Shown here: positions 1-64,000 of the stretch, one piece after another | Position numbering within the stretch: position 1 is the first letter of the stretch | How the letters are laid out: the number at the start of each line of letters is the position of its first letter | DNA from: Gammaproteobacteria bacterium | Lineage (GTDB): Bacteria > Pseudomonadota > Gammaproteobacteria > SZUA-229 | Direction of reading: 5' to 3' | Assembly: GCA_016744065.1 (NCBI GenBank) | Contig: JADGFA010000010.1 | Coordinates: 21,146-85,145 of the forward strand | DNA length: 64,000 nucleotides | Notes under the pieces: generated by a model | Database searches by the model: none | Told to the model about the DNA's origin: nothing | What the model saw: the letters and a program-made list of their open reading frames with translations, nothing else | Made by a program: the position numbers and the translations under genes

Positions 1-102
1 AGTAAACAGGTAAGTTAAATTTTATTCAACACCTGGAGGTGACGAATAAAATTTAATATAAATTGATAATAGAAATTAACACCTCCAATATGACAAAAAA
101 AA

Positions 103-2643
103 ATGAACGAAGCGTTAATCCAGCAACAGAACACACCAGACAAAGACCTGTTAGATAAAAACTGGTCTCTTTTTCGCTCAGCGCCTGATCATTATGATAG
201 CCCTGCTGATTTTGACCTGAACACTGAAAATACGACTGAAGCAACTGTACCAGGAACTGTCGCCATGTCAGTTAATGGCACAGCACCACAATGCTGGGCT
301 CCGAATATTGATTATGATGATTACGACTGGTGGTATCACTGCCAGTTTAATTCACCAAAAATAAAATCAGATCAAAAAATTCGCCTTTACTTTGAAGGCC
401 TTGCCACCTTATGTGAGGTCTGGTTAAACGGTGAAAAAATATTAAAATGTAACAATATGTTTCGTGCATACAGCATTGAAATTAACCACCTCCTGACAAC
501 ATCAAATACACTCACACTGGTTTTTCGCTCTATTACACAAAACCTTAAAGAAAAAAGACCTCGGCCAAAATGGAAAACAAAATTAGTTGAAAACCAGCAA
601 ATGCGCTGGATTCGCTCAACCGTTTTAGGCCATGTTTCCGTATGGACGCCTCCCATTAAGGCGGTCGGGCCATGGAAAAACATATACATTGAAACTTCCA
701 GTAGTTTCGATATTGAAGATGTTTTCATTAATACACAGTTAATAAATAACATACCCCAACTAGAACTCTCTGCTACATTAGAAAATCTGAGCCCCGAAAT
801 AAAACTCAACAAAGCAGAGATTAAAATCAATCAGGTTTCATACCCTGTAACAATTTCTAAAAACAAAAACACCTATACACTTAGCTGCAAACTGGCACTT
901 AAATCACTACAGGCATGGATGCCACATACTCACGGCAAACCAAACCTCTATACATCAGAAATTATTATTACAACAGACCAGCAACAAATCATTATTGACA
1001 GCAGAAAAATAGGTTTTAAATCCAGTGAGTTCAGATTTACTGAAAATGAAAGTGCACTCTTAATCAATAACCAGTTAATTTTCTGCCGAGGAACCTGCTG
1101 GACAGTGAGTGATTACCTCTCACTAAATGCAGATTACCATGACCTGAAAAAACATTTAACTCTGTTACGTAATGCCGGTTTAAATATGCTTCGCGTCGGC
1201 GGCACAATGGTATATGAAAGCGATGACTTCTATCAGATCTGTGATGAGCTAGGCATTATGGTATGGCAGGACTTTATGTTTGCCAGCATGGATTACCCCG
1301 TTGAAGACAATGATTTTCTCAACAATGTTCAGGCCGAAGTTACACACCAGTTAAACCGACTGAATAAACATATATGCATTACTACATATTGTGGGAATAC
1401 AGATATTGAAGCTCAGGCAGCGATGTATGGTGTCGCCGAAGAAAACTGGAGCAACTCTTTCTTCCAGGACTATATAGCTGAAAGCTGTAAAAACCAACAC
1501 CCTGGCATACCCTACTTAGCGTCTTCACCTACCGGAGGCACACTACCTTTTCATTTGTCAGAAGGCGTCACCCATTATTGGGGGATTGGTGCCTATATGC
1601 ACCCAATAGGTGATATGGATAAATATCGCGTGCGTTTTGCTTCTGAAGGTATGGGCCTGCCCCATATACCTGAAGACAAAACCATTGAGGAATGCACAGG
1701 CAAAAATACACTTTATCCTTACCACAATGAATGGACATCACGCGTACCAAGAGACCTGGGAGCAGGCTGGGACTTTGATGCTATTCGAGACTTCTACCTT
1801 GAAGAAATATTTAAACTTGATGCTGTTAAATTACGCCGCCAGAACGTAGAAAAATATATTGAATTATCACGGGTCGTCACCGGTGAAGTTATTTCACAGG
1901 TTTTTCAGCAATGGCGCAGCACAAACAGTCAGTGTAACGGTGGCTTAATCTGGTTTAACAGGGACTTCTGGCCGAGTGCAGGCTTTGGCCTGATTGATAG
2001 CAGTAACGCCCCCAAAGCAGCTTATTACCAGTTAAAGCAAAACTGGGCATCACAATCCGTTATTCTTACCAATGAAGGACTTGATGGCGCAGCTGTTAGT
2101 ATTATTAATGAAATGAACGCAGAATTAAACGGCAGCATTAAGGTTATTTTATTAAAAGATAATCACATTATGGTCGCTCAAGCCTCAGAAAAAATTAAAC
2201 TAGCTGCAAATAGCAAACAAAAACACAGTGTCGATAAAATACTCGGGCGCTTTTATGATACGGGCTACGCTTATAAATTTGGACAACCCCAGTTTGATAT
2301 TGTGATTTGTCAGCTAAAGAATGAAGATAAAGAAATAGTCCATGAAACTTTTCTTTTTTTAGAAGATCAAAATATAAAACCCGTTGAGAACATCGAAATA
2401 TCAGCTATAGCAACAATCATAGATAAGCAGAGTATATCCTTAAAAATTATCAGTGATAATTTTTTACAGTATATGAAAATTTCAGTCAAAAACTATCAAC
2501 CAGACGATAACTATTTTCATTTAACACCTGATGTTGAAAAAAATATTATATTAAAACAGATAGAGCCAGACGATAAAAAATTCAGGGGGCAGTTAGATGC
2601 TATAAACCTGAACCATTCAATTAAGATTAAATTACATGACTGA
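103..2643 (+). CDS. Glycoside hydrolase family 2, beta-mannosidase-like
   Basis: 846-aa ORF. Segment LNMLRVGGTMVYESDDFYQICDELGIMVWQDFMFASMDYP matches the conserved beta-mannosidase (GH2) catalytic-region signature (MLRVWGGG..YE ... GILVWQDFMFAC). Length is typical of bacterial beta-mannosidases. Confidence 0.7.
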   Translation: MNEALIQQQNTPDKDLLDKNWSLFRSAPDHYDSPADFDLNTENTTEATVPGTVAMSVNGTAPQCWAPNIDYDDYDWWYHCQFNSPKIKSDQKIRLYFEGLATLCEVWLNGEKILKCNNMFRAYSIEINHLLTTSNTLTLVFRSITQNLKEKRPRPKWKTKLVENQQMRWIRSTVLGHVSVWTPPIKAVGPWKNIYIETSSSFDIEDVFINTQLINNIPQLELSATLENLSPEIKLNKAEIKINQVSYPVTISKNKNTYTLSCKLALKSLQAWMPHTHGKPNLYTSEIIITTDQQQIIIDSRKIGFKSSEFRFTENESALLINNQLIFCRGTCWTVSDYLSLNADYHDLKKHLTLLRNAGLNMLRVGGTMVYESDDFYQICDELGIMVWQDFMFASMDYPVEDNDFLNNVQAEVTHQLNRLNKHICITTYCGNTDIEAQAAMYGVAEENWSNSFFQDYIAESCKNQHPGIPYLASSPTGGTLPFHLSEGVTHYWGIGAYMHPIGDMDKYRVRFASEGMGLPHIPEDKTIEECTGKNTLYPYHNEWTSRVPRDLGAGWDFDAIRDFYLEEIFKLDAVKLRRQNVEKYIELSRVVTGEVISQVFQQWRSTNSQCNGGLIWFNRDFWPSAGFGLIDSSNAPKAAYYQLKQNWASQSVILTNEGLDGAAVSIINEMNAELNGSIKVILLKDNHIMVAQASEKIKLAANSKQKHSVDKILGRFYDTGYAYKFGQPQFDIVICQLKNEDKEIVHETFLFLEDQNIKPVENIEISAIATIIDKQSISLKIISDNFLQYMKISVKNYQPDDNYFHLTPDVEKNIILKQIEPDDKKFRGQLDAINLNHSIKIKLHD

Positions 2644-4459
2644 TACAAACGAAGTCCTTTTTACAGCTGACAATAAACACAGACAGGTTGACTCCATATC
2701 CAGACAGCACCCCTGCTGGCTAAATAAAGACAGTGCTCCTGTTTTCAGCTGGTTACACCTGCCTGAAAGCCAGAGCATTTCAGAAACGGGGATCGTTATC
2801 TGTAATCCTCTTGGTTATGAATACTCACACACACACCGTACCATACGCCATTTAAGTAACAATCTTGCAACAGCCGGTTTTGCCAATATCCGCTTTGATT
2901 ATCATGGCACAGGAGACTCTTTTTCTGATTTATTTGAAGAAAAACGCATAGAAACATTTTTAGAAAACATAGAGTCCGCAATAAACACATTAAAAGAAAA
3001 AACCGGTGTAACTAAAATTTGCCTGATTGGCTTACGACTAGGTGCAACGCTGGCTGCCAGCTTTTGCGAAAAAACATCAGTTGATAAGCTGGTATTGTGG
3101 GCCCCCTGCATTAAAGGTAGAGCCTATGTTAGAGAGATGATAGCCCTTGAAAAACTGGCCTCTCACTCTGCTAATAGCGACGATAATAAAGGCATCATTG
3201 ACAGTGGCGGCTTCATCGTTACTGAAGAAACGGCTGATGAACTTAAAAAAATAAACTTATTAAAACAACAATACCTTGTAAATGACAACATTCTCATTAT
3301 CGAACGCAATGATCTGAAGAAAAATGAAAAATTACTAAACGCTATTGAAAGCAGTAATATAAATAATATAGAACATCATCCGATGACTGGCTATCTCGAA
3401 ATGATGGAAGAACCTCAATTTACTGTTATTCCAGATTCAACTATTAACAAAATAATTAGCTGGCTAAATGAAAACACAGAACAGAAAAAAATAATATCTA
3501 AATACAATACACATAGTTGCAGCCAGATCACATCTAAGCCCGACTCCAGATTAATAGAAGAAATTTGTTATGAAGCAGAAAACAAATTCATGGGTATTAT
3601 AAGCTATCCATCAAACTTCAGGGAAAAACCACCAACTAAACCGCTTATTATTCTTACCAATTCAGGATCTGTTCACCATGTAGGCCCAAACAGACTCTAT
3701 GTTCAACTAGCTCGCTCACTCGCTTTAGAGGGCTACCCTGCATTAAGGTTTGATTTAAGTAATTTAGGCGACAGTGTTTTAGGCAAGCCGGCGAATGAAA
3801 ACGCCCCTTACTCTGAACATGCCATGAAAGATATTGCCTTAATGATTGAATATGCTAAAAAACAATACGGTTTCAGCCAATTTATAATTTCCGGCCTGTG
3901 CTCTGGCGCACACAATGCATTTCATTCATCACTGGATCTGCCCTCTTCTTATAACATTAAAGAAACCATCATCATAAACCCACTTCGATTTTATAGTGAT
4001 AATTTTGCTAATAAAAAAAGAACGCCCAACTACCAGATTGAAAGAGATGCACAGCAATACAGTGAAAGCCTGTTTAGTCTTGAAAAATGGAAAAAATTAT
4101 TTTCTGGGAAAGTCGATTTAATTTATTTATTAGATTTTATTTTCAAAAAAATAAAAAAAATGACCATATCAAATCTACGAGCACTCGCTGAACAACTTAA
4201 CCTTTACAATGGCAGCCGACTGACTAAAGATCTTAAAAAATATGTAGATAAGAATACTAAAATTAGCTTTTTTATTGCATCAAAGGACCCTGGAAAACAA
4301 CTATTAATGAGTGAATCCAAAATAATTGTTAATTCAATGCTTAAATCAAAACAGCTTAAATTATACGAAGTCCCTGACGCCGACCATACATTCTCTTCTT
4401 TAAACTGTAGAAAAGAATTTGTCAGGTTATTTGTAGCGCATATTAAATCAGGCTATTAA
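2636..4459 (+). CDS. Tandem alpha/beta-hydrolase-fold protein (two hydrolase-like domains), function unknown
   Basis: 607-aa ORF overlapping the GH2 stop by 8 bp (translational coupling). Two nucleophile-elbow-like pentapeptides: GLRLG in the N-domain (Arg where Ser is expected) and GLCSG in the C-domain (Cys where Ser is expected). Dienelactone-hydrolase-like arrangement; no signal peptide seen. Confidence 0.5.
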   Translation: MTDTNEVLFTADNKHRQVDSISRQHPCWLNKDSAPVFSWLHLPESQSISETGIVICNPLGYEYSHTHRTIRHLSNNLATAGFANIRFDYHGTGDSFSDLFEEKRIETFLENIESAINTLKEKTGVTKICLIGLRLGATLAASFCEKTSVDKLVLWAPCIKGRAYVREMIALEKLASHSANSDDNKGIIDSGGFIVTEETADELKKINLLKQQYLVNDNILIIERNDLKKNEKLLNAIESSNINNIEHHPMTGYLEMMEEPQFTVIPDSTINKIISWLNENTEQKKIISKYNTHSCSQITSKPDSRLIEEICYEAENKFMGIISYPSNFREKPPTKPLIILTNSGSVHHVGPNRLYVQLARSLALEGYPALRFDLSNLGDSVLGKPANENAPYSEHAMKDIALMIEYAKKQYGFSQFIISGLCSGAHNAFHSSLDLPSSYNIKETIIINPLRFYSDNFANKKRTPNYQIERDAQQYSESLFSLEKWKKLFSGKVDLIYLLDFIFKKIKKMTISNLRALAEQLNLYNGSRLTKDLKKYVDKNTKISFFIASKDPGKQLLMSESKIIVNSMLKSKQLKLYEVPDADHTFSSLNCRKEFVRLFVAHIKSGY

Positions 4460-4590
4460 TTTAATATGCGCTACGCCAGTGCAGGTTGAATGAGTTCCAT
4501 ATAAAGCTAACAGCTAAAATATATACAGAATACATTCTCAGCAGATAAGGTGCTGTTAATTAATAAAAAGTCTTTACTACTACAGCAACA

Positions 4591-5361
4591 CTATTCAGAT
4601 AACTTAGTGAAGACTAAAATAAACTTATCCGTTTTACCTTTTACTTCATCATTCCAGATACTAACAGATGGGTCATCAGTAGCATTTCTAAGCACATCAC
4701 TTGATGCTGTAACACTAAAACCAGCAGATTCGAATACATTTCTGGTAAATGCCTCGTCTATACGGTGTAATTTATTTGCCGAGTCTGAGCCTGTCTCTTT
4801 AGCCGCAGAATGATCAATAATCATCAATCTACCACCTTCCTTAAGCGCTTTATGTATTTGCGATACATAACTGGGGACATCCGCATTCCATTCATCTTTA
4901 TTTTGCGATACATATACATCATGAAATGCCAGAGATATAAAAATCAGATCAATATTTTCGGGTAACTTCAGGTCGCGATAACCACTATCAATACGTATTG
5001 TATTTGATAAACGCCCCGCTTCTAAGCGTGTTTCCAGTTTATCACTGTGCCCAGCGACAAAACGTTGCCCATTCTGAAGATAAACTTTTCCCGTATCACC
5101 AACAAGCGCATTAAATAATTCACTATAATATCCACTACCACCATCCAGATCAGCCACTACCATGCCTGGTTTTACAGCAGCTATAGTTAGCACACTCTCT
5201 CCCATGCGCGTTTCATCCTGCTCCCTGTCAGCATCAGGTCGCTCAGGATTATAGAGTGCCTTTTGAACTGGATTAAGTGTGGAAGGATCTACATCATCAC
5301 TACAGCTAATAGCTAAAATGGCAATGCTAATTAATAAAATAATTTGAGAAAATTTAATCAT
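4591..5361 (-). CDS. Lipoprotein with class I SAM-dependent methyltransferase fold
   Basis: 256 aa. N-terminus MIKFSQIILLISIAILAISCSDD has a lipobox (LAISC). VVADLDGGSGYYSELF matches the glycine-rich motif I of class I methyltransferases. Confidence 0.55.
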   Translation of the reverse strand: MIKFSQIILLISIAILAISCSDDVDPSTLNPVQKALYNPERPDADREQDETRMGESVLTIAAVKPGMVVADLDGGSGYYSELFNALVGDTGKVYLQNGQRFVAGHSDKLETRLEAGRLSNTIRIDSGYRDLKLPENIDLIFISLAFHDVYVSQNKDEWNADVPSYVSQIHKALKEGGRLMIIDHSAAKETGSDSANKLHRIDEAFTRNVFESAGFSVTASSDVLRNATDDPSVSIWNDEVKGKTDKFILVFTKLSE

Positions 5362-5495
5362 AAGTAAGTTGCTCCCCGATGTTATTTAAACCACATTCTA
5401 AGTCGCCACAGTGTAACCTATTATTCTCAAAAAATATATTTTTAGCTTTAAGCTTAAAAATCAATTATATAGAGGATTAAAGTGAGTTATTTTAT

Positions 5496-8400
5496 TCAAG
5501 CATTATTAGCAAGGTCATTTTTAAAAACCTCTAATACCGTTGCGCCTGCTTTTTGCAGCTCAGGCAACAGTAATTTAATTTTTTCCAGTTCATTGCGCCT
5601 TGCACATGCTTCCAGCTCAGTCGCTATCCCGCATAACTGAAGGGCACTCACATTTGCCGCCACACCTTTAAGGCCGTGTACAATTTTAGATGACAGATCA
5701 CAGTCACCCGAATCAACCGCTTCCTTTAACTCATTTATACGTTCAGGTACTTCCTCTATAAAAACCTCAATAACGGTTATAAATAACTCTTTATTATTTA
5801 ATAATCGTTCTAATGTATCTTCTTTATCCCAAATTACAACTTCATTAGACTCATCATTACCCTCTTCAGAAACAGGAACATTTTGAGTTTCATTTATTTC
5901 TAAAGATAAAGCTTCGCCTAATTTTTTTAATAATTTTTTGGGATCAATTGGTTTAGATAAATAATCACTCATACCCGCATCCAGACATTTTTCCCTGTCA
6001 CCCTGCATTGCATTGGCTGTCATGGCAAAAATAGGTATATCCTGATAATTTTCACCACACTCTCCTTTGCGAATTTCACGGGTTGTTTCATAACCATCCA
6101 TTTCTGGCATCTGGCAATCCATAAGAATCAGGCTGTACATATCCGTTTCATAAAATGCATTTAAACTTTGTAATGCCTCCAGACCATTATTCGCCACATC
6201 AACAGCCAGACCAAAATCAGCTAATATACCCTGTGCCACCAGTTGATTTACATGGTTATCTTCCACTAGTAATATGCGTGTATTTTCTGGCCAGTGATAA
6301 TTTGTTTTTTCTTTTTCATCATCATGTGTAAATGTTTGCAAGTACTCATGGGTAACCAGAGGCCTGTCATTCTGCAAAGTTGATCCATCAGCAATAACAA
6401 CGGCCAATGCATTAAACAAATCTGAAGTAGTGGCGGGTTTGGGAAAATAAGCACTGAAACCTATATTTTTAAATCTATTTACATCGTCCTGAAAGCCCAT
6501 TGAGGTCATCATGACCAGCTTCATGTCACTAAAACGTTTATCTGAAATAAATATTTCACCTAATGCTTCGCCATCCATCTCTGGCATTTGCATATCAAGA
6601 AATGCAATATCAAAAACATTCTTTCCATTATTATCTATTTTTTCATTACATATCTGTAAAGCCTGCTTAGCGCTATGTGCCTCAACAACCGTTGCTCCCC
6701 AGTGCTCTAACTGCCCCCTCAAAACCTCACAGTTTGTAACATTATCATCCACTATTAATAAACTTAACTTATTTATATCAATTTTTGGAATAACCCGTTT
6801 TGACTGGCTGCTTTTTTCTAATTGAATATAAAACGTAAAAGTACTACCTTTACCCTTTACACTCTTGGCGCTAATATCACCTCCCATCAAAATACATAAT
6901 TTTCTAGCGATAGCCAGGCCCAGGCCTGTTCCTCCATACTTACGGGTTGTTGACGCATCGACCTGACTAAATGAATCAAACAAAGCAGGTAACTTGTCTT
7001 CTGGTATTCCTATACCTGTATCGCTTATATTAAACTCTACTGTTAACTGCTCATCACCATTTTCCCGTATTTCCACCTGGACAACTATTTCTCCAGTAGA
7101 TGTAAATTTAACCGCATTACCAACCAGGTTAGTTAACACCTGCCTTAAACGACTAGGGTCACCTCTTACCATTGACTGCTCTACTTTTGTTACATCCAGA
7201 ACAAGCTCTAACCCTTTTGACTGTGCAGTGTAAGCCATAGACTCGGCAAACTCACCTAACATACCACGGATATTAAAATCAATAATTTCAAGATCTAATT
7301 TATTTGCTTCAATTTTAGAAAAGTCTAAAATATCATTTATTAATGTCAGTAATGCCTGACCACTAGACTGGGCAACTTTCACCCGATGCAACTGATCACT
7401 ATCAAGCCTTGTATTTAATAATAAGCTCAACATACCAAGCACACCATTCATAGGCGTACGAATTTCATGACTCATACTGGCAAGAAATTCACTTTTGGCT
7501 ACAACAGCCTGCTCTGCTTTTTTAATTGACTCTATAAGCGCCAGTTCAGTCTGTTTCTGGTTTGTAATATCGGTACGAATAGCAATATAACTTTCAGGCT
7601 TACCCTGCTCGTTCATATATGGAACAATGGTCGTGTCAACCCAATAGAAATCACCACTTTTTGCTTTATTACAAATTTCTGAATGAAAAACGTCCCCATT
7701 TGTCAATTGATTATACATATCCTTAAAAAATGCTTTATCGTGTTTACCCGACTTAAGTAAACGATGGTTTTGTCCTATAAGCTCATCTCTTGTATAACCA
7801 GAAATATTTTCAAATAGATCATTTACAAAAGTAATTGTCCCTTTTACATCTGTAATGGCAACGATGGAATGCTGATCAAGTGCAAATTTTTGTTGATTTA
7901 AATCTTTCAGTGCTTTAACTATTTTATCTTTACTTAACTCTAATTTTTTTTCATGCTCACGGCGAACTTTCAACATATAATTAAAAGCATCAGCAAGTTT
8001 ACCTAATTCATTATTTGATTTAATATCAACGATTTCATCAGTCTGGCCTGATGCAACTTTATTACTCACCTTAACAAGAGCATATATAGGACGAAGGATA
8101 CTATACGACTTATAATATGCCATTAAAACAATGACTATGAGACTGATAAACACGCTGATTACTTGCATTTTTGCCAGTTCATTAATAGAAGAAAAAGCTT
8201 TTTCTGACTCAACTTCACTAACTAAAATCCAGTTAATATTTTTTATTTTAATTGGCTTACGAACACCTATTAGCTTTTTATTATTTTTCCCGATATACTC
8301 ATGCGGATTAAAATCCTCTTCTTCATTATTTTCAGCTTCAACATTGTGATTAAGCACCATATCCATGCTACCACCATACATAGAGCTTCTTAATTCTCCT

Positions 8401-9206
8401 TCATTCGTTATTAAGTATTGATGTAAAACACTTACATCAAATTCATCTGAAACTTTTTTCCCTCCTGATAAACCTAATACATCTAATACACCTGATACAC
8501 CTAATACATCCGATACATCTGATAAATTATCAAATATAACATCAAGTTTTATCTGTATTGCAAAGACACCTGATTTTTCACCTGAACTATTTAATATAGG
8601 CGATGTTATAAAAGCGGTTAACAGGTTATTCGAGGGCTGATAACGCTCAATACCTGAAAAAGCATCTTCGCCTGTTTCCAGTGTATATTTTACAGCCTGT
8701 GAAAATTTGGTACTGGAATATGTGCCTGTAAATAAATTGCTACCCAGATCAGATTCCTGTTCCACGCTGTACAATATATTCCCATCATTATCAATCAGCA
8801 CCAGATCATATACATAACTATAACGACGGCTAAATAAAGCCAGATCATTTCTATTTTCTTTTATACGTTTTATCCAGTCGTCACTTTTTATATAATCCGA
8901 TAAACTTTTTTTACTTTTATAAAAACCGTCAGATAATTCTTCTAATAAAATCAAATTATTTTGAGATTCAGCCTGGCTATTTAAATCTGTAAATCGATAA
9001 AAAAACCAGTTTTCAATAAATTTAGCACTCAGGCTGGAGGAGTGCATGAGTTTATCGATTGCAGAGGATTTCAGACTTACCCCCGCCTGTTGATACTCAA
9101 GCCACGACACAATAATAACAGGCATAAGACCTATTAATAAATAAGATAGAATCAACCCATTTCTGAGTGAACCATACCTCTTTTTCTTCTGATGAAATTT
9201 ATTCAC
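5496..9206 (-). CDS. Hybrid sensor histidine kinase (TM, Cache-like periplasmic domain, TM, PAS, HisKA, HATPase, REC, REC, Hpt)
   Basis: 1236 aa. Two TM segments flank a ~300-aa periplasmic region. H-box SHEIRTPMNGVLGM; G-boxes GTGLGLAIARKL. Two receiver domains (LIVDDNVTN...DMQMPEMDG and ILLVEDNHVNQ...DCQMPEMDG). C-terminal Hpt motif HGLKGVAANV. Confidence 0.85.
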   Translation of the reverse strand: MNKFHQKKKRYGSLRNGLILSYLLIGLMPVIIVSWLEYQQAGVSLKSSAIDKLMHSSSLSAKFIENWFFYRFTDLNSQAESQNNLILLEELSDGFYKSKKSLSDYIKSDDWIKRIKENRNDLALFSRRYSYVYDLVLIDNDGNILYSVEQESDLGSNLFTGTYSSTKFSQAVKYTLETGEDAFSGIERYQPSNNLLTAFITSPILNSSGEKSGVFAIQIKLDVIFDNLSDVSDVLGVSGVLDVLGLSGGKKVSDEFDVSVLHQYLITNEGELRSSMYGGSMDMVLNHNVEAENNEEEDFNPHEYIGKNNKKLIGVRKPIKIKNINWILVSEVESEKAFSSINELAKMQVISVFISLIVIVLMAYYKSYSILRPIYALVKVSNKVASGQTDEIVDIKSNNELGKLADAFNYMLKVRREHEKKLELSKDKIVKALKDLNQQKFALDQHSIVAITDVKGTITFVNDLFENISGYTRDELIGQNHRLLKSGKHDKAFFKDMYNQLTNGDVFHSEICNKAKSGDFYWVDTTIVPYMNEQGKPESYIAIRTDITNQKQTELALIESIKKAEQAVVAKSEFLASMSHEIRTPMNGVLGMLSLLLNTRLDSDQLHRVKVAQSSGQALLTLINDILDFSKIEANKLDLEIIDFNIRGMLGEFAESMAYTAQSKGLELVLDVTKVEQSMVRGDPSRLRQVLTNLVGNAVKFTSTGEIVVQVEIRENGDEQLTVEFNISDTGIGIPEDKLPALFDSFSQVDASTTRKYGGTGLGLAIARKLCILMGGDISAKSVKGKGSTFTFYIQLEKSSQSKRVIPKIDINKLSLLIVDDNVTNCEVLRGQLEHWGATVVEAHSAKQALQICNEKIDNNGKNVFDIAFLDMQMPEMDGEALGEIFISDKRFSDMKLVMMTSMGFQDDVNRFKNIGFSAYFPKPATTSDLFNALAVVIADGSTLQNDRPLVTHEYLQTFTHDDEKEKTNYHWPENTRILLVEDNHVNQLVAQGILADFGLAVDVANNGLEALQSLNAFYETDMYSLILMDCQMPEMDGYETTREIRKGECGENYQDIPIFAMTANAMQGDREKCLDAGMSDYLSKPIDPKKLLKKLGEALSLEINETQNVPVSEEGNDESNEVVIWDKEDTLERLLNNKELFITVIEVFIEEVPERINELKEAVDSGDCDLSSKIVHGLKGVAANVSALQLCGIATELEACARRNELEKIKLLLPELQKAGATVLEVFKNDLANNA

Positions 9207-9659
9207 TTGTCACCTGGATTAAAAGCAAAACGAATATCTGTAGAAATGTTCATGGATGATGGGTTTATAATACAAGTCATTTCCACACCATTGGCCTGAA
9301 AACAAATTGCAATAGATTCCAGTTTTTCAACTGCTCAACCTGAAACCTTATATAGGGCCTGCATATACTAGAGAGGCGTGCCCATTCGACAAAACATAAA
9401 GACAAAGCCCTTATCGCTTGTTGAAAAAGACTTCTGGCCCCAACAAACGCACTATATGCATTAAATAGTGCTAACAAACAGCCAAATAAGGGCCCCTTAC
9501 AACAAACTGATATTTTACGATACTGCTTCATAATACCGCTGCCATTCAGGACGACTTCATCTCTCTCATCTCAATTAGGAAAAAACACTATTGTAAGTCT
9601 AGTCGAATATATTTTTTTTCTGTGTGAATCCAAAGAATAAACAATATTAAAACAACGAA

Positions 9660-10190
9660 CTATTTATCAATATTTAAGCAAACAGGCTCAAATTCGAATT
9701 GAGAGCTCTTCATCTCCAAAAACCTTGACTTAAGTATTGCACCGAGGCGCACTCTGAGTAGATCAGCTACCAGAGGTTTATGCAGATACTCACTGGCCCC
9801 TGCTTTAAATGCCTCACTAATAATACCCACACTATTTAACCCGGATATCACTACCACTGGTATATTATAAGTAGCTGCATGACCAGAAATAAACTTACAA
9901 CCCTCAATACCATTACCGTCGGGCAGGTTAATATCCATTAAAACCAGGTCAAACTCAGGCGTAACAGATGATTGTTTTCTGTTGTAGTGCATTAATAACA
10001 TGCCTTGTTCAAGGCTCGATGCAATGGTGACAGAAGCAACTCCAATTTTCCTTAATAAGGCGACAGTTAAACGTTGAAAAGTACTGGAATCATCTATTAA
10101 AAGTATCCTGGCATCTGATAAGTATTTCGATATATCCTGAATGGGTAACATGGGATTCTCCTTCCGCTTATAAACGGACAATTTATGCAC
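9660..10190 (-). CDS. Single-domain response regulator (CheY-like receiver)
   Basis: 176 aa. LLIDDSSTFQRL...LMDINLPDGNG...KPL are receiver-domain motifs. No output domain. Confidence 0.75.
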   Translation of the reverse strand: MHKLSVYKRKENPMLPIQDISKYLSDARILLIDDSSTFQRLTVALLRKIGVASVTIASSLEQGMLLMHYNRKQSSVTPEFDLVLMDINLPDGNGIEGCKFISGHAATYNIPVVVISGLNSVGIISEAFKAGASEYLHKPLVADLLRVRLGAILKSRFLEMKSSQFEFEPVCLNIDK

Positions 10191-10432
10191 TCATTAATCG
10201 CTTACATACCTTGAAGCAAGAACCAGGCCATACACCCTGCCTTGTGTTTTATCTATAAAGAGACTACATATTAAGTTATAACAACAGATTATTTGCAAAA
10301 TGCGAAGCATATTAAAAATACACTGTGAGCTATTAAGCTATTAACAGAGCAGAATATTATGCTGAGATTTTATATATTAAAGCATCCCGATTATATGCCT
10401 CTACAAAGCCTTATTACTCCCCAATTCAAAAG

Positions 10433-10448
10433 TGGCATATTCATTGCT
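10433..10448 (+). promoter_or_regulatory. Candidate sigma-54 (RpoN) -24/-12 promoter TGGCAT-N5-TTGCT
   Basis: Sequence aaaagTGGCATattcaTTGCTgac has GG and GC spaced exactly as in the TGGCAC-N5-TTGCW consensus. It lies 45 bp upstream of the ATG at 10494. The operon it would drive ends with an NtrC-family sigma-54 activator gene. Confidence 0.5.
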
Positions 10449-10493
10449 GACAATATATAAAACCTGAATTTTTTTTCAACTTAAGGATATTGT

Positions 10494-10880
10494 ATGTTTT
10501 TCAATACACCCAGGGTACTGATCATTGATGATGATGCGAGCCTACGACGACAAATAAAATTTCGTCTTGAAAAACATGAGGGTTTAACTGTTGTTGAAGC
10601 AAAAAATGGTGAAAGTGGTCTTGTATCTGCTGATGTCGAGAATCCTGATCTCATTATTCTTGACTGGGTGATGCCAGACATACAGGGACCAGAAGTGCTT
10701 GATCAACTCAAATTGAAAAGCAATACGCAAAATATACCTATTATTATGCTCACAGGCAAAAATAAAATAGGCAATATTGAAGATGCCTTTAATCTTGGTG
10801 CTGATGCTTATCTAACCAAACCATTTTCATTGCAAAAACTGGGGGAAAAGGTACACCAGCTATTAACCTCAAAAAATTAA
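10494..10880 (+). CDS. Single-domain response regulator (CheY-like receiver)
   Basis: 128 aa. VLIIDDDASLRR...ILDWVMPDIQG...TKPF receiver motifs. First gene of a co-directional RR-SBP-HK-NtrC operon. Confidence 0.8.
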   Translation: MFFNTPRVLIIDDDASLRRQIKFRLEKHEGLTVVEAKNGESGLVSADVENPDLIILDWVMPDIQGPEVLDQLKLKSNTQNIPIIMLTGKNKIGNIEDAFNLGADAYLTKPFSLQKLGEKVHQLLTSKN

Positions 10881-10947
10881 GCTAGAAAATAAATAAAACT
10901 TAAACACCAGGTTTGAAGCAAACTGATTCAAACAAGGAGATTACGAT

Positions 10948-11814
10948 ATGAAATTAATTATTACCTCATTACTACTATTCAGCCTTATGACGACAGCAGC
11001 CCAGTCTGAAATAAAGTTAAAATTTGGTGTATATACATCCGATAAACCCACAACAATGGTCAAGATGTTCCGTCCTTTGCTCGACACACTCGAAAATAAC
11101 TTAAGTATAAAACTGAAGCAACCTGTAAGTATCAGCCTCCAGGTGGCTAGAACCTATGATCAGGGGATAGAAGATCTTGTTAAGGGTAATGTTGATTTTG
11201 CTCGTATGGGCCCAGCATCTTATATTACCAGCAAAAAATTAAACCCTGATTTAAAATTACTTGCTATGGAAAGTAAAAAGGGTAGAAAAATATTTTATGG
11301 CATTATTTGTGTTCAGGAAAACAGTCCCTTCCAGTCAATCAAGGAATTAAAAGGGCATTCCTTTGCATTTGGCAATCAACGCTCTACCATTGGTCGATAC
11401 CTCTCTCAGCACCTGCTATCAACTGAAGGCGTTCATGCAAACAACCTGAGCAATTATAAATACCTTAAAAGACATGACAGGGTCGGCTATGCTGTGGGTA
11501 CAGGCCAGTTTGATGCGGGCGCCCTGAAAGAAGGAACATTCAAAAAGCTCGTAAAAAAAGGCGTAAAAATCCGTGAACTTACACGTTTTCCAAATGTAAC
11601 CAAGCCCTGGATCGCAAGCTCTAAAATGAGCCACGAGAATATGTTGGCACTAAAGGGGGCGCTACTTTCTATAACTGATAAAAATGCTCTGAAACCATTA
11701 AAGAAGCAGGGCTTTCTAAGCGCACAGGACAGTGACTATGCTGTCATTCGAAAATCAATGTTAAATAACAATGATTTTTTCAAACCAGATGAGACATTAA
11801 GTAATAACAGATAA
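10948..11814 (+). CDS. Periplasmic substrate-binding protein, PhnD/SsuA-like (phosphonate-type ABC SBP fold), probable co-sensor for the adjacent kinase
   Basis: 288 aa with signal peptide (MKLIITSLLLFSLMTTAAQS). FGVYTSDKP...DFARMGPASY resembles PhnD-family SBPs. No ABC permease or ATPase genes nearby; the next gene is a histidine kinase starting 9 bp downstream. Confidence 0.6.
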   Translation: MKLIITSLLLFSLMTTAAQSEIKLKFGVYTSDKPTTMVKMFRPLLDTLENNLSIKLKQPVSISLQVARTYDQGIEDLVKGNVDFARMGPASYITSKKLNPDLKLLAMESKKGRKIFYGIICVQENSPFQSIKELKGHSFAFGNQRSTIGRYLSQHLLSTEGVHANNLSNYKYLKRHDRVGYAVGTGQFDAGALKEGTFKKLVKKGVKIRELTRFPNVTKPWIASSKMSHENMLALKGALLSITDKNALKPLKKQGFLSAQDSDYAVIRKSMLNNNDFFKPDETLSNNR

Positions 11815-11822
11815 TATTTCAT

Positions 11823-14162
11823 ATGCGTAAATCAAAAAAAATATTGCACTCACGATGGCCTCTTTTACTACAGGTAACATTATCATTATCTGTAGTATTA
11901 ATTTTAGTAAGCCTGTTAACTGCCTACCTGACTTTTCACATCGTGAGTGATTTTGAATTTAACCGTGCAAAAGAAAAAAACATTAGCTCTCTTTCATTAT
12001 TATCAGCCACAGCAATTGATGCTGTAATCACCGAAGACATACCATTACTCAACACTATAGCAACACAAACATTAAAGCAGTCCCCGCAAATACATAGCCT
12101 TATTATAGAAAATGAGCAGGGAAAAAGAATGGTTCAACAAAGCCAGAATGATATTACACCTGATAACATGCTGCGCACTTATAGTCATAGTATTATTTTT
12201 GAAAATGAAAATTTTGGTTCCATTATTATGCAAATGGACATAAGGCCTATAAAAAAACAGATTAATAACCAGGTAACCCGTGTACAGATTTTTGTTATAT
12301 CTATTCTTTTAACGCTAACAGCGCTTATTGTAATATTGATCCACTGGCTAACTATTCGGCCTATTCGCATTATTATTCGTTACCTTAATTCTATATCTGA
12401 AAGCCAGCAACAATTACCGTTACGACTCTCTATATCCGCCAGTCGTGAACTGGAACTACTGGCCTCATCAGCCAGCGAACTATCAGAGATGATGTTACAA
12501 CGTTATCAACGTGAAAAAGAATTATTACAGACACGTGAAGAATTAATCGAAGCACACAATGAGGCCTTAAGTGCGAGTCGAGCAAAATCTGGATTTTTAG
12601 CGGCTATGAGCCATGAAATTCGCACACCCATGAATGCCGTACTGGGTATACTTGGATTACTCAGAGACACTGCTCTGGATAAACACCAGAAGCAATTGGT
12701 ACGCACAGGACGTGACTCAGGTGAATTACTGTTAACCATTATCAATGACATTCTTGATTTCTCAAAAATGGAGGCCGATAAATTACAACTGGAACAAAGT
12801 GGCTTTGACCTGCACCGCCTACTGACACATAGCGCTGAATTACTCCGACATCAGGCTGACCGAAAAGGCCTGGCGCTCATTCTACGCCTTGAACCTGTAC
12901 CCGACCTGCCGCGTTATGTTAAAGGTGACCCGGATAGACTCCGCCAGATATTAATTAACCTGATTAACAATGCAATTAAGTTTACCCCAAATGGCACTAT
13001 TACAATCAGCGCTTCAGCCACTACACTTAATTATGACAAACTAACCGCTAATGAAGAAACCTTTATTCTTAGTTGTTCCGTACAGGATACGGGGATTGGC
13101 ATCCCCGAAGACCTTCAGTATTCCCTGTTTGAAGAATTTACAATGGCAGATCAGAGCCATTCAAGAAACCATGAAGGCACTGGCCTCGGACTTGCCATAT
13201 GTAAACGTCTTGTTACATTAATGGATGGCAATATAGAGTGTTGTAGCGAACTTGGAAAAGGCAGTAATTTTGTTTTTGCTATCGAGCTTAAAACAGCCAC
13301 TGAGGAAGAATGCAGCGACCGATTTTCCATAGACGAACCACAATTAATTCCCGACAGTAATACGCGTATCCTGCTCGCTGAAGACAATCCGGCTAACCAG
13401 ATGGTGATTAAAAATATCCTTGAATATGCGGGCCTGCAAGTTGATATAGTCGCTAATGGCCGTGAAGCCGTTGAGGCCATTCGTAGCCTGCCCTATGACA
13501 TTATACTAATGGATATTTCCATGCCTGAAATGGATGGTATGACGGCTACCCGTGAAATACGCAAACTTCCCGGTGAAAAAGGTAAGCTGGCAATTGTTGC
13601 CCTGACCGCCCATGCTTTATCTGGTGATCGAGAACGCTTTATTCAGGCAGGTATGGATGATTACCTGAGCAAACCCATTGATAAAAAAGCAACCCTGCAC
13701 TGTATTGCTAGCTGGACAAATAAAAAAATTAATAAAAACCCTGAAATGACGGCTCCCATAAATCAAAATGAAGCACCTGCTAGCGATATTAGCAAAGATG
13801 AGCAGTACGAATATGTAGATGAACAGGTACTACAACAGCTTATACACGACACTGATGCAGAAATTGTGCCTGAGCTATTAACACTCTACATTGTTGATGC
13901 AAAAAAACGCAGTCAATTAATAAAACGGGCCTTTGAAGAAAAAGATATAAGAACCCTGGAATTTGAATCACATACACTGGGTAGTAGTGCAGCAGCACAT
14001 GGAAATGAAAAGTTACACCGGCAATCACGAGCTATTGAACACCTCTGTCAGGAAGGAAATCATCAGCAAGCTCTACAACAAACTGCTACATTACTTAGTA
14101 TTGCAGATGAATCTTTTCGCCTACTGACACTTCGTGTTAACAAAGGATTTAATAATGAGTGA
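11823..14162 (+). CDS. Hybrid sensor histidine kinase (2 TM, short periplasmic loop, HisKA, HATPase, REC, Hpt)
   Basis: 779 aa. H-box SHEIRTPMNAVLGILGLL; N/G boxes ...NNAIKFT, DTGIGIP, GTGLGLAICKRL. Receiver domain ILLAEDNPANQ...DISMPEMDG...KPI. C-terminal Hpt-like segment (ESHTLGSSAAAHG). Confidence 0.85.
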   Translation: MRKSKKILHSRWPLLLQVTLSLSVVLILVSLLTAYLTFHIVSDFEFNRAKEKNISSLSLLSATAIDAVITEDIPLLNTIATQTLKQSPQIHSLIIENEQGKRMVQQSQNDITPDNMLRTYSHSIIFENENFGSIIMQMDIRPIKKQINNQVTRVQIFVISILLTLTALIVILIHWLTIRPIRIIIRYLNSISESQQQLPLRLSISASRELELLASSASELSEMMLQRYQREKELLQTREELIEAHNEALSASRAKSGFLAAMSHEIRTPMNAVLGILGLLRDTALDKHQKQLVRTGRDSGELLLTIINDILDFSKMEADKLQLEQSGFDLHRLLTHSAELLRHQADRKGLALILRLEPVPDLPRYVKGDPDRLRQILINLINNAIKFTPNGTITISASATTLNYDKLTANEETFILSCSVQDTGIGIPEDLQYSLFEEFTMADQSHSRNHEGTGLGLAICKRLVTLMDGNIECCSELGKGSNFVFAIELKTATEEECSDRFSIDEPQLIPDSNTRILLAEDNPANQMVIKNILEYAGLQVDIVANGREAVEAIRSLPYDIILMDISMPEMDGMTATREIRKLPGEKGKLAIVALTAHALSGDRERFIQAGMDDYLSKPIDKKATLHCIASWTNKKINKNPEMTAPINQNEAPASDISKDEQYEYVDEQVLQQLIHDTDAEIVPELLTLYIVDAKKRSQLIKRAFEEKDIRTLEFESHTLGSSAAAHGNEKLHRQSRAIEHLCQEGNHQQALQQTATLLSIADESFRLLTLRVNKGFNNE

Positions 14163-15582
14163 TAAACCCAGCGTACTTCTCGTTGAAGATGCCGCACCTC
14201 AGGCACTGCTTTATCAACAATACCTCAAAGATGAATTAATCGATCTTGAACACGTGGACACAGGTGAAAAAGCAAAACAGTTCATTGCCTCAAACCCGCC
14301 TGAACTCATTTTACTTGATCTTAAACTACCTGATATGGATGGACAGGATATATTACACTGGATAAAAAAAGAGAAATTTCCCTGCTCTATAATTATTATC
14401 ACCGGCAACAGTTCAGTTGATATCGCAGTAGAAGTAATGCAAATAGGAGCAAATGACTTTTTAGAAAAACCTTTCAGCGCTAACCGCTTAAGAACAACAA
14501 TAAAAAATCAACTTAATCAAACACGACTACGCCACCTGGTCGATGACTACCAGGTAACATTTAAACGTAAAAGCTACCATGGCTTTATCGGTTCCTGCCT
14601 GCCCATGCAGGCTGTTTATCGAATTATCGATGCTGCTGCCACCAGTAAAGCAACCGTTTTCATAACCGGCGAAAGCGGAACAGGAAAAGAGGTATGTGCA
14701 GAAGCGATTCACAGACAGGGGCCTCGTTCAGATAAAAAATTCATTGCACTAAACTGCGGCGCAATCCCCCATGACCTAATGGAAAGCGAAATATTTGGAC
14801 ATGTCAAAGGTGCATTTACCGGGGCTTCCAGTGAACGAAAAGGCGCTGCAACATTAGCTGATGGCGGCACTTTATTTCTTGATGAAATAGGTGAGATGGA
14901 TATGGAATTGCAGACAAAGCTATTAAGATTCATTCAATCCAGTAGTTTTCAGAAAGTAGGTGGTAATAAACAGGAAAGTGTCGACATCCGTTTCATCTGC
15001 GCCACAAACCGTGATCCTTTAGAAGCGGTAACAACGGGTAAACTTAGAGAAGATTTATATTATCGTTTGCATGTCGTACCACTACACCTACCTCCCTTAA
15101 GAGAGCGCGGTAATGATATAATGGAAATCGCCCAACAATTTCTCATTACGTATGCAAAAGAAGAAAACAGATTATTCAGCGGATTTACCAACGAAGCAGA
15201 AAGCACCTTAAACAATTATAACTGGCCTGGAAATGTACGTCAGTTACAAAATGTCATTCGAAATATCACTGTATTACACAACGATAAGCGTGTTACGCAG
15301 GCCCACCTTCCCCCGCCACTTAATAACTCACAAAACATACCTGAAGCACCACCACAATCTCCGACAACACAGCCCTCAACAGAGCAAGCCGAGATAGAAA
15401 TGATAGAACAACCCACTATACCTGCGCCGGATCAGGAAAAACAGACAATAAGACCACTAGCAGATGTAGAGCGTGAAACCATAGAACGAGCCATTACTCT
15501 CTGTGACGGTAACATTCCTAAAGCAGCAGCTCTGTTAGATGTTAGCCCATCGACCATTTATCGAAAAAAACAGGGCTGGTAA
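14155..15582 (+). CDS. Sigma-54-dependent response regulator, NtrC family (REC, AAA+ sigma54-interaction, Fis-type HTH)
   Basis: Start chosen at ATG 14155 ([13 protein letters not shown]), which overlaps the upstream kinase stop (ATGAGTGA). Walker A GESGTGKE; ESELFGH and GAFTGA motif; C-terminal HTH ([15 protein letters not shown]). Confidence 0.85.
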
Positions 15583-15874
15583 CCTGACTTATCTATAAAC
15601 AACATAATTATTTCAATAATATATATACGAACCCTGATCCATAATAAACCAATAAAATAAAACTCTGACAATAAATTCTAACAGCACTTAAAATCAGACA
15701 TTGGTCATATTACTCTTGAAATTAGTTATTCTTTTACATACTATTCATACACCATTCCAACATGTCTATCCGTGGAAAAACCGTTAAATTACATGTTCGG
15801 AAAACGAATAAGCATACACTTATTCACATCGGTGAAAATATAATTTAACAAAATGATGAAAAAGGATATGTTGC

Positions 15875-18800
15875 ATGAGTGACAATAAAGCTACAGGGCA
15901 GTTTCCATTCCCAGGCGCTGCCGTTATATTACTCGCCCTCGGAGTATTCATATATACAGAAAATCCTTTTCAAACAACTCGTCCTGATGTTTCAAATAAC
16001 TTAACAACAAACACTGAAAGCGTACGCGCCAGATTATGGCAAGATCCATTTGAAGCAGTTCAACTGCATAAAGATATAAATCACAGTAACAATTCAGAAA
16101 ATATTAATAATGAAAATCACAATCATACAGAATGCTACATTGTTAATAATGAAATCATAAAAAACAAAGACAAGATAAATATTACAGCTATTAAAGAAGA
16201 CAAAAACACCTCTTTAATTACATCAACCCATGATTTCAATGACTTACACTGCAATATATTACAGAACATTAAATCAGAAACACAAAGTAATAAAAAGCAC
16301 TATGACTTACATGTAATTGCGGTCATGGTCACTGGTGGCCCTTACGCTGAAGATAAAGAACTTCGCATCAGGAGTCGCTATGCACTCACAACAGGTATCA
16401 TGAGTACTGGGTACAACCCTGTTGATTCTGAACATATAGGCTATATCGACTTTTCAAAACCGTGCATAAAACCCAACCTGTCAAACGCTTCCTCCAGACA
16501 CTCCAGCTATTGCGACTGGCCTGCCGTTATACCCTACGAGTACTTTAACCTTTCAAGCACAGGGGAAAACTGGAGTGACTCCCGTTTTTCTAAAAATATT
16601 CTAGTACTATGGTTAGATGATGAAATAATATCAAAAAACAAACCATTAGACATGTTATCAAAAATACAAGACTCTCTAACACAGAACATGAACAACAACA
16701 AACTGCTAATAACTAACAACAATACAGTTAAAAACAAAGAAAACATATCCTTAAAATTTGATGTTATTGGCCCCGCCAGCTCAACAACACTGGTAAAAAT
16801 GTACAAAAACTTAAACCAGAAATGCAATAAAATGAATGATAATTGTTCACCTGTAAAAGAGAAATACGGTGACCAGAATAAAATAAGAATATTTTCCCCC
16901 AGAGCCACATTAGACAACAAAGCAATAACACGAATAATCAACAAAAGCACATTAAGCGACAATAATGAATATAGCAATCTGAACTTTCCAGGCTTTCATC
17001 GCACAATTTCAACAGACTCACTTCTTGTAGACAGCTTACTTTGTGAAATGCTCAGAAGAGGTGTTAATCCATTCCATAAAAAAGAGTATGTTACCAATGA
17101 AAATCAAAAAATAAGTCGTATTGGTAACACCGAATGCACAGACTATTCACTATCTAAACTTAACACAAACAATAAAAATGATTATATTGCCCTGATTGGA
17201 GAGTGGGACACAACCTACTCAAGAAACTTCGAAAGATTATTCAGGGAAAAAATAATACATCAAATATGCCAAAAAAAGCCCGAAACTAACCAGCAGGCAT
17301 GTAAAGATGAGTTAAACCATAAAACAAAAAAGAGCAAACTGACAGAAAATTTTGACTGGTTATATAGCTTTAACTATTTACGCGGGCTGGATGGAGAAAT
17401 TTCAAAAAATAATGGAAATTTTATTTCATCAAAAAATAATTATGAAAAAGATAAAGATAAAAAAACATTAAGAAGATCTGCCGGCGCCAACCAGTTTGAT
17501 TACTTAAGGAGACTGGCCAAACAGATAAAAAAACTATCTGAGTCAAAAAACAACATAGGAACAGTTAGAGCAATAGGTATAGTTGGTAGCGATACATATG
17601 ATAAATTATTAATTCTTCAGGCATTAAGAGCCCATTTCCCTGATGTATTATTTTTTACAACTGATCTCGACGCAAGAATGCTCCATCAATCAGAAAACGA
17701 ATTCACAAGAAACCTTATTGTTGCATCTGCTTTTGGATTAACACCTGATCCGAAAAGCAGTGGTTACATATACCACGGCCTTGCATTTAGAGACAGCTAC
17801 CAAACATCTCTGTACAATACAGTACAAAAAACAGTCAACAACAATACTAATAAAAGCACATCCTCTTTTGACCTTATTTCACCTGTAAAAATATTTGAAA
17901 TTGGTAATAAATCCGCTATTGATTACACCCATAACAACAACCCAGATAGTCACAATAAAAATATAAAACCACTGTATATATTTTTATCAGTTAGTCTGAT
18001 TATACTGCTTCTCTTACAGTCTAATAATGCAGCTAGAATATATATTTTTACTATCTCTATAATCACATACTCAGTTCTATATTGGGCAAGCCTGTATAAC
18101 TTACCTGGTAATACAGAATTTCACTTCATGCTATCAGGAACCAGTGTGTGGCCTGCTTACATAATAAGAATGACGGCAGCTATAAGCGCCATAGTATCTA
18201 TTATTTATACAATAATCGCACTAAAAATAAATGCATTTAATATTATCGAAAAAAATAAATTGTCAGATGAGATACGTATTACACCAAAAAAATATTTTAT
18301 AAAAAAAATAAAAGAAACAGGAAATAATCATATAAAAAAATACTTATCGACTATTCTGTATTATTTTAAATGGCATTTAACCTGTGATTGTTACAATAAA
18401 AAAACGATAGAGAATAGAAAACTTAAAAAGCCGTGCTTCATTGCGCATATTCTAATTACCACCTGGGGCTGGAAAGACAGTAAATTTGATAAAATAAACC
18501 TGGATAATATATTTTATCAATATATATACCTGTCTAAGCCTCTATCGCGCCTGTCAAGAGTTACAGTAATATCAATTTTATACCTTATAATTTCAATGGG
18601 AATATTAAGCTCTTTTCCCAATATGCCAGTAACACCTTTTGTAGGAAAAATCAGTGCCGATGCCAGCTCTACAATATTATTTTCTTTATTAATACCCTAT
18701 GTTTTTCTGATTTTTTTAGTCTCTGATGTCACTCGGTTAAATTTACGCTTTGTAGAATTACTGTCTAAATATAATGTTATATGGCCTGATAGTATATTAA

Positions 18801-19327
18801 ATGCATATTGTGATAAATATGGGCTTAGTAAAAAAATAGCCATTGAAAAACTAAAACTTGATATTATTGTAAAAAGATCAAAAATTGTTGATAAATTAAT
18901 ATTTTTGCCTTTTATAATTCTCACCCTGATGATACTTTCAAGAAGCAATTACTTTGACAGGTGGGACATGCCACCTCAATTAGCTTTTATTATTTTACTA
19001 GGTGCATGTGTTGCACTTAGCAGCGCTATCAGACTTAGACGATCTGCTAGAAAAGCACGCTTTTATGCTTTAAAAAACCTTAATAAAATCTATAAAAATA
19101 TGATATATACTGAAACCAAACCTAAAAGCGATAAAGATATTCATGGCACCGATTACAGCTTAAAACTACCAGAACGCTTAAAATTAATAATAAGTGACAT
19201 TGAAAACATTTCAACTGGTCCTTTTGCTCCTATCACTAAACACCCTATAATTTCTGCGGTCGCCTTACCATTTGGTGGAGTTGGTAGCCTTTATATCATT
19301 GAATATTTATCTAAAATAAATTTATAA
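15875..19327 (+). CDS. Large Asn/Lys-rich membrane protein: N-terminal signal anchor, periplasmic type-I PBP (ANF-receptor/Venus-flytrap-like) domain, 7-8 C-terminal TM helices; function unknown
   Basis: 1150-aa ORF in a very AT-rich segment. N-terminal hydrophobic segment AAVILLALGVFIY. Motifs HVIAVMVTGGPY, FDVIGPASSTTLVKM, YIALIGEWDTTYS and RAIGIVGSDTYDKLLILQALRAHFPDVLFFTTD resemble type-I periplasmic-binding-protein beta-strand/helix signatures (the VIGPxSS hallmark). After ~aa 690 there are at least seven strongly hydrophobic helices. No kinase, GGDEF or other output domain recognisable. Confidence 0.5.
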   Translation: MSDNKATGQFPFPGAAVILLALGVFIYTENPFQTTRPDVSNNLTTNTESVRARLWQDPFEAVQLHKDINHSNNSENINNENHNHTECYIVNNEIIKNKDKINITAIKEDKNTSLITSTHDFNDLHCNILQNIKSETQSNKKHYDLHVIAVMVTGGPYAEDKELRIRSRYALTTGIMSTGYNPVDSEHIGYIDFSKPCIKPNLSNASSRHSSYCDWPAVIPYEYFNLSSTGENWSDSRFSKNILVLWLDDEIISKNKPLDMLSKIQDSLTQNMNNNKLLITNNNTVKNKENISLKFDVIGPASSTTLVKMYKNLNQKCNKMNDNCSPVKEKYGDQNKIRIFSPRATLDNKAITRIINKSTLSDNNEYSNLNFPGFHRTISTDSLLVDSLLCEMLRRGVNPFHKKEYVTNENQKISRIGNTECTDYSLSKLNTNNKNDYIALIGEWDTTYSRNFERLFREKIIHQICQKKPETNQQACKDELNHKTKKSKLTENFDWLYSFNYLRGLDGEISKNNGNFISSKNNYEKDKDKKTLRRSAGANQFDYLRRLAKQIKKLSESKNNIGTVRAIGIVGSDTYDKLLILQALRAHFPDVLFFTTDLDARMLHQSENEFTRNLIVASAFGLTPDPKSSGYIYHGLAFRDSYQTSLYNTVQKTVNNNTNKSTSSFDLISPVKIFEIGNKSAIDYTHNNNPDSHNKNIKPLYIFLSVSLIILLLLQSNNAARIYIFTISIITYSVLYWASLYNLPGNTEFHFMLSGTSVWPAYIIRMTAAISAIVSIIYTIIALKINAFNIIEKNKLSDEIRITPKKYFIKKIKETGNNHIKKYLSTILYYFKWHLTCDCYNKKTIENRKLKKPCFIAHILITTWGWKDSKFDKINLDNIFYQYIYLSKPLSRLSRVTVISILYLIISMGILSSFPNMPVTPFVGKISADASSTILFSLLIPYVFLIFLVSDVTRLNLRFVELLSKYNVIWPDSILNAYCDKYGLSKKIAIEKLKLDIIVKRSKIVDKLIFLPFIILTLMILSRSNYFDRWDMPPQLAFIILLGACVALSSAIRLRRSARKARFYALKNLNKIYKNMIYTETKPKSDKDIHGTDYSLKLPERLKLIISDIENISTGPFAPITKHPIISAVALPFGGVGSLYIIEYLSKINL

Positions 19328-19415
19328 TAACAATTAAAAAGACAGTGTCACGCTATCTTTTTTCTTACCTGAACACCCCTTCCCTTGCTGAGCCAACCTT
19401 ATCCAGTGCACAGCC

Positions 19416-20714
19416 TCACTCACTTTTTAACTTATCCATCAATAACTCAATTTCATGTACTAGCTCAGGACTATCCCATTCTATTGCTGCGTTAACACCG
19501 TATTTTATCTTGCCATCTATTCCTATTAAAAAAGTAGAGGGATAAGTAATCACATTCCATTTTTTTGCAAAATCACCATTATTATCTAACAGCACGGGAT
19601 ACTCGACATTCACTCGATTCATAAATTCAACAATTTTAGATTTATCTTCTGCGTAATTTATTGAAACCAGCTCAAATGGCAAGCCCTTCATTTTATTTTT
19701 CAAACGATTTAAAGAAGGTATTTCCTCTACACAGGGTGCACACCAGGTCGCCCAAAAATTAACCAGGGTTACCTGATTTTTAAAATTTTGTTTATGGAAA
19801 TCACGGCCAGACACATCAGTTAAATTTATAGAAGCAGGCGTTTTATTACCTTTAAACTCTCTAAGATAAATATCAATACCAGAATCCTTTGCTCTATACT
19901 CCTTTAAAGGTATCGCAGCTTCAGGTAATTTATGCCTGTCTAAAACACCTATCATCTTTATAACATTACCAGGTAAGGACTTAATTAATTTCAACATTAA
20001 ATCGGATGGCTCTTCCTTATGAAACAGGCTCATCACATCCGGCATAGATTTAGTATAAACAGGGTTATTATTTTTTCTCAATAATTCAAGTAACAGGTCG
20101 AACTGTCCTATTGCACCACTTTTTTTTGCCTGATATATCATAAGAGGAATATTAGTAGAAGACACTACAGGCATATATTCAGGCGCCAACCCCAATGAAG
20201 GAATATAGGCGTAAGCATAAGGTGAAAAAAGAATCGCCCCAACCAGGTTCGCTTTAATCTTTATTTTTTCCTGCCATTGATGGGCACCAATCAATGCCGC
20301 TAAAGCGCCATAAGAATCCCCCACAACAACAATCTTTTTACCTGTTTTCCGGTGTGCGTACTCAATTACATCCGCAATATAATGGCCATCCAATAACCTT
20401 AAAGGCCCTGGCCCTCTAAGCATAAACAAAGAAGAAATTATATCTGCCTGCCAGACCTCTACACCCAAATCAGATAATGACTGGGAAAATAAAGAATGAG
20501 ACTTACGAAAACCATACTCTGGTGGCAACCAGACAACTAAATATTCACCTTTGGCTGGGAAAGTTTCAACTGTAATCTCTGAATCATCTGTTGCAACAAT
20601 ACTAATTTCATCAGCATATCCAGATTTACCCAAAAAAAGCAAAAAACTAATGGCAATATAAAAACCTGTTAATACAATTTTACTCATAACACCCCACATC
20701 AAGAGAACAACCAC
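19416..20714 (-). CDS. Exported fusion protein: alpha/beta-hydrolase (GDSYG nucleophile elbow) + C-terminal TlpA/ResA-like thioredoxin-fold (WCAPC) domain
   Basis: 432 aa with signal peptide. Hydrolase motif VVVGDSYGALAA (GxSxG). C-terminal VTLVNFWATWCAPCVEEIPSLNRL is a classic TlpA/redoxin CxxC segment. Confidence 0.65.
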   Translation of the reverse strand: MVVLLMWGVMSKIVLTGFYIAISFLLFLGKSGYADEISIVATDDSEITVETFPAKGEYLVVWLPPEYGFRKSHSLFSQSLSDLGVEVWQADIISSLFMLRGPGPLRLLDGHYIADVIEYAHRKTGKKIVVVGDSYGALAALIGAHQWQEKIKIKANLVGAILFSPYAYAYIPSLGLAPEYMPVVSSTNIPLMIYQAKKSGAIGQFDLLLELLRKNNNPVYTKSMPDVMSLFHKEEPSDLMLKLIKSLPGNVIKMIGVLDRHKLPEAAIPLKEYRAKDSGIDIYLREFKGNKTPASINLTDVSGRDFHKQNFKNQVTLVNFWATWCAPCVEEIPSLNRLKNKMKGLPFELVSINYAEDKSKIVEFMNRVNVEYPVLLDNNGDFAKKWNVITYPSTFLIGIDGKIKYGVNAAIEWDSPELVHEIELLMDKLKSE

Positions 20715-20734
20715 TCTTATAAAAAACCAGCAAG

Positions 20735-21709
20735 TTACTTACGCCAGCTAACATCATATTCATGCACTTCATCTACCACTTTAACTGATACAATATCATT
20801 ACTTACACCCATTTCAAAACGATTCCAATAGGTTGAAGAACGCTGTATTACAATAGCGGCTGATAGCTCACCTTTAATTTCTACATTTTTTTGATACGAT
20901 TTTAATGATTCGCAATAATAGGCATTACAAATATCAGAACGCAACTCCCTGGTTAATGCACACCCAGTTACTGTTTGATTAATACATGAATTTATAACCG
21001 ACTCATGAGGTATTTTATTAATATACATTTCTAATAATTCTTCTGGTAAAACGTCAGGATTTTCATCCATATAACGTCGAACAGAAAAAACAGACAGGTA
21101 AGCATGCTCTTTACCCGATGCACAACAGCCACCTTTACACATACAGCATAATCGATCACTTATTGCCTTCAGTGCAGGCATGGCATCAAACTTTTTTTCA
21201 ATATATAAATGCTTATCATAAGCATGGTAATGTTCATCATGCTCAATCTCAGAAGCATTATTATATGTACAGGCTTCTTCAACAATAAAAACCAGATGCG
21301 TTATATAACGCTCTCTACGCTCATCAGTAATAACTAACTGTGCCGAATCACCTGAAGGTATTGTTAATAAAAACGTATTATTATCTGATAATTTCAGATT
21401 TTCATCAAAAATAGCCTGCTGAATATTAAACGACTCCTGCATTTCTTTATGCTTTATTTCATCAAGGTGTTTTCTTTTTGCAATACTTCTCTCACGCTGC
21501 TTAATTATAAGCTTTCGATTAAAATCAAGATGTGACCTGAACATATAATGATTCATGCTCGACTTTTTTTTCATAACCCGCCGGCAATCAGGTGAACGAC
21601 AAACCGAATAACCAATATCAATATAATTCAATCTGTCAATATGCGGTAATAGTGCATCACAGACTTCACATTTTGATTTATCATTATGGGTGTAAATATC
21701 CAGCGACAT
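20735..21709 (-). CDS. Cysteine-rich hypothetical protein (N-terminal CxxC...CxxxxC zinc-ribbon-like pairs; C-terminal CCMCKGGCC cluster)
   Basis: 324 aa. N-terminal CEVCDALL and CRSPDCRR pairs. C-terminal LCCMCKGGCCASGKEH cluster (reminiscent of the YkgJ-type CxxCxxCC metal-binding motif, but not identical), plus further Cys residues (CINQTVTGCALT..CNAYYCES). No homolog I can name. Confidence 0.4.
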   Translation of the reverse strand: MSLDIYTHNDKSKCEVCDALLPHIDRLNYIDIGYSVCRSPDCRRVMKKKSSMNHYMFRSHLDFNRKLIIKQRERSIAKRKHLDEIKHKEMQESFNIQQAIFDENLKLSDNNTFLLTIPSGDSAQLVITDERRERYITHLVFIVEEACTYNNASEIEHDEHYHAYDKHLYIEKKFDAMPALKAISDRLCCMCKGGCCASGKEHAYLSVFSVRRYMDENPDVLPEELLEMYINKIPHESVINSCINQTVTGCALTRELRSDICNAYYCESLKSYQKNVEIKGELSAAIVIQRSSTYWNRFEMGVSNDIVSVKVVDEVHEYDVSWRK

Positions 21710-21827
21710 AAATATTCCATTTTCTATTTATTAACGACTACTTACCCGACCTTTCTATAAGCATGTATAAAAACATTAAATTTTCATAGACCACTATAAA
21801 TCGAAAATATACTATACATACCTGAGA

Positions 21828-22712
21828 CTAACTTAAAGCCTTTAATGCAGCAATACGTTCCTCTAATGGAGGATGACTCATAAACAGCTTACGTAAACCG
21901 TTTGATACACTGGCATTAATACCAAATGCGGCCAGTTGATCAGGCATATGAGCAGGACGATGTATATTCTGCAATCGCTGCAATGCAGCAATCATTTTTT
22001 CTGTTCCTGCTAAATGAGCAGCACCCGCATCTGCCCGAAACTCACGGCGCCGAGAAAAATACATAACAATAGAACTCGCCAATATACCAAAAAAAATTTG
22101 TGCCACAATACTGGTAATGTAATAAGCGGGCCCATAACCCCTTTGCGTTTTAAACACGACCCTGTCGACCACATGACCAACAACGCGAGAAAAAAAGATA
22201 ACAAATGTATTAACTATACCCTGAACCAAAGCCAGAGTAACCATATCACCATTAGCAATATGACTAATTTCATGGGCAAGTACGGCCTCTACTTCATTTT
22301 GCTGCATATTCGCTAATAAACCTGAACTTACAGCCACCAGAGCCGCATTTTTATTCATGCCTGTAGCAAATGCATTAACATCAGCCGAGTCAAAAATGGC
22401 AACTTCTGGCATTTTGATAGCTGATTGTTGGGCCTGCTTTTCCACAGTCTGCAATAGCCAGCTTTGAGTCCTGTCTCCAGGCCGTGTAATCACCACCGCA
22501 CCCATTAATTTTTTAGCTGACCATCTGGACATTGCTAATGAAATGAATGACCCCGACATACCAATGACGGCAGACATAATTAACAAGGCCTCAAGATTTA
22601 AATCAACCCCATTTTCAGCAAGCGTTGACTCCAGCCCTAAAAGACTAAATACCAGACTAATAATCACCATCACAGCAATATTAGTTAACAAAAACAGACC
22701 AATACGTAACAT
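21828..22712 (-). CDS. htpX: Zinc metalloprotease HtpX (M48 family)
   Basis: 294 aa with N-terminal TM helices. HExxH motif in VLAHEISHIANGDM. Overall HtpX layout. Confidence 0.85.
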   Translation of the reverse strand: MLRIGLFLLTNIAVMVIISLVFSLLGLESTLAENGVDLNLEALLIMSAVIGMSGSFISLAMSRWSAKKLMGAVVITRPGDRTQSWLLQTVEKQAQQSAIKMPEVAIFDSADVNAFATGMNKNAALVAVSSGLLANMQQNEVEAVLAHEISHIANGDMVTLALVQGIVNTFVIFFSRVVGHVVDRVVFKTQRGYGPAYYITSIVAQIFFGILASSIVMYFSRRREFRADAGAAHLAGTEKMIAALQRLQNIHRPAHMPDQLAAFGINASVSNGLRKLFMSHPPLEERIAALKALS

Positions 22713-22987
22713 TTTATTTCAACAACCTCGTTAACTTATTAAAGCTAAAGCATAAAAACCAGAAACCTCAACAGAAAACTGGCATTCATAACTACATATA
22801 TGGGTTATTAAGCAATTTTAAAGGTTTAACCTGTCTCTCATGCACTGTATATTTTAATCGAATTTATATTACAATTTGTTAAATATACAATCTCATCATT
22901 GCTAAAACGAATAACAATCGTAAATAATATTAATGCAAACGCTATTTATTAATACAATATCACTCTCAACAGTTTAAACTACATCAT

Positions 22988-24118
22988 ATGAATACACTTG
23001 AAGTCCCACAGGGCAAATTCACACTAAACCGTTACCCTGCTCGAAATGATGACCCTTTACGCGCATGGGATGCAGCCGATGAATATATTTTACTGCATCT
23101 TCAGGAACAGAAAATACTGAACAAAACCTCAAAAATCCTTATTTTAAATGATGCATTTGGCGCCCTGAGTATTGCTCTGGAAAAATACCAGCCCTGTACT
23201 GTTTCAGATTCTTTCATATCACATCAGGCTATTATTGAAAACTCGAACATTAATAAAATCGCACATCAAAAGATTACATTACAAACACCTTTCCAGCCCT
23301 TAAGTGGCACCTATGATCTGGTTATTATAAAGATACCGAAAAACCTGGCAATGCTTGAAGATGAGCTATATAAAATTCGTGACTATTGCAATGATAACAC
23401 CATCATAATTGCTGCTGCTATGAGTAAATATATACATACATCTAGCGTTAAATTATTTGAGCGCATCCTGGGAACAACGACAACCTCATTGGCAAGAAAA
23501 AAAGCCCGACTTGTATTCAGTAAAATAGACGCAAACCTTAAGCCGGGTACTTCTCCCTACCCAACACAATATACATTAGATATAAATAATGAAGCATACA
23601 GTAATCACGCCAATCTATTTTCCCGTGAAAAATTAGATCTGGGTAGTCGCTTTATGCTAAAACATATTCCACAGTTAGCAAACCACGGCCACATACTTGA
23701 TCTGGCCTGCGGTAATGGTATTTTAGGTATTGTGGCTGCACAGCTTAACCCTCTGGCTGATATCAGCTTTGTAGATGAATCCTATATGGCTGTAGAATCA
23801 GCCAGAATGAACGCTAAAAAACTTCTGAAAGACTCATCACGCTGCAGCTTTAAAGTAACTGACTGTTTACAGGGCATTGAAAATGAATCCATAGATTTAA
23901 TTATTAACAACCCTCCCTTCCACCAAAACCATGTAGTCGGTGACTTTATCGCCTGGCAAATGTTTAAAGATGCAAGAAAAAAACTAAAGAAAGGAGGCAA
24001 ACTAATCATCGTTGGTAATCGCCACCTTGGCTACCATATAAAATTAAAAAAAATATTCGGCAATTGCGAAATGATTGCTAACAACAAAAAATTTGTTATT
24101 CTTAAATCTGTAAATTAA
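22988..24118 (+). CDS. rRNA (guanine-N2)-methyltransferase, RlmG/RsmC family
   Basis: 376 aa. Catalytic NPPFH motif (LIINNPPFHQNH) and SAM motif DLACGNGILG. Two-domain size consistent with RlmG (~378 aa). Confidence 0.6.
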   Translation: MNTLEVPQGKFTLNRYPARNDDPLRAWDAADEYILLHLQEQKILNKTSKILILNDAFGALSIALEKYQPCTVSDSFISHQAIIENSNINKIAHQKITLQTPFQPLSGTYDLVIIKIPKNLAMLEDELYKIRDYCNDNTIIIAAAMSKYIHTSSVKLFERILGTTTTSLARKKARLVFSKIDANLKPGTSPYPTQYTLDINNEAYSNHANLFSREKLDLGSRFMLKHIPQLANHGHILDLACGNGILGIVAAQLNPLADISFVDESYMAVESARMNAKKLLKDSSRCSFKVTDCLQGIENESIDLIINNPPFHQNHVVGDFIAWQMFKDARKKLKKGGKLIIVGNRHLGYHIKLKKIFGNCEMIANNKKFVILKSVN

Positions 24119-24146
24119 ATTACAGAATAACGATAAAAACAGGTCT

Positions 24147-24806
24147 TTAAATATCCCTTTCGAAATGTACTTTTTTCCGCTTATTTTTTTTTGAGACACG
24201 CGGGGCACTAATTTTAGTTAAATATCGCTGATGATCTACATTATGCTCATCCCACATATTGCAGTTTGGTGATACGCAAGGAAGCCCACTTTCCAATCCT
24301 TTTCGTTTCACATGTATCACTTCATAGTAACGCCTGTTTTCACATACCAGTGTTTCAAATATCAATGCAAATTTCTTATCTGCCAGATATTTACGTAATG
24401 CGCTCTGACTAGCACTGGGACAAAAAATATACTCAATCTGCACATCAGGGTGGTTATGCTCGATAGTATTAACTATTTCTACTGTGGTTTCACCGCCAAT
24501 CCCTGCCAGTATCACCAGGTGAGACTGTTTTTTGTCAAAACATAAATCACCCGCATCAGCAGCAATCAATTCATGGTTTTCTATACAAAAAGGAGCAAGC
24601 TTATTCGCCAATTGCTGAATAACATGTGGTAATTGATCTACAAAAATCAGTTTCTCACATAGATTTTCACTCAGTATTTTAATTCCCAGATAACCGTGAT
24701 CGCAACAACAGTCCCATATATATGAACAGGCATTATTCAGTTGTACCTGCATAACAAGTTCAAACAAACAGTTAAGGCGTGGACCAAGATGACGAGACGG
24801 ATTCAT
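24147..24806 (-). CDS. Class I SAM-dependent methyltransferase, TrmK (tRNA m1A22)-like
   Basis: 219 aa. DCCCDHGYLGIKIL resembles the TrmK family D-x-G-x-D-H-x-Y-L motif region. Confidence 0.4.
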   Translation of the reverse strand: MNPSRHLGPRLNCLFELVMQVQLNNACSYIWDCCCDHGYLGIKILSENLCEKLIFVDQLPHVIQQLANKLAPFCIENHELIAADAGDLCFDKKQSHLVILAGIGGETTVEIVNTIEHNHPDVQIEYIFCPSASQSALRKYLADKKFALIFETLVCENRRYYEVIHVKRKGLESGLPCVSPNCNMWDEHNVDHQRYLTKISAPRVSKKNKRKKVHFERDI

Positions 24807-24901
24807 ACTGCAATTATTACATAATTTATTAAACAGAATAAAGACATACTACGACACTTCATTTAACGACAGAGCAGCTTGAAAACAACAACATTTATTA
24901 A

Positions 24902-25774
24902 CTATTTACAGATTGAGTTAATTATTTCATACACCAGTTTTTCTGTTTTTTCCTGCTTATCATTTTCTGGATCAAATTCGGCTATCTCAAGACCAATTAA
25001 TTTATTTCCAAAATTAATATTATTAAATGTAGCCAGTAAATTTTTAGCACTTAGGCCTGTTTCTTCTCTGGTTTCAACACCCGGTGCATCTGCGGGGTCA
25101 ATTGCATCTAAATCAAGACTGATGGCATAATAATCATAGCATCGAGATATTGTATCAATAAGTTGTTGAAGGACTTTTTGAGTGCCTCCATCTTTATCTA
25201 TTCTTGTGGTATCAAAAACATTTACTTTCTTTTTGCTTAATAACACCAGCTCTTCTGCTTCATAACTTCTTACACCAAACAGATACAAGTCACGACCATC
25301 TATATATTGCTGAGATGGAAAACAGGATTGCAACTCATGCCCTGCTTCACCTAATAAAACTGAAACAGGCATTCCATGCAAATTACCTGAAGGCGATGTA
25401 TCAAGCGTATGGGCGTCCATATGAGCATCTACCCAGATCAAGGCAAAAGTGGCGTTCGCTGGCAACTGATTCAATACCCCGGCCCAGGTACCTATTGCAA
25501 CTGAGTGATCACCACCCAGCACTAAAAATAATTTTTCTTTTTCGAACTGTTTCTGTGTAAACTGACTGATAACATGGCTTTGTTTTTTTAAAATATTTAA
25601 TGCATTTTTATTTTTATCTGAAACTTCAAGCAAAGGCTCCCACTTCAGATCAAAACCTGAAAGCATTGAGGAAAATGCTGAGGCCTGTAATACACCAGGA
25701 CCTTTAACACAAGTGCCAGATGGGCCTCCTATGCATGAGGCAACACCTAAAGTCGGGATTAATTTTTTATTCAT
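24902..25774 (-). CDS. Arginase (ureohydrolase family)
   Basis: 290 aa. LVLGGDHSVAIG, WVDAHMDAHT, SPSGNLHGMPVS and SLDLDAIDP match the arginase Mn-binding and substrate signatures. Confidence 0.8.
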   Translation of the reverse strand: MNKKLIPTLGVASCIGGPSGTCVKGPGVLQASAFSSMLSGFDLKWEPLLEVSDKNKNALNILKKQSHVISQFTQKQFEKEKLFLVLGGDHSVAIGTWAGVLNQLPANATFALIWVDAHMDAHTLDTSPSGNLHGMPVSVLLGEAGHELQSCFPSQQYIDGRDLYLFGVRSYEAEELVLLSKKKVNVFDTTRIDKDGGTQKVLQQLIDTISRCYDYYAISLDLDAIDPADAPGVETREETGLSAKNLLATFNNINFGNKLIGLEIAEFDPENDKQEKTEKLVYEIINSICK

Positions 25775-25791
25775 ATTAATTTCTAAAACCC

Positions 25792-27099
25792 CTACTTATT
25801 CCGTTTATTCTGAGAACGTAAATAATCCAGCTTCTCTTTAATTTTAATTTCTAATCCACGTTCTACCGGATGATAGATTTCCTGCTCACCTAACTCATCT
25901 GGAAAATAAGTTTCACCCGCAGAAAAAGCACCTTCTTCATCATGGGAATACCTGTAATCTTTACCATAGCCCATATCTTTCATTAAGCTCGTCGGCGCAT
26001 TTCGAATATGCATAGGCACATCCATTGAACCGCTTTCTCTTGCGAGTTGCATAGCTGATTTATAAGCAGTATAAACAGCATTGGATTTTGCAGCACAAGC
26101 CAGATAACTGACCGCCTGAGCCAGCGCCAGTTCACCTTCAGGGCTACCCAAACGCTCATAGGTATGCCAGGCATTTAATGATATTTCCAGACCGCGGGGA
26201 TCAGCATTGCCTATATCCTCTGACGCCATACGTACAATGCGCCGAGCCAGGTAAACTGGATCACATCCGCCATCAAGCATTCTGCACATCCAGTAAAGCG
26301 CTGCATCCGGGTTACTTCCACGTACCGACTTATGCATAGCTGAAATTTGCTCATAAAATAAATCACCCCCTTTATCAAAACGACGTAATGTCTGTGAAGT
26401 AACTTCATGAACAATACTTTCATTAACCGTTAACTGGCCGTTTTCTTGTGTCGCCAGATCCACTGCTATTTCAAGAAAATTAAGTGCCCGTCGAGCATCT
26501 CCGTCTGCCTGAACAGCAATGATCTGTAATATATCATGCGCAACATTGACATTGTGCTCGCCTAGACCTAGCTCTTTATCTTCAAGTGCACGCTTTAATA
26601 AGCGTGTCATTTCTTCAGGTTTAATTGATTTTAAAATATAGGTTTTACAACGAGACAATAATGCATTATTTAATTCAAATGATGGATTTTCAGTTGTTGC
26701 ACCAATAAAACTTACCGTTCCATCTTCGACAAACGGTAAAAAAGCATCCTGCTGTGATTTATTAAAGCGATGCACTTCATCGACAAATAAAATACTTGGC
26801 TTTTGATAAACATCATAAAACTGATGTGCTTTATCAATTGCAGCGCGTATATCTTTTACACCAGATAACACCGCCGATACAGATAAAAACTGCGCATTAG
26901 AATAATTAGATATTAATCGGGCAAGCGTAGTTTTCCCTGTACCTGGGGGGCCCCAGAAAACCATTGAATGAAGTTTGCCTGTTTCGATGGCAACACGTAG
27001 TGGTTTATCTTTCCCAAGGATATGACTTTGCCCCAGATAATCATCCAGATTATCGGGTCTGATTCTATCAGCTAAAGGGCGAAAATCATGCTCAGACAT
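25792..27099 (-). CDS. rarA: Replication-associated recombination protein A (AAA+ ATPase RarA/MgsA)
   Basis: 435 aa. Walker A GPPGTGKTTLARLI, Walker B ILFVDEVHRFNK. Full-length co-linearity with RarA. Confidence 0.9.
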   Translation of the reverse strand: MSEHDFRPLADRIRPDNLDDYLGQSHILGKDKPLRVAIETGKLHSMVFWGPPGTGKTTLARLISNYSNAQFLSVSAVLSGVKDIRAAIDKAHQFYDVYQKPSILFVDEVHRFNKSQQDAFLPFVEDGTVSFIGATTENPSFELNNALLSRCKTYILKSIKPEEMTRLLKRALEDKELGLGEHNVNVAHDILQIIAVQADGDARRALNFLEIAVDLATQENGQLTVNESIVHEVTSQTLRRFDKGGDLFYEQISAMHKSVRGSNPDAALYWMCRMLDGGCDPVYLARRIVRMASEDIGNADPRGLEISLNAWHTYERLGSPEGELALAQAVSYLACAAKSNAVYTAYKSAMQLARESGSMDVPMHIRNAPTSLMKDMGYGKDYRYSHDEEGAFSAGETYFPDELGEQEIYHPVERGLEIKIKEKLDYLRSQNKRNK

Positions 27100-27105
27100 A
27101 TTTTA

Positions 27106-27729
27106 TTAAAAATCACCGACAACGTCAGTTCCTTCAGGCGCAACAAATTCAAAATAAGAAACTTTAAATTCCGGGTTAACCACCAGTTGCTCAAATTCTA
27201 TTTCTGTTTGCTGCTCAAAATTATCGATAAAGCGCATGGTTTTAATCGCGCCATTCTGTAAACCGATCTGCATTTCCTTGAAATCACTATCTGCATCTTT
27301 AGGAATAAGCTTGATCCAAACCTGATCATGACTTTCAGGCATGACCGCTACAACAAACTCAATATTCAGTTTCTGATTTTTATCCAGCAAATTGACCGGT
27401 GATGATGCCAGTACCTGATCATAAGGACGAACGTTAACCTGCTCCAGTTCTGAGTCGTACATCCAGATTTTTCTACCATTGGATATTATATTCTGTGGAT
27501 AAGGCAATATATAATCCCAACGAAATTTACCTGGGCGCTGCATGCTTAAGCTACCGGCTGATTGCTGTAATAAATAACCGTATTTATCGACTAACTTTTG
27601 CTGAAAACGCGCAGAAAGTGTTTGGGTATTATCGAGAAATGTTTCTAACACTATTTGTGTTGGTGTTTCTTCTGCATTTAGTATAAAACTACTCAATAGC
27701 AAACAAATTGAAAAAAAGTTTTTTAACAT
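27106..27729 (-). CDS. lolA: Outer-membrane lipoprotein carrier protein LolA
   Basis: 207 aa with signal peptide. LSARFQQ and FRWDY motifs typical of LolA. Conserved rarA-lolA-ftsK neighbourhood. Confidence 0.85.
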   Translation of the reverse strand: MLKNFFSICLLLSSFILNAEETPTQIVLETFLDNTQTLSARFQQKLVDKYGYLLQQSAGSLSMQRPGKFRWDYILPYPQNIISNGRKIWMYDSELEQVNVRPYDQVLASSPVNLLDKNQKLNIEFVVAVMPESHDQVWIKLIPKDADSDFKEMQIGLQNGAIKTMRFIDNFEQQTEIEFEQLVVNPEFKVSYFEFVAPEGTDVVGDF

Positions 27730-27813
27730 TCTTTTATAAACCTATATTAATTTTTTACAGGCATTTTCGAACTACACCCACAAGCCTGTTATGATTTTGA
27801 TTAGAATTTGAGT

Positions 27814-30153
27814 TTAAAGTTCCGGTGGTGGTGGCGCTAAAACCTGGCGCTGACCATTTGATTGCATTGCACTCACAACGCCGGATACTTCCATTTGTTC
27901 TACCATTCGAGCAGCCCGGTTATAACCTATTTTTAATCGACGTTGCACATATGAAATTGACGCTTTACCTGATTCAGTAACGATCTGAACGGCTTCATCG
28001 TATAACACATCACTTTCTGCATCTGATTCAGTTTGTGAAGGCCCTTCACCAGGCAGCCTGATAACATCACTGTTATCTTCAATTAAATTAGCTATATAAT
28101 TAGGTTTGGCCTGTTTTCGAACATGTTTGCACACCGCATGCACTTCATGATCATCAACAAAAGCACCGTGAACACGCTCAGGAATGCTGCTACCCGCATT
28201 CATAAATAACATATCGCCATGGCCAAGTAGCTGCTCTGCACCCATTTGATCGAGTATGGTTCTTGAGTCAACTTTTGATGAAACCTGAAATGCAATTCGA
28301 CTGGGAATATTTGATTTAATTAAGCCAGTGATAACATCCACTGAAGGCCGCTGGGTTGCCAGAATTAAATGTATGCCTGATGCTCTTGCTTTTTGTGCCA
28401 AACGGGCGATTAACTGCTCTATTGTCTTACCCACAACCATTATCAGATCAGCAAATTCATCGACAACAACAACGATAAAGGGTAACACTTTTAAATCCTG
28501 CGCAACCTCATCACCACCCAGTAGTTCATCTTTAACAAACAGGGGGTCTTTAAGTGGTTCCCCTGCCTCTATTGCATCTGTTACCTTACGATTATAACCG
28601 GTAATATTTCTAACACCCAGAGCCGCCATTAATTTATAACGACTCTCCATTTCACCCACTGCCCAACGTAACGCATTTGCTGCTTCACTCATATCAGTGA
28701 CAACGGGTGTTAATAAATGGGGAATATCATCGTATACATTCAGTTCTAACATTTTGGGATCAATTAGAATCAAGCGCACTTCTTCAGGTGTGCTTTTAAA
28801 TAAAAGACTGATCAGCATAGTATTAATACCAACTGACTTACCTGAGCCCGTAGTACCCGCCACAAGTAAGTGGGGCATTTTACCCAGGTCGGCAACCGTA
28901 GGCTGCCCCGAAATGTCTTTACCCAATGCTACAGTTAGAGGTGAATTAGCCTTATCGTACGCCTTGGACATTAAAATTTCACTTAATGAAACAATTTCCT
29001 TATGTTCATTTGGTATTTCTAAACCAACATACGTTTTACCAGGAATAACTTCGACAACACGAACCGACTGCACCGATAATGAACGGGCCAGATCTTTGGA
29101 AAGTGCGGTAATTTTACTGGCCTTAATACCAGGAGCCAGCTGCATTTCAAAACGGGTAATAACCGGGCCAGGATGAACGGCTGCTACTTCAACTTCAATA
29201 TTAAAATCTTTAAGCTTAATTTCAACCAGTCGGGATAATGCTTCTAATGACTCCTTTGACAAACCCTTACCCGATCGTATAGCTTCATCAAGTAAACGTA
29301 ATGGAGGAAGCTCTGTATCAGCACCGGATGTGCCCTCAAATAAAGAGATCTGACTTTCCCTTGAATGCCTTTCACTCACTTCAACTTTATTAATAACAGG
29401 CTCTATACGTACAGGTTTCTTACGAGCTTCCTTCTTTATCGTATCCGCCTTAACAGCTTTTTCTCGCGTTTCACGCGCTATTTCACCTTCTTTCTTCTCT
29501 TCCCGCTTTTCTATATATGCCAGTATTTTTGACTGGAACCATTCAAAACTTCGCAATAAGGCATCGCCCATTATGTCCATCAAGCTGATCCATGATAAAC
29601 CGGTAAAAACCGTAATTCCGGCTAAAAAAACGGCCAGTAAAATCAATGTTGAACCTAACACGCCCAGTGCAGCGGCCATGCCATCACCTATCCAGCGACC
29701 CAGAATACCGCCACCATCCAGCGGCAGGGTATCCAGTGGTATAACAAAGTGCAGACTGGTTAATGCACAACCTGTAGCCAGGGTCATGAAAAAACCAAGC
29801 CAGCGGATACCTAACACATGATAATTAATTTCTCCCTCTTTCGTGCGCTCTCGTAATACCAACCAGCCACTATAGGCGATCATCACCGGAAATAGAAAAC
29901 TCAGATAACCAAACAGAAAATACAGCACATCAGAAAACCAGGCACCCACAACACCCGCCATATTATTAATACTGGTTGACGGACCGGAATAAGACCAACC
30001 AGGGTCCTGAATACTATGGGTTACCAAAGCAGTTAATATGAATAATGAGATTGCCAGCAGTATAAATAAAGCCGCTTCACGTAAACCACGATTGATATGG
30101 ATAGTGAGGCCTGATTGCTGTTTTTCATTTTTTTTGCGGCGCGCCTGTGCCAA
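27814..30153 (-). CDS. ftsK: DNA translocase FtsK
   Basis: 779 aa. N-terminal TM region, Pro/charged linker, motor domain with Walker A GTTGSGKS, and C-terminal gamma winged-helix (VQRRLKIGYNRAARMVEQME). Confidence 0.95.
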   Translation of the reverse strand: MAQARRKKNEKQQSGLTIHINRGLREAALFILLAISLFILTALVTHSIQDPGWSYSGPSTSINNMAGVVGAWFSDVLYFLFGYLSFLFPVMIAYSGWLVLRERTKEGEINYHVLGIRWLGFFMTLATGCALTSLHFVIPLDTLPLDGGGILGRWIGDGMAAALGVLGSTLILLAVFLAGITVFTGLSWISLMDIMGDALLRSFEWFQSKILAYIEKREEKKEGEIARETREKAVKADTIKKEARKKPVRIEPVINKVEVSERHSRESQISLFEGTSGADTELPPLRLLDEAIRSGKGLSKESLEALSRLVEIKLKDFNIEVEVAAVHPGPVITRFEMQLAPGIKASKITALSKDLARSLSVQSVRVVEVIPGKTYVGLEIPNEHKEIVSLSEILMSKAYDKANSPLTVALGKDISGQPTVADLGKMPHLLVAGTTGSGKSVGINTMLISLLFKSTPEEVRLILIDPKMLELNVYDDIPHLLTPVVTDMSEAANALRWAVGEMESRYKLMAALGVRNITGYNRKVTDAIEAGEPLKDPLFVKDELLGGDEVAQDLKVLPFIVVVVDEFADLIMVVGKTIEQLIARLAQKARASGIHLILATQRPSVDVITGLIKSNIPSRIAFQVSSKVDSRTILDQMGAEQLLGHGDMLFMNAGSSIPERVHGAFVDDHEVHAVCKHVRKQAKPNYIANLIEDNSDVIRLPGEGPSQTESDAESDVLYDEAVQIVTESGKASISYVQRRLKIGYNRAARMVEQMEVSGVVSAMQSNGQRQVLAPPPPEL

Positions 30154-30258
30154 TATTTTTAGCCCTTGTTAAATTGATACTGTTAAATTGATATTAATGA
30201 GTCGATTAATGGGATATTTTTATCACATCGATTATAACAGCTTGATCTAAACTGTGGT

Positions 30259-31329
30259 TTATTGTTTTAACGCCTGTTTAATAAGCAAATTATCAATATC
30301 ACCATGGCGTACATTTATACCGTTTTGCAGGTTTTTATCTAACGACCAGTTATCTTCACATAAGCGCTGCACATATGGCAAAATCACCGCTGATAACGCC
30401 TGAGAAGCTGTTCTGGGTACCGCTCCCGGCATATTCGTTACTCCAAAATGAAGTACATTGTGTTTAAAATAAGTTGGATCACTATAGTTTGTCGGCCTGA
30501 TAGTTTCAATACAGCCTCCCTGATCTACAGAAATATCAATAATAACACTGCCAGGTTGCATGCATTTCACCTGTGATTCAGATACCAGCCTGGGTGCATG
30601 TAAACCCGGTAATAATACCGCACCAATGAGTAAATCAGCTTCATTTACTGCTTTAGCAATACTGATCTCAGAGGATAATTCGCCACTTATGTTTTTATGC
30701 ATACGGGTCAGTGGTGCAAAACGTGACTCATCCTGATCAATCAGCGTAACCCGGGCACCTGTAGCCGCAGCCTGACGAGCAGCAGCGCCTCCTGCGACAC
30801 CCGCCCCCAGCACCACCACATGCCCCGGCTCCGTTGTCGATAAGCCCCCCAGCATTAACCCCTTACCACCCTGGGGTTGATGTAATAAATGTGTGCCTAT
30901 CTGCACAGATAATGTACCTGCGATTTCACTCATGGGTTTAAGCAAGGGCAATCGCCCTGCCTTATCTGTAACCGTTTCAAAAGCAATGGCTGTTAATCCA
31001 ATATCACAAAGGCGATGAGTCAATGACAGATTGGCCGCTAAATGCAGATAACAGAATAGAATATGATTTTTACGTAAATGCTGGAGATCATCTTCAACCG
31101 GCTCTTTAACCTTAACGATTAAACAGGCAGACGCATATAACTCAGACGCATTTGATTTAATAAGCACGCCACGGGCGCTGTATTCTTCATCTCTGTATCC
31201 GCTAAGCTCTCCGGCGCCTGATTCAATATACACTTCATTACCCTGACGAGTTAATGCTGCACAGGCTTCAGGGGTAAGCGCCACTCGACCTTCCAGGACT
31301 TTTCTTTCTTTTGGAATTCCTATCTTCAT
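30259..31329 (-). CDS. ald: Alanine dehydrogenase
   Basis: 356 aa. Co-linear with Ald: MKIGIPKE..., KVKEP, LLPLLKPMSEIAG, NAD-binding VVVLGAGVAGGAAA, VDQGGC, NMPGAVPRT. Confidence 0.9.
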   Translation of the reverse strand: MKIGIPKERKVLEGRVALTPEACAALTRQGNEVYIESGAGELSGYRDEEYSARGVLIKSNASELYASACLIVKVKEPVEDDLQHLRKNHILFCYLHLAANLSLTHRLCDIGLTAIAFETVTDKAGRLPLLKPMSEIAGTLSVQIGTHLLHQPQGGKGLMLGGLSTTEPGHVVVLGAGVAGGAAARQAAATGARVTLIDQDESRFAPLTRMHKNISGELSSEISIAKAVNEADLLIGAVLLPGLHAPRLVSESQVKCMQPGSVIIDISVDQGGCIETIRPTNYSDPTYFKHNVLHFGVTNMPGAVPRTASQALSAVILPYVQRLCEDNWSLDKNLQNGINVRHGDIDNLLIKQALKQ

Positions 31330-31533
31330 ATGTTAATTATAGCCATAAGTGAAAAGCCTTATATCGATATGCCTAACAAATTATCACTTTAAACAGACTG
31401 ACCTTCAACCTTGCAGAGCAGGTCAACATATTAAATATTTCTATCGATTTAGCCTTTTACAACCTAAAATGATTGTTTTTGACTTACACTTCAAAAGACC
31501 CAGACTTCTTTCTTATGACTAAAGATTCCTTAA

Positions 31534-32547
<1,014 letters not shown>

Positions 32548-32571
32548 TTTATCAAACGCACTGTTAAGATC

Positions 32572-32618
32572 ATGACTAACCCCTGTACAGGCTATTCAGG
32601 GGGTTAGTCATATTTGTA
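32572..32618 (+). terminator. Terminator-like hairpin downstream of trxB
   Basis: atgactaacccctg...cagggggttagtcat forms a ~14-bp stem (one bulged G), followed by a T-containing tract (atttgt). The U-tract is weak. Confidence 0.35.
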
Positions 32619-32644
32619 AGCACAGGCTTACAAAAGGTAAAACC

Positions 32645-33757
32645 ATGCAACTCAGCATAGCTGAATCACTTAAAGATATTCCTGAAGACCAATGGAATAT
32701 TCTAGCTGATGACAGCAACCCTTTCATTCAATACGAATTTCTGTATGCTTTTGAAACAGGCCAGTGTCTGGAAAAATTTGGCTGGTTCCCAAGGTATTTT
32801 CTAATTCATTCAGATAAGCATGAATTAATTGGCGCAATGCCCGCTTATGAAAAGCACAACTCATACGGTGAGTTTGTTTTCGACTGGGCATGGGCTGATG
32901 CCTATCAACGATCCGGACTAAACTATTACCCCAAACTGGTTATTTCAATTCCCTACTCACCCTGCCAGGGCCCAAGACTTTTAGCTAAAAATAATGACCC
33001 TGAAATTAAAGACATTCTAGTTAAATTTGCTCTGGATTTTTCTAAAAAAAATAACTATTCGGGTATTCACTGGTTATTTAATTTAGAAAATGATTTTAAA
33101 ACTTTACAACAGCATACACAATTAACAAGATTTGATTATCAGTTTCACTGGACAAACCATAATTATAAAAATTTCGATGATTTTTTAAGTCAGTTAAAAT
33201 CAAAAAAAAGAAAAAACATAAAACAGGAACGACGCAAAGTCAGTGATCAGGACATTATCATAAAAACCTTTAACGGCTCTCAGCTCGATGATTCACAATG
33301 GGAAAAGATTTATTATTTTTATCAGGTTACTTTTATGAAAAAGTCAGGCTCACCTACACTCAGCCTGGCATTTTTTAAAGCCATTGCTGATAAATTATTA
33401 ATTATTTTTGCTTACCACCAGAATAAAACAGTGGCGGGCGCCATCTGTATTTTAGGAAAAGACACTTTGTATGGCCGGCACTGGGGCTGCTACGATGAAT
33501 ATGACAGTCTGCATTTTGAAGTTTGCTATTACACCGGCATTGAATATTGCATTAAACACGGCATAAAAACATTTGAACCTGGTGCTCAGGGTGAACATAA
33601 AATATCCCGTGGCTTTTTACCGGTTAAAACCTGGTCTGCTCACTGGATTTCACACCCTGAATTTAATCGTATGCTGATTCCTCACCTGCAAAGAGAAAAC
33701 CAGGCTTTAGAAGAGTATGGTAAAGAACTTATAAACGCATCGCCGTTTAAAAACTAA
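32645..33757 (+). CDS. FemAB-like / GNAT-fold protein (DUF482-type)
   Basis: 370 aa cytoplasmic protein. Size and trxB-adjacent context are reminiscent of the proteobacterial FemAB-like DUF482 family. Assignment by recollection only. Confidence 0.35.
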   Translation: MQLSIAESLKDIPEDQWNILADDSNPFIQYEFLYAFETGQCLEKFGWFPRYFLIHSDKHELIGAMPAYEKHNSYGEFVFDWAWADAYQRSGLNYYPKLVISIPYSPCQGPRLLAKNNDPEIKDILVKFALDFSKKNNYSGIHWLFNLENDFKTLQQHTQLTRFDYQFHWTNHNYKNFDDFLSQLKSKKRKNIKQERRKVSDQDIIIKTFNGSQLDDSQWEKIYYFYQVTFMKKSGSPTLSLAFFKAIADKLLIIFAYHQNKTVAGAICILGKDTLYGRHWGCYDEYDSLHFEVCYYTGIEYCIKHGIKTFEPGAQGEHKISRGFLPVKTWSAHWISHPEFNRMLIPHLQRENQALEEYGKELINASPFKN

Positions 33758-33837
33758 GGCTGTGAATTAATTCACATCAAATTACCTGAAAAACATGTTA
33801 GCCTGTAATCTGTATTTAAGTGTGTGAAGTTTTGCGT

Positions 33838-34599
33838 ATGAAAAAAATCAGTGCCCTCCTTGCCAGCCTGCCTTTAATTACTACAGCCTGCGGCGGCGGT
33901 GGTGGCGGATCAGGCACCACATCAACTCCTACCTCTGTTGCATCAATAGACCTGGCACCATTAAAAGGTATCTGGTCGGAAACGGGTATCCAGACCTACA
34001 CCTCACCCTCAGGGCAGGTAACAGAATTCCAGGCTCCTACTGCGCTGGTAAGCAGTCAGGAAGATATGATTATTCTGACTGGCGAATCTGAGCTTTATAT
34101 AATTGAAGCGGGTACCAATACAGCATATTATTTTAAAAGCTTTTCCTTCATTACAGAAATAACACCCGAAACCAGTTTAGATAATAGCAAGTTTAAATTT
34201 AACTACTACAACCCTAAACGCGAAGCAAATGGAAGTGTTAGCATTTCTGGCGATGGGCATTATGACGTTGCTATGAATTTAAATAGCCTTGCGGGCACCT
34301 GGGATGATAGCTACTCAAACATAGACAACTGGTCCTTTATTATCGCGACCGATGGCAGCTTCACTGCAAGTAGAAATGGCGGTTGCACGGCTGAGGGCAA
34401 TCTGTCTAATATTGATCCATCCAAGAGTGAATTATCTGTCAGCATTACTTTCATAAGCGGTTGCTCAACATTAACGGGAACACACACCGGACTTGCCTGG
34501 CCAGATGAAGTCAGCCCCAATACAATTATGAATATGGCTGTTTACAGCGCTCTGGATACCAGTGGAAAAGCCATTGGCTGGAAGCTAAATAAACAGTAG
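33838..34599 (+). CDS. Lipoprotein with poly-Gly/Ser-Thr linker, function unknown
   Basis: Start placed at MKKISALLASLPLITTACGGGGGGSG (lipobox ITTAC), followed by a flexible G/S/T linker and a ~220-aa domain. Confidence 0.55.
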   Translation: MKKISALLASLPLITTACGGGGGGSGTTSTPTSVASIDLAPLKGIWSETGIQTYTSPSGQVTEFQAPTALVSSQEDMIILTGESELYIIEAGTNTAYYFKSFSFITEITPETSLDNSKFKFNYYNPKREANGSVSISGDGHYDVAMNLNSLAGTWDDSYSNIDNWSFIIATDGSFTASRNGGCTAEGNLSNIDPSKSELSVSITFISGCSTLTGTHTGLAWPDEVSPNTIMNMAVYSALDTSGKAIGWKLNKQ

Positions 34600-34666
34600 C
34601 TGTAGATTAATATGCTTTGAATAGATATTAAATAGCATCTATAAAAGCAACAGACTTACAATGAAT

Positions 34667-35974
34667 TTATTCTTTTTTAGCAAATAGTTTTTTATCATCC
34701 GGTAAAAAATTATTTGCTAATGTTGTATATATAGGCGTTTTACAAATTGACTTGGATATGCCCGTGGCAATAAATGCGGTCACCATCAATGGCATAATTA
34801 ATTCATGCTGATCTGTCATTTCCATTACAATAACAAACGCGGTAATGGGTGCCTGAACAACACCTGCAAAATACCCCACCATGGCAAATAATATTATTGC
34901 ACCGTAGGGGTAATTAACTAACCACTCAGATATATGAACACCAATACCCGCCCCGGTTGCTAATGATGGGGCAAATATCCCCCCGGGAATGCCACTCAGG
35001 TATGACACGACCGTTGCCAGTAACTTTAAATAGCCATAGTCTGCTGTTATTTCACCCGTATTATCCATTATGGCCTTGGCTTCTTCATAACCACTTCCAT
35101 AGGTTAAATTTCCTGAATAAAAACCAATAACAGCAATACCCAGGCCACATAAACCCGCTACAACATACGGATTTTGATTTCTAAAAGGTGAAACCAGGCG
35201 CCCCCCATGAATTAACATCAAGCTGAATACACCACCCAGCAAGCCACAAATAACGCCGCAGACAAGTACGGGAATAACTGCATTTTCTAATTCAATAGTT
35301 GCACTGGTACTACCAAAATAGGTGTAATCACCTAAAATAGCGATTGCAACAATTGCCGCAACCATAACACCCGCCAGCATAAGGCCACGGGTACGCACCT
35401 CAAATGAACGACTTAATTCTTCTATTGCAAATACAATACCCGCTAAAGGTGTATTAAAAGCAGCCGCAACCCCCGCCGCTCCACCAGCAATAATTAATAC
35501 ACGCTCCATATCATAAATACGAAAACGCACAAAGCGACGTAATGAAAACATAATAGCCGCACCAACATGAACCGTTGGGCCTTCACGACCAATAGATGCA
35601 CCACTTAATAAACCGAGAATACACAACATGACTTTGCCAAAAGCAATGCGCATCGTTAATAAAACACTGCGCTCTTTCTCATGCCCCAGCTCAAGTGTTG
35701 CAACAACCTGGGGAATACCACTGCCCTCTGCTCCGGGAAAATATTTTCGCGTAAGAAAAACAATTAAAATTAAACCCAGTGGTGAGATAACAAAAGGTAA
35801 GTAACTGTTTTTTTCAACCAGATGAAAAAAAGTATGATTTGCCCAGTCACTTGATATCGCCATAAACACAGCAACCAGGCCAACCGCTGCACCGCCTGAC
35901 ATAAAAACTAAATTAGCTTTCCAGTCTTTATGTGAAATGAGCCAACGACCCGAATGTTTAATGTGTTTACGCAT
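34667..35974 (-). CDS. ClC family chloride channel / H+-Cl- antiporter
   Basis: 435 aa polytopic membrane protein. Canonical selectivity-filter motifs GSGIP and GREGPTVHVGAA (so not a CLC-F fluoride variant). Confidence 0.85.
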   Translation of the reverse strand: MRKHIKHSGRWLISHKDWKANLVFMSGGAAVGLVAVFMAISSDWANHTFFHLVEKNSYLPFVISPLGLILIVFLTRKYFPGAEGSGIPQVVATLELGHEKERSVLLTMRIAFGKVMLCILGLLSGASIGREGPTVHVGAAIMFSLRRFVRFRIYDMERVLIIAGGAAGVAAAFNTPLAGIVFAIEELSRSFEVRTRGLMLAGVMVAAIVAIAILGDYTYFGSTSATIELENAVIPVLVCGVICGLLGGVFSLMLIHGGRLVSPFRNQNPYVVAGLCGLGIAVIGFYSGNLTYGSGYEEAKAIMDNTGEITADYGYLKLLATVVSYLSGIPGGIFAPSLATGAGIGVHISEWLVNYPYGAIILFAMVGYFAGVVQAPITAFVIVMEMTDQHELIMPLMVTAFIATGISKSICKTPIYTTLANNFLPDDKKLFAKKE

Positions 35975-36133
35975 AAGAATTTTTTGTGTGTTTCAGGTTT
36001 ATACAACAGAGCACGGATATAAATGCAAACTGGTAAACATATGAATTATATATAAAAACATCAAACAGCACTGGTGCCTGATGACATTATTTAAAACAGA
36101 CATATTACACTAATATGACAATGACTGTATATT

Positions 36134-36517
36134 TTGCACTCAATTTCATCATCTATAACTAAGGACTCTTATTTATCCCTTTTAAATATTTTAATAATTT
36201 CTCTTATTTTTAGCTCGATATTTTTCTTCAGTTTCATTATTATGTCTAGCATGAAACGCCTTTACATCATTACGCTTACTTTTATCATACTGCTTAGCCA
36301 GTTGGGCGTTATTGAGCATACTTATCATAAACACACACCCGATGAGACATGTGAATACTGCTTAAGTGCCCAGCCACTTGATAGTGCAGTTTTAACGGCT
36401 GATTTTATATTTCCTTTCACTCACCCTTTTTCTCTAACCAGTCAATCAACTTTAATATTATTTACCCAGCCTCATTTTAATCATTATAGTGCCCGTGCAC
36501 CTCCACATATTATCTAA
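36134..36517 (+). CDS. Small membrane-anchored hypothetical protein with His/Cys cluster (HTYHKHTPDETCEYC)
   Basis: Hydrophobic helix followed by a His/Cys-rich stretch. True start may be an internal Met (MSSMKRLY...). Sits upstream of a metal-transport-like cluster. Weak call. Confidence 0.25.
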   Translation: MHSISSSITKDSYLSLLNILIISLIFSSIFFFSFIIMSSMKRLYIITLTFIILLSQLGVIEHTYHKHTPDETCEYCLSAQPLDSAVLTADFIFPFTHPFSLTSQSTLILFTQPHFNHYSARAPPHII

Positions 36518-36543
36518 ATCATATCAGGGAAGCTTCTGATCAC

Positions 36544-36559
36544 ACGTAATATATTACGT
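36544..36559. promoter_or_regulatory. Perfect 16-bp palindrome ACGTAATATATTACGT upstream of the barrel/ZnuA-like operon
   Basis: Self-complementary sequence read directly. About 200 bp upstream of the ATG at 36763. It is not a canonical Zur or Fur box. Confidence 0.3.
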
Positions 36560-36762
36560 CAGTAAAAGCTCAGCTATTTTTCTCGAAATTTATCGCCATC
36601 AGGTGGAGCAATCCATCATTCGTTTACTGTGGTTGCTTAATTTCATAAAAATATGAACGCATTAACCTCTGCCTGACTCAACCAGGCTGAGGTAAGCCTC
36701 CCTGAACAAGTTCGTTTATAAAAACGAATATTTTAATTTTTTTGATTCAGGTAGTAACTTAT

Positions 36763-37986
36763 ATGAAATTACAATCTACACTTTTAGGCACATTAGCCAT
36801 AACAATTGGCATGAACTATTACCCGCTTGCATTCGGACAGACTGGCAACAGTTTAAACCCTGACATTAGCCTTACACTGGATGGCCGTTACACTCATTAC
36901 AACAACGACAGTGGCTACGAATTGCCCGGATTTATGCTCGGCGGAGAAGCCGGCCGGGAAACTCAGGGCTTTTCTATAGGCCACAATGAACTCAGCATCA
37001 GCTCATATATTGATGATATGTTTTATGGCAAACTCAATACCGTTATTGCTGACCACGCAGGTGAAACCGAAGTAGAGTTAGAAGAAGCCTTTATTGAGGC
37101 GCCAGGAATAGGCCATGGCTTTACAGTAAAAGGCGGACGTTTTTTTTCTGATATCGGTTATTTAAATAATCAACATGCCCACAGTTGGGATTTTACTGAC
37201 GCACCATTAATTTATCGTGGTTTATTTGGTAATCAACTCATAGACGATGGAATACAGATTAGCTGGTTAGCCCCAACGGATATATTTTTAAAACTGGGTG
37301 CTGAGGTCACAAGAGGTGGACGTTTTCCCGCAGGCGGTGCCACGAATAAAGGAAGAGGCGCCCACACTGTATTTATTAAACTGGGAGGTGATGCTGGGTC
37401 AGACCATGCCTGGCAACTTGGTTTTTCTCACTGGGCCGCAGATATAGAAGAGCGCACCTCTGCCAGCCATAGCCATGGACATGCATCTGAGGAAGCAACA
37501 GAAACCCCTGCCTTTAGCGGTGATAGCAAAGTGAGTGGCGTTGATTTTATATGGAAATGGGCACCCAATGGTAATAGCAGAGAACAAAACTTTAAAATCC
37601 AGGCAGAATACTTTACCCGTGATGAAACCGGTTCAATTGAAATGTTAGGCAGCAGCCCTGCTGAAGCATCTAGCTATGATGGAAAACAGTCTGGCTGGTA
37701 CTTACAGGGTGTTTACCAGTTTCAACCTCGTTGGCGATTAGCTTATCGGTTTGACCAGCTTGAAGCAGATAATCGTGGTGACGATATGGATGTGCTAACA
37801 GAGGCGGGGTTAAATGATGAAGACCATACCCCCGAACGTTCAACTATTATGCTGGACTACTCCCACAGTGAATATAGCCGCCTTCGCCTGCAATATGCAA
37901 AAGATGACTCATATGAAGATACTGACAACGTAATCTCCTTTCAATACATTATGACATTAGGCGCTCACGGTGCTCACCGCTTTTAA
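36763..37986 (+). CDS. Outer-membrane beta-barrel (porin-like) with His-rich loop
   Basis: Start at MKLQSTLLGTLAITIGMNYYPLAFG (signal peptide). C-terminal ...GAHRF with terminal Phe is typical of OM barrels. His-rich loop SASHSHGHASEEATE. Co-transcribed with a ZnuA-like SBP. Confidence 0.55.
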   Translation: MKLQSTLLGTLAITIGMNYYPLAFGQTGNSLNPDISLTLDGRYTHYNNDSGYELPGFMLGGEAGRETQGFSIGHNELSISSYIDDMFYGKLNTVIADHAGETEVELEEAFIEAPGIGHGFTVKGGRFFSDIGYLNNQHAHSWDFTDAPLIYRGLFGNQLIDDGIQISWLAPTDIFLKLGAEVTRGGRFPAGGATNKGRGAHTVFIKLGGDAGSDHAWQLGFSHWAADIEERTSASHSHGHASEEATETPAFSGDSKVSGVDFIWKWAPNGNSREQNFKIQAEYFTRDETGSIEMLGSSPAEASSYDGKQSGWYLQGVYQFQPRWRLAYRFDQLEADNRGDDMDVLTEAGLNDEDHTPERSTIMLDYSHSEYSRLRLQYAKDDSYEDTDNVISFQYIMTLGAHGAHRF

Positions 37987-37996
37987 GGAAAAACGA

Positions 37997-38926
37997 ATGA
38001 AAAAATTTATCACACTCTTTTCTATGAGTTTATTATTTTTAATTAGCTCACCAGGTAATGCGTCTTTAAATGTTTTTGCCTGTGAGCCTGAATGGGCTTC
38101 TCTGGCTAAGGAATTAGGCGGCGATCATTTAAATATTAACACTGCAACCAATGCCTTTCAGGACCCACACCATATTGAAGCCCGGCCCAGCTTAATAGCA
38201 AAAGTGCGGCGTGCAGATTTAATTATCTGTAGTGGTGCTGATCTGGAAATAGGCTGGTTACCCATGTTATTAAGACAGGCTGGTAACAGTAAAGTGCTTC
38301 CCGGAAAAACGGGATATTTTGAAACAGCTTTAGAAGTTACACGGCTGGATATTCCAACAGAAATAAGTCGAAATCTGGGGGATATTCATGCCGCGGGTAA
38401 CCCCCATGTACATCTGGACCCACGAAGATTACAGGTTATTGCTGAATCATTATTAATGCGACTGATAGAAATAAACCCTGAAAACAAAAGTGACTATCAG
38501 AAACGTTACCATCATTTTAAACAACGCTGGCAACAGGCTATAAGTAAGTGGCAGGATAAAGCTAAAGTATTAAATAGTGCACGCATTGTTATTCATCACA
38601 GGGACTGGGTCTACTTATTTGACTGGCTGGGTATTGAAATTGCCGGGGCACTGGAACCCAGACCCGGACTACCCACGACAGCAGCACATCTATTCTCATT
38701 AAAAAAGACTTTAATAGAAAACCCTGCATTAATGATTATACATGCGCCTCATCAAAGTCCGCGTGCTGCAAAACGTCTTTCAGCGATGCTTGATTTACCC
38801 GTGATTGAGTTGCCTTACACGGTTGGCAGTACACCACAGACTCAGAACCTGTTTGACTTATTTGATGCTATTTTAGAAACACTCATACAGGAAAAACTGA
38901 AAAAAAACATTGATGGGCCAGCATGA
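37997..38926 (+). CDS. Metal (Zn/Mn) ABC transporter substrate-binding protein, ZnuA/TroA cluster A-I family
   Basis: Start placed at ATG 37997 after an AAGGA RBS. Signal peptide present. DPHHIEARPS...ADLIICSGADLEIGWLP parallels ZnuA metal-coordination segments. Confidence 0.65.
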   Translation: MKKFITLFSMSLLFLISSPGNASLNVFACEPEWASLAKELGGDHLNINTATNAFQDPHHIEARPSLIAKVRRADLIICSGADLEIGWLPMLLRQAGNSKVLPGKTGYFETALEVTRLDIPTEISRNLGDIHAAGNPHVHLDPRRLQVIAESLLMRLIEINPENKSDYQKRYHHFKQRWQQAISKWQDKAKVLNSARIVIHHRDWVYLFDWLGIEIAGALEPRPGLPTTAAHLFSLKKTLIENPALMIIHAPHQSPRAAKRLSAMLDLPVIELPYTVGSTPQTQNLFDLFDAILETLIQEKLKKNIDGPA

Positions 38927-39690
38927 ACGAAATACTAATGGATTTAGACATTCTCGGCCCAGCGCTACTAACAGGTATATTAGTCACAGCCACCCATGTC
39001 CCTCTGGGGCAGCGGGTGTTACAACGTGGCATTATTTTCCTTGACCTGGCAGTAGCGCAAATTGCCGGACTCGGTATTATCATCGCTTATAGCTTTCACC
39101 TGCAACCTGGTGGCTGGCAAGTGCAACTCATCGCTATGCTGGCAGCTATATCCGGTGTGATATTACTTAATTTCACCGAACGACACTGGCCAGATATACA
39201 GGAAGCCCTTATCGGTTCTTTATTTGTATTAGCCTCCAGTGGCAGCATTTTATTACTCACAGCTAACCCCCATGGGGGGGAGCAACTTAAAGAATTATTA
39301 ATCGGGCAAATTCTCTGGGTGACATATGATCAGCTTATTTTTGTTTCAATACTTTATGCAATAATTCTTGGGCTCTGGTTTAATTTATCTAAACACGCCT
39401 CAGCATTAAAATTTTATTTATTGTTTGCGATCACGATTACCGCATCTGTTCAGCTTATTGGTATTTACCTGGTATTTGCATCATTAATACTGCCCGCATT
39501 AGCCATAAGAAATATGTCAAAATATACAATAAGAATGGGGTATATCATCAGCGGATCAGCTTATATTCTTGGCTTAATACTGGCGGCAACATTTGATTTA
39601 CCAGCGGGTTCTGTCATTGTCTTTAGCCTTGCATTACTGGCGCTATTAACTGGTGCACTCATCGGTAAATATAAAAAACAAAAACTGTAA
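38923..39690 (+). CDS. Metal ABC transporter permease, ZnuB (ABC-3) family
   Basis: 255 aa with ~8 TM. Co-linear with E. coli ZnuB, including the C-terminal DLPAGSVIV (ZnuB: DTPAGPSVV). Overlaps the SBP stop by 4 bp. Confidence 0.7.
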   Translation: MNEILMDLDILGPALLTGILVTATHVPLGQRVLQRGIIFLDLAVAQIAGLGIIIAYSFHLQPGGWQVQLIAMLAAISGVILLNFTERHWPDIQEALIGSLFVLASSGSILLLTANPHGGEQLKELLIGQILWVTYDQLIFVSILYAIILGLWFNLSKHASALKFYLLFAITITASVQLIGIYLVFASLILPALAIRNMSKYTIRMGYIISGSAYILGLILAATFDLPAGSVIVFSLALLALLTGALIGKYKKQKL

Positions 39691-39697
39691 GCTGTTT

Positions 39698-40498
39698 TTA
39701 AACATCAGCCATCATTCTCTGAATCAGTTTTTTTACCATCTCACTTTCAAACGGTTTATCACAAATGCCTGAAACCCCTGCCTGCTCAACAGCAGCCAGG
39801 TTCCCCTGATCACCTTCGGAAGTAACCATTAAAACTGGTATTGAACGTTGGTTACTATTACCCCTGATATGCTCTAATAATGCTTTGCCATCCATCTTTG
39901 GCATATTATAATCTGTCACCACAAAATCAAAAAAATGATCATCTAACAAAGGAACCGCATTTGCACCATCATCTGCTTCGGTAATATGCTCTATTCCCAG
40001 GCCTTTTAATACACGTTTGATATGGTTTCTGGCCATGGCACTATCATCTACAATAAGCACTTTTAAATCTTCTACATTAAACTCACCCAGATCTAATGTA
40101 TCCGGATTTAAAATATCCAGCGTATTATATAAACCCCTCTTTAGCTGAGTAGAATTAAAGGGCTTAGGTAAAATTCCCGTAACACCTGCCTGCTTTATTG
40201 GATCAATATAATCAAAACCAGTTTCACTGGAAATAAGCATAAATGAGATATCAATAAGATCTTCATCATGACGCATTTTATGAACTAAATCTGTTGCCGT
40301 CATATCAGGCAAATGCATTGCGCTAATCACCAGATCAGGATTAAACTGACGCATGGTTTCCAATGCAGAACAACCATCAGCAACAATATCAAAATGGTTA
40401 ATACCCACTGCTTTCAATTCACGGTGTATAAATCTGGCCTGTGATTTAGAGGGCTCCACCATCAGCACATAAAGCTCTGTCAGCGATTTTTCATACAT
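39698..40498 (-). CDS. Response regulator with two tandem receiver domains, no output domain
   Basis: 266 aa. REC1 around VLMVEPSKSQ...SAMHLPDMT; REC2 around LIVDDSAMARNH...TDYNMPKMDG...DKPF. Confidence 0.7.
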   Translation of the reverse strand: MYEKSLTELYVLMVEPSKSQARFIHRELKAVGINHFDIVADGCSALETMRQFNPDLVISAMHLPDMTATDLVHKMRHDEDLIDISFMLISSETGFDYIDPIKQAGVTGILPKPFNSTQLKRGLYNTLDILNPDTLDLGEFNVEDLKVLIVDDSAMARNHIKRVLKGLGIEHITEADDGANAVPLLDDHFFDFVVTDYNMPKMDGKALLEHIRGNSNQRSIPVLMVTSEGDQGNLAAVEQAGVSGICDKPFESEMVKKLIQRMMADV

Positions 40499-40560
40499 TT
40501 AATTTGCTCAAAATAATTATTATCATTGTCTGAGTGTAGCAGTTCTCTTACACTCCACAG

Positions 40561-41286
40561 ATGATTTCATTACAATGGTTAGACTCCGCATCATCCGCTG
40601 CTTTTCCTGCGGTTGAAACAACACTCGATGAACCAGAAGGCTTGTTAGCTGCAGGGGGTGATCTTTCAACCGAACGGCTGGTACGCGCATATAAAGAAGG
40701 TATATTTCCCTGGTATAGCGCAGGGGAACCTATCTTATGGTGGTCACCTGATCCACGTTTTGTATTATTTCCTGAACAGATAAAGATAAGCCGCAGCCTG
40801 AGTAAAAACATACGCAATAATCATTTTGAAATTCGTATGGATACTGCATTTGAGCAGGTTATTTCACACTGTGGCAAGCAACCTCGAAAAGACCAGCCAG
40901 GCACATGGATTACCAATGAAATGCGCCAGGCATATATTGATATGCACCATAAAGGCCATGCTCATTGCGTTGAGTGCTGGAATGGTGATGAACTTGTAGG
41001 CGGCTTGTACGGTATGCACACAGGGCAGATATTTTGTGGTGAGTCGATGTTCAGCCGGGAAAGCAATGCTTCAAAAATTGCGCTGGTTTATCTTTGCCAG
41101 TTTTTACAGCATCATCACTTTAAAATAATTGACTCTCAGGTATATACCGAGCACCTGGAACGCCTGGGTGCGGTGATGATTTCACGAAATGAATACATTG
41201 AAACACTGCATCAACCCCATAAGGTGGATATGCCTGAAAACTGGAGTGAGTTATTTAGTCTTTATTTAAAAGAAAAACATAAATAA
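40561..41286 (+). CDS. aat: Leucyl/phenylalanyl-tRNA--protein transferase
   Basis: 241 aa. LLAAGGDLSTERLVRAYKEGIFPWY and SPDPRFVL match Aat signatures. Confidence 0.85.
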   Translation: MISLQWLDSASSAAFPAVETTLDEPEGLLAAGGDLSTERLVRAYKEGIFPWYSAGEPILWWSPDPRFVLFPEQIKISRSLSKNIRNNHFEIRMDTAFEQVISHCGKQPRKDQPGTWITNEMRQAYIDMHHKGHAHCVECWNGDELVGGLYGMHTGQIFCGESMFSRESNASKIALVYLCQFLQHHHFKIIDSQVYTEHLERLGAVMISRNEYIETLHQPHKVDMPENWSELFSLYLKEKHK

Positions 41287-41325
41287 ATATATTTCACTAT
41301 TCAGTAGTCAGGCATCAACTAGTTT

Positions 41326-42162
41326 CTATTTTCGTAAGGCTTTAGCATGATAACTAAGATGCTCACCAATAAAAGTGGCAATGAAATGATAGCTATGATC
41401 ATATCCTTGCTGTTTTCGTAGTGTAACCTGACCACCCCGCTCTTCATAAGCTGCCTGTAAATCTTCAGGAAATAACTGCTCATCCAGAAACTCATCATCT
41501 GTGCCCTGGTCAATCAACAGCGGCATTAAATCGGCCCCGGCTTTTACTAACTCTGTTGCATCATATGTTTCCCAGAGGGCTTTATCATTACCCAGATAAG
41601 CAATAAAACAATTCTCTCCCCAGGGTGCTTTAACCGGGTGACAAATAGGTGAAAATGCCGAAACAGATCGATATGCATTTTTTTCTTTCAAAGCACAGAT
41701 CAATGCACCATGCCCCCCCATTGAATGACCCAGTATAGATTTTACATTGGCTAATACGGGTAAATTTTTTTCAATTAAAGCCGGTAGCTCAGCAGTGACA
41801 TAATCATACATCTGATAATGCTCTGACCAGGGAGACTGTGTTGCATTTACATAAAAACCAGCACCTATACCCAGATCATAACGCTCAGCCTCATCCGCTA
41901 CATTATCCCCCCTGGGACTTGTGTCTGGCATAACAAGGGCCAGGCCTAATTCTGCTGCGTAACGTTGCGCACCGGCTTTGGTGCGTACATTATCATCGGT
42001 ACAGGTAAGGCCGGATAACCAGTAAACAACCGGCACCTTTTCTGTTTCTGCCTGGGGTGGCAAATAAACAGAAAAGGTCATTTTACAATGACAGCTTTCT
42101 GACTGATGTTCATAGCGATTTAACCAGCCACCAAATTCCTTAACACTTTCTATTTTTTTCAT
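41326..42162 (-). CDS. fghA: S-formylglutathione hydrolase (esterase D family)
   Basis: Start moved to the MKKIESV Met at 42162. GHSMGGHGAL serine-hydrolase motif, ...GTDDEF.. and C-terminal region typical of FghA/FrmB. Adjacent to frmA. Confidence 0.85.
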   Translation of the reverse strand: MKKIESVKEFGGWLNRYEHQSESCHCKMTFSVYLPPQAETEKVPVVYWLSGLTCTDDNVRTKAGAQRYAAELGLALVMPDTSPRGDNVADEAERYDLGIGAGFYVNATQSPWSEHYQMYDYVTAELPALIEKNLPVLANVKSILGHSMGGHGALICALKEKNAYRSVSAFSPICHPVKAPWGENCFIAYLGNDKALWETYDATELVKAGADLMPLLIDQGTDDEFLDEQLFPEDLQAAYEERGGQVTLRKQQGYDHSYHFIATFIGEHLSYHAKALRK

Positions 42163-42172
42163 TTTAATATCT

Positions 42173-43282
42173 CTAAAAGACAATAACTGAACGGATACTT
42201 TCACCGCTGTGCATTAAATCAAAAGCACGGTTGATGTCTTCTAACGGCATACTGTGGGTCACCATTTTATCCAGTTCAATTTCTCCGCTCATATAACGCT
42301 CTACATAACCAGGCAACTCAGTACGCCCTTTTACACCACCAAAAGCAGAACCCTTCCAGGTACGCCCTACTACAAGCTGAAAAGGTCGAGTTGAAATTTC
42401 CTGCCCTGCACCGGCAACACCGATCACCGTGGAGACACCCCAGCCCATATGCGTACATTCCAGCGCTTCACGCATTACATGTACATTACCTATACATTCA
42501 AATGAATAATCGACACCGCCATTGGTCATTTCAACTATTGCCTCTGTTACCGTACCGCTCAGTTCATTCGGATTTACAAAGTCGGTTGCCCCTAATGCTT
42601 TAGCAATTTCCCATTTATCAGGATTAATATCTATCGCGATAATACGCTCCGCTTTTGCCATAACCGCACCCTGAATGCAGGATAAACCAATTCCACCCAG
42701 ACCAAAAATAGCAACGGTAGAACCTGCTTCTACCTTTGCCGTATTAATCACAGCACCAATACCGGTTGTCACACCACAGCCCAGCAGGCAAACTTTTTCT
42801 AACGGTGCGGCTTTATTTATTTTTGCTAATGCAATTTCAGGTACAACTGTATATTCCGCAAATGTTGAACACCCCATATAATGGTATATAGGTTTACCGT
42901 TCATAGAAAAACGTCGCGTTCCATCAGGCATATAACCGGTCCATACCGTGGATGCTATTGACTGACATAAGTTAGTTTTAGGTGAATGACAATATTCACA
43001 CTCACCACACTCCGGTATATAGAGTGGTATAACATGGTCCCCAGGCTTTAAGTCTTTAACGCCTGGGCCACATTCGACTACTTCACACCCTCCTTCATGG
43101 CCTAAAACAACAGGAAAGACCCCTTCAGGATCATTACCTGAAAGTGTAAAGGCATCTGTATGGCATACTCCAGAAGCAATCACTTTTAATAACACTTCAC
43201 CTTCTTTTGGACCATCTATATCAATCATTTCAATAGACAGGGGCTTTTTAGCTTCCCATGCAACGGCTGCTTTTATCTTCAT
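42173..43282 (-). CDS. frmA: S-(hydroxymethyl)glutathione dehydrogenase / class III alcohol dehydrogenase
   Basis: 369 aa. [16 protein letters not shown], zinc-ligand Cys cluster [23 protein letters not shown] Rossmann motif. Confidence 0.9.
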
Positions 43283-43378
43283 TAGAGAGTTCCTGAGTTG
43301 TTTTATATATCTTTATATGGCATCACACCGATTAAATCAGGGATGCATAGGATATCTTGTATTTACTGAGAGAGAAGA

Positions 43379-43400
43379 ATAGAATGAATGTTCATTCTAT
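43379..43400. promoter_or_regulatory. Perfect 22-bp palindrome ATAGAATGAATGTTCATTCTAT, probable TetR-family operator in the frmA/tetR divergent region
   Basis: 10-bp inverted arms with a 2-bp spacer, read directly. Centred between the frmA start (43282, minus) and the tetR-like start (43463, plus). Confidence 0.55.
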
Positions 43401-43462
43401 GTCAAGAGACTTATCTTTTTTTTGACAGAATACAAAGATAATTTGCAATTTAGGAATAATAC

Positions 43463-44065
43463 ATGCCTTACCTGAAAAAGGTGATACCTGCCCCAGAACC
43501 CATTGATTGCCGCATTCTGACTTCAGCAATGAACCTGTTTGTTGATTATGGCTTTCACAATGTTTCAGTGCATAAAATTCAAAAAGATGCCGATGTTAGT
43601 ATCGGTTCAATCTATAAATATTTCGGCAGCAAAGAAGGCATCGCCAAAGCGCTGTACTATCATTTACTAAATGAAATCGATGAAATGATTGATTGCGTGA
43701 TACAACAGGAGTCCACAACAATAAATCAATGCAATGAAATTATCAGGCAATTATTTAATTACACTGAAAGCCATCGAAACCTTATTGCTTATGTACTCCA
43801 CCCAAGGCACGCAGAATTTCTTCCCGAAGAGCCACCTGTTTCTACTTCAGAACCCTTTAAAAAATTACGTAATATAATCGAACAGGGCATGCTTAAAAAA
43901 CAGATTAAACCAGGTGATCTATGGACAGCTTATTCCATAATATTTGGCAGTACGATATATAAAATTCAATTACGTATTGATAATATAATAGAAGAGCCAT
44001 TACCTGATTTGCTAAATAATACCTTAGATAATATCTGGACAGGTATGGGTGAAAATATAAACTGA
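43463..44065 (+). CDS. TetR/AcrR-family transcriptional regulator
   Basis: 200 aa. N-terminal HTH region ILTSAMNLFVDYGFHNVSVHKIQKDADVSIGSIYKYFGSKEGI is typical of TetR. Confidence 0.8.
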   Translation: MPYLKKVIPAPEPIDCRILTSAMNLFVDYGFHNVSVHKIQKDADVSIGSIYKYFGSKEGIAKALYYHLLNEIDEMIDCVIQQESTTINQCNEIIRQLFNYTESHRNLIAYVLHPRHAEFLPEEPPVSTSEPFKKLRNIIEQGMLKKQIKPGDLWTAYSIIFGSTIYKIQLRIDNIIEEPLPDLLNNTLDNIWTGMGENIN

Positions 44066-44240
44066 CTCTTAAGCTTTTCAAATAAAGCAGCTTAATAATA
44101 AGACAATATATTTAATAAATAAAAACACAAAGCAACTGGAAACAAAAGAGAAACAGCCCTGTTAAATACTTAGAGTTTAAAGTAACCGGTATTTATGTGA
44201 ATATATCATACCCATTAAACCAGAAAGGTTAGGAGATACA

Positions 44241-44651
44241 ATGAGCATAACGTACTTAAACCCTGAAAACTTACACAAAAACCCTGCATTCTCTCAAGTT
44301 GTTATAACTGAAAATAATGCAAAAACAATATATATTGGTGGTCAGAATGCAGTAACTTCATCGGGTGATATCGTGGGTAAAAAAGACATAGGGAAACAGG
44401 CTACTCAAGTTTTCAAAAACCTGGAAATAGCGCTTGCTGCAGCATCTGCCCATTTTGAAAGCATCATCAAATGGAATGTTTATATTGTGCAAGGCCAATC
44501 TCCGCAAGCTGCATTTGAAGCATTCCAACGTGCCTGGGGAAACCACCCAAACCCACCACTTGTCACGGTACTTTTTGTCTCTGGATTAGCCAATCCTGAT
44601 TTTTTATTAGAAATTGATGCTATTGCAGTCATTGATGAAAACAACGACTAA
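44241..44651 (+). CDS. RidA/YjgF-family (Rid) protein
   Basis: 136 aa, with the size and general pattern of Rid-family proteins. Weakly supported. Confidence 0.4.
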   Translation: MSITYLNPENLHKNPAFSQVVITENNAKTIYIGGQNAVTSSGDIVGKKDIGKQATQVFKNLEIALAAASAHFESIIKWNVYIVQGQSPQAAFEAFQRAWGNHPNPPLVTVLFVSGLANPDFLLEIDAIAVIDENND

Positions 44652-44916
44652 CCCCATACCTTTAGTGCCGAACGTAACAAATCCATTATGAATACACCAC
44701 CTGCTTATTAGATAAATAGCCTCGCTTCTGACATATGACTCTGTGAATTAAACAAAACCAGTGCACCTTTAGATTCAAACGGTTCGCCCTTAAACCCAAA
44801 GGTGCTTCAGAAAGAGCAATACTTTAGATTACCTTCTTCCTGACATTTATCAGCACATTTTCTACTCTGTGAAACGATGGTTTTATTTTATGACTTCTAT
44901 TATCTCAAAACCACGC

Positions 44917-46227
44917 TTAACTAAGGTGCTCAAGGCGTATTTTAACCACATCGCCTTCAATAGAATCCAGCGCTTCAATCTGTAATAATGCCTGTGACAT
45001 ATTTTTTTCAATGATTAACGATGTCATCATAATTAAACAGGCACGGGTCTGATTCTCTGCTGGCTCTTTTTGAATAACCGCTTCAATTGAAATATCATTA
45101 TCCGCGAAAATACGTGTAATATCTGCAAGCACACCTGGACGATCATCTGCCAGCATACGCACATAATAAGAGGTTTCAAATTCATCCGCAGAAACCACTG
45201 GTGTATCCTGTAAAGCGGCAGGCTGGAAACCCAACATAGCAACTCTATTTTCAACCGCACTCTCCATCGCTCGTGCCACATCCACAAGATCAGCAACTAC
45301 AGCAGATGCAGTTGGCTCCGCCCCTGCCCCTGCGCCATAATAAAGCGTCGGCCCAACGGCATCGGCTTTAACTAATACAGCATTCATTACGCCATCTACA
45401 TTTGCTATTAAGCGTTTTTCGGGAATAAGCGTAGGGTGGACACGCATTTCAATACCTTTATCGGTCTTACGTGCGATACCCAGGTGTTTAATACGATAGC
45501 CCAGTTCTTCTGCAAAATTAACATCTTCACGGGTAATTTTGCTAATACCTTCTGTAAAGGTTTTATCGAATTGCAAAGGTATTCCAAATGAAAGCGATGC
45601 CAGGATGGTTAATTTATGGGCCGCATCAATACCTTCAACATCAAACGTTGGATCGGCTTCTGCATAACCCAGTGCCTGGGCTTCTTTTAGCACATCATTA
45701 AAATCACGACCCTTATCGCGCATTTCTGTCAAAATGAAATTACCGGTACCATTAATGATACCGGCTAACCATTGAATTTTATTGGCTGACAGACCCTCAC
45801 GAATTGCTTTGATAATGGGGATTCCACCTGCAACGGCAGCTTCATAGGCAACAATCACGCCTTTGGCTTCTGCTGCTTTAAAGATTTCAGCACCGTGCAT
45901 TGCTATAAGCGCTTTATTGGCTGTAACGACATGTTTACCATTTTCAATGGCCTGAAGCACCAGCTCTTTAGCCGGTGAATAACCACCTATTAACTCAACA
46001 ACAATATCTACATCCGGGTCATTAACAACACTGGCCGCATCATTTGATAGCTTTACTTTTGAACCATCTAAAATAGTCTGATTATCTATATCTCGTGCGG
46101 CTACATGAACAATTTCCAGCTTTCGCCCGACTCGTCGTGTTATCTCTTCACAATTTCTGATTAAAACTGTGGCAGTGCCACCACCTACAGTTCCCAGACC
46201 CATTAAACCAATTTTGACGGCTTGCAT
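44917..46227 (-). CDS. hom: Homoserine dehydrogenase (with C-terminal ACT domain)
   Basis: 436 aa. N-terminal MQAVKIGLMGLGTVGGG NAD motif. Catalytic region and C-terminal ACT-like region are co-linear with Hom. Confidence 0.9.
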   Translation of the reverse strand: MQAVKIGLMGLGTVGGGTATVLIRNCEEITRRVGRKLEIVHVAARDIDNQTILDGSKVKLSNDAASVVNDPDVDIVVELIGGYSPAKELVLQAIENGKHVVTANKALIAMHGAEIFKAAEAKGVIVAYEAAVAGGIPIIKAIREGLSANKIQWLAGIINGTGNFILTEMRDKGRDFNDVLKEAQALGYAEADPTFDVEGIDAAHKLTILASLSFGIPLQFDKTFTEGISKITREDVNFAEELGYRIKHLGIARKTDKGIEMRVHPTLIPEKRLIANVDGVMNAVLVKADAVGPTLYYGAGAGAEPTASAVVADLVDVARAMESAVENRVAMLGFQPAALQDTPVVSADEFETSYYVRMLADDRPGVLADITRIFADNDISIEAVIQKEPAENQTRACLIMMTSLIIEKNMSQALLQIEALDSIEGDVVKIRLEHLS

Positions 46228-46379
46228 GTATTTTTACTCCGCTGCCAGATTATGCTGGCTTGTCATGTTTCTCTTAATTTGCAAAGGATGATATAGGGAA
46301 ATGCTTTTAGATTCCACAACCTGTGGTATATATGTGAGTGGTATAATTGATTAACTCTATAAAAAGGTAAAAAGCTAAA

Positions 46380-46748
46380 ATGAAATTCAGCGAAGATTAT
46401 GCAATTGGTACTAATGTCATTCGCTCATTCACTGAGAATACAATTGATGTAAATAATCAGTCTTATGGTCACAGCCTGATTGTGGGTAACAATTTGCTAA
46501 TCACTGACTGGGGCATTAAACATATAGAAGAATTAACACTAAAAAACTGGCAGGAGCTGGTACAACATAAGCCTGAAGTTATTTTAATTGGCACAGGTAA
46601 ATCACTGGTATTTCCTCATCCCTCCAGTTATGCCCCGGCAATTGAACTGGGGATAGGGGTTGAGTTTATGGATACAACGGCGGCATGTAGAACTTATAAC
46701 GTACTGGTGTCTGAGGATAGAGTGGTTATAGCAGGAATTATTTTATAA
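46380..46748 (+). CDS. Small conserved hypothetical (Mth938/DUF498-like)
   Basis: 122 aa. Pattern LLITDWG...VILIGTGKSLVFP resembles Mth938-like domain proteins. Low confidence. Confidence 0.3.
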   Translation: MKFSEDYAIGTNVIRSFTENTIDVNNQSYGHSLIVGNNLLITDWGIKHIEELTLKNWQELVQHKPEVILIGTGKSLVFPHPSSYAPAIELGIGVEFMDTTAACRTYNVLVSEDRVVIAGIIL

Positions 46749-46878
46749 GGCCCACATACGGTTAATGACGAAATATCCCATGCCTCATACCCCAGAAACA
46801 TACATTGCAGGCCTCTCCTGCATCACCAGATAACGATCAATGACAGGGTGCTGTCTTCACACCTAAGCATCTAAGCAT

Positions 46879-46980
46879 ACCTTTAAAAACTGCTCCTGTA
46901 TTTTTAAGATACCGCCCATCCATGGGCATACCTTTAAAAATTGCTCCTGCATTTTTAAGATACCGCCCATCCATGGGCAT
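46879..46980. repeat. Direct tandem repeat, 2 x 51 bp (acctttaaaaaYtgctcctgYatttttaagataccgcccatccatgggcat)
   Basis: The two copies differ at 2 positions. Preceded by a small ctaagcat x2 duplication. Lies just distal to the rpoS terminator. Confidence 0.8.
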
Positions 46981-47003
46981 AAAAAAGGGAGGCAATGCCT
47001 CCC
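46981..47003 (-). terminator. Rho-independent terminator of rpoS
   Basis: On the minus strand: GGGAGGC-att-GCCTCCC hairpin followed by TTTTTT, 38 bp after the rpoS stop. Confidence 0.6.
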
Positions 47004-47040
47004 TAATATTACTACGATTATAGTTATTGGTTATTCAATA

Positions 47041-48087
47041 CTAATCATTAAGCAATAAATCTTCTGAAAAGCCATGACTCTCAAGTATTTTACGCAGGTG
47101 ACGTAATGCATCCATTTGAATCTGACGCACACGCTCGCGTGTTACACCTAATTCACGACCCACTTCTTCCAGTGTTGTTCGCTCATAACCATGCAAGCCA
47201 AAACGGCGTACAACAACCTGACGCTGCTTATCATCCAGTTGATTCAACCACATTTCAAGATTTGCCATGACATCTTCATTCTGTAAAATTGAAGATGGCT
47301 CAGGATTGGCCTGATCTGGAATAATTTCCAGAAGTGGACGATCATTTTCTTTACCGACAGGTACATCTACGGATGAAACACGATCACGTAAACCCAGCAT
47401 TTTTTCAACATTTGCTACAGGTCTATCAACCAGTTTCGCAATTTCATCTGCTGTTGGTTCATGCTCTATGGTTTGTTCTAGTTGACGAGATGCTCGCAGA
47501 TAAACATTAAGTTCTTTGATCACATGTATGGGTAATCGTATTGTGCGAGTTTGATTCATTAATGCACGCTCGATGGTCTGACGTATCCACCAGGTTGCAT
47601 AAGTTGAGAAACGGAAACCTTTTTCCGGGTCAAACTTTTCTACTGCTCTGATTAAACCTAAATTGCCCTCTTCAATCAGATCAAGTAATGCTAAACCTCG
47701 GTTCATATAGCGTCGTGCTATTTTTACCACCAGTCGAAGATTGCATTCAATCATCTTCTTACGCGCTGACCCGACCCCTTTTCGAGACAGACGTGAATAA
47801 TAAACTTCTTCTTTTGCAGTTAGTAATGATGAGAACTCAATCTCGCGTAGATACAAACGAGTTGCATCCATTTCCTTTCTATTGACACTACCTGTGGTAT
47901 ATTTTTTCTTCTCCGTCGTGCCTTTCGTTCCTGCCTTAACTTTCCCTTCCTTTTTAGGGCTAACTTTTAATTCCAGTTCTTCGTCTTTGACAATATCGTC
48001 CAGACACATATCCTTATCATCTTCTTCGATCTTTACTCCTGCTTGATTAATATCTTCTGGTAGTTTTTTTTCACAGATTGCAGCCAT
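47041..48087 (-). CDS. rpoS: RNA polymerase sigma factor RpoS (sigma-S)
   Basis: Near-identity to E. coli RpoS over regions 2-4: [66 protein letters not shown]. Conserved rpoS-nlpD-pcm-surE synteny. Confidence 0.95.
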
Positions 48088-48365
48088 GTTTTAGCCCTCC
48101 CCACGTGAGCCAGGTTATTATAATTTAGGTCCAAATTGCTATATATAAGTTCCTCGTTATATTAGAAAAGTATAATAAGTCTATTTAAATCACTAACTTA
48201 TGCTTCCTTTGTAATCCACTTTAAACCATAAAACAAGAGAAATATGATTTTTTTTGCATCTTTTATCTGATTTTGGTCTTTTTTATCTGTTTTTATTTGA
48301 CAAATACCCCATTTGAATGAATTACTCAAATTTTTTTAAGAGTCTGAAAACTTAGATCCAAGAAA

Positions 48366-49439
48366 CTAAGAGCCTGGAAGATAACGCAACGGATTCACAG
48401 GTTTTCCATTTCGGCGAATTTCAAAATGAAGCTGGGGTTTAAGATCGAGCTTACCCATTTTTGCAATAGACTGACCTCGCTTTACCGTATCACCCTCTTT
48501 TACCAGTAACGATTGATTATAAGCATAGGCACTTAAAAATGAATGGCTGTGCTTTATAATGACCAGATTGCCATAGTTAATTAATCCATTACCACTGTAT
48601 ACCACTGTGCCCGCTGCTGCTGCTTTAACTGACTGACCCAATTTACCTGTAATACCAATCCCTTTTCTGGACGGCTCATTGGCCTTATAAGTTTTGACAA
48701 CCCGACCCTTCACTGGCCAGTACCAACGATCGACTTTAACAGGCAGATTTTTTTTACTGGTAGAGGCAATCACTGGTGGCGCATGCTTTATCACATTAAC
48801 TTGCGGTGAACGCCGCAGAGGACTGGTCACCGGCTTTACCGTTGCTACAGATGTTGATTGCCCCCCCAGTGAGTTCGTTGTTGGACTCAGGCGTAATCTC
48901 TGCCCCGGCTTTAATGCATAAGGAGAGCGCAAATGATTCCATCTGGCTAACTGGTGATGACTGTAACCTTCTCGTTGGGCAATGCCATAAAGCGTCTCGT
49001 TTTTTTGCACCGTAACATGAGTCGGTTTTTTTCTCTTAACATTAGCTGAAATAACCACAGCTTCCTGTTCAGGTTTTTCAATCACAACCACCTGGCCGGT
49101 TTCTGGTTCAGTTAACACCTGGGGTCTGATTTCATCTGATGTTGTACCGTCCTTATCCGCCGGCTGCAAACGCAGACGCTGTCCGGGATAAATCGCATAG
49201 GGGGGTGATATATTATTCACCTGGGCTATCTGACGAAAGTCTTTTTCATAACGCCAGGCGATAGAATATAAAGTATCTCCGCGCTTTACAGTATATCCCT
49301 GGGGGTCCCAGTGTTTAGGCACTTCACCACAGGCAGATAAAAGCGTCACCAATAAAATAAGTGTAAGCCTGATTTGATAAACCTGACGTCTCAAATTATT
49401 TAATCCAGATTTACATGTACTTATGAAATAAAAAACCAA
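48366..49439 (-). CDS. nlpD: Murein hydrolase activator NlpD (lipoprotein, 2 LysM + M23 peptidase domain)
   Basis: Lipobox LLSAC. Two LysM repeats (YTVKRGDTLYSIAWRY; VTVQKNETLYGIAQREG). C-terminal M23/LytM domain. The true start may be a non-ATG codon downstream, because the ORF overlaps yqaA by 29 bp. Confidence 0.85.
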   Translation of the reverse strand: MVFYFISTCKSGLNNLRRQVYQIRLTLILLVTLLSACGEVPKHWDPQGYTVKRGDTLYSIAWRYEKDFRQIAQVNNISPPYAIYPGQRLRLQPADKDGTTSDEIRPQVLTEPETGQVVVIEKPEQEAVVISANVKRKKPTHVTVQKNETLYGIAQREGYSHHQLARWNHLRSPYALKPGQRLRLSPTTNSLGGQSTSVATVKPVTSPLRRSPQVNVIKHAPPVIASTSKKNLPVKVDRWYWPVKGRVVKTYKANEPSRKGIGITGKLGQSVKAAAAGTVVYSGNGLINYGNLVIIKHSHSFLSAYAYNQSLLVKEGDTVKRGQSIAKMGKLDLKPQLHFEIRRNGKPVNPLRYLPGS

Positions 49440-49989
49440 TAATTGCTAAAACAATTATTAGCCACCCCAACCATTCGATATATTTACGCACCACAGGTTC
49501 CATTTTAGGCCCAGCCCAGGCCATTAACAGCGCAATCATATAAAAATGTGCAGCCCGACCAATTAATGAAACCAGCAAAAAGGGTATAAAAGACATGGAA
49601 AGCATGCCCGCAGTTAGCGTAAATATTTTAAAAGGTGCAGGCGTGAATGCCCCAATACCCACTGCAAGTACACCATATTTAACAAATTCTGCACGGGCAT
49701 CTTCAAGTTGAGGTAACCAGCCCATTTCTGTTATCCAGGGTTCAATAATACTCATGGCACCCCAGCCTAATAAGTAACCTATAGCCGCACCCAAAACGGA
49801 CATAATAGTCGTAATGGTTGCCAGACGTATCGCCTTATCCGGTGTCGCTATGACCATAGGAATCATTAATAATGCAGTGGGCAAAGGAAATATAAAAGAT
49901 TCAAAAAGACTAACACCCACCAGATATCGTTCACGATGAGGATGCTCAGCCCAACGCATTGCTCGGTTATATAATCCTGCAAAAATCAA
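49411..49989 (-). CDS. DedA/YqaA-family inner-membrane protein
   Basis: 192 aa with multiple [16 protein letters not shown] is typical of the VTT/DedA (YqaA) domain. Confidence 0.6.
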
Positions 49990-50660
49990 CTAATTGCTCC
50001 ATTTAATAAAGGCACAAATTTAACTGCATCTAATTCTTCTTCGACAAACTGATCAGCCTCACGGGTAATCAATAATAATTTTTGCACCGCTTGCTGCCCC
50101 CCAACAGGAATAATCATTATTCCTCCGATATCAAGCTGATCAAGCAAGCCCTGTGGCACCGTTTCTGGCGCAGCCGTAACAATAATAGCTTTATAAGGGG
50201 CGTGTTGTGGCCAGCCCCAGGAACCGTCTGAATGCTTAAGTGAAATGTTATGTATGCCAAGCATATGATAACGTTCACGAGCCTGGGTTTGCAGTGCAAC
50301 AATACGCTCAACAGAGTAAACTTTGGGCACTAGCTGAGATAATATCGCGGCCTGGTAACCTGAACCTGTACCCACTTCCAGCACGGCATCTGGTATACCC
50401 CGACTCAGTAATATCTCTGTCATTTTTGCCACAATAAAGGGCTGGGAGATTGTCTGGCCATGACCTATAGGTAATGCAGAATCTTCATATGAGCGTGAGC
50501 TCATTGCTTCATCTACAAATAAATGCCTAGGCATAGAGCGCATCACATTCAGCACTTTTTCGTCCTGTATACCCTTGCTGCGTAACCGATCAATTAATCG
50601 GTCGCGGGTCCGCTGGGACGTCATGCCTATACCCTGCATGCGGGGATCAGATAAATTCAC
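49986..50660 (-). CDS. pcm: Protein-L-isoaspartate O-methyltransferase
   Basis: 224 aa. [16 protein letters not shown] motif. Similarity to Pcm throughout. Position between surE and nlpD. Confidence 0.9.
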
Positions 50661-50726
50661 TCTAAAAACCTGGTTGTATGTGACCCATTGAAAATCAATA
50701 GATTTATATATTACTCAATATCAGTG

Positions 50727-51473
50727 TTATAGCTCAGTAAGCCACTGACTTAAATTTTGCAGGCTATCATACCGTGTTAAATCAATCTGCAAAGGGGTAA
50801 CTGAAATAAAACCCTGTTTTACTGCATAAAAATCCGTACCCTCACCCGCATCCTGCTCTTCTCCGGGGGGGCCAACCCAATATACTGATTCGCCACGCGG
50901 GTTTATTTGCTTAATAACCCCCGATGATTTATGCCGATTACCAAGGCGTGTACTCTGAAAACCTTTTATTTCTTCAACTGGTAAATCTGGCACATTAACA
51001 TTTAAAATAGTGTCATGGGTCAGGGGCTGCTTTTGCAGTTTAGAGATGAGTTTTTCTATTGCCCAGCAGGCTGTTTCAAAATGCTGTGGATCAAAGCTGC
51101 CCATCGATACCGCTATTGCAGGAAAACCCAGAAAACGCCCTTCTGTAGCCGCGGCAACCGTACCAGAATAGAGTACATCATCCCCCATATTAGGGCCATC
51201 ATTGGGGCCAGAAACAACAATATCCGGCTCAGATTTTAGTATACCCGTAATCGCAAGATGCACACAATCTGTTGGCGTACCATCTACTTTATAGAAACCA
51301 CTGTCTGTTTTCTGAGCATTAAGCGGCCGAGATAAAGTAAGCGAATTACTCGCCGCACTGCGGTTACGATCCGGCACTACAACAGACAACTCACCTATTC
51401 TGGACAAACAGCTAGCCAGTATTTCAAGGCCCGGGGCCAGATAACCATCATCATTACTTAATAAAATTTGCAC
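50727..51473 (-). CDS. surE: 5'/3'-nucleotidase SurE
   Basis: 248 aa. N-terminal MQILLSNDDGYLAPG matches SurE (MRILLSNDDG). Confidence 0.9.
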   Translation of the reverse strand: MQILLSNDDGYLAPGLEILASCLSRIGELSVVVPDRNRSAASNSLTLSRPLNAQKTDSGFYKVDGTPTDCVHLAITGILKSEPDIVVSGPNDGPNMGDDVLYSGTVAAATEGRFLGFPAIAVSMGSFDPQHFETACWAIEKLISKLQKQPLTHDTILNVNVPDLPVEEIKGFQSTRLGNRHKSSGVIKQINPRGESVYWVGPPGEEQDAGEGTDFYAVKQGFISVTPLQIDLTRYDSLQNLSQWLTEL

Positions 51474-51517
51474 AGGAATTCACTCAGTAGGTAATATATT
51501 TATATTATATAATCTAA

Positions 51518-52057
51518 GTGCATATTCACAGAGCAATATTAATGAATAACGATGACGAAAATCTTTTTAATGAAGCTATGCAGGGCGTAAACACCCTGAC
51601 ATCCAATAAAGCGAATTTAAAACAGGAACCAGAAGCTATAAAAAAACGTGCGACTGTTTCAGAAAGAAATATATCAGACACCCTGAGTGATGAGTTCATA
51701 CCTGAGTGCCAGGACTTTCTGGAGTTTAAACGCCCTGGCATACAGAATGCTTACCTTAAACAGATTCGTAACGGGAAAATAGCAGTTGAAGATTATCTGG
51801 ATCTGCACGGTTACCGTCGCGATGATGCTCGACAGACATTACTAAATTTTTTAGACCATGCACAACAACATGCCTATAAGTTGGTACACATCGTTCATGG
51901 CAAAGGCTATCACTCTGATGACAGTCAACCGGTTTTAAAAGCTATGGTAAATAAATGGCTACAAAACATCCCGGAAGTCCTGGCTTTTGTCAGTGCAATA
52001 CCCAAAGATGGTGGAACCGGTGCAGTTTATGTTTTACTTAAAATATTAAAACCTTAA
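51518..52057 (+). CDS. Smr-domain protein (SmrA/YdaL-like)
   Basis: C-terminal Smr domain DLHGYRRDDARQTLLNFLDHAQQHAYKLVHIVHGKG. The start may be the internal Met at ~51542. Confidence 0.65.
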   Translation: MHIHRAILMNNDDENLFNEAMQGVNTLTSNKANLKQEPEAIKKRATVSERNISDTLSDEFIPECQDFLEFKRPGIQNAYLKQIRNGKIAVEDYLDLHGYRRDDARQTLLNFLDHAQQHAYKLVHIVHGKGYHSDDSQPVLKAMVNKWLQNIPEVLAFVSAIPKDGGTGAVYVLLKILKP

Positions 52058-52151
52058 TGATGTATCTCCCTCGAGAATATACACAGGGGATGGAGTGCAA
52101 AAAACGCGCGCTTTCTCCGATGGATAAGTACCTGAACAAAGTGATATACAA

Positions 52152-53405
52152 TTAAAAATAATATCTTAAACTTGTATATAAACTGAATGGGTAAGAGCCG
52201 AACTCAGAGCCTGAATTTATCTGCTGAGGTGACACCTGGGTTTCAAGCCCATCACCATAACTTAAATACATTCCAAAATCTGAATATAAATTCTCTGTCC
52301 AGCTAACTTCACCGACTACATTTACAAAAATAGACTGATCACCTAAATTAATAAAACCGCTGCTATTCAAGGTTATCAACGGCGTAACAATCCATGAAAC
52401 GGCGGTAATCAAACAATGCTTCCCCAGCAGAAAAACACCTGCTTTCTGATATGGAAACTGGCTAACCAACTGTAGGTATTCATCAGGTTTACCACTGCCC
52501 GCCCCATTATAATGGTATTCAACTGACGCTATAATATATTCATTAAGCGCATAATCTGAACCAATAGAGGTGCGCCAATAATTATTTTCTCCATAACTTC
52601 CTACATCCATATAGGCTGTTTCAAACCAGAACCCAGAATCACCTATTGCACGCTCCAGGCCTCCACCTAACAACCAGGCATCATCAAGATAAATCATTAT
52701 CAACTCAATATCATTACCATCAATTGAATTTTTACTTCGAATAAATGCCGCACTATTTTCTCTCTTTGCATTTTCACCAATGATAAACCCTGTATCTAAC
52801 ACTGAGAAATCACCTAAAGCGGCCTGATAACGCACAGCATCAATACCGACCCTGTATTCCTGGTTAAGCGTCTGGATATTAAAAGGTATGAATATATCGG
52901 TTGGATTAATAAACCGGGAAGAACCAAAAGAGATAACCTGACGACCAATGGTAAAATCGCCCTGTTCATTACTGTATTGATAATTCAGACGATCAAGATT
53001 TTGAAATACCCGTACGTGATTACCATATTGATCAAGCTCCGCATCTAAATCTTTATAACGATAAAGAGTAGAACCGGTTGATAAAGTTGACGCAATGCCA
53101 TTAGCACCTCCCACCAGGGATGTATTTGAATAATAGACTGGCTGCATTTCATAATGAACTTCTACATTACCAGTGTTTTCTGTAAACCCGCTGGCCATAA
53201 GCCGTATCGCATTCTGTGACTGATAACCACCATCAAACTCTTCTGATGTCATCATTGAGGCATTTTCAAATTCTATTTCATCCTGTAAAAGGGCATATGA
53301 TTTAATATAACCCGCATAAGTAAAATCAAGCGCCTGTATTGATGTCACATTTAATAACATAATCAAAAACAACCAGTAACTAAATTTATAAAACTGATCA
53401 TTCAT
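52152..53405 (-). CDS. Probable outer-membrane beta-barrel protein, last gene of the Lol-like operon
   Basis: Start placed at the MNDQFYKFSYWLFLIMLLNVTSIQA signal peptide. Alternating amphipathic pattern. C-terminal ...SLRYYF with terminal Phe. Family not identified (FadL-sized). Confidence 0.45.
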   Translation of the reverse strand: MNDQFYKFSYWLFLIMLLNVTSIQALDFTYAGYIKSYALLQDEIEFENASMMTSEEFDGGYQSQNAIRLMASGFTENTGNVEVHYEMQPVYYSNTSLVGGANGIASTLSTGSTLYRYKDLDAELDQYGNHVRVFQNLDRLNYQYSNEQGDFTIGRQVISFGSSRFINPTDIFIPFNIQTLNQEYRVGIDAVRYQAALGDFSVLDTGFIIGENAKRENSAAFIRSKNSIDGNDIELIMIYLDDAWLLGGGLERAIGDSGFWFETAYMDVGSYGENNYWRTSIGSDYALNEYIIASVEYHYNGAGSGKPDEYLQLVSQFPYQKAGVFLLGKHCLITAVSWIVTPLITLNSSGFINLGDQSIFVNVVGEVSWTENLYSDFGMYLSYGDGLETQVSPQQINSGSEFGSYPFSLYTSLRYYF

Positions 53406-53412
53406 AATTTTT

Positions 53413-54105
53413 TTAAGCACTGCGCCTTTCATCACCAACAATACAGCCGTCATGAAGCTTTATGATTCTGTTTGCTCTTTCCATCACCATTGGATCATGA
53501 GTTGAAAACACAAATGTCATGTTTTCTTTTTCATTAAGCTGTTTCATCATATCAAGCAGGGCTGCACCCGTATGGGAATCTAAATTCGCTGTAGGCTCAT
53601 CTGCTAGAATTAACCTCGGTTGTGATACCATGGCACGGGCAACTGCAACACGTTGCTGCTGCCCACCTGACAACTGCGCCGGCCGACGATTTTCCTTACC
53701 CTGCAAACCAACAGCCTGTAAAATTTCTTTAACGCGTTTACTGCGTTCCTGTGCAGGTACATTCTGTAATAACATAATATACTCAATATTTTCTTCCGCT
53801 GACAATACGGGTATCAGGTTATATGCCTGAAAAATAAAACCAATGTGATCACGACGAAAGTCTGACAGTTCAGTGCCACTCATCTGGCTAATTTTTTTAC
53901 TATCCAGAAAAATATCCCCTGAAGTCGGTTCATCTAAACCACCTACAAGCTGCAACAAAGTAGACTTACCTGAACCAGAAGGACCAATAATCGCCGTAAA
54001 CTCACCTTCTTCAATAATAAGATTTACATCGCTCAATGCCTTTACCAGCGTTTCTTCTTTACCAAATGAACGACATAGTTTTTTTGTTTCTATCACATGG
54101 CTCAT
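53413..54105 (-). CDS. ABC transporter ATP-binding protein, LolD/MacB family
   Basis: 230 aa. Walker A GPSGSGKST, signature LSGGQQQRVAVARA, Walker B ILADEPT, H-loop STHD. Confidence 0.85.
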   Translation of the reverse strand: MSHVIETKKLCRSFGKEETLVKALSDVNLIIEEGEFTAIIGPSGSGKSTLLQLVGGLDEPTSGDIFLDSKKISQMSGTELSDFRRDHIGFIFQAYNLIPVLSAEENIEYIMLLQNVPAQERSKRVKEILQAVGLQGKENRRPAQLSGGQQQRVAVARAMVSQPRLILADEPTANLDSHTGAALLDMMKQLNEKENMTFVFSTHDPMVMERANRIIKLHDGCIVGDERRSA

Positions 54106-54114
54106 AAGTATTCC

Positions 54115-55338
54115 CTATAAAACTTTTTTCATCGCTAACGATGGCTGTAAACGTGCAGCATGTAATGCGGGATAAACACACGATAAAACGGTTATCATTA
54201 ATATAAAACCAGATATTTTAATAAAGGCCAATATATCAATAACAAGATAAACAGGTTCACTCATGCTAACACCTGAAAACTCAGCACCTGAATAATCTAT
54301 ACCTGCTATTGACTTCCAGTAACTAAGCAAACCACCCAATAACAAACCGGCCATAACACTCAATAATGCAATATATAAACCTTCCAGTAAGATCAACCAG
54401 AACAACTGATGCGGCCGCGTGCCTATTGCAAGTAAAATACCAAACTCATGGTGCCTTTCATAAATAGACATAAACATTGAATTAATTAAACCCAGTGCGA
54501 CTAATAAGGACATAATAATTGAAACGATTAAAGTACTATACTGACTCATATCAAGGATATTACTTAGCTGGGGAATTAACTGTCGCCAGCTTAACGTTTC
54601 CAGCTCATTATTATTTAACTCATCCCATAATTTAATACTTTTATCACTTGCCTGATCGACACTATCCAGGCGCAGTACTATTTCATGCACACCCTGAATA
54701 TTTATTATTTCCTTCCCCTGCTGCAAATTAATCACAGCAATGCCCTTATTCATAAATCGATCATCGAAATGATAAATTCCTGAAACTCGAAATAGTGCCT
54801 GCGATAAATCTCCACCATGCGCCTGTGATAGCGTTATCACCAGACGATCGCCCAGATCAACTTCCAGCAAATCGGCAAGGTCATCACCTATAATAATTTC
54901 ACCTTTTTTATCACTCAGAAAAACACCTTTTAGCATTGCCTGCTTTAACTTGCTAACCTGCATTTCTCTTTTTGCTTCAACTCCATAAACAATCACTGAG
55001 GTAACATTTTCTGAGGACGATAACATGGCACCGGTTATTACTCTTGGGGCATAATTTTTTATCTGTTTAATATTTTCAAGCGTCTGATAAAGGTGCGCAT
55101 TATCTTTTAGGTAAATATCTATATCGTTTGCTTCTCTAAACCCCTGCTTATGTATCTGCGCATCACCTAAAAAAGTTTCTGTACTCGTTTTTATCATTGA
55201 AACTGACATACCACGAATAAACGCATCGGTAAATAAAAGCGCAGCCAAACCACTGGCTATTAGAAAAACGGTTAAACCTGTACGCCGCGTATTGCGAAAA
55301 ATATTACGCAATGCCAGACGATAGTTTAAATGTATCAT
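54115..55338 (-). CDS. FtsX-family ABC permease (LolC/LolE-like, 4 TM + periplasmic domain)
   Basis: 407 aa. N-terminal TM, ~230-aa periplasmic domain, three C-terminal TMs. LolC/E-like size and topology. Confidence 0.75.
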   Translation of the reverse strand: MIHLNYRLALRNIFRNTRRTGLTVFLIASGLAALLFTDAFIRGMSVSMIKTSTETFLGDAQIHKQGFREANDIDIYLKDNAHLYQTLENIKQIKNYAPRVITGAMLSSSENVTSVIVYGVEAKREMQVSKLKQAMLKGVFLSDKKGEIIIGDDLADLLEVDLGDRLVITLSQAHGGDLSQALFRVSGIYHFDDRFMNKGIAVINLQQGKEIINIQGVHEIVLRLDSVDQASDKSIKLWDELNNNELETLSWRQLIPQLSNILDMSQYSTLIVSIIMSLLVALGLINSMFMSIYERHHEFGILLAIGTRPHQLFWLILLEGLYIALLSVMAGLLLGGLLSYWKSIAGIDYSGAEFSGVSMSEPVYLVIDILAFIKISGFILMITVLSCVYPALHAARLQPSLAMKKVL

Positions 55339-56561
55339 ACGGCCTGTAATGCCTGTAATGGTGAGATACGTGCTGCTCGAATCCCTGGAATAAGGCTCAC
55401 TAATAAGGTACTACCAATAACAACTAATGCCGGAACACCGATGGTAAACCAGCTTATTTCTCCACGCATAGATTCAAACAACACACCCCCCATATCAACA
55501 GGTTGTGGCATAGCAATGCCCTCAACGGTTAACCAGTAATTAACCGGCAAAGAAACGAGCAAACCAGAAAAGCAACTAACCAGGGAGAGAAAAAGCGACT
55601 CAAGCATAATTAATTTAAAAATACCCACTGGCTGAGTACCTATTGCTCTTAAAACACCAAACTCTCGCGTCCGTTCCAGTGTTCCCATAAGCACTGTATT
55701 CAATACCCCTATTGAAACAATAAAAATAATGATACCCATAGAGACATAATTGCCTTTTTTATCGAGCTGCATACTTTTATAAAATACTTTTTCTACCTGT
55801 TGCCAGGAGCTGACCTTTAAATCATCCTGTTGCAATGTGCTTTGTAAGTTTTCACTGAACTTCTGAGCAAGTGAATGGTGGTGCAGGCTAATCACCAGCT
55901 CATGCACCTGACCTCCCATGCTAAGAAACTGACGCATTCCATTTAAACTTAAATAAACATTCATACGCTCATAAGACTCAGATGTACCAACAATGGCCAC
56001 AACCTCAAAGATATCATTAGCAATAGACCCATCAACTCCCTGAGAAATTAACACCAGCTCATCACCTACATTTAAATGCAAATTTTTAGCAAGCGCCTTA
56101 CCCATCATTGCAGGAAAATAACCATTAACGGTCATTCCATTCGATAAATACACGCCCTGATTTACTTTCTTTTTTAGATAAGTTGTTGCCGATTCTCGTT
56201 GAGGGTCAATACCTATCACATTAGCCGGAAACGTTTTGTTTTTACCGTATGCCAGAGAAGGCCCATAAATCCTGGCAGTTACACTAACAACCTGTGGATC
56301 TTCTTGGATCAACGCAATTAAAGCGGCTGAATTATTAATGCGTTTAAAAAGCGAGGGTCGGTCAAGATAATTGGACTTATGAATTTGCACATGCCCCGTA
56401 TGGTCACGCGTAAACAGATCGATCATATTGCTGTAGCTTCCCTCTGTCATTGACAGCATAAGAGACAGCAAAAAATAACCGCCCCCCATACTCAAAACAG
56501 TGAGTAAGCTACGCCGTCGATTACGTTGTATATTACGTAATGCTAACTTTAGAATCAGCAT
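55335..56561 (-). CDS. FtsX-family ABC permease (LolC/LolE-like)
   Basis: 408 aa, same topology as its neighbour. Overlaps the neighbouring permease by 4 bp. Confidence 0.75.
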   Translation of the reverse strand: MLILKLALRNIQRNRRRSLLTVLSMGGGYFLLSLMLSMTEGSYSNMIDLFTRDHTGHVQIHKSNYLDRPSLFKRINNSAALIALIQEDPQVVSVTARIYGPSLAYGKNKTFPANVIGIDPQRESATTYLKKKVNQGVYLSNGMTVNGYFPAMMGKALAKNLHLNVGDELVLISQGVDGSIANDIFEVVAIVGTSESYERMNVYLSLNGMRQFLSMGGQVHELVISLHHHSLAQKFSENLQSTLQQDDLKVSSWQQVEKVFYKSMQLDKKGNYVSMGIIIFIVSIGVLNTVLMGTLERTREFGVLRAIGTQPVGIFKLIMLESLFLSLVSCFSGLLVSLPVNYWLTVEGIAMPQPVDMGGVLFESMRGEISWFTIGVPALVVIGSTLLVSLIPGIRAARISPLQALQAV

Positions 56562-57310
56562 TACTGAACACGTTTTTGCAAATTACGAAGGGTAAAAACA
56601 TTGTTTTTTATTTTGCTATCAAACTCAAGTTCAATATATTCAATTTCAGTTTTATGGCCCTGTTTGTTAAATGGCACCATACTCATCTTTGCTGGCAGAT
56701 TTTTACCTGAAAAGTCACGAACATCACTAAAATGCATGCTACGTACTTTTTCACCTTTTTCATTGAAATAGCTCTGCTCAACGGGTAGCAAACTCGCTTT
56801 CTCAACAATAATTTCTATTCTCGCCCACACAGTTACCGTATCTTTTTTTGGAGTTAAAGTAAGCTGATAGTGGGTTTCTGTCTGTTTCTTCTCCACATGG
56901 TATTCTTTTACCAGTGATACCTCACGCACCAGGTCATCATTGGTAAAATCCGACCCCATCCATGACCCCATCATCATGGAGGGTGGCACTTTAATTACTT
57001 TATTTATTTTAGGGAAGTAATTCCACATTTCACGACCTTTTTTTAAGGTAGCGACTCCACGATCTTTTTTAGGTGATAGTATTCGAATAAATGTATCATC
57101 CATTCCAGCCGTCCAGCTTTGTAATTCAAGGGTACGGTTCCAGTCTGGCGTAACTATATGCATTTTTATGGTTGAGATGGAGCTATCAGAACGATATAAC
57201 TCATCCATTTTTTTTAACAGGTCAACTGCTTCGGTATCTGCATATGCAACCACATTAAATACAGATACCATTATCACTAGAATATAAGTAACAAAATAAT
57301 GTCTCATCAC
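56561..57310 (-). CDS. LolA-fold outer-membrane lipoprotein-sorting-like periplasmic protein
   Basis: 249 aa with signal peptide. Sequence resembles the 'outer membrane lipoprotein-sorting protein' (LolA-like) family that accompanies FtsX/ABC exporters. Stop is adjacent to the downstream permease start. Confidence 0.5.
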   Translation of the reverse strand: MMRHYFVTYILVIMVSVFNVVAYADTEAVDLLKKMDELYRSDSSISTIKMHIVTPDWNRTLELQSWTAGMDDTFIRILSPKKDRGVATLKKGREMWNYFPKINKVIKVPPSMMMGSWMGSDFTNDDLVREVSLVKEYHVEKKQTETHYQLTLTPKKDTVTVWARIEIIVEKASLLPVEQSYFNEKGEKVRSMHFSDVRDFSGKNLPAKMSMVPFNKQGHKTEIEYIELEFDSKIKNNVFTLRNLQKRVQ

Positions 57311-57428
57311 TACTCCTACTTATTATTAACACTCTCTACATAAAAACTTAAAACATATCCTTACCTGCTGAACACAAATACTCAGTCATCGCTCAGGTTT
57401 AAAAACCACAAATAGTAATTCAATTAAC

Positions 57429-58301
57429 TTACTCTAATTTTATAACATCATCATTTTCTGACATCAGGGCCCCACGCATATCATGAACCACCTTATGTAT
57501 ACTATGGCAACGAGCACAAACCGTTACGGCTATCTTACCCATTAATTTTTGACTGGCTTTAGTATGCCCCTGCTGAATATTCTTCTGTAATTTTTTTAAA
57601 TTACCTGTAGTTTCCTTACCCAGTATTCGCGCCTCAGGATACTTGTCATTTTTATGACAAAACTGACAGCTATCAGCCAAATTTTTCAATTGCAACTCAA
57701 GGTCATTACTTGCTATGAACGATTTCTTGTTATTTCCATCGGCTAATGCAATTAAAATTTGATTAACGACAACAGATAAATCCTGCATATTGTTTTCTAT
57801 TGTCTGCAATTCTCCATCCACATCTTTAATTCGTAAACTATCGTAATTCGGTGAACGATATATGGCTGTTACCTGCGGCTGATAATTTTCATGACAAACA
57901 TCACAGGTATCCTCTATTTTATTCAGTGTTATCGCCACCTTATAAAAATCCTTACTCTTCACAAAGTTTCGAATATCTGAAATCAGTTCAGGTTTAATCT
58001 CATCCTTCCACTCAGGTACCATTTCTGATATTTTATTATAATGCTTATCAAAATCTGTTAACCACTTCTCCATATGCAGACCATCTTCCTGTTCGGCATA
58101 TTCTCTCATCGCCTGCATTTCACGACGCAGTTTAAACATAGTATGCAGCCATACCTGGCGCTTATTATCTGGCTTGTACCACTTTGCCAGTGAAGCCGGT
58201 GGTTTCTTTAAATTAATTGATACGCCGGGTTCTGCATTTGCAACCGACAGGCTCATATTAAAAACTAAACTACTGAATAAAAATAAATTTAATATTTTCA
58301 T
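57429..58301 (-). CDS. Periplasmic triheme c-type cytochrome
   Basis: 290 aa. Signal peptide MKILNLFLFSSLVFNMSLSVANA. Three CxxCH motifs (CDVCH, CQFCH, CARCH). Confidence 0.7.
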   Translation of the reverse strand: MKILNLFLFSSLVFNMSLSVANAEPGVSINLKKPPASLAKWYKPDNKRQVWLHTMFKLRREMQAMREYAEQEDGLHMEKWLTDFDKHYNKISEMVPEWKDEIKPELISDIRNFVKSKDFYKVAITLNKIEDTCDVCHENYQPQVTAIYRSPNYDSLRIKDVDGELQTIENNMQDLSVVVNQILIALADGNNKKSFIASNDLELQLKNLADSCQFCHKNDKYPEARILGKETTGNLKKLQKNIQQGHTKASQKLMGKIAVTVCARCHSIHKVVHDMRGALMSENDDVIKLE

Positions 58302-58396
58302 TTATCTGAGAACTTTGCATAATGCATTTTTGTTAAAAAAATCAAAAGAGCGCAACATAATATGTATAAACAAACACTCTCTGTATAGACACTCTT

Positions 58397-61300
58397 TTAA
58401 TAAACAACTGAAACATTATCTTCACCCGCCAGTTTATCCAGACGGTTAATCAATTCATCACTGGGCTGTACCCGCCAGTCATCACTTAGTGATATTTTTG
58501 CTCTTACATCGTTACGCGTATAGTTAATCCACACAGGGCAACTACCTTCTCTGAAAGGATTCAGCACCTGGTTAAGCTGCTGCACTATACTATGATCACC
58601 ATTATTCTCTGTTAAATTGATTTCCAGGCGTTGAGCAAATTTCTGTCGAGCCTCGGTTATATCATAAATAATGTCAGCCGTTATTCTATAACCACCAAAA
58701 TAATCATCGTAAATCACCTTACCTTCAACGATTATTAGTTTATCTTTATTTAACAGGTAATTATATTGTTCGAATTTTTCTTCAAAAATACGCACTTCAA
58801 CCCGTGCGGTGCGATCATCAAGTACGGCTGATACAATCTTTCCACCGGTTTTTGTTTTACGTACCCGCATGCCAATCATTAAACCAGCCAGTTTGTAACT
58901 TTTTGCATTACGCTGAGACATATAGCCGCCACCCGCACCAGAAGCCAGGTCGCTTTGATCTGCTAATGCACCAAGGGAACAATCGGTAAATCTTCTTAAC
59001 TCTTTTTCATATCGCTCAATAGGGTGGCCTGTAAGGTACAAACCTAATATATCTTTTTCAAAGGTCAGACGTTTTTCATCCTCCCACTCAGCAACTGTGA
59101 CTTCATCAATAGGCGCGATGGTATCTTCTTCTGCTGCACTACCAAATAAATCATCCTGGCCGATACTGGCATTTTTCTGATATTGCTCTGCACCTTGCAT
59201 TGCACTCTGTAATCTTGCCATTAAACTGGCACGATTAGGCCCTAACTCATCCAGTGCTCCCGCTTTGATTAACGCTTCAAGCACCCTTTTATTAACTTTA
59301 CGACCCTCTACCCGGCGACATAAATCATATAAGTTTTTATAAGAACCATTATTGTTTCGCTCTTCAATAATACCTTCAAGCGCAGCTTCACCTACACCTT
59401 TGATTGCTCCCAATCCATATAGAACCTGCTTTTCATCTGGCACAGAAAACTTGATAACAGAATGATTAATATCGGGTGTCAGGACGTCCAGTTCCATTCG
59501 GTTGCAGTCTTCTATTAAGATAACCACTTTATCCGTATTATCCATATCAGCAGATAAAACGGCTGCCATAAACTCCGCAGGATAATGTGCTTTCAACCAG
59601 GCCGTCTGATATGACAGTAGTGCATAGGCCGCTGAATGTGACTTATTAAAACCATACCCAGCAAATTTCTCTACCAGATCAAAAATTTTCATGGATAGTT
59701 CTGATGAAATACCATTTTCCAGCGCACCCGCCTCAAACACCGCGCGCTGCTCAGCCATAACTTCAGCTTTTTTCTTACCCATGGCGCGACGTAACATATC
59801 CGCACCACCTAATGTATATCCTGACAGTACCTGAGCAATCTGCATAACCTGCTCCTGATACAGAATAATGCCGTAGGTAGGATCTAATATAGGTTTTAGC
59901 GATTCATGTTGGTACTGTGCATCTGGATAGGATATTTCCTCTCGGCCATGTTTACGATTAATAAAATTATCGACCATGCCTGACTGCAATGGCCCAGGAC
60001 GGAACAGGGCAACCAGTGCAATAATATCTTCAAAACAGTCTGGTTGCAGACGCTTGATAAGATCTTTCATACCACTGGATTCCAACTGGAATACGGCGGT
60101 GGTTTCAGATGCTTTTAATAGAGTAAAGGCTTTTTCATCAGACAGGGGTATCTGACTGATATCCAGATCCTGCTGGTCATTATGCCGTGCTTTTATATTG
60201 CGAACAGCCCAGTCAATAATCGTCAGTGTACGCAGTCCCAGAAAATCGAATTTAACCAGGCCAATGGCTTCAACATCATCTTTATCAAACTGGGTAACAA
60301 TACTATGACCACCCTGCTCACAGTAAAGGGGCGTAAAATCAGTTAATACAGAGGGTGAAATAACCACGCCCCCCGCGTGTTTACCCGCATTTCGAACGCA
60401 GCCTTCTAATGACAGGCACATTTTGATTAAGTCAGTAACATCGGCTTCATTTTTATAGGCATTGGCCAAATCATCAGATTCATCCAGTGCTTTAGTCAGG
60501 GTCATGCCTATTTCAAAGGGAACCATCTTGGCAATACGGTCAACAAAACCATAACCCAGACCCGATACACGACCGACATCTCTAATAACCGCTTTTGCAG
60601 CCATTGAACCATAGGTAATAATCTGTGATACCGCATCTCGCCCATAGGTTTCGGCAACATAGCCAATAACCCGATCGCGACCCTCCATACAGAAGTCGAC
60701 ATCGAAATCCGGTAAAGATACCCGCTCCGGATTAAGAAATCGCTCAAACAGTAATTCATACTCCAGCGGATCAAGGTCTGTTATTAACAACGCATAGGCA
60801 ACCAGAGAACCGGCACCTGAACCCCGCCCCGGACCAACAGGAATGTCATTATCTTTTGACCACTGAATAAAATCAGCGACAATCAGAAAGTAACCAGGAA
60901 ACCCCATGGAGTTAATAACACCCAACTCTATATCTAAACGCTCATAATAGGGTTTACGCTTTTCCTCCGCATTTTCTGAGTCCACTGGAACAAGCAGCTC
61001 CAGGCGTTTTTCCAGCCCTTCTTTAGACACCCGAATAAAATATGACTCAATTGTGTCACCTTCAGGTATAGGGAAATTAGGCAGAAAGCTTTCACCCAGA
61101 CGTACATCAAGACTACAGCGCTGTGCAATCTCTACCGTGTTCTGTAATGCTTCGGGAATATCTGCAAATAACTCGCACATTTCTTCCTCTGTGCGCAGGT
61201 ACTGCTGATCACTATATAATTTCTGCCGACGAGGATCATCCAGTGTTCTACCATCATGAATGCAGACCCGCACTTCATGACTATCAAATTCATTCTGCTT

Positions 61301-61912
61301 CAAAAAGCGCACATCATTGGTGGCGACGACCGGAGTATTTGTGGCCATTGCCAAACTCACCGCAGCATGCAGATATTCTTCTTCATCTTCTCGACCTGTA
61401 CGTTGTAACTCAAGATAAAACCGGTCTGGAAAAATATGCTGCCAGGCTTTCAACAATTCTTCAGCCTGCATCTGATTTCCAGATAACAACGCCTTACCAA
61501 CATCACCTTCCCTACCACCGGAAAGTGCAATAATTCCAGCACTGGATTCTCGAAGCCAGTCGACCTCAATCATTGGAATTCCGCCATGCTGGCCCTCAAG
61601 ATAAGCACGTGAAATAAGCTGGGTTACATTTAGATAACCTTCATTGTTCTGGCATAGCAAAACCATACGCGATGGCTTCTCAGTTTCCACTGCCGGACGC
61701 AACCAGACATCTACTCCAATGATGGGTTTTATACCGGCAGACATAGCTGCACGATAAAACTTCACCATAGCAAAAAGATTAGACTGGTCAGTCAGCGCAA
61801 CAGCGGGAACATTGCTATCAGCCAGGGTTTTCATTAACGGTTTGATGCGAACAACACCATCCACCAGTGAATACTCAGTGTGAAGACGTAAGTGTATAAA
61901 ACGGGGATTCAT
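58397..61912 (-). CDS. dnaE: DNA polymerase III alpha subunit
   Basis: 1171 aa. PHP domain N-terminus [19 protein letters not shown], polymerase core, OB-fold C-terminus. Co-linear with DnaE. Confidence 0.95.
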
Positions 61913-62574
61913 TTAATATATAATCTACTTTAATTAAGATCTGTAACTTATTGTTTTAATTGTAATATGGTATATTTTTTAACACTGTATTTATTCAAAC
62001 CATTATGAAACAGAAAGCGATATCTAACAATCACTAATCACCATTTACCACTATTATTTGTTTTTAGGGGCTTAGAAACGGAGGATTTTCCCACTTTGTC
62101 GCTAAAACACCTGAAAAACAGGCCTAAATTAACCACTTTGTAGATTGTTGGGCTTAGAGACTGATCTGATGCGGCTTTACAAAATACGCTCATCATACGG
62201 CCAGATTAACAAAACACTGTAAGTCATTGATAAACAATACTTTAACTACTATCTTAAGGAAAACAAAGTTGTAATTATGGAGCATAGCCACCGGGGACAG
62301 AGCGTCGTTTTTTGACACTCTGCCCCCTTATTGAAACCACCAGGAATTGAGCGGAGTCGTTCATCGCTCTGCCAACCTGATCGGAATCACTACAGGGGAC
62401 AGGGCTCAAAAAGCGAGATCTTTCCCCGAGGGAGAAGTGGTTAAACAGGTAAAAATGAGTTCCTGCCAGGGCCTGTCAGCGTCCGAACAGGGCTCTGAAA
62501 GACGCTTAAATCAGACAAAGAAAGCAGCTTTTATTTAGTTTTTTTACTTAAGATACAACCGACAAATCCGAATA

Positions 62575-63189
62575 CTAGCCCTCCAACAACCGCCTCACCG
62601 GCCCAAAAGTTTTACGATGTTCAGGACAGGGCCCATGCTCTTCAAGCAATGCCATATGCACTTTTGTCGGGTAACCTTTATGTCGGTCAAACTCATATTG
62701 AGGGTACTCATTATGCAGCTTCTGCATCTGCTGATCACGCTCTACTTTAGCTAAAATTGATGCCGCTGCTATTGCTTTTACCCGAGCATCACCTTTCACA
62801 ATTGCCTCAGCTTCACAACTCAAATCGGGCAGTTTATTACCATCAATCAGAGCAAAATCAGGGGGCATCGACAGGCTTTCAACTGCATTTTTCATTGCCA
62901 GTAAACTGGCCTGAAGGATATTAATTTCATCAATAATATCGGGTTCAACTGAGGCTACTGACCAGGATCTTGCATACTGTTTAATTTCTAATGCCAACTG
63001 TTCTCGTTTTTTAGCTGTGAGTTTTTTAGAATCATTTAGACCCGCTATTGGGTGCTCTTCATCCAGAATCACGGCTGCTGCCACCACCGATCCTACTAAT
63101 GGCCCCCTGCCCGCTTCATCTACTCCTGCAACTAAACTATAATTTTTAAGGTCGATGTCAATGTCGTCAATCATGATTTTCCGGTACAA
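62575..63189 (-). CDS. rnhB: Ribonuclease HII
   Basis: [24 protein letters not shown] and [10 protein letters not shown] match the RNase HII active-site region. Upstream of dnaE, as in many gammaproteobacteria. Confidence 0.9.
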
Positions 63190-63325
63190 TCTCTGTGTTT
63201 TTCGAACAATGAATAATACAGAGATACTGACCTATTGGGCAGGTCAAACCCGCCTTATTTCCCGTCATTTATCCTGATTAACTTAATACTGACTGAATAC
63301 CTTATGGAACACTGCTAACCAAACA

Positions 63326-64000
63326 ATGAAAAGAATAATGATCAGTGCTGGAGAAGCCTCCGGTGATATGCATGCTGCAAATATAATAAAAGCGATACAG
63401 GCACAAAATAAACCTGTTGAATTCTATGGCATGGGCAGCTCACAACTGCATGAAGCGGGCGCGGAACTTTTAATCGATTGCGCCGATATAGCCGTGGTCG
63501 GTCTGGTAGAAGTACTGGTTCATTATCGCAAAATAATGAAAGCATTAAATACATTACGCGACTCACTGCGTGATAACCCGCCTGACCTTCTGGTTCTGGT
63601 TGATTACCAGGAGTTTAATTTCAAACTGGCTGAAACAGCTAAAGGGCTGGGTATTAAGGTCCTGTTTTATATTAGCCCACAGGTCTGGGCATGGCGCCAG
63701 CATCGCGTACATAAAATTGGCAAAATCATCGATATGATGGCAGTAATACTGCCATTTGAAGAGAAATTTTATAAAGATGCAAATGTACCTGTTCGCTTTG
63801 TAGGAAACCCACTGGTGGATAAAACCCAGCCAGATAAAGACAGGGAAACCTGCTTTAATGAATATAATTTAAGCACTGATAAGACCGTTGTAGGCTTATT
63901 TCCCGGTAGCCGTCGTGGCGAGATTAAGCGTGTACTCCCTATACAGTTAGCAGCCGCTGAGATACTACTCAGAGATAAACCTGATCTACAGTTTATTTTA
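63326..64000 (+). CDS. lpxB: Lipid-A-disaccharide synthase (5' partial; continues beyond window end)
   Basis: Hand translation from ATG 63326 gives MKRIMISAGEASGDMHAAN...YISPQVWAWRQHRVHKIGK...LPFEEKFY, which is co-linear with the E. coli LpxB N-terminus (AGETSGD; YVSPSVWAWRQKRVFKIG; LPFEKAFY). Missing from the ORF track because it is open-ended. Confidence 0.85.
   Translation, partial: MKRIMISAGEASGDMHAANIIKAIQAQNKPVEFYGMGSSQLHEAGAELLIDCADIAVVGLVEVLVHYRKIMKALNTLRDSLRDNPPDLLVLVDYQEFNFKLAETAKGLGIKVLFYISPQVWAWRQHRVHKIGKIIDMMAVILPFEEKFYKDANVPVRFVGNPLVDKTQPDKDRETCFNEYNLSTDKTVVGLFPGSRRGEIKRVLPIQLAAAEILLRDKPDLQFIL

Follow-up and report, generated by a model that had tools for sequence, protein, structure and literature searches.

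In Vibrio fischeri, the gene for the hybrid kinase SypF lies between sypE and sypG in the symbiosis polysaccharide (syp) locus, and phosphorylated SypG drives four sigma-54 syp promoters (PMC3843225; PMC12369376). Little is known of the signals that control SypF (PMC12369376). At qrr1, the UAS sites used by SypG and LuxO overlap, and the LuxO UAS is quoted there as TTGCAWWWTGCAA and the SypG UAS as TTCTCANNNTGMDWN (PMC10162802). We also searched the literature for an SBP partner of SypF, for syp in sulfur-oxidising symbionts and for the arrangement described below, and found nothing relevant.

Autoregulation through sigma-54 is already well known, and so are divergent promoters that share an enhancer. 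The textbook case is glnAp2-ntrBC, in which the enhancer-binding protein (EBP) raises its own level via a sigma-54 promoter upstream of its operon; the UAS of NtrC is of the type TGCACC-N5-GGTGCA. In zraP-zraSR (hydHG) of E. coli, two -24/-12 promoters stand back to back with the activator sites between them, the kinase/EBP operon is positively autoregulated, and a small accessory gene lies on the other arm. In AioXSR/ArxXSR, a PhnD-like SBP, a kinase and a sigma-54 activator together control arsenite oxidase.

The DNA analysed here is a 64-kb stretch (the window), in which an operon with the gene order REC-SBP-HK-EBP is preceded by a candidate sigma-54 promoter, named P(+). The coordinates of all features are collected in Table 1. 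We read the intergenic region 10152-10493 as a bidirectional sigma-54 control region, in which P(+) and a second promoter, P(-), flank one LuxO/SypG-type dyad, and which would be autoregulated by the EBP encoded in cis; for this arrangement and for autoregulation by the operon's own activator, the most economical reading of the sequences, we estimate a probability of roughly 0.65. The original prediction had been an autoregulated sigma-54 circuit, of which the promoter, the operon and the sole activator were all borne out, with an equivalent element conserved among orthologs, while the autoregulation itself is a probable reading. What was an isolated motif match thus becomes a defined, conserved control region with two promoters and one enhancer, for a signalling module that is uncharacterised.

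Table 1 Features of the predicted control region and of the genes on its two sides (positions in the window)
Feature	Coordinates	Strand	Details
dREC, divergent REC-only protein, 163 aa	9660-10151	-	Pfam Response_reg; strong Shine-Dalgarno sequence GGAAGGAG before ATG 10151
P(-), second predicted sigma-54 -24/-12 element, TGGCCTGGTTCTTGCT	10230-10215	-	10/12; predicted TSS about 10204
Candidate UAS (dyad), inverted repeat TTTGCA-AAA-TGCGAA (TTTGCAAAATGCGAA)	10292-10306	no strand	LuxO-type box
P(+), predicted sigma-54 -24/-12 element, TGGCATATTCATTGCT	10433-10448	+	faces the REC-SBP-HK-EBP operon; predicted TSS about 10459
REC-only response regulator, 128 aa, first operon gene	10494-10880	+	Pfam Response_reg 1.3e-27
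Periplasmic PhnD/PtxB-like SBP, 288 aa, signal peptide	10948-11814	+	Pfam Phosphonate-bd 3.8e-45; gap 67
Hybrid histidine kinase, 779 aa, HisKA-HATPase-REC-Hpt	11823-14162	+	gap 8 after SBP; SypF-like architecture
LuxO/SypG-like sigma-54 EBP, 475 aa, REC-Sigma54_activat-HTH_8	14155-15582	+	likely ATG 14155

For the comparative part of the analysis, close homologues of the SBP were aligned, and 160 related loci (given L numbers here) were taken from genome and metagenome collections. A locus was counted as carrying an orthologous module on the basis of tblastn with the four operon proteins, with a kinase identity of at least 44% and/or the activator present.

The prediction had placed a TGGCAC-N5-TTGCW-type element with correct GG/GC spacing 45 bp before the first gene, and its coordinates, spacing and distance were all reproduced: the GG (10434-10435) and GC (10446-10447) doublets of P(+) have the canonical GG-N10-GC arrangement, and the 3' end of the element stands 45 nt from ATG 10494, in intergenic DNA and on the coding strand. 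Scoring against TGGCACG-N4-TTGCW gave 10/12 specified positions, with mismatches C->T at -21 and G->A at -20. The exact pattern TGGCAY-N5-TTGCW occurs once in the 64 kb, at P(+), and at least one exact match was also obtained in 18 of 100 shuffles. Sites scoring at least 10/12 number 4 in the window against about 5 expected (background of 0.042 per strand-kb, measured on 3 Mb of related loci). Therefore, inside the window P(+) is weakly above chance, and its significance comes from the intergenic position, the correct strand and, above all, the conservation at orthologous loci. Taking these together, we consider that P(+) is very probably a real sigma-54 promoter. The other sigma-54-like sites of at least 10/12, at 29683 and 35147 on the minus strand, are intragenic and were judged to be chance matches. 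When sigma-70-like sites were scanned, none of at least 9/12 was found on the + strand between 10190 and 10494, and the overall counts of such sites were at the level of the shuffles, which is a weak argument against a sigma-70 promoter.

When the 64 kb were scanned in full, a second sigma-54-like element, P(-), was detected, with 63 nt between its end and ATG 10151 of dREC, its presumed target. The intergenic region is 342 bp long, and it holds 2 of the 4 best sigma-54-like sites in 128 strand-kb, each of them facing its gene. Divergently placed orthologs of dREC with 40-65% identity were found in L001, L008, L019, L082, L086-L089 and L109. Counterparts of P(-) stand opposite the orthologous dREC in L001 (TGGCGCACTTCTTGCC), L082 (TGGCGCACTTTTTGCT), L109 and L019, and a weaker one was seen in L008. 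P(-), the LuxO-type dyad and the Syp/LuxO affiliation had all been missed in the original prediction.

Gene content and gaps of the operon (RR-SBP-hybrid HK-NtrC; 67, 8 and -8) were found by Pfam analysis to be as originally described. ATG 10494 is preceded, at a distance of 6 nt, by the Shine-Dalgarno sequence AAGGA, and orthologs of this first REC gene, with 58-66% identity and in the same position, are present in L001, L002, L003, L008, L082, L086-L089 and L109. The SBP is an orphan, as no ABC permease or ATPase gene was found adjacent to its gene. Its nearest solved structures are PhnD/PtxB (1e-22 to 1e-19), followed by AioX (3e-4) and ArrX (3e-3). Identification of the SBP as AioX/ArxX was rejected on this basis (E of 3e-4 for AioX vs 1e-22 for PhnD/PtxB). 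The kinase has a first transmembrane segment, a periplasmic loop of about 110 aa and a second transmembrane segment, after which the domains HisKA-HATPase-REC-Hpt follow, and in most of the 160 related loci the kinase gene comes next after the SBP gene. From the signal peptide, the missing transporter partner, the loop flanked by transmembrane segments and the adjacency of the two genes, a three-component sensor that includes the SBP and the kinase is a reasonable inference. The EBP gene overlaps the stop of the kinase gene by 8 nt (ATGAGTGA) and is translationally coupled to it.

The motifs of the EBP are intact, including the acceptor motif of the receiver, Walker A/B, GAFTGA and the C-terminal HTH. 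The best NCBIfam match of this protein was LuxO with 630.7 bits, followed by NtrC with 387 bits, and the best PDB match was also LuxO (5ep0, 3e-138; NtrC1 8e-91). The curated cutoff of the LuxO equivalog NF041946 is 800 bits, so the protein is best regarded as a member of the LuxO family that is not LuxO. Assignment to LuxO proper was rejected, since the score falls below this cutoff and neither luxU nor qrr was found. Specifically, Hpt is a fused domain of the kinase and is not encoded by a gene of its own (luxU) beside the activator, and between 9000 and 10600 no Rfam RNA (e.g. Qrr) was detected at E<=1. In all six frames of the 64-kb window there is one GAFTGA motif; thus the window has no sigma-54 activator other than the operon EBP, as had been claimed. 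No rpoN was found among the genes of the 64-kb window, and its presence in the genome is implied by the intact EBP.

A search for an activator dyad upstream of P(+), one of the checks proposed with the original prediction, was positive: a conserved inverted repeat matching the LuxO-type UAS lies 127 nt upstream of P(+). Its central 13-mer TTGCAAAATGCGA (10293-10305) matches the LuxO UAS at 12/13 positions, and compared with the SypG motif it has 2 mismatches, which are located in the TTCTCA half. The dyad resembles the LuxO box more than the SypG motif, in which it differs from the SypG system, while sharing with the syp promoters the layout of an upstream half-site, N3 and a TGC-containing half-site. 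The pattern TTYGCA-N3-TGCRAA has its only exact match in the window at this dyad, and the dyad is also the only LuxO-type box of at least 7/10 in the intergenic region. Other boxes of at least 9/10 in the window (11363, 37888, 58315, 59200 and 63368) have no -24/-12 element as a partner and were judged to be chance matches. The main argument that the operon's own EBP acts on its own promoter is an indirect one, namely that the type of the dyad matches the subfamily of the activator.

From the centre of the dyad, the GG of P(+) is 135 nt away and the GG of P(-) 70 nt. The window, L001 and L082 all have the GG of P(-) at 70-74 nt, while P(+) lies at 135 nt in the window, at 161 nt in both L001 and L082, and at 70-294 nt across the loci. 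Since a tight distance among the closest relatives holds to P(-) only, P(-) may be the main promoter that the dyad serves. The intergenic region has one such dyad, and many EBPs use two or more sites. Matches resembling IHF sites between the dyad and P(+) reached 8/9 at best and were unconserved across loci.

Alignment of the intergenic regions gave a mean column identity of 46%, with three conserved islands only, which are P(-), the dyad and P(+). A -24/-12 element of at least 9/12 with invariant GG/GC, 36-147 nt before the first module gene, was found in L001, L002, L003, L006, L007, L008, L009, L019, L082, L083 and L109, for which the background is 0.23 sites per strand-kb or about 0.06 per 250-nt upstream region. 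In L004/L005 (Thiodiazotropha), a STAS gene heads the operon and the -24/-12 element lies upstream of that gene. Overall, about 14 other loci have an equivalent element upstream of the orthologous operon while their flanks have diverged, and the 16-mers of P(+) vary among loci in the spacer and at non-critical positions. L001 and L082 also have the dyad, in a longer form of about 28 conserved bp (ATTTGCAAAATGCGAAGCAAAATAAAAAT); the L003 copy is a perfect palindrome, and variants of the dyad occur in L008, L019, L083, L109, L006 and L004/5. A box of at least 9/10 against TTGCA-N3-TGCAA, 30-350 nt upstream of P(+), was found in 7/15 orthologous loci, compared with 0.9% of shuffled upstream regions.

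There are also exceptions. The -24/-12 element is absent upstream of the module in L084, L085 and L086-L089, which indicates that this promoter type is not obligatory for the family. L086-L089 (the sequences of L086 and L087 are identical) have REC-SBP-HK-EBP at 59-66% identity with neither the promoters nor the dyad, and their intergenic region is shorter and has a different conserved motif.

Three other loci bear on which activator is used. In L003, L008 and L109, no EBP gene (GAFTGA) was found after the kinase in the available locus sequence, and the promoter before REC-SBP-HK is kept; in L003 and L008 a dyad can still be recognised as well. A trans-encoded activator can thus serve this type of promoter, and the promoters and the dyad in the window might be real and yet be activated by a different LuxO/SypG-family EBP encoded elsewhere, in which case the operon would be the target of a cascade and not autoregulated. 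The type of the box does not identify one paralog, given that SypG and LuxO share overlapping UAS sites at qrr1 (PMC10162802), and the visible genome amounts to 64 kb. However, the EBP gene of the window overlaps the kinase gene and encodes the sole EBP in these 64 kb, and a cognate kinase-regulator pair in one operon is the usual arrangement. Moreover, operons that contain the EBP (L001, L019, L083 and L004/5) carry both dyad and promoter, and dyad-bearing promoters cluster around the EBP. Activation from elsewhere without autoregulation is therefore, in our judgement, unlikely.

It could also be supposed that the dyad is a repression operator and not the enhancer of P(+), so that the feedback on the operon would be negative or mixed. 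In Vibrio harveyi, LuxO sites in the qrr1-luxO intergenic region mediate autorepression of luxO, and a repressing role would agree with a single dyad whose distance to P(-) is fixed while that to P(+) varies (135-161 nt) among the window, L001 and L082. But the dyad overlaps neither a -24/-12 element nor any detected sigma-70-like promoter on the + strand, and loci that have no divergent gene (L083, L006, L005 and L003) still have the dyad before P(+), which makes this supposition quite improbable. Finally, we would hardly expect that the AT-rich intergenic DNA has produced the -24/-12 match by chance and that the operon uses a sigma-70-type promoter: exact matches do arise in 18% of shuffled windows, the count of sites of at least 10/12 equals background, P(+) is off consensus at -21 and -20, and L086-L089 evidently express the same operon without the element, but more than 10 diverged loci keep the element in this position and do not keep its flanks, the same 342 bp also hold another element in the correct orientation and a LuxO-type dyad that is conserved, and the + strand upstream of the operon has no sigma-70-like match of at least 9/12.

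With autoregulation by the cis-encoded EBP as the preferred reading, the module can be compared with the known systems. Like SypF-SypG, it has a HisKA-HATPase-REC-Hpt hybrid kinase followed directly by a LuxO-like sigma-54 activator; unlike SypF-SypG, it has a gene for a PhnD-like SBP before the kinase gene, together with one or two REC-only genes. These REC-only proteins and the SBP are what the module adds to SypF/SypG, and neither addition is known from V. fischeri. Resemblance to LuxO/qrr of the Vibrionaceae lies in the activator family, the 12/13 match of the UAS and a regulator gene adjoining a divergent sigma-54 region that contains its box, whereas the divergent promoter of the window faces a protein gene and the gene of the activator itself stands behind a sigma-54 promoter. 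The logic and the divergent layout are the same as in zraP-zraSR, but there is no relation in sensor, ligand or activator subfamily (against the window EBP, the score of ZraR is far lower than that of LuxO), and the accessory gene encodes a REC-only protein here and a periplasmic chaperone in zra. As in AioXSR/ArxXSR, the gene of an orphan periplasmic SBP of the Phosphonate-bd family lies beside genes for a sensor kinase and a sigma-54 EBP; however, the SBP of the window is only remotely like AioX/ArrX and its kinase is of the hybrid type, with REC and Hpt. No aio/arx (arsenite oxidase) genes were found in the 64-kb window. The difference from NtrC is seen in the scores of the EBP (387 bits for NtrC vs 631 for LuxO), in the type of the UAS and in the operon, which is without nitrogen-assimilation genes. 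The module is thus assigned to the LuxO/SypG branch of sigma-54 activators, as an uncharacterised member of the circuits of this type that is distinguished by the SBP coupling and the bidirectional REC arms.

The connection with syp was seen most directly in the gene order of related loci. Upstream of SBP-HK-EBP in L083 there are genes for STAS, OmpA-like, Poly_export/SLBB (Wza-like), AAA_31 and HATPase_c_2-REC-SpoIIE proteins, whose order and domain content equal those of sypA-sypE in the V. fischeri symbiosis polysaccharide locus. The same sypA-E-like genes stand before the module in L007, with 49-74% identity to L083. In total, they precede the module in L001, L002, L007, L008, L083, L086-L089 and L109, where the module has the sypF-sypG position. 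Orthologous modules directly after sypA-E-like genes (STAS, OmpA, Wza-like, AAA, kinase-REC-PP2C) correspond to the organisation of syp (PMC3843225), and the location of regulator genes within the regulated locus is a further likeness. From this synteny and the LuxO-family score, the kinase and the activator are best described as SypF/SypG-like.

Pairs of dyad and promoter were also found near neighbouring genes, at 8887/8982 in L019, 4672/4783 in L021 and 43/141 in L083, and also at sites further downstream in L004/L005. The pair in L019 is at an NAD-epimerase gene, and the equivalent gene of L001 has a promoter pair without a clear dyad; the pair in L083 is at the sypA-like STAS gene. In L004, a sigma-54 promoter without a clear dyad precedes a REC-GGDEF gene. 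This recurring combination near orthologous modules agrees with a local activator whose regulon is small and would include its own operon. Related modules adjoin sypA-E-like genes and further sigma-54/dyad promoters are present, so the wider output is probably a Syp-type exopolysaccharide/biofilm programme encoded elsewhere. The signature of dyad plus promoter is usable to find the regulon of the module in complete genomes.

Sigma-54 use, binding of the EBP to the dyad, coupling of the SBP to the kinase and a phosphate-sink role of the REC proteins are all inferred, and the mechanism that we propose would run as follows. The PhnD-like SBP, ligand-bound or ligand-free, would modulate the SypF-like hybrid kinase via its periplasmic loop, and phosphoryl groups would pass from His to Asp to Hpt and then to the receiver domain of the LuxO/SypG-like activator. 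The activator would assemble at the dyad and, by DNA looping, remodel the closed complexes of sigma-54 holoenzyme at P(+) and P(-). In this way the module would raise its own sensor, kinase and activator, which is positive autoregulation. The two single-domain receivers would be raised too, and they could drain phosphoryl groups from Hpt, a speculative form of built-in damping.

On a wider scale, it is possible, though we put it forward only tentatively, that the window contains the regulatory core of an "SBP-coupled Syp" system, so far undescribed, which would be widespread in marine gammaproteobacteria and would extend to relatives that are sulfur-oxidising symbionts. In such a system, a PhnD/PtxB-like SBP would be the ligand input to a SypF-type kinase, and a bidirectional sigma-54 node with a LuxO box would join positive feedback (through sensor, kinase and activator) to negative feedback (through two receivers acting as phosphate sinks). 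If this is true, the SBP would be a direct experimental handle on the chemical cue that turns on the Syp-type biofilm polysaccharide of these bacteria. For bacteria related to marine symbionts, the orphan PhnD-like SBP is a candidate for the ligand sensor of SypF-type kinases. No syp structural genes were found in the 64-kb window, so the location next to sypA-E applies to the related loci and not to the window itself. The neighbours of the module in the window are another hybrid kinase and housekeeping genes, namely ftsK, lolA, trxB, alanine dehydrogenase, surE-pcm-nlpD-rpoS, dnaE and Lol-type ABC genes.

The sigma-54 -24/-12 element ahead of the operon for a REC-only regulator, a PhnD-like substrate-binding protein (SBP), a SypF-like hybrid kinase (HK) and a LuxO/SypG-like sigma-54 activator (EBP), here called P(+), is paired with a second element, P(-), and as judged from the sequence, P(-), P(+) and the LuxO-type dyad between them would constitute one bidirectional sigma-54 control region. 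On its other side, the divergent gene dREC was separated from a dCache-HAMP-PAS hybrid kinase of 1236 aa by a stretch of approximately 450 nt without a convincing gene. The sole ORF of this stretch (84 aa) had homologues only in identical contigs, and the stretch contained no Rfam match and no terminator-like site.

Location of features in the window and in related loci (L-numbers)
Feature	Position	Strand	Remark
P(-), second sigma-54 -24/-12 element	window 10215-10230	-	faces dREC
dREC, conserved REC-only gene	window 9660-10151	-	divergent
Stretch without convincing gene	window 9207-9659
dCache-HAMP-PAS hybrid kinase	window 5496-9206	-	1236 aa
1150-aa ORF	window 15875-19327	+	directly 3' of operon
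266-aa protein	window 39698-40498	-	two receiver domains
surE-pcm-nlpD(LysM/M23)-rpoS	window 47041-51473	-	classical gene cluster
Intergenic stretch with TTTGTACAATGGATTCA	L086 5334-5537; L088 5357-5581; L089 5342-5566
sypA-E-like stretch and module	L083 183-5738; L007 332-5845; L001 1-3610; L008 1-4312; L109 331-4771; L086-89
Extra sigma-54-like promoters	L001 12313/12473; L002 3050/3285; L019 8887+8982; L021 4672+4783; L004 10624, 11873; L005 12104

Both -24/-12 elements and the dyad were absent from L086, L088 and L089, despite the presence of REC-SBP-HK-EBP genes and a divergent dREC. These three loci shared a conserved motif, TTTGTACAATGGATTCA, about 55-70 nt 5' of the first gene, which may have taken over as promoter or operator.

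In the loci tabulated for them, sypA-E-like genes (domain content: STAS, OmpA, Wza-like, AAA_31 and kinase-REC-PP2C) lay immediately 5' of orthologous SBP-HK(-EBP) modules, and these loci are predicted to be Syp-type polysaccharide loci beyond Vibrionaceae, with the SBP gene inserted 5' of the sypF-like kinase. Extra sigma-54-like promoters, several with LuxO-type dyads, also adjoined orthologous modules, and the genes behind them (NAD-epimerase, STAS, PapD-like chaperone-region and REC-GGDEF) are candidate regulon members.

Conserved sigma-54-like elements were also found, at a fixed distance, ahead of paralogous SBP-kinase pairs whose loci encoded no EBP: TGGTCTGTTTATTGCT in Photobacterium spp. 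(L026, L038, L040, L041), 34-35 nt 5' of the SBP gene, and TGGCCTAGATATTGCT in L148/L149. Among loci without a downstream EBP gene, 29/139 had a site within 250 nt matching at least 9 of the 12 specified positions of TGGCACG-N4-TTGCW, versus about 6% expected, so, together with these elements, sigma-54 control may be common across the SBP-kinase family.

Given the surE-pcm-nlpD-rpoS cluster together with dnaE, ftsK and lolA, the window (39% G+C) is ordinary chromosomal DNA of a proteobacterium. The 1150-aa ORF next to the operon had no match in Pfam or NCBIfam; no sigma-54-like site was found ahead of it, and a few sigma-70-like matches occurred there (window 15665-15872). The 266-aa protein consists of two receiver domains without an output domain and adds a further stand-alone phosphorelay component to the window.

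Follow-up and report, generated by a model that had tools for sequence, protein, structure and literature searches.

Within the 64,000-nucleotide stretch of DNA analyzed here (the window), positions 15875-19327 of the forward strand hold an intact, ATG-started open reading frame (ORF) encoding 1150 amino acids plus a stop codon. A ribosome-binding site (AAGGA, 15862-15866) lies 8 nt 5' of the ATG, and the start methionine is almost invariant in the family alignment. The ORF call represents a complete coding sequence on the + strand: 102 homologs are nearly all full length, and the identical protein is found in other assemblies. Because it is intact and conserved in more than 100 full-length homologs, the gene is not a pseudogene, a possibility that a preliminary description of this DNA had raised together with frameshifting. 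The ORF reported in that description is confirmed, and the four motifs it quoted were all located, near residues 145 (HVIAVMVTGGPY), 295 (FDVIGPASSTTLVKM), 436 (YIALIGEWDTTYS) and 564 (RAIGIVGSDTYDKLLILQALRAHFPDVLFFTTD) of the protein.

Composition and genomic neighborhood

The ORF had been singled out as the most compositionally deviant part of the window, very low in GC, and our measurements agree. Its GC content (0.327) is the lowest among the 33 window ORFs of at least 250 aa (mean 0.400, sd 0.034), and the window's lowest-GC 1-kb bin (18001-19000, 0.291) falls inside it. The horizontal acquisition that the preliminary description proposed on this basis is not borne out. The deficit lies mainly at codon position 1 (0.358 vs about 0.45-0.55 in adjacent genes), GC3 (0.289) stays within the window's range at only about 1 sd below its mean (0.330, sd 0.038), and the overall GC is low because the protein is rich in Ile, Leu, Asn, Ser and Lys. 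Moreover, the surrounding genes are housekeeping ones (dnaE, ftsK, rarA, hom and rlmG), and the surroundings of a 54%-identical homolog elsewhere are loosely syntenic, sharing a redoxin gene and a PhnD/kinase pair. The window contains no paralog of the ORF and no Rfam matches.

Upstream on the same strand is a four-gene two-component operon, which encodes a receiver protein (10494-10880), a PhnD-like binding protein (10948-11814), a hybrid histidine kinase (11823-14162) and a LuxO/NtrC-like sigma-54 activator (14134-15582). The genes are as previously described, and the operon ends 292 bp upstream of the ORF. Scanning revealed no terminator between genes. The intervening 292-bp spacer (15583-15874, +) is AT-rich and, judging by its sequence, probably holds the gene's own promoter; sigma-70-like stretches, which are consensus matches only, occur at 15665-15694, 15716-15744 and 15845-15872.

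This arrangement had led to the proposal that the protein is a class-C-GPCR-like receptor, horizontally acquired, and either a target regulated by the NtrC/kinase module or its co-receptor. Its position downstream of the operon on the same strand and its GC content, the lowest in the window, favor such a view, as do the class-C receptor flytraps found among structural matches to its ectodomain. However, the spacer contains no sigma-54 promoter (-24/-12, TGGCAC-N5-TTGC, up to two mismatches), and the only near-consensus example close to the locus (one mismatch, 10433-10447) precedes the four-gene operon. Relatives that keep an orthologous operon (activator 73-74% identical) carry unrelated genes downstream of it, and homologs of the ORF occur elsewhere without such modules. 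Neighbor clustering over 80 homolog loci, each from another genome, identified no conserved neighbor; the largest cluster comprised 8 of the 80 loci and stems from a lineage-specific gene order within Nitrospira. Together with the ordinary GC3, the housekeeping flanks and a membrane domain that matches no GPCR, these observations leave the proposal very improbable and largely refuted already.

Tandem paralogs at homolog loci were also considered; a direct tblastn count gave 0 loci with two copies.

The flytrap ectodomain

A predicted structure model (pLDDT 80.5, pTM 0.81), hydropathy and family alignments were combined to delimit the parts of the protein, all encoded on the + strand. Hydropathy places a signal-anchor helix, TM0, at residues 14-30 (15914-15964), and averaging over the family puts the hydrophobic core at 14-26. 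Next comes a juxtamembrane segment (residues 31-70, 15965-16084) containing the motif RARLWQDPF; in this segment 11 of 40 columns reach at least 80% conservation and R36, P37, R53, W55, D57 and P58 are invariant in two family alignments. An Asn-rich, low-complexity linker (residues 71-140, 16085-16294) is variable, with 31 of its 70 columns gap-dominated and none reaching 80% conservation. The model is less confident in the linker than over the membrane domain and the flytrap (means of 51-83 for 10-residue blocks, with one short stretch under 50).

Residues 141-690 (16295-17944) form a periplasmic Venus-flytrap domain with a type-I periplasmic binding-protein fold, as in LivJ, AmiC and the ANF receptor. 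The predicted flytrap has two alpha/beta lobes in type-I topology that can be superposed on solved members, so structural comparison upholds the type-I ectodomain anticipated in the preliminary description. The nearest folds are the binding proteins of HAAT-type ABC importers and those of urea and amide systems, and ligands of the nearest flytraps include amino acids, amides, urea and aromatic acids. The Peripla_BP_6 and ANF_receptor sequence models were unmatched both by the query (E<=0.1) and by 42 family members (E<=1). Since the flytrap has no Pfam or NCBIfam match, we regard it as a fold-level relative that lies outside curated sequence families. In total, the periplasmic part comprises about 660 residues, and the ectodomain (~550-660 aa) exceeds the ~350 aa of a plain binding protein; it carries conserved charged motifs and family-specific insertions, such as a disordered stretch at residues 510-536. 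Conservation of the flytrap is unusually strong, and this suggests that ligands throughout the family belong to a single class.

LivJ, LivK, AmiC and UrtA (HAAT, Peripla_BP_6) are soluble proteins, measure ~350-390 aa and work for ABC importers or regulators. In contrast, the fold is here expanded by insertions, tethered to the membrane at both ends and below every Pfam and NCBIfam threshold. Other systems are known in which a binding protein is fused to the membrane domain of a transporter, and the resemblance to HAAT-type, urea and amide binding proteins would fit tethered uptake, in which the flytrap hands a nutrient (an amino acid, amide or urea) to a facilitator or secondary transporter domain. 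This function seems improbable to us: sequence searches detected no transporter family, the highest-ranking structural matches of the membrane domain include no transporter, the 80 loci have no ATPase or permease gene as a conserved neighbor, and the fold that we assign to the membrane domain below is known only from channels.

A periplasmic binding-protein fold also serves as the input of integral-membrane receptors among sensor kinases, chemoreceptors and cyclases. Those proteins carry HisKA/HATPase, MCP-signal, GGDEF or cyclase outputs, whereas no HisKA/HATPase, MCP-signal, GGDEF/EAL or cyclase output was found in the query, in 42 homologs or in six unusually long members (1321-1606 aa), which also have no extra Pfam domain. 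Searches of the query against Pfam and NCBIfam (E<=0.1) and PADLOC (E<=1) returned zero matches, and Pfam scans of the 42 homologs singly (E<=1) gave scattered single chance matches only. The reported absence of kinase, cyclase, GGDEF/EAL and transporter signatures in these three collections therefore holds even at thresholds of 0.1 to 1. No curated family covers the protein, in line with its earlier designation as an undescribed bacterial family.

The membrane domain and the 7TMIC superfamily

Hydropathy, both of this sequence and averaged over the family, indicates one N-terminal and eight C-terminal hydrophobic helices, consistent with the signal anchor and at least seven C-terminal helices noted previously. 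The first of the eight (residues 698-715, 17966-18019; a helix in the model, family hydrophobic core 702-712) returns the chain from periplasm to cytoplasm ahead of a seven-helix core. This core (residues 718-1147, 18026-19315) adopts in the model the insect odorant/gustatory-receptor (OR/GR) fold and consists of TM1 (718-739), TM2 (759-793), TM3 (889-913), TM4 (924-965), TM5 (986-1022), TM6 (1034-1081), TM7a (1098-1110) and TM7b (1124-1147). Its best structural matches are insect odorant and gustatory receptor channels (7TMICs); there are no GPCRs among them, and no transporter among the top matches.

For a long time, the receptors with which insects smell and taste were regarded as an invention of animals; in 2023, structure-based screening uncovered bacterial and archaeal relatives. 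The 7TMIC superfamily includes insect Orco, MhOR5, Gr43a and BmGr9 as well as bacterial "Bac7TMICs" (Himmel, Moi & Benton 2023, bioRxiv 10.1101/2023.08.30.555482). 7TMICs are tetrameric ligand-gated cation channels in which TM7b lines the pore. The protein described here has the 7TMIC hallmarks that the 2023 preprint lists, namely short outer loops, long TM4-TM6, a split TM7 and an N-in/C-out orientation. Outer loops average 20, 12 and 10 aa and inner loops 81, 56 and 60 aa; Lys plus Arg make up 15-17% of the inner loops, which are net positive, and 3-7% of the outer loops, which are net negative. These family positive-inside statistics indicate an N-in/C-out topology, with the chain ending on the outer side 3-4 residues past TM7b. 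TM4 (42 residues), TM5 (37, kinked) and TM6 (48) extend into the cytoplasm in the model, and cytoplasmic helices and loops account for about 200 of the membrane domain's residues. Inner loop IL1, between TM2 and TM3 (residues 794-888, 18254-18538), is Lys/Arg-rich and poorly conserved (family mean 81 aa, K+R 17%, net positive, 41 of 95 columns gap-dominated).

The split of TM7 into TM7a and TM7b (19166-19315) is seen in the secondary structure of the model only, but the 13-residue linker between the two halves (G1115-x-F-x-P1119...H-P1124) is conserved, with G1115 present in 53, P1119 in 54 and P1124 in all of 56 sequences. Few membrane segments are better conserved than TM7b; it contains the motif PFGGVGG, and position 1143 is Glu or Asp in 50 of 56 sequences. 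By analogy with 7TMICs, these features would be in keeping with a ring that attracts cations around the outer opening of a tetramer. Conservation peaks in TM5, EL3, the 7a-7b linker and TM7b and is lowest in TM1, TM3 and IL1, a profile that agrees with the one reported for 7TMICs. Outer-loop residues E748, G755, S757, W759, P760, F1027, D1028 and W1030 are almost invariant, which would fit a fixed interface between them and the conserved ectodomain.

At the sequence level, none of the 42 members scanned gave a Pfam OR/GR match, and the domain profile retrieved no OR/GR chain from PDB sequences at E<=10. The protein, the whole-family profile and the membrane-domain profile had only insignificant matches to PDB sequences (E>0.2), which included designed helical proteins, MgtA, LptF and anoctamin. 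TM4 is long here, whereas most Bac7TMICs have been described with short TM4 and TM5. In insect 7TMICs, which have no ectodomain, the ligand binds within the helix bundle; the present protein, in contrast, has two further helices and a periplasmic ectodomain of 660 residues. It thus has nine hydrophobic cores rather than seven (TM0, the 698-715 helix and the seven-helix core). The 2023 curation retained only prokaryotic hits with exactly seven helices (bioRxiv 10.1101/2023.08.30.555482), so this nine-helix architecture would have been removed. That filter is a screening convenience and no property of the fold. We are highly confident of an architecture that joins a flytrap to a 7TMIC-fold domain through nine helices.

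Other receptors that couple a flytrap to a membrane domain differ in that domain. The preliminary description had compared the protein with class-C receptors; a flytrap joined to a polytopic domain is indeed present, but the membrane domain is not GPCR-like, lacks the rhodopsin-like topology of a GPCR seven-helix domain and matches 7TMICs instead. The resemblance to class-C GPCRs (mGluR, CaSR, T1R, GABA-B) and to the natriuretic-peptide receptor is therefore one of logic only. In iGluR and GluR0, the pore is an inverted K-channel-like P-loop and the agonist site a type-II clamshell; the present protein has a 7TMIC-like membrane domain and a type-I flytrap as its sole clamshell, and we found no P-loop pore interrupted by a type-II clamshell.

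Possible mechanisms and family distribution

We propose, at somewhat below even confidence and by analogy with 7TMICs, that the gene encodes a stand-alone chromosomal inner-membrane chemoreceptor, acting as a flytrap-gated channel or transducer. The protein would probably assemble as an oligomer, as tetrameric 7TMICs do. Once a small periplasmic ligand occupied the flytrap cleft, the two lobes would close, and the strongly conserved juxtamembrane segment and EL1/EL3 would transmit this movement to the helix bundle. The movement would then open an ion path or, at the least, shift the "anchor" bundle of cytoplasmic helices. The signal would take the form of ion flux or membrane potential, not phosphorylation. 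A channel mechanism as such is a tentative assignment, modeled on the superfamily.

A non-conducting receptor would use the same input differently, with flytrap closure shifting the long cytoplasmic helices (the extensions of TM4-6, TM7a and the IL1 insert) to bind or release a soluble partner whose gene lies elsewhere in the genome; the 7TMIC-like bundle would serve purely to relay the conformational change. Bacterial receptors commonly signal via protein contacts, and both the ~200 cytoplasmic residues and the conserved inner segments around TM4-TM5 and TM6-TM7a could serve this purpose. Against it, no partner gene is conserved at the 80 loci, and the best-conserved membrane segment is TM7b, which bears an acidic residue and a glycine-rich motif and is the pore helix in 7TMICs; IL1 is the least conserved part. 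We consider such a receptor rather unlikely.

The family comprises ~3,660 clusters at 50% identity (2,356 of these at E<=1e-30) and is encoded in at least 572 species genomes; both the ectodomain and the membrane domain are kept in 102 of 102 homologs. Nitrifiers, anammox bacteria, Methylomirabilia and methanotrophs account for about 45 of the best 80 genomic matches, a count that takes in only these 80, ranked by similarity and uncontrolled. Because the family is common in nitrifiers, anammox bacteria and methanotrophs, the ligand may be a nitrogen- or carbon-1-related solute. The more specific combination, a true bacterial ligand-gated channel in which the flytrap gates a tetrameric 7TMIC pore and perhaps senses such a solute, is speculative and on the doubtful side. 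The same distribution, with the enlarged ectodomain and its charged motifs, could also point to a role in envelope or membrane organization, in which the binding fold acts as a scaffold tied to nitrifier, methanotroph and anammox physiology. That role appears quite improbable, as the host is no nitrifier but a relative of a sulfur-oxidizing tubeworm symbiont, and the family extends to Acidobacteriota, Verrucomicrobiia, Planctomycetes and delta-proteobacteria.

The pairing of a flytrap with a 7TMIC-like domain is widespread in bacteria and undescribed, and may represent a new kind of bacterial chemical sensor. Several thousand clusters, prominent in nitrifiers, anammox bacteria and methanotrophs, are without a Pfam or NCBIfam model. 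In the literature we searched, there was no demonstrated activity of any bacterial 7TMIC, and the 2023 preprint was the only report found on flytrap-7TMIC fusions or bacterial 7TMIC function. The fusion offers a direct experimental handle, with a separable ectodomain for ligands and the whole protein for conductance. If the flytrap-gated channel proposed here is correct, no earlier prokaryotic 7TMIC would have had an identifiable input domain, and hence a tractable ligand and function. The protein would also represent an independent invention, on an OR/GR scaffold, of the glutamate-receptor design in which a clamshell gates a channel, and would show that a clamshell and a membrane transducer have been combined in evolution at least three times, on the unrelated GPCR, P-loop channel and 7TMIC scaffolds.

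Short members of the family (384-560 aa) were considered as candidate stand-alone membrane domains. Most have ectodomain remnants or no start Met and are probably contig-end fragments; two, P0230 and P0131, are ambiguous in this respect. Throughout, family members are annotated as "hypothetical protein."

Architecture and predicted fold of the flytrap-7TM protein

The open reading frame at 15875-19327 (+) comprises 1150 codons from an ATG start, carries the sequence AAGGA 8 nt 5' of that start, and its translation contains all four motifs cited in the preliminary description. Hydropathy analysis of the product, referred to here as the flytrap-7TM protein, reveals one hydrophobic helix at the N terminus and eight at the C terminus; the family-averaged profile has the same nine hydrophobic cores. 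A full-length AlphaFold2 model built with a 56-sequence alignment was confident (pLDDT 80.5, pTM 0.81), with low confidence at the N terminus, an Asn-rich linker and an insertion at residues 510-536. In Foldseek searches of the PDB, the modeled ectodomain resembled type-I binding proteins (4evq_A, E 6.8e-5), which supports at the level of prediction the fold initially proposed from motifs, and also the flytraps of NMDA, mGlu and Ca-sensing receptors.

The matches to the C-terminal part were unexpected: they are insect gustatory and odorant receptors (GRs and ORs). These receptors occupy all of ranks 1-7 in the structural ranking of the membrane domain (Gr43a, 10.3; BmGr9, 10.1; ApisOR5, 9.9; AaegOR10, 9.7; AgamOR28, 9.3; Gr64a, 9.2; MhOR5, 8.9), ApisOrco scores 7.7, and the next natural membrane proteins after the insect receptors are Hrd1 (7.2) and TatC (6.2). 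No GPCR or rhodopsin was found among the top 60 structural matches.

Insect ORs and GRs, together with bacterial relatives, form the 7TMIC superfamily, and several features of the membrane domain can be set against that group. In the model, helices TM4, TM5 and TM6 are predicted to span 42, 37 and 48 residues, and TM7 would be split into segments at 1098-1110 (7a) and 1124-1147 (7b), joined by a conserved Gly/Pro-rich linker. Long TM4-TM6 helices and a broken TM7 belong to the published 7TMIC definition, as do outer loops that are shorter than the inner ones, a trait the family also shows. Conservation is highest in TM5, the third outer loop (EL3), the 7a-7b linker and TM7b and lowest in TM1, TM3 and the first inner loop (IL1), a profile that agrees with the one published for 7TMICs. 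Unlike 7TMICs, the flytrap-7TM protein has an extra helix (698-715) that returns the chain to the inside ahead of the seven-helix core, and a large ectodomain anchored by a further N-terminal helix (TM0). The published 7TMIC screen retained prokaryotic matches only if exactly seven helices were predicted (bioRxiv 10.1101/2023.08.30.555482), so a flytrap plus nine-helix architecture would have been thrown out. No description of a Venus flytrap combined with a 7TMIC domain was found in the literature searched.

A link between the membrane domain and the OR/GR families was not detectable at the sequence level, either by a Pfam scan of 42 members or by a profile search of PDB sequences. Absence of such a link is usual within the 7TMIC superfamily. 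We assign the membrane domain to the 7TMIC type on the basis of its predicted fold; its homology to ORs and GRs is putative. The architecture as a whole is very probably a bacterial Venus flytrap fused to an insect-chemoreceptor-type membrane domain.

Across the family, the outer loops EL1, EL2 and EL3 average 20, 12 and 10 amino acids with 3-7% Lys+Arg, and the inner loops IL1, IL2 and IL3 average 81, 56 and 60 amino acids with 15-17%. By the positive-inside rule, this charge distribution assigns IL1-IL3 to the cytoplasmic side, which puts the ectodomain in the periplasm. The cysteines of the ectodomain, judged from the alignment, are consistent with a periplasmic location: their number is even in 79% of members and three pairs co-occur almost perfectly, both patterns being confounded by phylogeny. 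For the C197/C213 pair, both residues are present in 28 sequences, both are absent in 28, and none is discordant.

A large family and its possible mode of action

The flytrap-7TM protein is a real, conserved gene product and belongs to a very large family that is neither annotated nor curated. Among 5.8 billion proteins searched, 102 homologues were recovered, nearly all of 1000-1300 aa and all labeled "hypothetical", none with a Pfam domain; BLAST indicated that both halves are retained throughout. With the membrane half as the query profile, an exhaustive search yielded 3,660 clusters at the 50% identity level (2,356 with E<=1e-30), in which the domain is nearly always C-terminal in proteins of ~1000-1300 aa; short matches look like contig-end fragments. 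No Pfam, NCBIfam or PADLOC model matched the flytrap-7TM protein, no Pfam model matched 42 members scanned singly or six extra-long members, and PDB sequence searches returned no significant matches for the family.

Relatives occur in at least 572 species, counting one genome per species. Cultured organisms with an orthologue include Nitrosomonas, Nitrosospira multiformis, Nitrococcus mobilis Nb-231 and Methylomonas sp. 11b. Approximately 45 of the 80 best loci, in an uncontrolled count, derive from ammonia and nitrite oxidizers (Nitrosomonas, Nitrosospira, Nitrosovibrio, Nitrococcus, Nitrospira and Nitrotoga), anammox bacteria, Methylomirabilia and methanotrophs, and the rest include Acidobacteriota, Verrucomicrobiia, Planctomycetes and delta-proteobacteria. 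This striking pattern might point to a ligand or a shared physiology. Paralogues exist, since single metagenome-assembled genomes (MAGs) of an Ectothiorhodospiraceae bacterium, a gammaproteobacterium and a Nitrosospira bin each carry two members on separate contigs (L011/L067, L013/L017 and L064/L086, respectively); of 86 loci, none held copies in tandem.

Among the most conserved elements of the protein is the flytrap, in which 106 of 550 columns are at least 80% conserved; its invariant residues include E162, R164, R166, R168, R395, D506, D542, Y543, D573, Y575, D576, R639 and Q643. The others are a juxtamembrane motif C-terminal to TM0 (RARLWQDPF), residues of EL1 (E748, G755, S757, W759 and P760) and EL3 (F1027, D1028 and W1030), and TM7b, with its PFGGVGG motif and an acidic residue at position 1143 in 50 of 56 sequences. 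From this pattern we infer, tentatively, a plausible channel mechanism. The ligand-binding clamshell would sit against the outer face of the 7TMIC-type bundle, and closing of its lobes would act on the helix that lines the pore of an oligomer (probably tetrameric) and thereby gate ion flow. The main rival is a receptor that conducts no ions and relays conformational change to a cytoplasmic partner encoded at another locus; a transporter with a tethered binding protein and a scaffold role are both less probable. Searches of Pfam, NCBIfam and PADLOC bear out the earlier observation that the protein lacks an enzymatic output domain, and no conserved partner gene adjoins family members in 80 loci or in those inspected individually.

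Genomic setting and neighboring genes

Although the pairing of a flytrap ectodomain with a membrane domain, and the lack of an enzymatic output domain, have held, two proposals about the gene's origin and regulation are not supported. Horizontal acquisition had been suggested by composition, and among the window's 33 long ORFs this one is indeed lowest in GC (0.327; mean 0.400, sd 0.034); it also contains the window's lowest-GC 1-kb bin. However, the shortfall is at codon position 1 (0.358) and stems from the abundance of Ile, Leu, Asn, Ser and Lys in the protein, and GC3 is unremarkable (0.289; window mean 0.330, sd 0.038). The gene is chromosomal, with dnaE, ftsK, rarA, hom and rlmG in the window, and within ~7 kb of a 54%-identical homologue lie genes of similar kinds, for a PhnD-like binding protein with a kinase and for a redoxin fusion, an arrangement suggesting that the gene has been in the lineage for a long time. 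The window's DnaE (58397-61912, -) shares 95% identity with its counterpart in "endosymbiont of Galathealinum brachiosum" and 85-92% with those of many gammaproteobacterial MAGs from vents and sediments, which makes the host a marine member of the Gammaproteobacteria from the Galathealinum-endosymbiont group. Best identities are 85-95% for many DnaE relatives, 100% and then 54-57% for the flytrap-7TM protein, and 94% and then 74% for the LuxO-like activator encoded upstream (14155-15582). The drop in the latter two could stem from differing rates, or from variability or poor assembly of this region in the nearest relatives.

The second proposal tied the gene to the upstream two-component operon (10494-15582), which encodes a receiver, a PhnD-like binding protein, a hybrid kinase and the sigma-54 activator. 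No sigma-54 promoter was found in the 292-bp spacer 5' of 15875. In two relatives, the orthologous four-gene operon lies within an exopolysaccharide export and glycosyltransferase locus, with GlmS-like, DUF4842 and polysaccharide genes after it; elsewhere, flytrap-7TM homologues have unrelated neighbors. A near-consensus -24/-12 element with one mismatch (TGGCATATTCATTGC, 10433-10447, +) instead lies ~45 nt 5' of the receiver gene, and its position ahead of an operon ending in a sigma-54 activator gene suggests autoregulation. The activator gene has two candidate starts: the listed GTG at 14134 overlaps the hybrid kinase end (14162) by 29 nt, and the public-contig call starts at the equivalent of 14155 (475 aa; overlap, 8 nt). 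A second large hybrid histidine kinase of 1236 aa, which is BarA/TorS-like and on the public contig bears HAMP and PAS domains, is encoded divergently from the operon (5496-9206, -). With a further receiver-domain gene (9660-10190, -), it makes the region dense in phosphorelay genes.

Downstream, a 432-aa protein (19416-20714, -) has a ResA/TlpA-like redoxin in its C-terminal 120 residues and ~290 N-terminal residues that match nothing; the redoxin fusion near the 54%-identical homologue is of comparable size. It adjoins a 324-aa ORF (20735-21709, -) without a Pfam, NCBIfam or PADLOC match, followed by an M48 peptidase gene (21828-22712). Near the start of the window (103-4459, +), a protein of 846 aa that resembles glycoside hydrolases only weakly precedes a 607-aa fusion of the two "exosortase A system-associated hydrolases", with hydr2_PEP at the N terminus and hydr1_PEP at the C terminus, a possible sign of a PEP-CTERM/exosortase exopolysaccharide system in the vicinity.

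Follow-up and report, generated by a model that had tools for sequence, protein, structure and literature searches.

A co-inherited five-gene cassette with a LolA-like carrier, two FtsX permeases and a predicted 18-stranded barrel: a candidate trans-envelope export module related to Lol

Few systems are known that move hydrophobic molecules across the Gram-negative periplasm, and the five-gene cassette described here resembles several described systems in part. Like LolABCDE of E. coli (with which we include LolDF and its homodimeric LolF), it has two paralogous permeases carrying MacB_PCD and FtsX domains, a LolD-type ATPase and a soluble LolA-fold carrier. However, the carrier of the cassette belongs to PF17131 and not to the LolA family, and scores against the Lol models fall under the curated cut-offs. 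The outer-membrane partner is the lipoprotein LolB in the Lol system, but a predicted 18-stranded integral barrel here, and the cassette coexists with a true lolA and has the gene order carrier-permease-permease-ATPase-barrel. MacAB-TolC likewise couples a type VII ABC transporter to an outer-membrane barrel, but the cassette has no membrane-fusion protein, its ATPase is a separate polypeptide and its barrel is not of the TolC type. As no membrane-fusion adaptor or TolC-family duct domain was found in the cassette, it is not assigned to MacAB-TolC. OprD/Occ, ChiP, AlgE and Wzi are 18-stranded monomeric barrels, but their genes do not accompany those of a type VII ABC transporter or LolA-like protein.

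Three further gene sets pair a LolA-like protein with an inner-membrane exporter and a known or predicted outer-membrane protein. [quoted passage not shown] In that system the permease is homodimeric, the barrel is of the Omp85 type and two TPR proteins are present (PMC13078400), whereas in the cassette the permease would be heterodimeric, the barrel is OprD/AlgE-like in predicted fold and there are no TPR proteins. In Pseudomonas, DUF1302/DUF1329 proteins (PP_0765/0766 and PP_2018/2019) are co-fit with an RND pump and a BNR protein on Tween 20 (bioRxiv 10.1101/2020.07.04.188060). This set also joins an outer-membrane barrel, a LolA-like periplasmic protein and an inner-membrane exporter, but it is energised by the RND pump and located in separate operons, whereas the cassette includes an ABC transporter and has no Pfam match to DUF1302. 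AupA/AupB were considered as further DUF1302/DUF1329 proteins, but this link was dropped because their paper does not say so. TOL_3187 and TOL_3188 of Thalassolituus oleivorans, both strongly induced on the n-C28 alkane, combine a LolA-like domain and an inner-membrane exporter adjoining a predicted porin without conserved domains; they differ from the cassette in that the LolA-like domain is fused to an MMPL/RND protein (PMC6304351). No characterisation of the five-gene cassette itself was found in the literature.

The cassette occupies about 5.2 kb on the minus strand, from 57307 to 52152, of a 64-kb window (the whole stretch of gammaproteobacterial DNA analysed, 64,000 nucleotides). The five genes are co-directional, with -4 to +9 bases between neighbours as read from the sequence (Table 1). 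The genes for the LolA-like protein and FtsX1 share a single base, common to the TAA stop and the ATG, and those for FtsX1 and FtsX2 overlap by 4 bases (ATGA). Gaps of 9 and 7 bases precede the ATPase and barrel genes, respectively, the latter when the barrel starts at ATG 53405 (MNDQ...). The longest open reading frame for the barrel starts at 53453 and overlaps the ATPase gene by 41 bases, but the start at 53405 and the 417 aa product were preferred because the alignment of homologues supports them. An AGGAG ribosome-binding site is found 6 bases ahead of ATG 57307, and the leader that precedes this start presumably includes the operon promoter. Matches resembling promoters or terminators were no commoner than in shuffled sequence, the promoter scan returning consensus-level matches only, and the sequence 3′ of the barrel gene is no more prone to fold than its shuffled versions (z +1.1). 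No RNA genes were found in the 64-kb window by Rfam and tRNA scans. The preliminary description had recognised a tightly overlapped operon at this position, with a gene order unlike that of lolCDE, that encodes a periplasmic LolA-fold protein, two LolC/E-sized FtsX permeases, a MacB/LolD-type ATPase and a ~415-aa barrel with a C-terminal Phe, separate from the genuine lolA. All of this is borne out by the junctions and the domain and model results given here; the first start is revised, ATG 57307 being likelier than GTG 57310.

Table 1. Coordinates of the cassette genes and leader within the 64-kb window.
Feature	Position	Strand	Features and basis
LolA-like periplasmic protein, 248 aa	56561..57307	-	PF17131; signal peptide ...VAYA/DTE (slash, cleavage site); no lipobox
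FtsX1, type VII ABC permease, 408 aa	55335..56561	-	MacB_PCD + FtsX
FtsX2, type VII ABC permease, 407 aa	54115..55338	-	FtsX + MacB_PCD
ABC ATPase, LolD/MacB/DevA/FtsE subgroup, 230 aa	53413..54105	-	ABC_tran
Outer-membrane 18-stranded beta-barrel, 417 aa	52152..53405	-	Signal peptide ...SIQA/LD; C-terminal ...RYYF; predicted structure
Intergenic leader, 121 bases, upstream of first gene	57308..57428	-	AGGAG ribosome-binding site; read from sequence

The product of the first gene is a member of PF17131 (LolA_like / TP_0789-like, 'outer membrane lipoprotein-sorting protein'), matching profile positions 2-184 of 184 in the Pfam scan (E 8.1e-47, 159.7 bits against a cut-off of 30). It scored 17.7 bits on the LolA model TIGR00547 (cut-off 112) and does not belong to the LolA family (PF03548 / TIGR00547). 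The closest solved structures in a comparison with the PDB are 3BUU, 9TP6, 3BK5 and 4Z48, of which the first three are members of the PF17131 family; 3BUU (NE2245, LolA superfamily) aligns over nearly the full length (E 2.9e-13), and 4Z48 represents DUF1329 (E 3.6e-8). The carrier is predicted to have a signal of the signal-peptidase-I type and no lipid anchor, a lipobox-like motif being absent from 116 of 120 orthologues; in the other four, a Cys falls inside the hydrophobic core, ahead of an AQA/D cleavage site. The true lolA, at 27106-27729, is found in its standard context between ftsK and rarA, and its product scored 201.9 bits on TIGR00547.

Both permeases include MacB_PCD and FtsX domains above the Pfam gathering score (E 1.5e-15 and 3.9e-15, respectively, in FtsX1, and E 2e-10 and 7.7e-18 in FtsX2), which places them in the type VII ABC transporter (MacB/FtsX) superfamily. 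They are paralogous, sharing 29% identity, and no other FtsX genes were found in the 64-kb window. The lolCE model TIGR02212 has a cut-off of 362.45 bits, and FtsX1 and FtsX2 reached 117.1 and 129, respectively. LolE models gave 60-70 bits for the permeases (60-64 for FtsX1) against cut-offs of 439-540, and the LolC model NF008076 gave 59.8 bits for FtsX2 against 473; neither protein is a member of TIGR02212, LolC or LolE. Kinship to LolC, LolE and MacB was read from these scores and from bit scores against solved structures, where FtsX1 matched YtrF (51.5), LolF (48), LolE (41.8) and LolC (21.2), and FtsX2 matched LolF (81.6), LolC (51.2), LolE (43.1) and MacB (~30). Judged by bit score, FtsX1 is the more LolE-like paralogue and FtsX2 the more LolC/LolF-like. 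The Hook of LolC is the docking site for LolA in E. coli, and the segment aligned to it (...SASQFTPMGRIPSQ...) is about 5 residues shorter in FtsX2, and likewise in FtsX1. The ATPase matches ABC_tran (Pfam, E 1.2e-37, 130 bits) but, at 229.5 bits on TIGR02211 against a cut-off of 307.75, is not assigned to LolD. The N-terminal half of MacB gave 220 bits, the MacB, DevA and DarD models all scoring near LolD, and FtsE and YbbA models gave about 200 bits. The ATPase is the most conserved member of the cassette, with 61-79% identity across loci.

A scan of the barrel and 63 homologues gave no usable Pfam or NCBIfam match, and the 63 family members had no match to OprD/Occ (PF03573), AlgE (PF13372) or DUF1302 (PF06980) even at E<=1. 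Likewise, a barrel profile found nothing among PDB sequences even at E<=10. The family is nevertheless large, with 544 clusters at 50% identity (E<=1e-30). A first structural model, from the 63 close homologues, was discarded (pLDDT 61.9), and the model used here was built on an alignment reaching 37-45% identity (pLDDT 85.7). It has 18 strands and no N-terminal plug, and resembles OprD/Occ, ChiP, AlgE and Wzi in fold, with identities of only 7-12%; the best structural matches are OccAB, OpdQ, ChiP and maltoporin. Invariant motifs are located in the model at extracellular loops 3 and 7 (L3 and L7), and the constriction motifs are rich in charged residues. Some homologues carry an N-terminal SPOR peptidoglycan-binding domain that is absent from this barrel. 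A FadL-like hatch had been suggested for the barrel, but a FadL/TodX-type barrel (14-stranded with an N-terminal hatch) is not supported by the strand number and the missing plug of the model.

The same five genes, in identical order and on the same strand, were found in all 70 related loci whose contigs were long enough to be counted, an arrangement far beyond chance. Conservation of the LolA-like and barrel genes with the transporter had been set beforehand as a check on the preliminary description, and was found throughout these loci. The divergences of the five genes are correlated (Spearman 0.37-0.78), and the presence of two distinct permease paralogues in every locus fits an obligate heterodimer, which FtsX1 and FtsX2 would form. 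All recovered copies come from particular marine lineages, among them Colwelliaceae, Oleispira, Kangiellaceae and many Pseudomonadales/Cellvibrionales MAGs, together with a few MAGs labelled as other phyla. When 939 flanking ORFs were clustered, no gene common to all loci was found, and the energiser, carrier and outer-membrane partner have no other fixed neighbours. This fits the earlier statement that the cargo is not encoded at the cassette. The commonest flanking cluster, a short-chain dehydrogenase, was rejected as a fixed partner as it occurs in only 18 loci at variable distance, and an upstream three-haem cytochrome-like gene was rejected because it is absent from all related loci. In Colwellia the cassette is an insert after parB, and an RND/MFP pair unrelated to it is located 3 kb downstream at one Colwellia locus. 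In about 17 loci from Pseudomonadales/Cellvibrionales-type MAGs, genes for an ECF sigma factor and a DUF6768 membrane protein are located on the same strand, -3 to 214 bases upstream, which points to control by an extracytoplasmic signal. Flanks differ between clades, and the module is therefore considered autonomous.

What we observe is which genes make up the cassette, the family or fold to which each product belongs, the signal peptides, and that the five genes are strictly co-inherited. With moderate confidence, we propose that the cassette is a self-contained trans-envelope export module of Lol-like build, separate from Lol, for an amphipathic or lipidic cargo; here we infer transport itself, the pairing of the permeases, the hand-over from part to part, its outward direction and what kind of cargo is moved. 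FtsX1 and FtsX2 would pair as the heterodimer of a type VII ("mechanotransmission") ABC transporter. Driven by a LolD-like ATPase present in two copies, this transporter would pull an amphipathic or lipid-anchored cargo, produced elsewhere in the genome, out of the outer leaflet of the inner membrane. The cargo would then be handed to the soluble LolA-fold carrier, which would traverse the periplasm and deliver it to the dedicated barrel. There L3 and L7, as conserved charged loops folding inward, may form a specific site or channel through which the cargo would reach the outer membrane or the cell surface. Consistent with export, the permeases have LolF, LolC and LolE as their closest solved relatives, well ahead of MacB, and the carrier, predicted to be unanchored in 116/120 orthologues, is homologous to 3BUU over nearly its full length. 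The confident porin-like barrel model with its C-terminal Phe also suggests export, as does, by analogy, the pairing of a LolA-like protein and inner-membrane exporter with an outer-membrane barrel in the published sets. The occurrence of the five genes together in 70/70 informative loci with variable flanks supports the same reading. Against it, the charged constriction motifs are odd for a purely hydrophobic cargo, and the shorter Hook-aligned segments leave carrier docking putative. In addition, the classical role of OprD/Occ-type barrels is the uptake of small polar solutes, and they are not lipid insertases. A more specific version is offered only tentatively, in which the LolCDE-like extractor would load the LolA-fold chaperone and feed the 18-stranded channel, so that a specific amphipathic lipid is placed on the surface or released. 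Such a dedicated route would be switched on by an ECF sigma factor in many lineages and be widespread in marine bacteria on hydrophobic substrates, with a glycolipid, a biosurfactant-like lipid or a lipoprotein subset as possible cargo.

The same parts could alternatively form a MacB-type efflux or detoxification pump, although this is unlikely. Its substrate would be a small amphipathic toxin, antimicrobial peptide, siderophore-like molecule or biosurfactant, cleared from the periplasm or inner membrane, with the barrel as exit duct and the LolA-like protein as an adaptor or substrate chaperone replacing the membrane-fusion protein. Export of a surfactant would fit the related LolA-like and exporter sets that are needed or induced on very hydrophobic substrates (bioRxiv 10.1101/2020.07.04.188060; PMC6304351). 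On MacB, DevA and darobactin-export models the ATPase comes close to its LolD score, the barrel resembles a channel and has a charged constriction, as in AlgE, Occ and ChiP, and control by an ECF sigma factor, as suggested in some lineages, would be in keeping with a response to stress or toxins. However, a pump of this kind would have to work with neither a membrane-fusion protein nor a TolC-type duct, its permeases are nearer to LolF, LolC and LolE than to MacB, and the LolA fold is an acyl-chain carrier for which we know of no role as a bridge between membranes. Transport in the opposite direction, as in Mla, appears distinctly unlikely. In this case a hydrophobic nutrient or mislocalised lipid would pass through the Occ-like channel and the LolA-like shield to the inner-membrane ABC complex. 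The structures that the barrel matches best are uptake channels, and many hosts belong to marine taxa such as Colwellia, Oleispira and Cellvibrionales, which are hydrocarbon or lipid degraders. Against uptake, type VII ABC transporters (MacB, LolCDE, FtsEX) have, to our knowledge, no transmembrane substrate path and include no importer. Growth on Tween 20, fatty esters and n-C28 has been linked to analogous gene sets (bioRxiv 10.1101/2020.07.04.188060; PMC6304351), but no catabolic genes consistently linked to the cassette were found among the flanking ORFs.

Transport may also not be involved at all, if ATP-driven motion of the periplasmic domains switches the LolA-like protein or the barrel as in FtsEX or YbbAP, and the target could then be peptidoglycan-linked, given the SPOR-tagged barrels. 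Pure mechanotransducers exist among type VII ABC systems, and the ATPase scores on FtsE and YbbA models agree with such a regulator. However, the cassette has no hydrolase or activator domain, the LolA fold and channel-like barrel point to ligand handling, and SPOR is confined to a subset of homologues that excludes this barrel, making the regulator very improbable. That the cassette is the housekeeping LolCDE of the organism in an unusual gene order is scarcely credible. Although the permeases and ATPase match Lol models best among the named families, all three fall far under the equivalog cut-offs, the cassette brings its own carrier, and the true LolA in the window is a different protein in the ftsK-lolA-rarA context. 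Recovery from particular marine lineages only is not expected of an essential system, and in Colwellia the cassette is an insert after parB.

The cassette is compact and portable, and its cloning and reconstitution as one unit could be achieved. The 544 barrel clusters are without a Pfam or NCBIfam model, and finding a role for the cassette would therefore provide an annotation for hundreds to thousands of proteins now listed as hypothetical. Its presence in Colwellia, Oleispira and Cellvibrionales/Pseudomonadales, together with the loosely analogous gene sets, suggests, by analogy only, a relevance to marine oil and lipid handling. If the dedicated route proves true, it would be a new machine for lipid trafficking from the inner to the outer membrane, beside Lol, Lpt, Mla and the AsmA-like bridges.

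The cassette, in which the genes for a LolA-like protein (here the carrier), two type VII ABC permeases (FtsX1 and FtsX2), an ATPase and a barrel are transcribed in one direction, is a type VII ABC system of Lol-like build that brings a PF17131 carrier of its own and a barrel dedicated to it. ORFs and junctions were read directly from the sequence, and the coordinates and description in the preliminary description are right within a few bases. The TAA stop codon of the carrier gene and the ATG of FtsX1 have one base in common, the FtsX1 and FtsX2 genes overlap in ATGA, and FtsX2 is separated from the ATPase gene by 9 bases. An AGGAG lies directly 5′ of ATG 57307. Public gene calls start the barrel at ATG 53453, giving a 433 aa product and a 41-base overlap with the ATPase gene. 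The ATG at 53405 (417 aa), which leaves 7 bases after the ATPase stop, is the more likely start because the 417-aa homologues align from this Met. No convincing intrinsic terminator was found between the barrel gene and smr, the fold being no better than that of shuffled sequence (z +1.1), and the whole 64-kb window contains no tRNA genes and no Rfam families at the gathering threshold.

Locations of the cassette, of other features in the window and of variants in related loci (L handles, cassette loci from other genomes; P handles, barrel homologues)
Feature	Location or handle	Strand	Remark
Cassette, five co-directional ORFs	57307 to 52152	-	read from sequence
Spacer, barrel gene to convergent smr	52060-52151		94 bases between genes
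290-aa secreted protein	57429-58301	-	three CxxCH haem-binding motifs; directly upstream of cassette
lolA	27106-27729		within ftsK-lolA-rarA
414-aa ORF	36742-37986	+	no NCBIfam match
ECF sigma + DUF6768	L023, L024, L028, L033, L034, L037, L042, L047, L055, L062-L064, L068		about 300-550 bases upstream of cassette
ECF sigma/DUF6768 remnants	L029, L056, L065, L070
Tandem duplication of FtsX1 gene	L064:5427-7862
2.2-kb insertion, carrier gene to FtsX1	L081:4569-6806		MAG labelled Poribacteria
SPOR-extended barrel homologues	P0310, P0313, P0330, P0335, P0342		about 540-560 aa; N-terminal extension about 130-150 aa

The carrier (248 aa) matches Pfam PF17131 from end to end (E 8.1e-47), a family named LolA_like and renamed TP_0789-like in newer Pfam releases, and scores 17.7 bits against the canonical LolA model, for which the cut-off is 112. 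It aligns over nearly its full length with the LolA-superfamily structure NE2245 (3BUU; E 2.9e-13); its alignment to 9TP6, 3BK5 and the DUF1329 protein 4Z48 is weaker. The N-terminus carries a signal of the signal-peptidase-I type (…VAYA/DTE), and 116 of 120 orthologues have no lipobox-like motif, the other 4 having a Cys buried in the hydrophobic core. By its signal and the missing lipobox, the carrier is a soluble protein of the periplasm.

FtsX1 (408 aa) and FtsX2 (407 aa) are 29% identical, and in each a MacB-like core domain in the periplasm is combined with an FtsX module at the C-terminus. Among solved structures, FtsX2 scores highest with LolF (81.6 bits), followed by LolC (51.2), LolE (43.1) and MacB (about 30), and FtsX1 scores 48 bits with LolF, 41.8 with LolE and 21.2 with LolC. 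Both fall far below the cut-off of 362 for the curated lolCE model (117 and 129 bits). The ATPase belongs to the LolD/MacB/DevA/FtsE group of ABC ATPases and scores 229.5 bits against the LolD model (cut-off 307.75).

The barrel has a signal peptide and the C-terminus RYYF, and its family is outside the coverage of Pfam and NCBIfam, neither of which gave a match for the barrel or for 62 of its homologues. PDB sequences also gave no match to the barrel. A first AlphaFold2 model with close homologues as input was poor (pLDDT 61.9), and a second, to which relatives at 37-45% identity gathered by profile search were added, is confident (pLDDT 85.7, pTM 0.82). It has 18 transmembrane strands, and the barrel has no N-terminal plug since strand 1 follows straight after the signal peptide. 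Structural matches to the model, at sequence identities of 7-12%, are OccAB4 (score 24.8), OccAB3 (24.3), OpdQ (24.1), ChiP (23.4), Campylobacter MOMP (22.9), AlgE (22.0), Wzi (20.7) and maltoporin (19.5). FadL and TodX are not among the top 60, and the FadL-like barrel that had been suggested is replaced by an OprD/AlgE-like one.

Two motifs are invariant in the barrel family. By strand order, GDLTIGRQ..FGSAR.INPTD.F.PF…LN.EYR.G.DA.R is located on strand 5 and extracellular loop 3 (L3), and EYHYNGAG at the junction of strand 13 and loop 7. The constriction of Occ channels is made by two inward-folding loops, L3 and L7. As the L3 segment of the model has low confidence (pLDDT 55-62), an inward fold of L3 is proposed by analogy with the Occ channels. 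The conserved residues are largely charged, which suggests that the site or pore is polar and specific rather than a greasy lateral gate. A profile search of 1.84 billion representatives placed 3390 clusters at 50% identity in the family at E<=1e-3, 2126 at 1e-10 and 544 at 1e-30. In some homologues of 520-580 aa there is a peptidoglycan-binding SPOR domain at the N-terminus (25.2 bits in P0310; cut-off 21), by which the barrel would be anchored to the cell wall.

A scan of GTDB with the barrel alignment, using one genome per species, gave 184 confirmed loci, of which the best 80, each with up to 10 kb of flank, were searched by tblastn with the five window proteins. Every sufficiently long locus among these 80 contains the LolA-like, FtsX1, FtsX2, ATPase and barrel genes in the same order on one strand. 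All five are present in 70, each at >70% coverage, bearing out the conserved neighbourhood by which the operon was to be judged, and in the others the cassette is interrupted by contig ends. The FtsX1 duplication and the insertion downstream of the carrier gene are single-locus variants of the arrangement. Identity to the window protein is 61-79% for the ATPase, 45-75% for the carrier, 38-74% for FtsX1, 35-68% for FtsX2 and 32-66% for the barrel, and these values correlate between the five proteins (Spearman 0.37-0.78), which fits inheritance of the cassette as a block.

The cassette is widespread in marine Gammaproteobacteria. Hosts include Colwellia, Litorilituus, Thalassotalea, Kangiellaceae, Oleispira and many Pseudomonadales/Cellvibrionales MAGs (OM182, HTCC2143, Spongiibacteraceae, Oceanicoccus, Azotimanducaceae and Pseudohongiella), and MAGs labelled Lentisphaeria, Aminicenantes, Poribacteria and Calditrichota hold more divergent copies. 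Complete genomes that contain the cassette include Colwellia psychrerythraea, OM182 CP121333.1 and OZ253946.1. Of the named relatives, the endosymbiont of the tubeworm Galathealinum brachiosum is nearest in the cassette proteins (77-79% identity). Independent gene calls with precomputed Pfam assignments agree with the tblastn results for the source metagenome BORC21-1 (SAMN14086998), Colwellia psychrerythraea ND2E and a JGI contig. Loci labelled Candidatus Fonsibacter ubiquis (L045) and Flavobacterium sp. (L069) hold cassettes of Pseudomonadales-like appearance whose barrels share about 40% identity with the query; mis-binning of these contigs is more probable than a real presence in the two taxa.

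Clustering of 939 flanking ORFs revealed no widely shared gene, consistent with the earlier view that the cargo is not encoded next to the cassette. The commonest cluster, a short-chain dehydrogenase, was found in 18 loci, 12 bases to 9 kb away. Within the window, dnaE and a cytochrome-like gene flank the cassette at one end and smr-surE-pcm at the other, and in Colwellia it follows mnmG-rsmG-parA-parB. Given these differing contexts and the lack of a widely shared flanking ORF, the cassette looks autonomous and appears to have been relocated many times. The 290-aa CxxCH protein has only a sub-threshold Pfam match (MtrC/MtrF domain II/IV, 24.7 bits; cut-off 30), and looks like a small orphan multihaem cytochrome because its gene is missing beside the cassette in all 80 related loci (the best 80 of 184). 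About 17 loci, from Pseudomonadales/Cellvibrionales-type MAGs, have genes for an ECF sigma factor and for a small membrane protein of the DUF6768 family directly upstream on the same strand, some as remnants only, with -3 to 214 bases between the DUF6768 and carrier genes. The DUF6768 protein is possibly the anti-sigma factor of the adjoining ECF sigma, and in part of its range the cassette is probably under extracytoplasmic-signal control. Neither the window nor Colwellia has this sigma factor-DUF6768 pair. Elsewhere in the window, the 414-aa ORF overlaps a downstream pair consisting of a weak zinc/manganese-type ABC substrate-binding protein and a permease.

In type VII ABC transporters such as MacB, LolCDE and FtsEX, ATP drives movements of the periplasmic domains by which substrates are pushed outward from the outer face of the inner membrane; the family is not known to move substrates through the bilayer. 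A relay is the most economical model that this background and the set of parts suggest. A heterodimer of FtsX1 and FtsX2 with two copies of the ATPase would extract an amphipathic cargo, the soluble LolA-fold carrier would shield its hydrophobic part across the periplasm, and the barrel would take it at the outer membrane and give it access to the surface or the medium. The five parts and their co-inheritance are observed; the heterodimer, hand-overs, direction and cargo we infer. In E. coli, the LolC Hook is the hairpin that docks LolA, and the permease segment aligned to it is about five residues shorter, which is a weak point of the relay as regards the predicted docking of the carrier.

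The channel-like, charged barrel would also suit a MacB-style efflux or secretion pump with the barrel as its duct, which we consider unlikely, and an Mla-like system for uptake or retrograde transport, for which the prospects are somewhat poorer. A pure mechanotransducer in the manner of FtsEX or YbbAP is hinted at by the SPOR-tagged barrels and is improbable. That the cassette is the housekeeping Lol system is very improbable because its model scores are sub-threshold, it has a private carrier and a barrel where LolB would be, and it was recovered only from particular marine lineages. The genuine lolA is a separate gene, as first described, scoring 201.9 bits (cut-off 112) in what is its standard arrangement, and no further FtsX-type gene was found elsewhere in the 64-kb window. 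The Lol-like interpretation is supported as far as sequence analysis goes, with one correction, the OprD/AlgE-like barrel.

Full-text literature searching found no published study of this cassette, and it has so far shown no new principle. [quoted passage not shown] On Tween 20 and fatty esters, co-fitness links an RND pump and a BNR protein of Pseudomonas with a DUF1302 barrel and a DUF1329 LolA-like protein (bioRxiv 10.1101/2020.07.04.188060). The n-C28 alkane strongly induces in Thalassolituus oleivorans a fusion of an MMPL protein with a LolA-like domain, together with an adjacent porin without conserved domains (PMC6304351). These sets have in common with the cassette the theme of an exporter, a LolA-like carrier and an outer-membrane barrel, but the energisers and barrels differ. 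The theme has twice been tied to life on very hydrophobic substrates. For a specialist in envelope biogenesis the identity of the cargo would be the point of interest, and the cassette is small enough to be put to the test.
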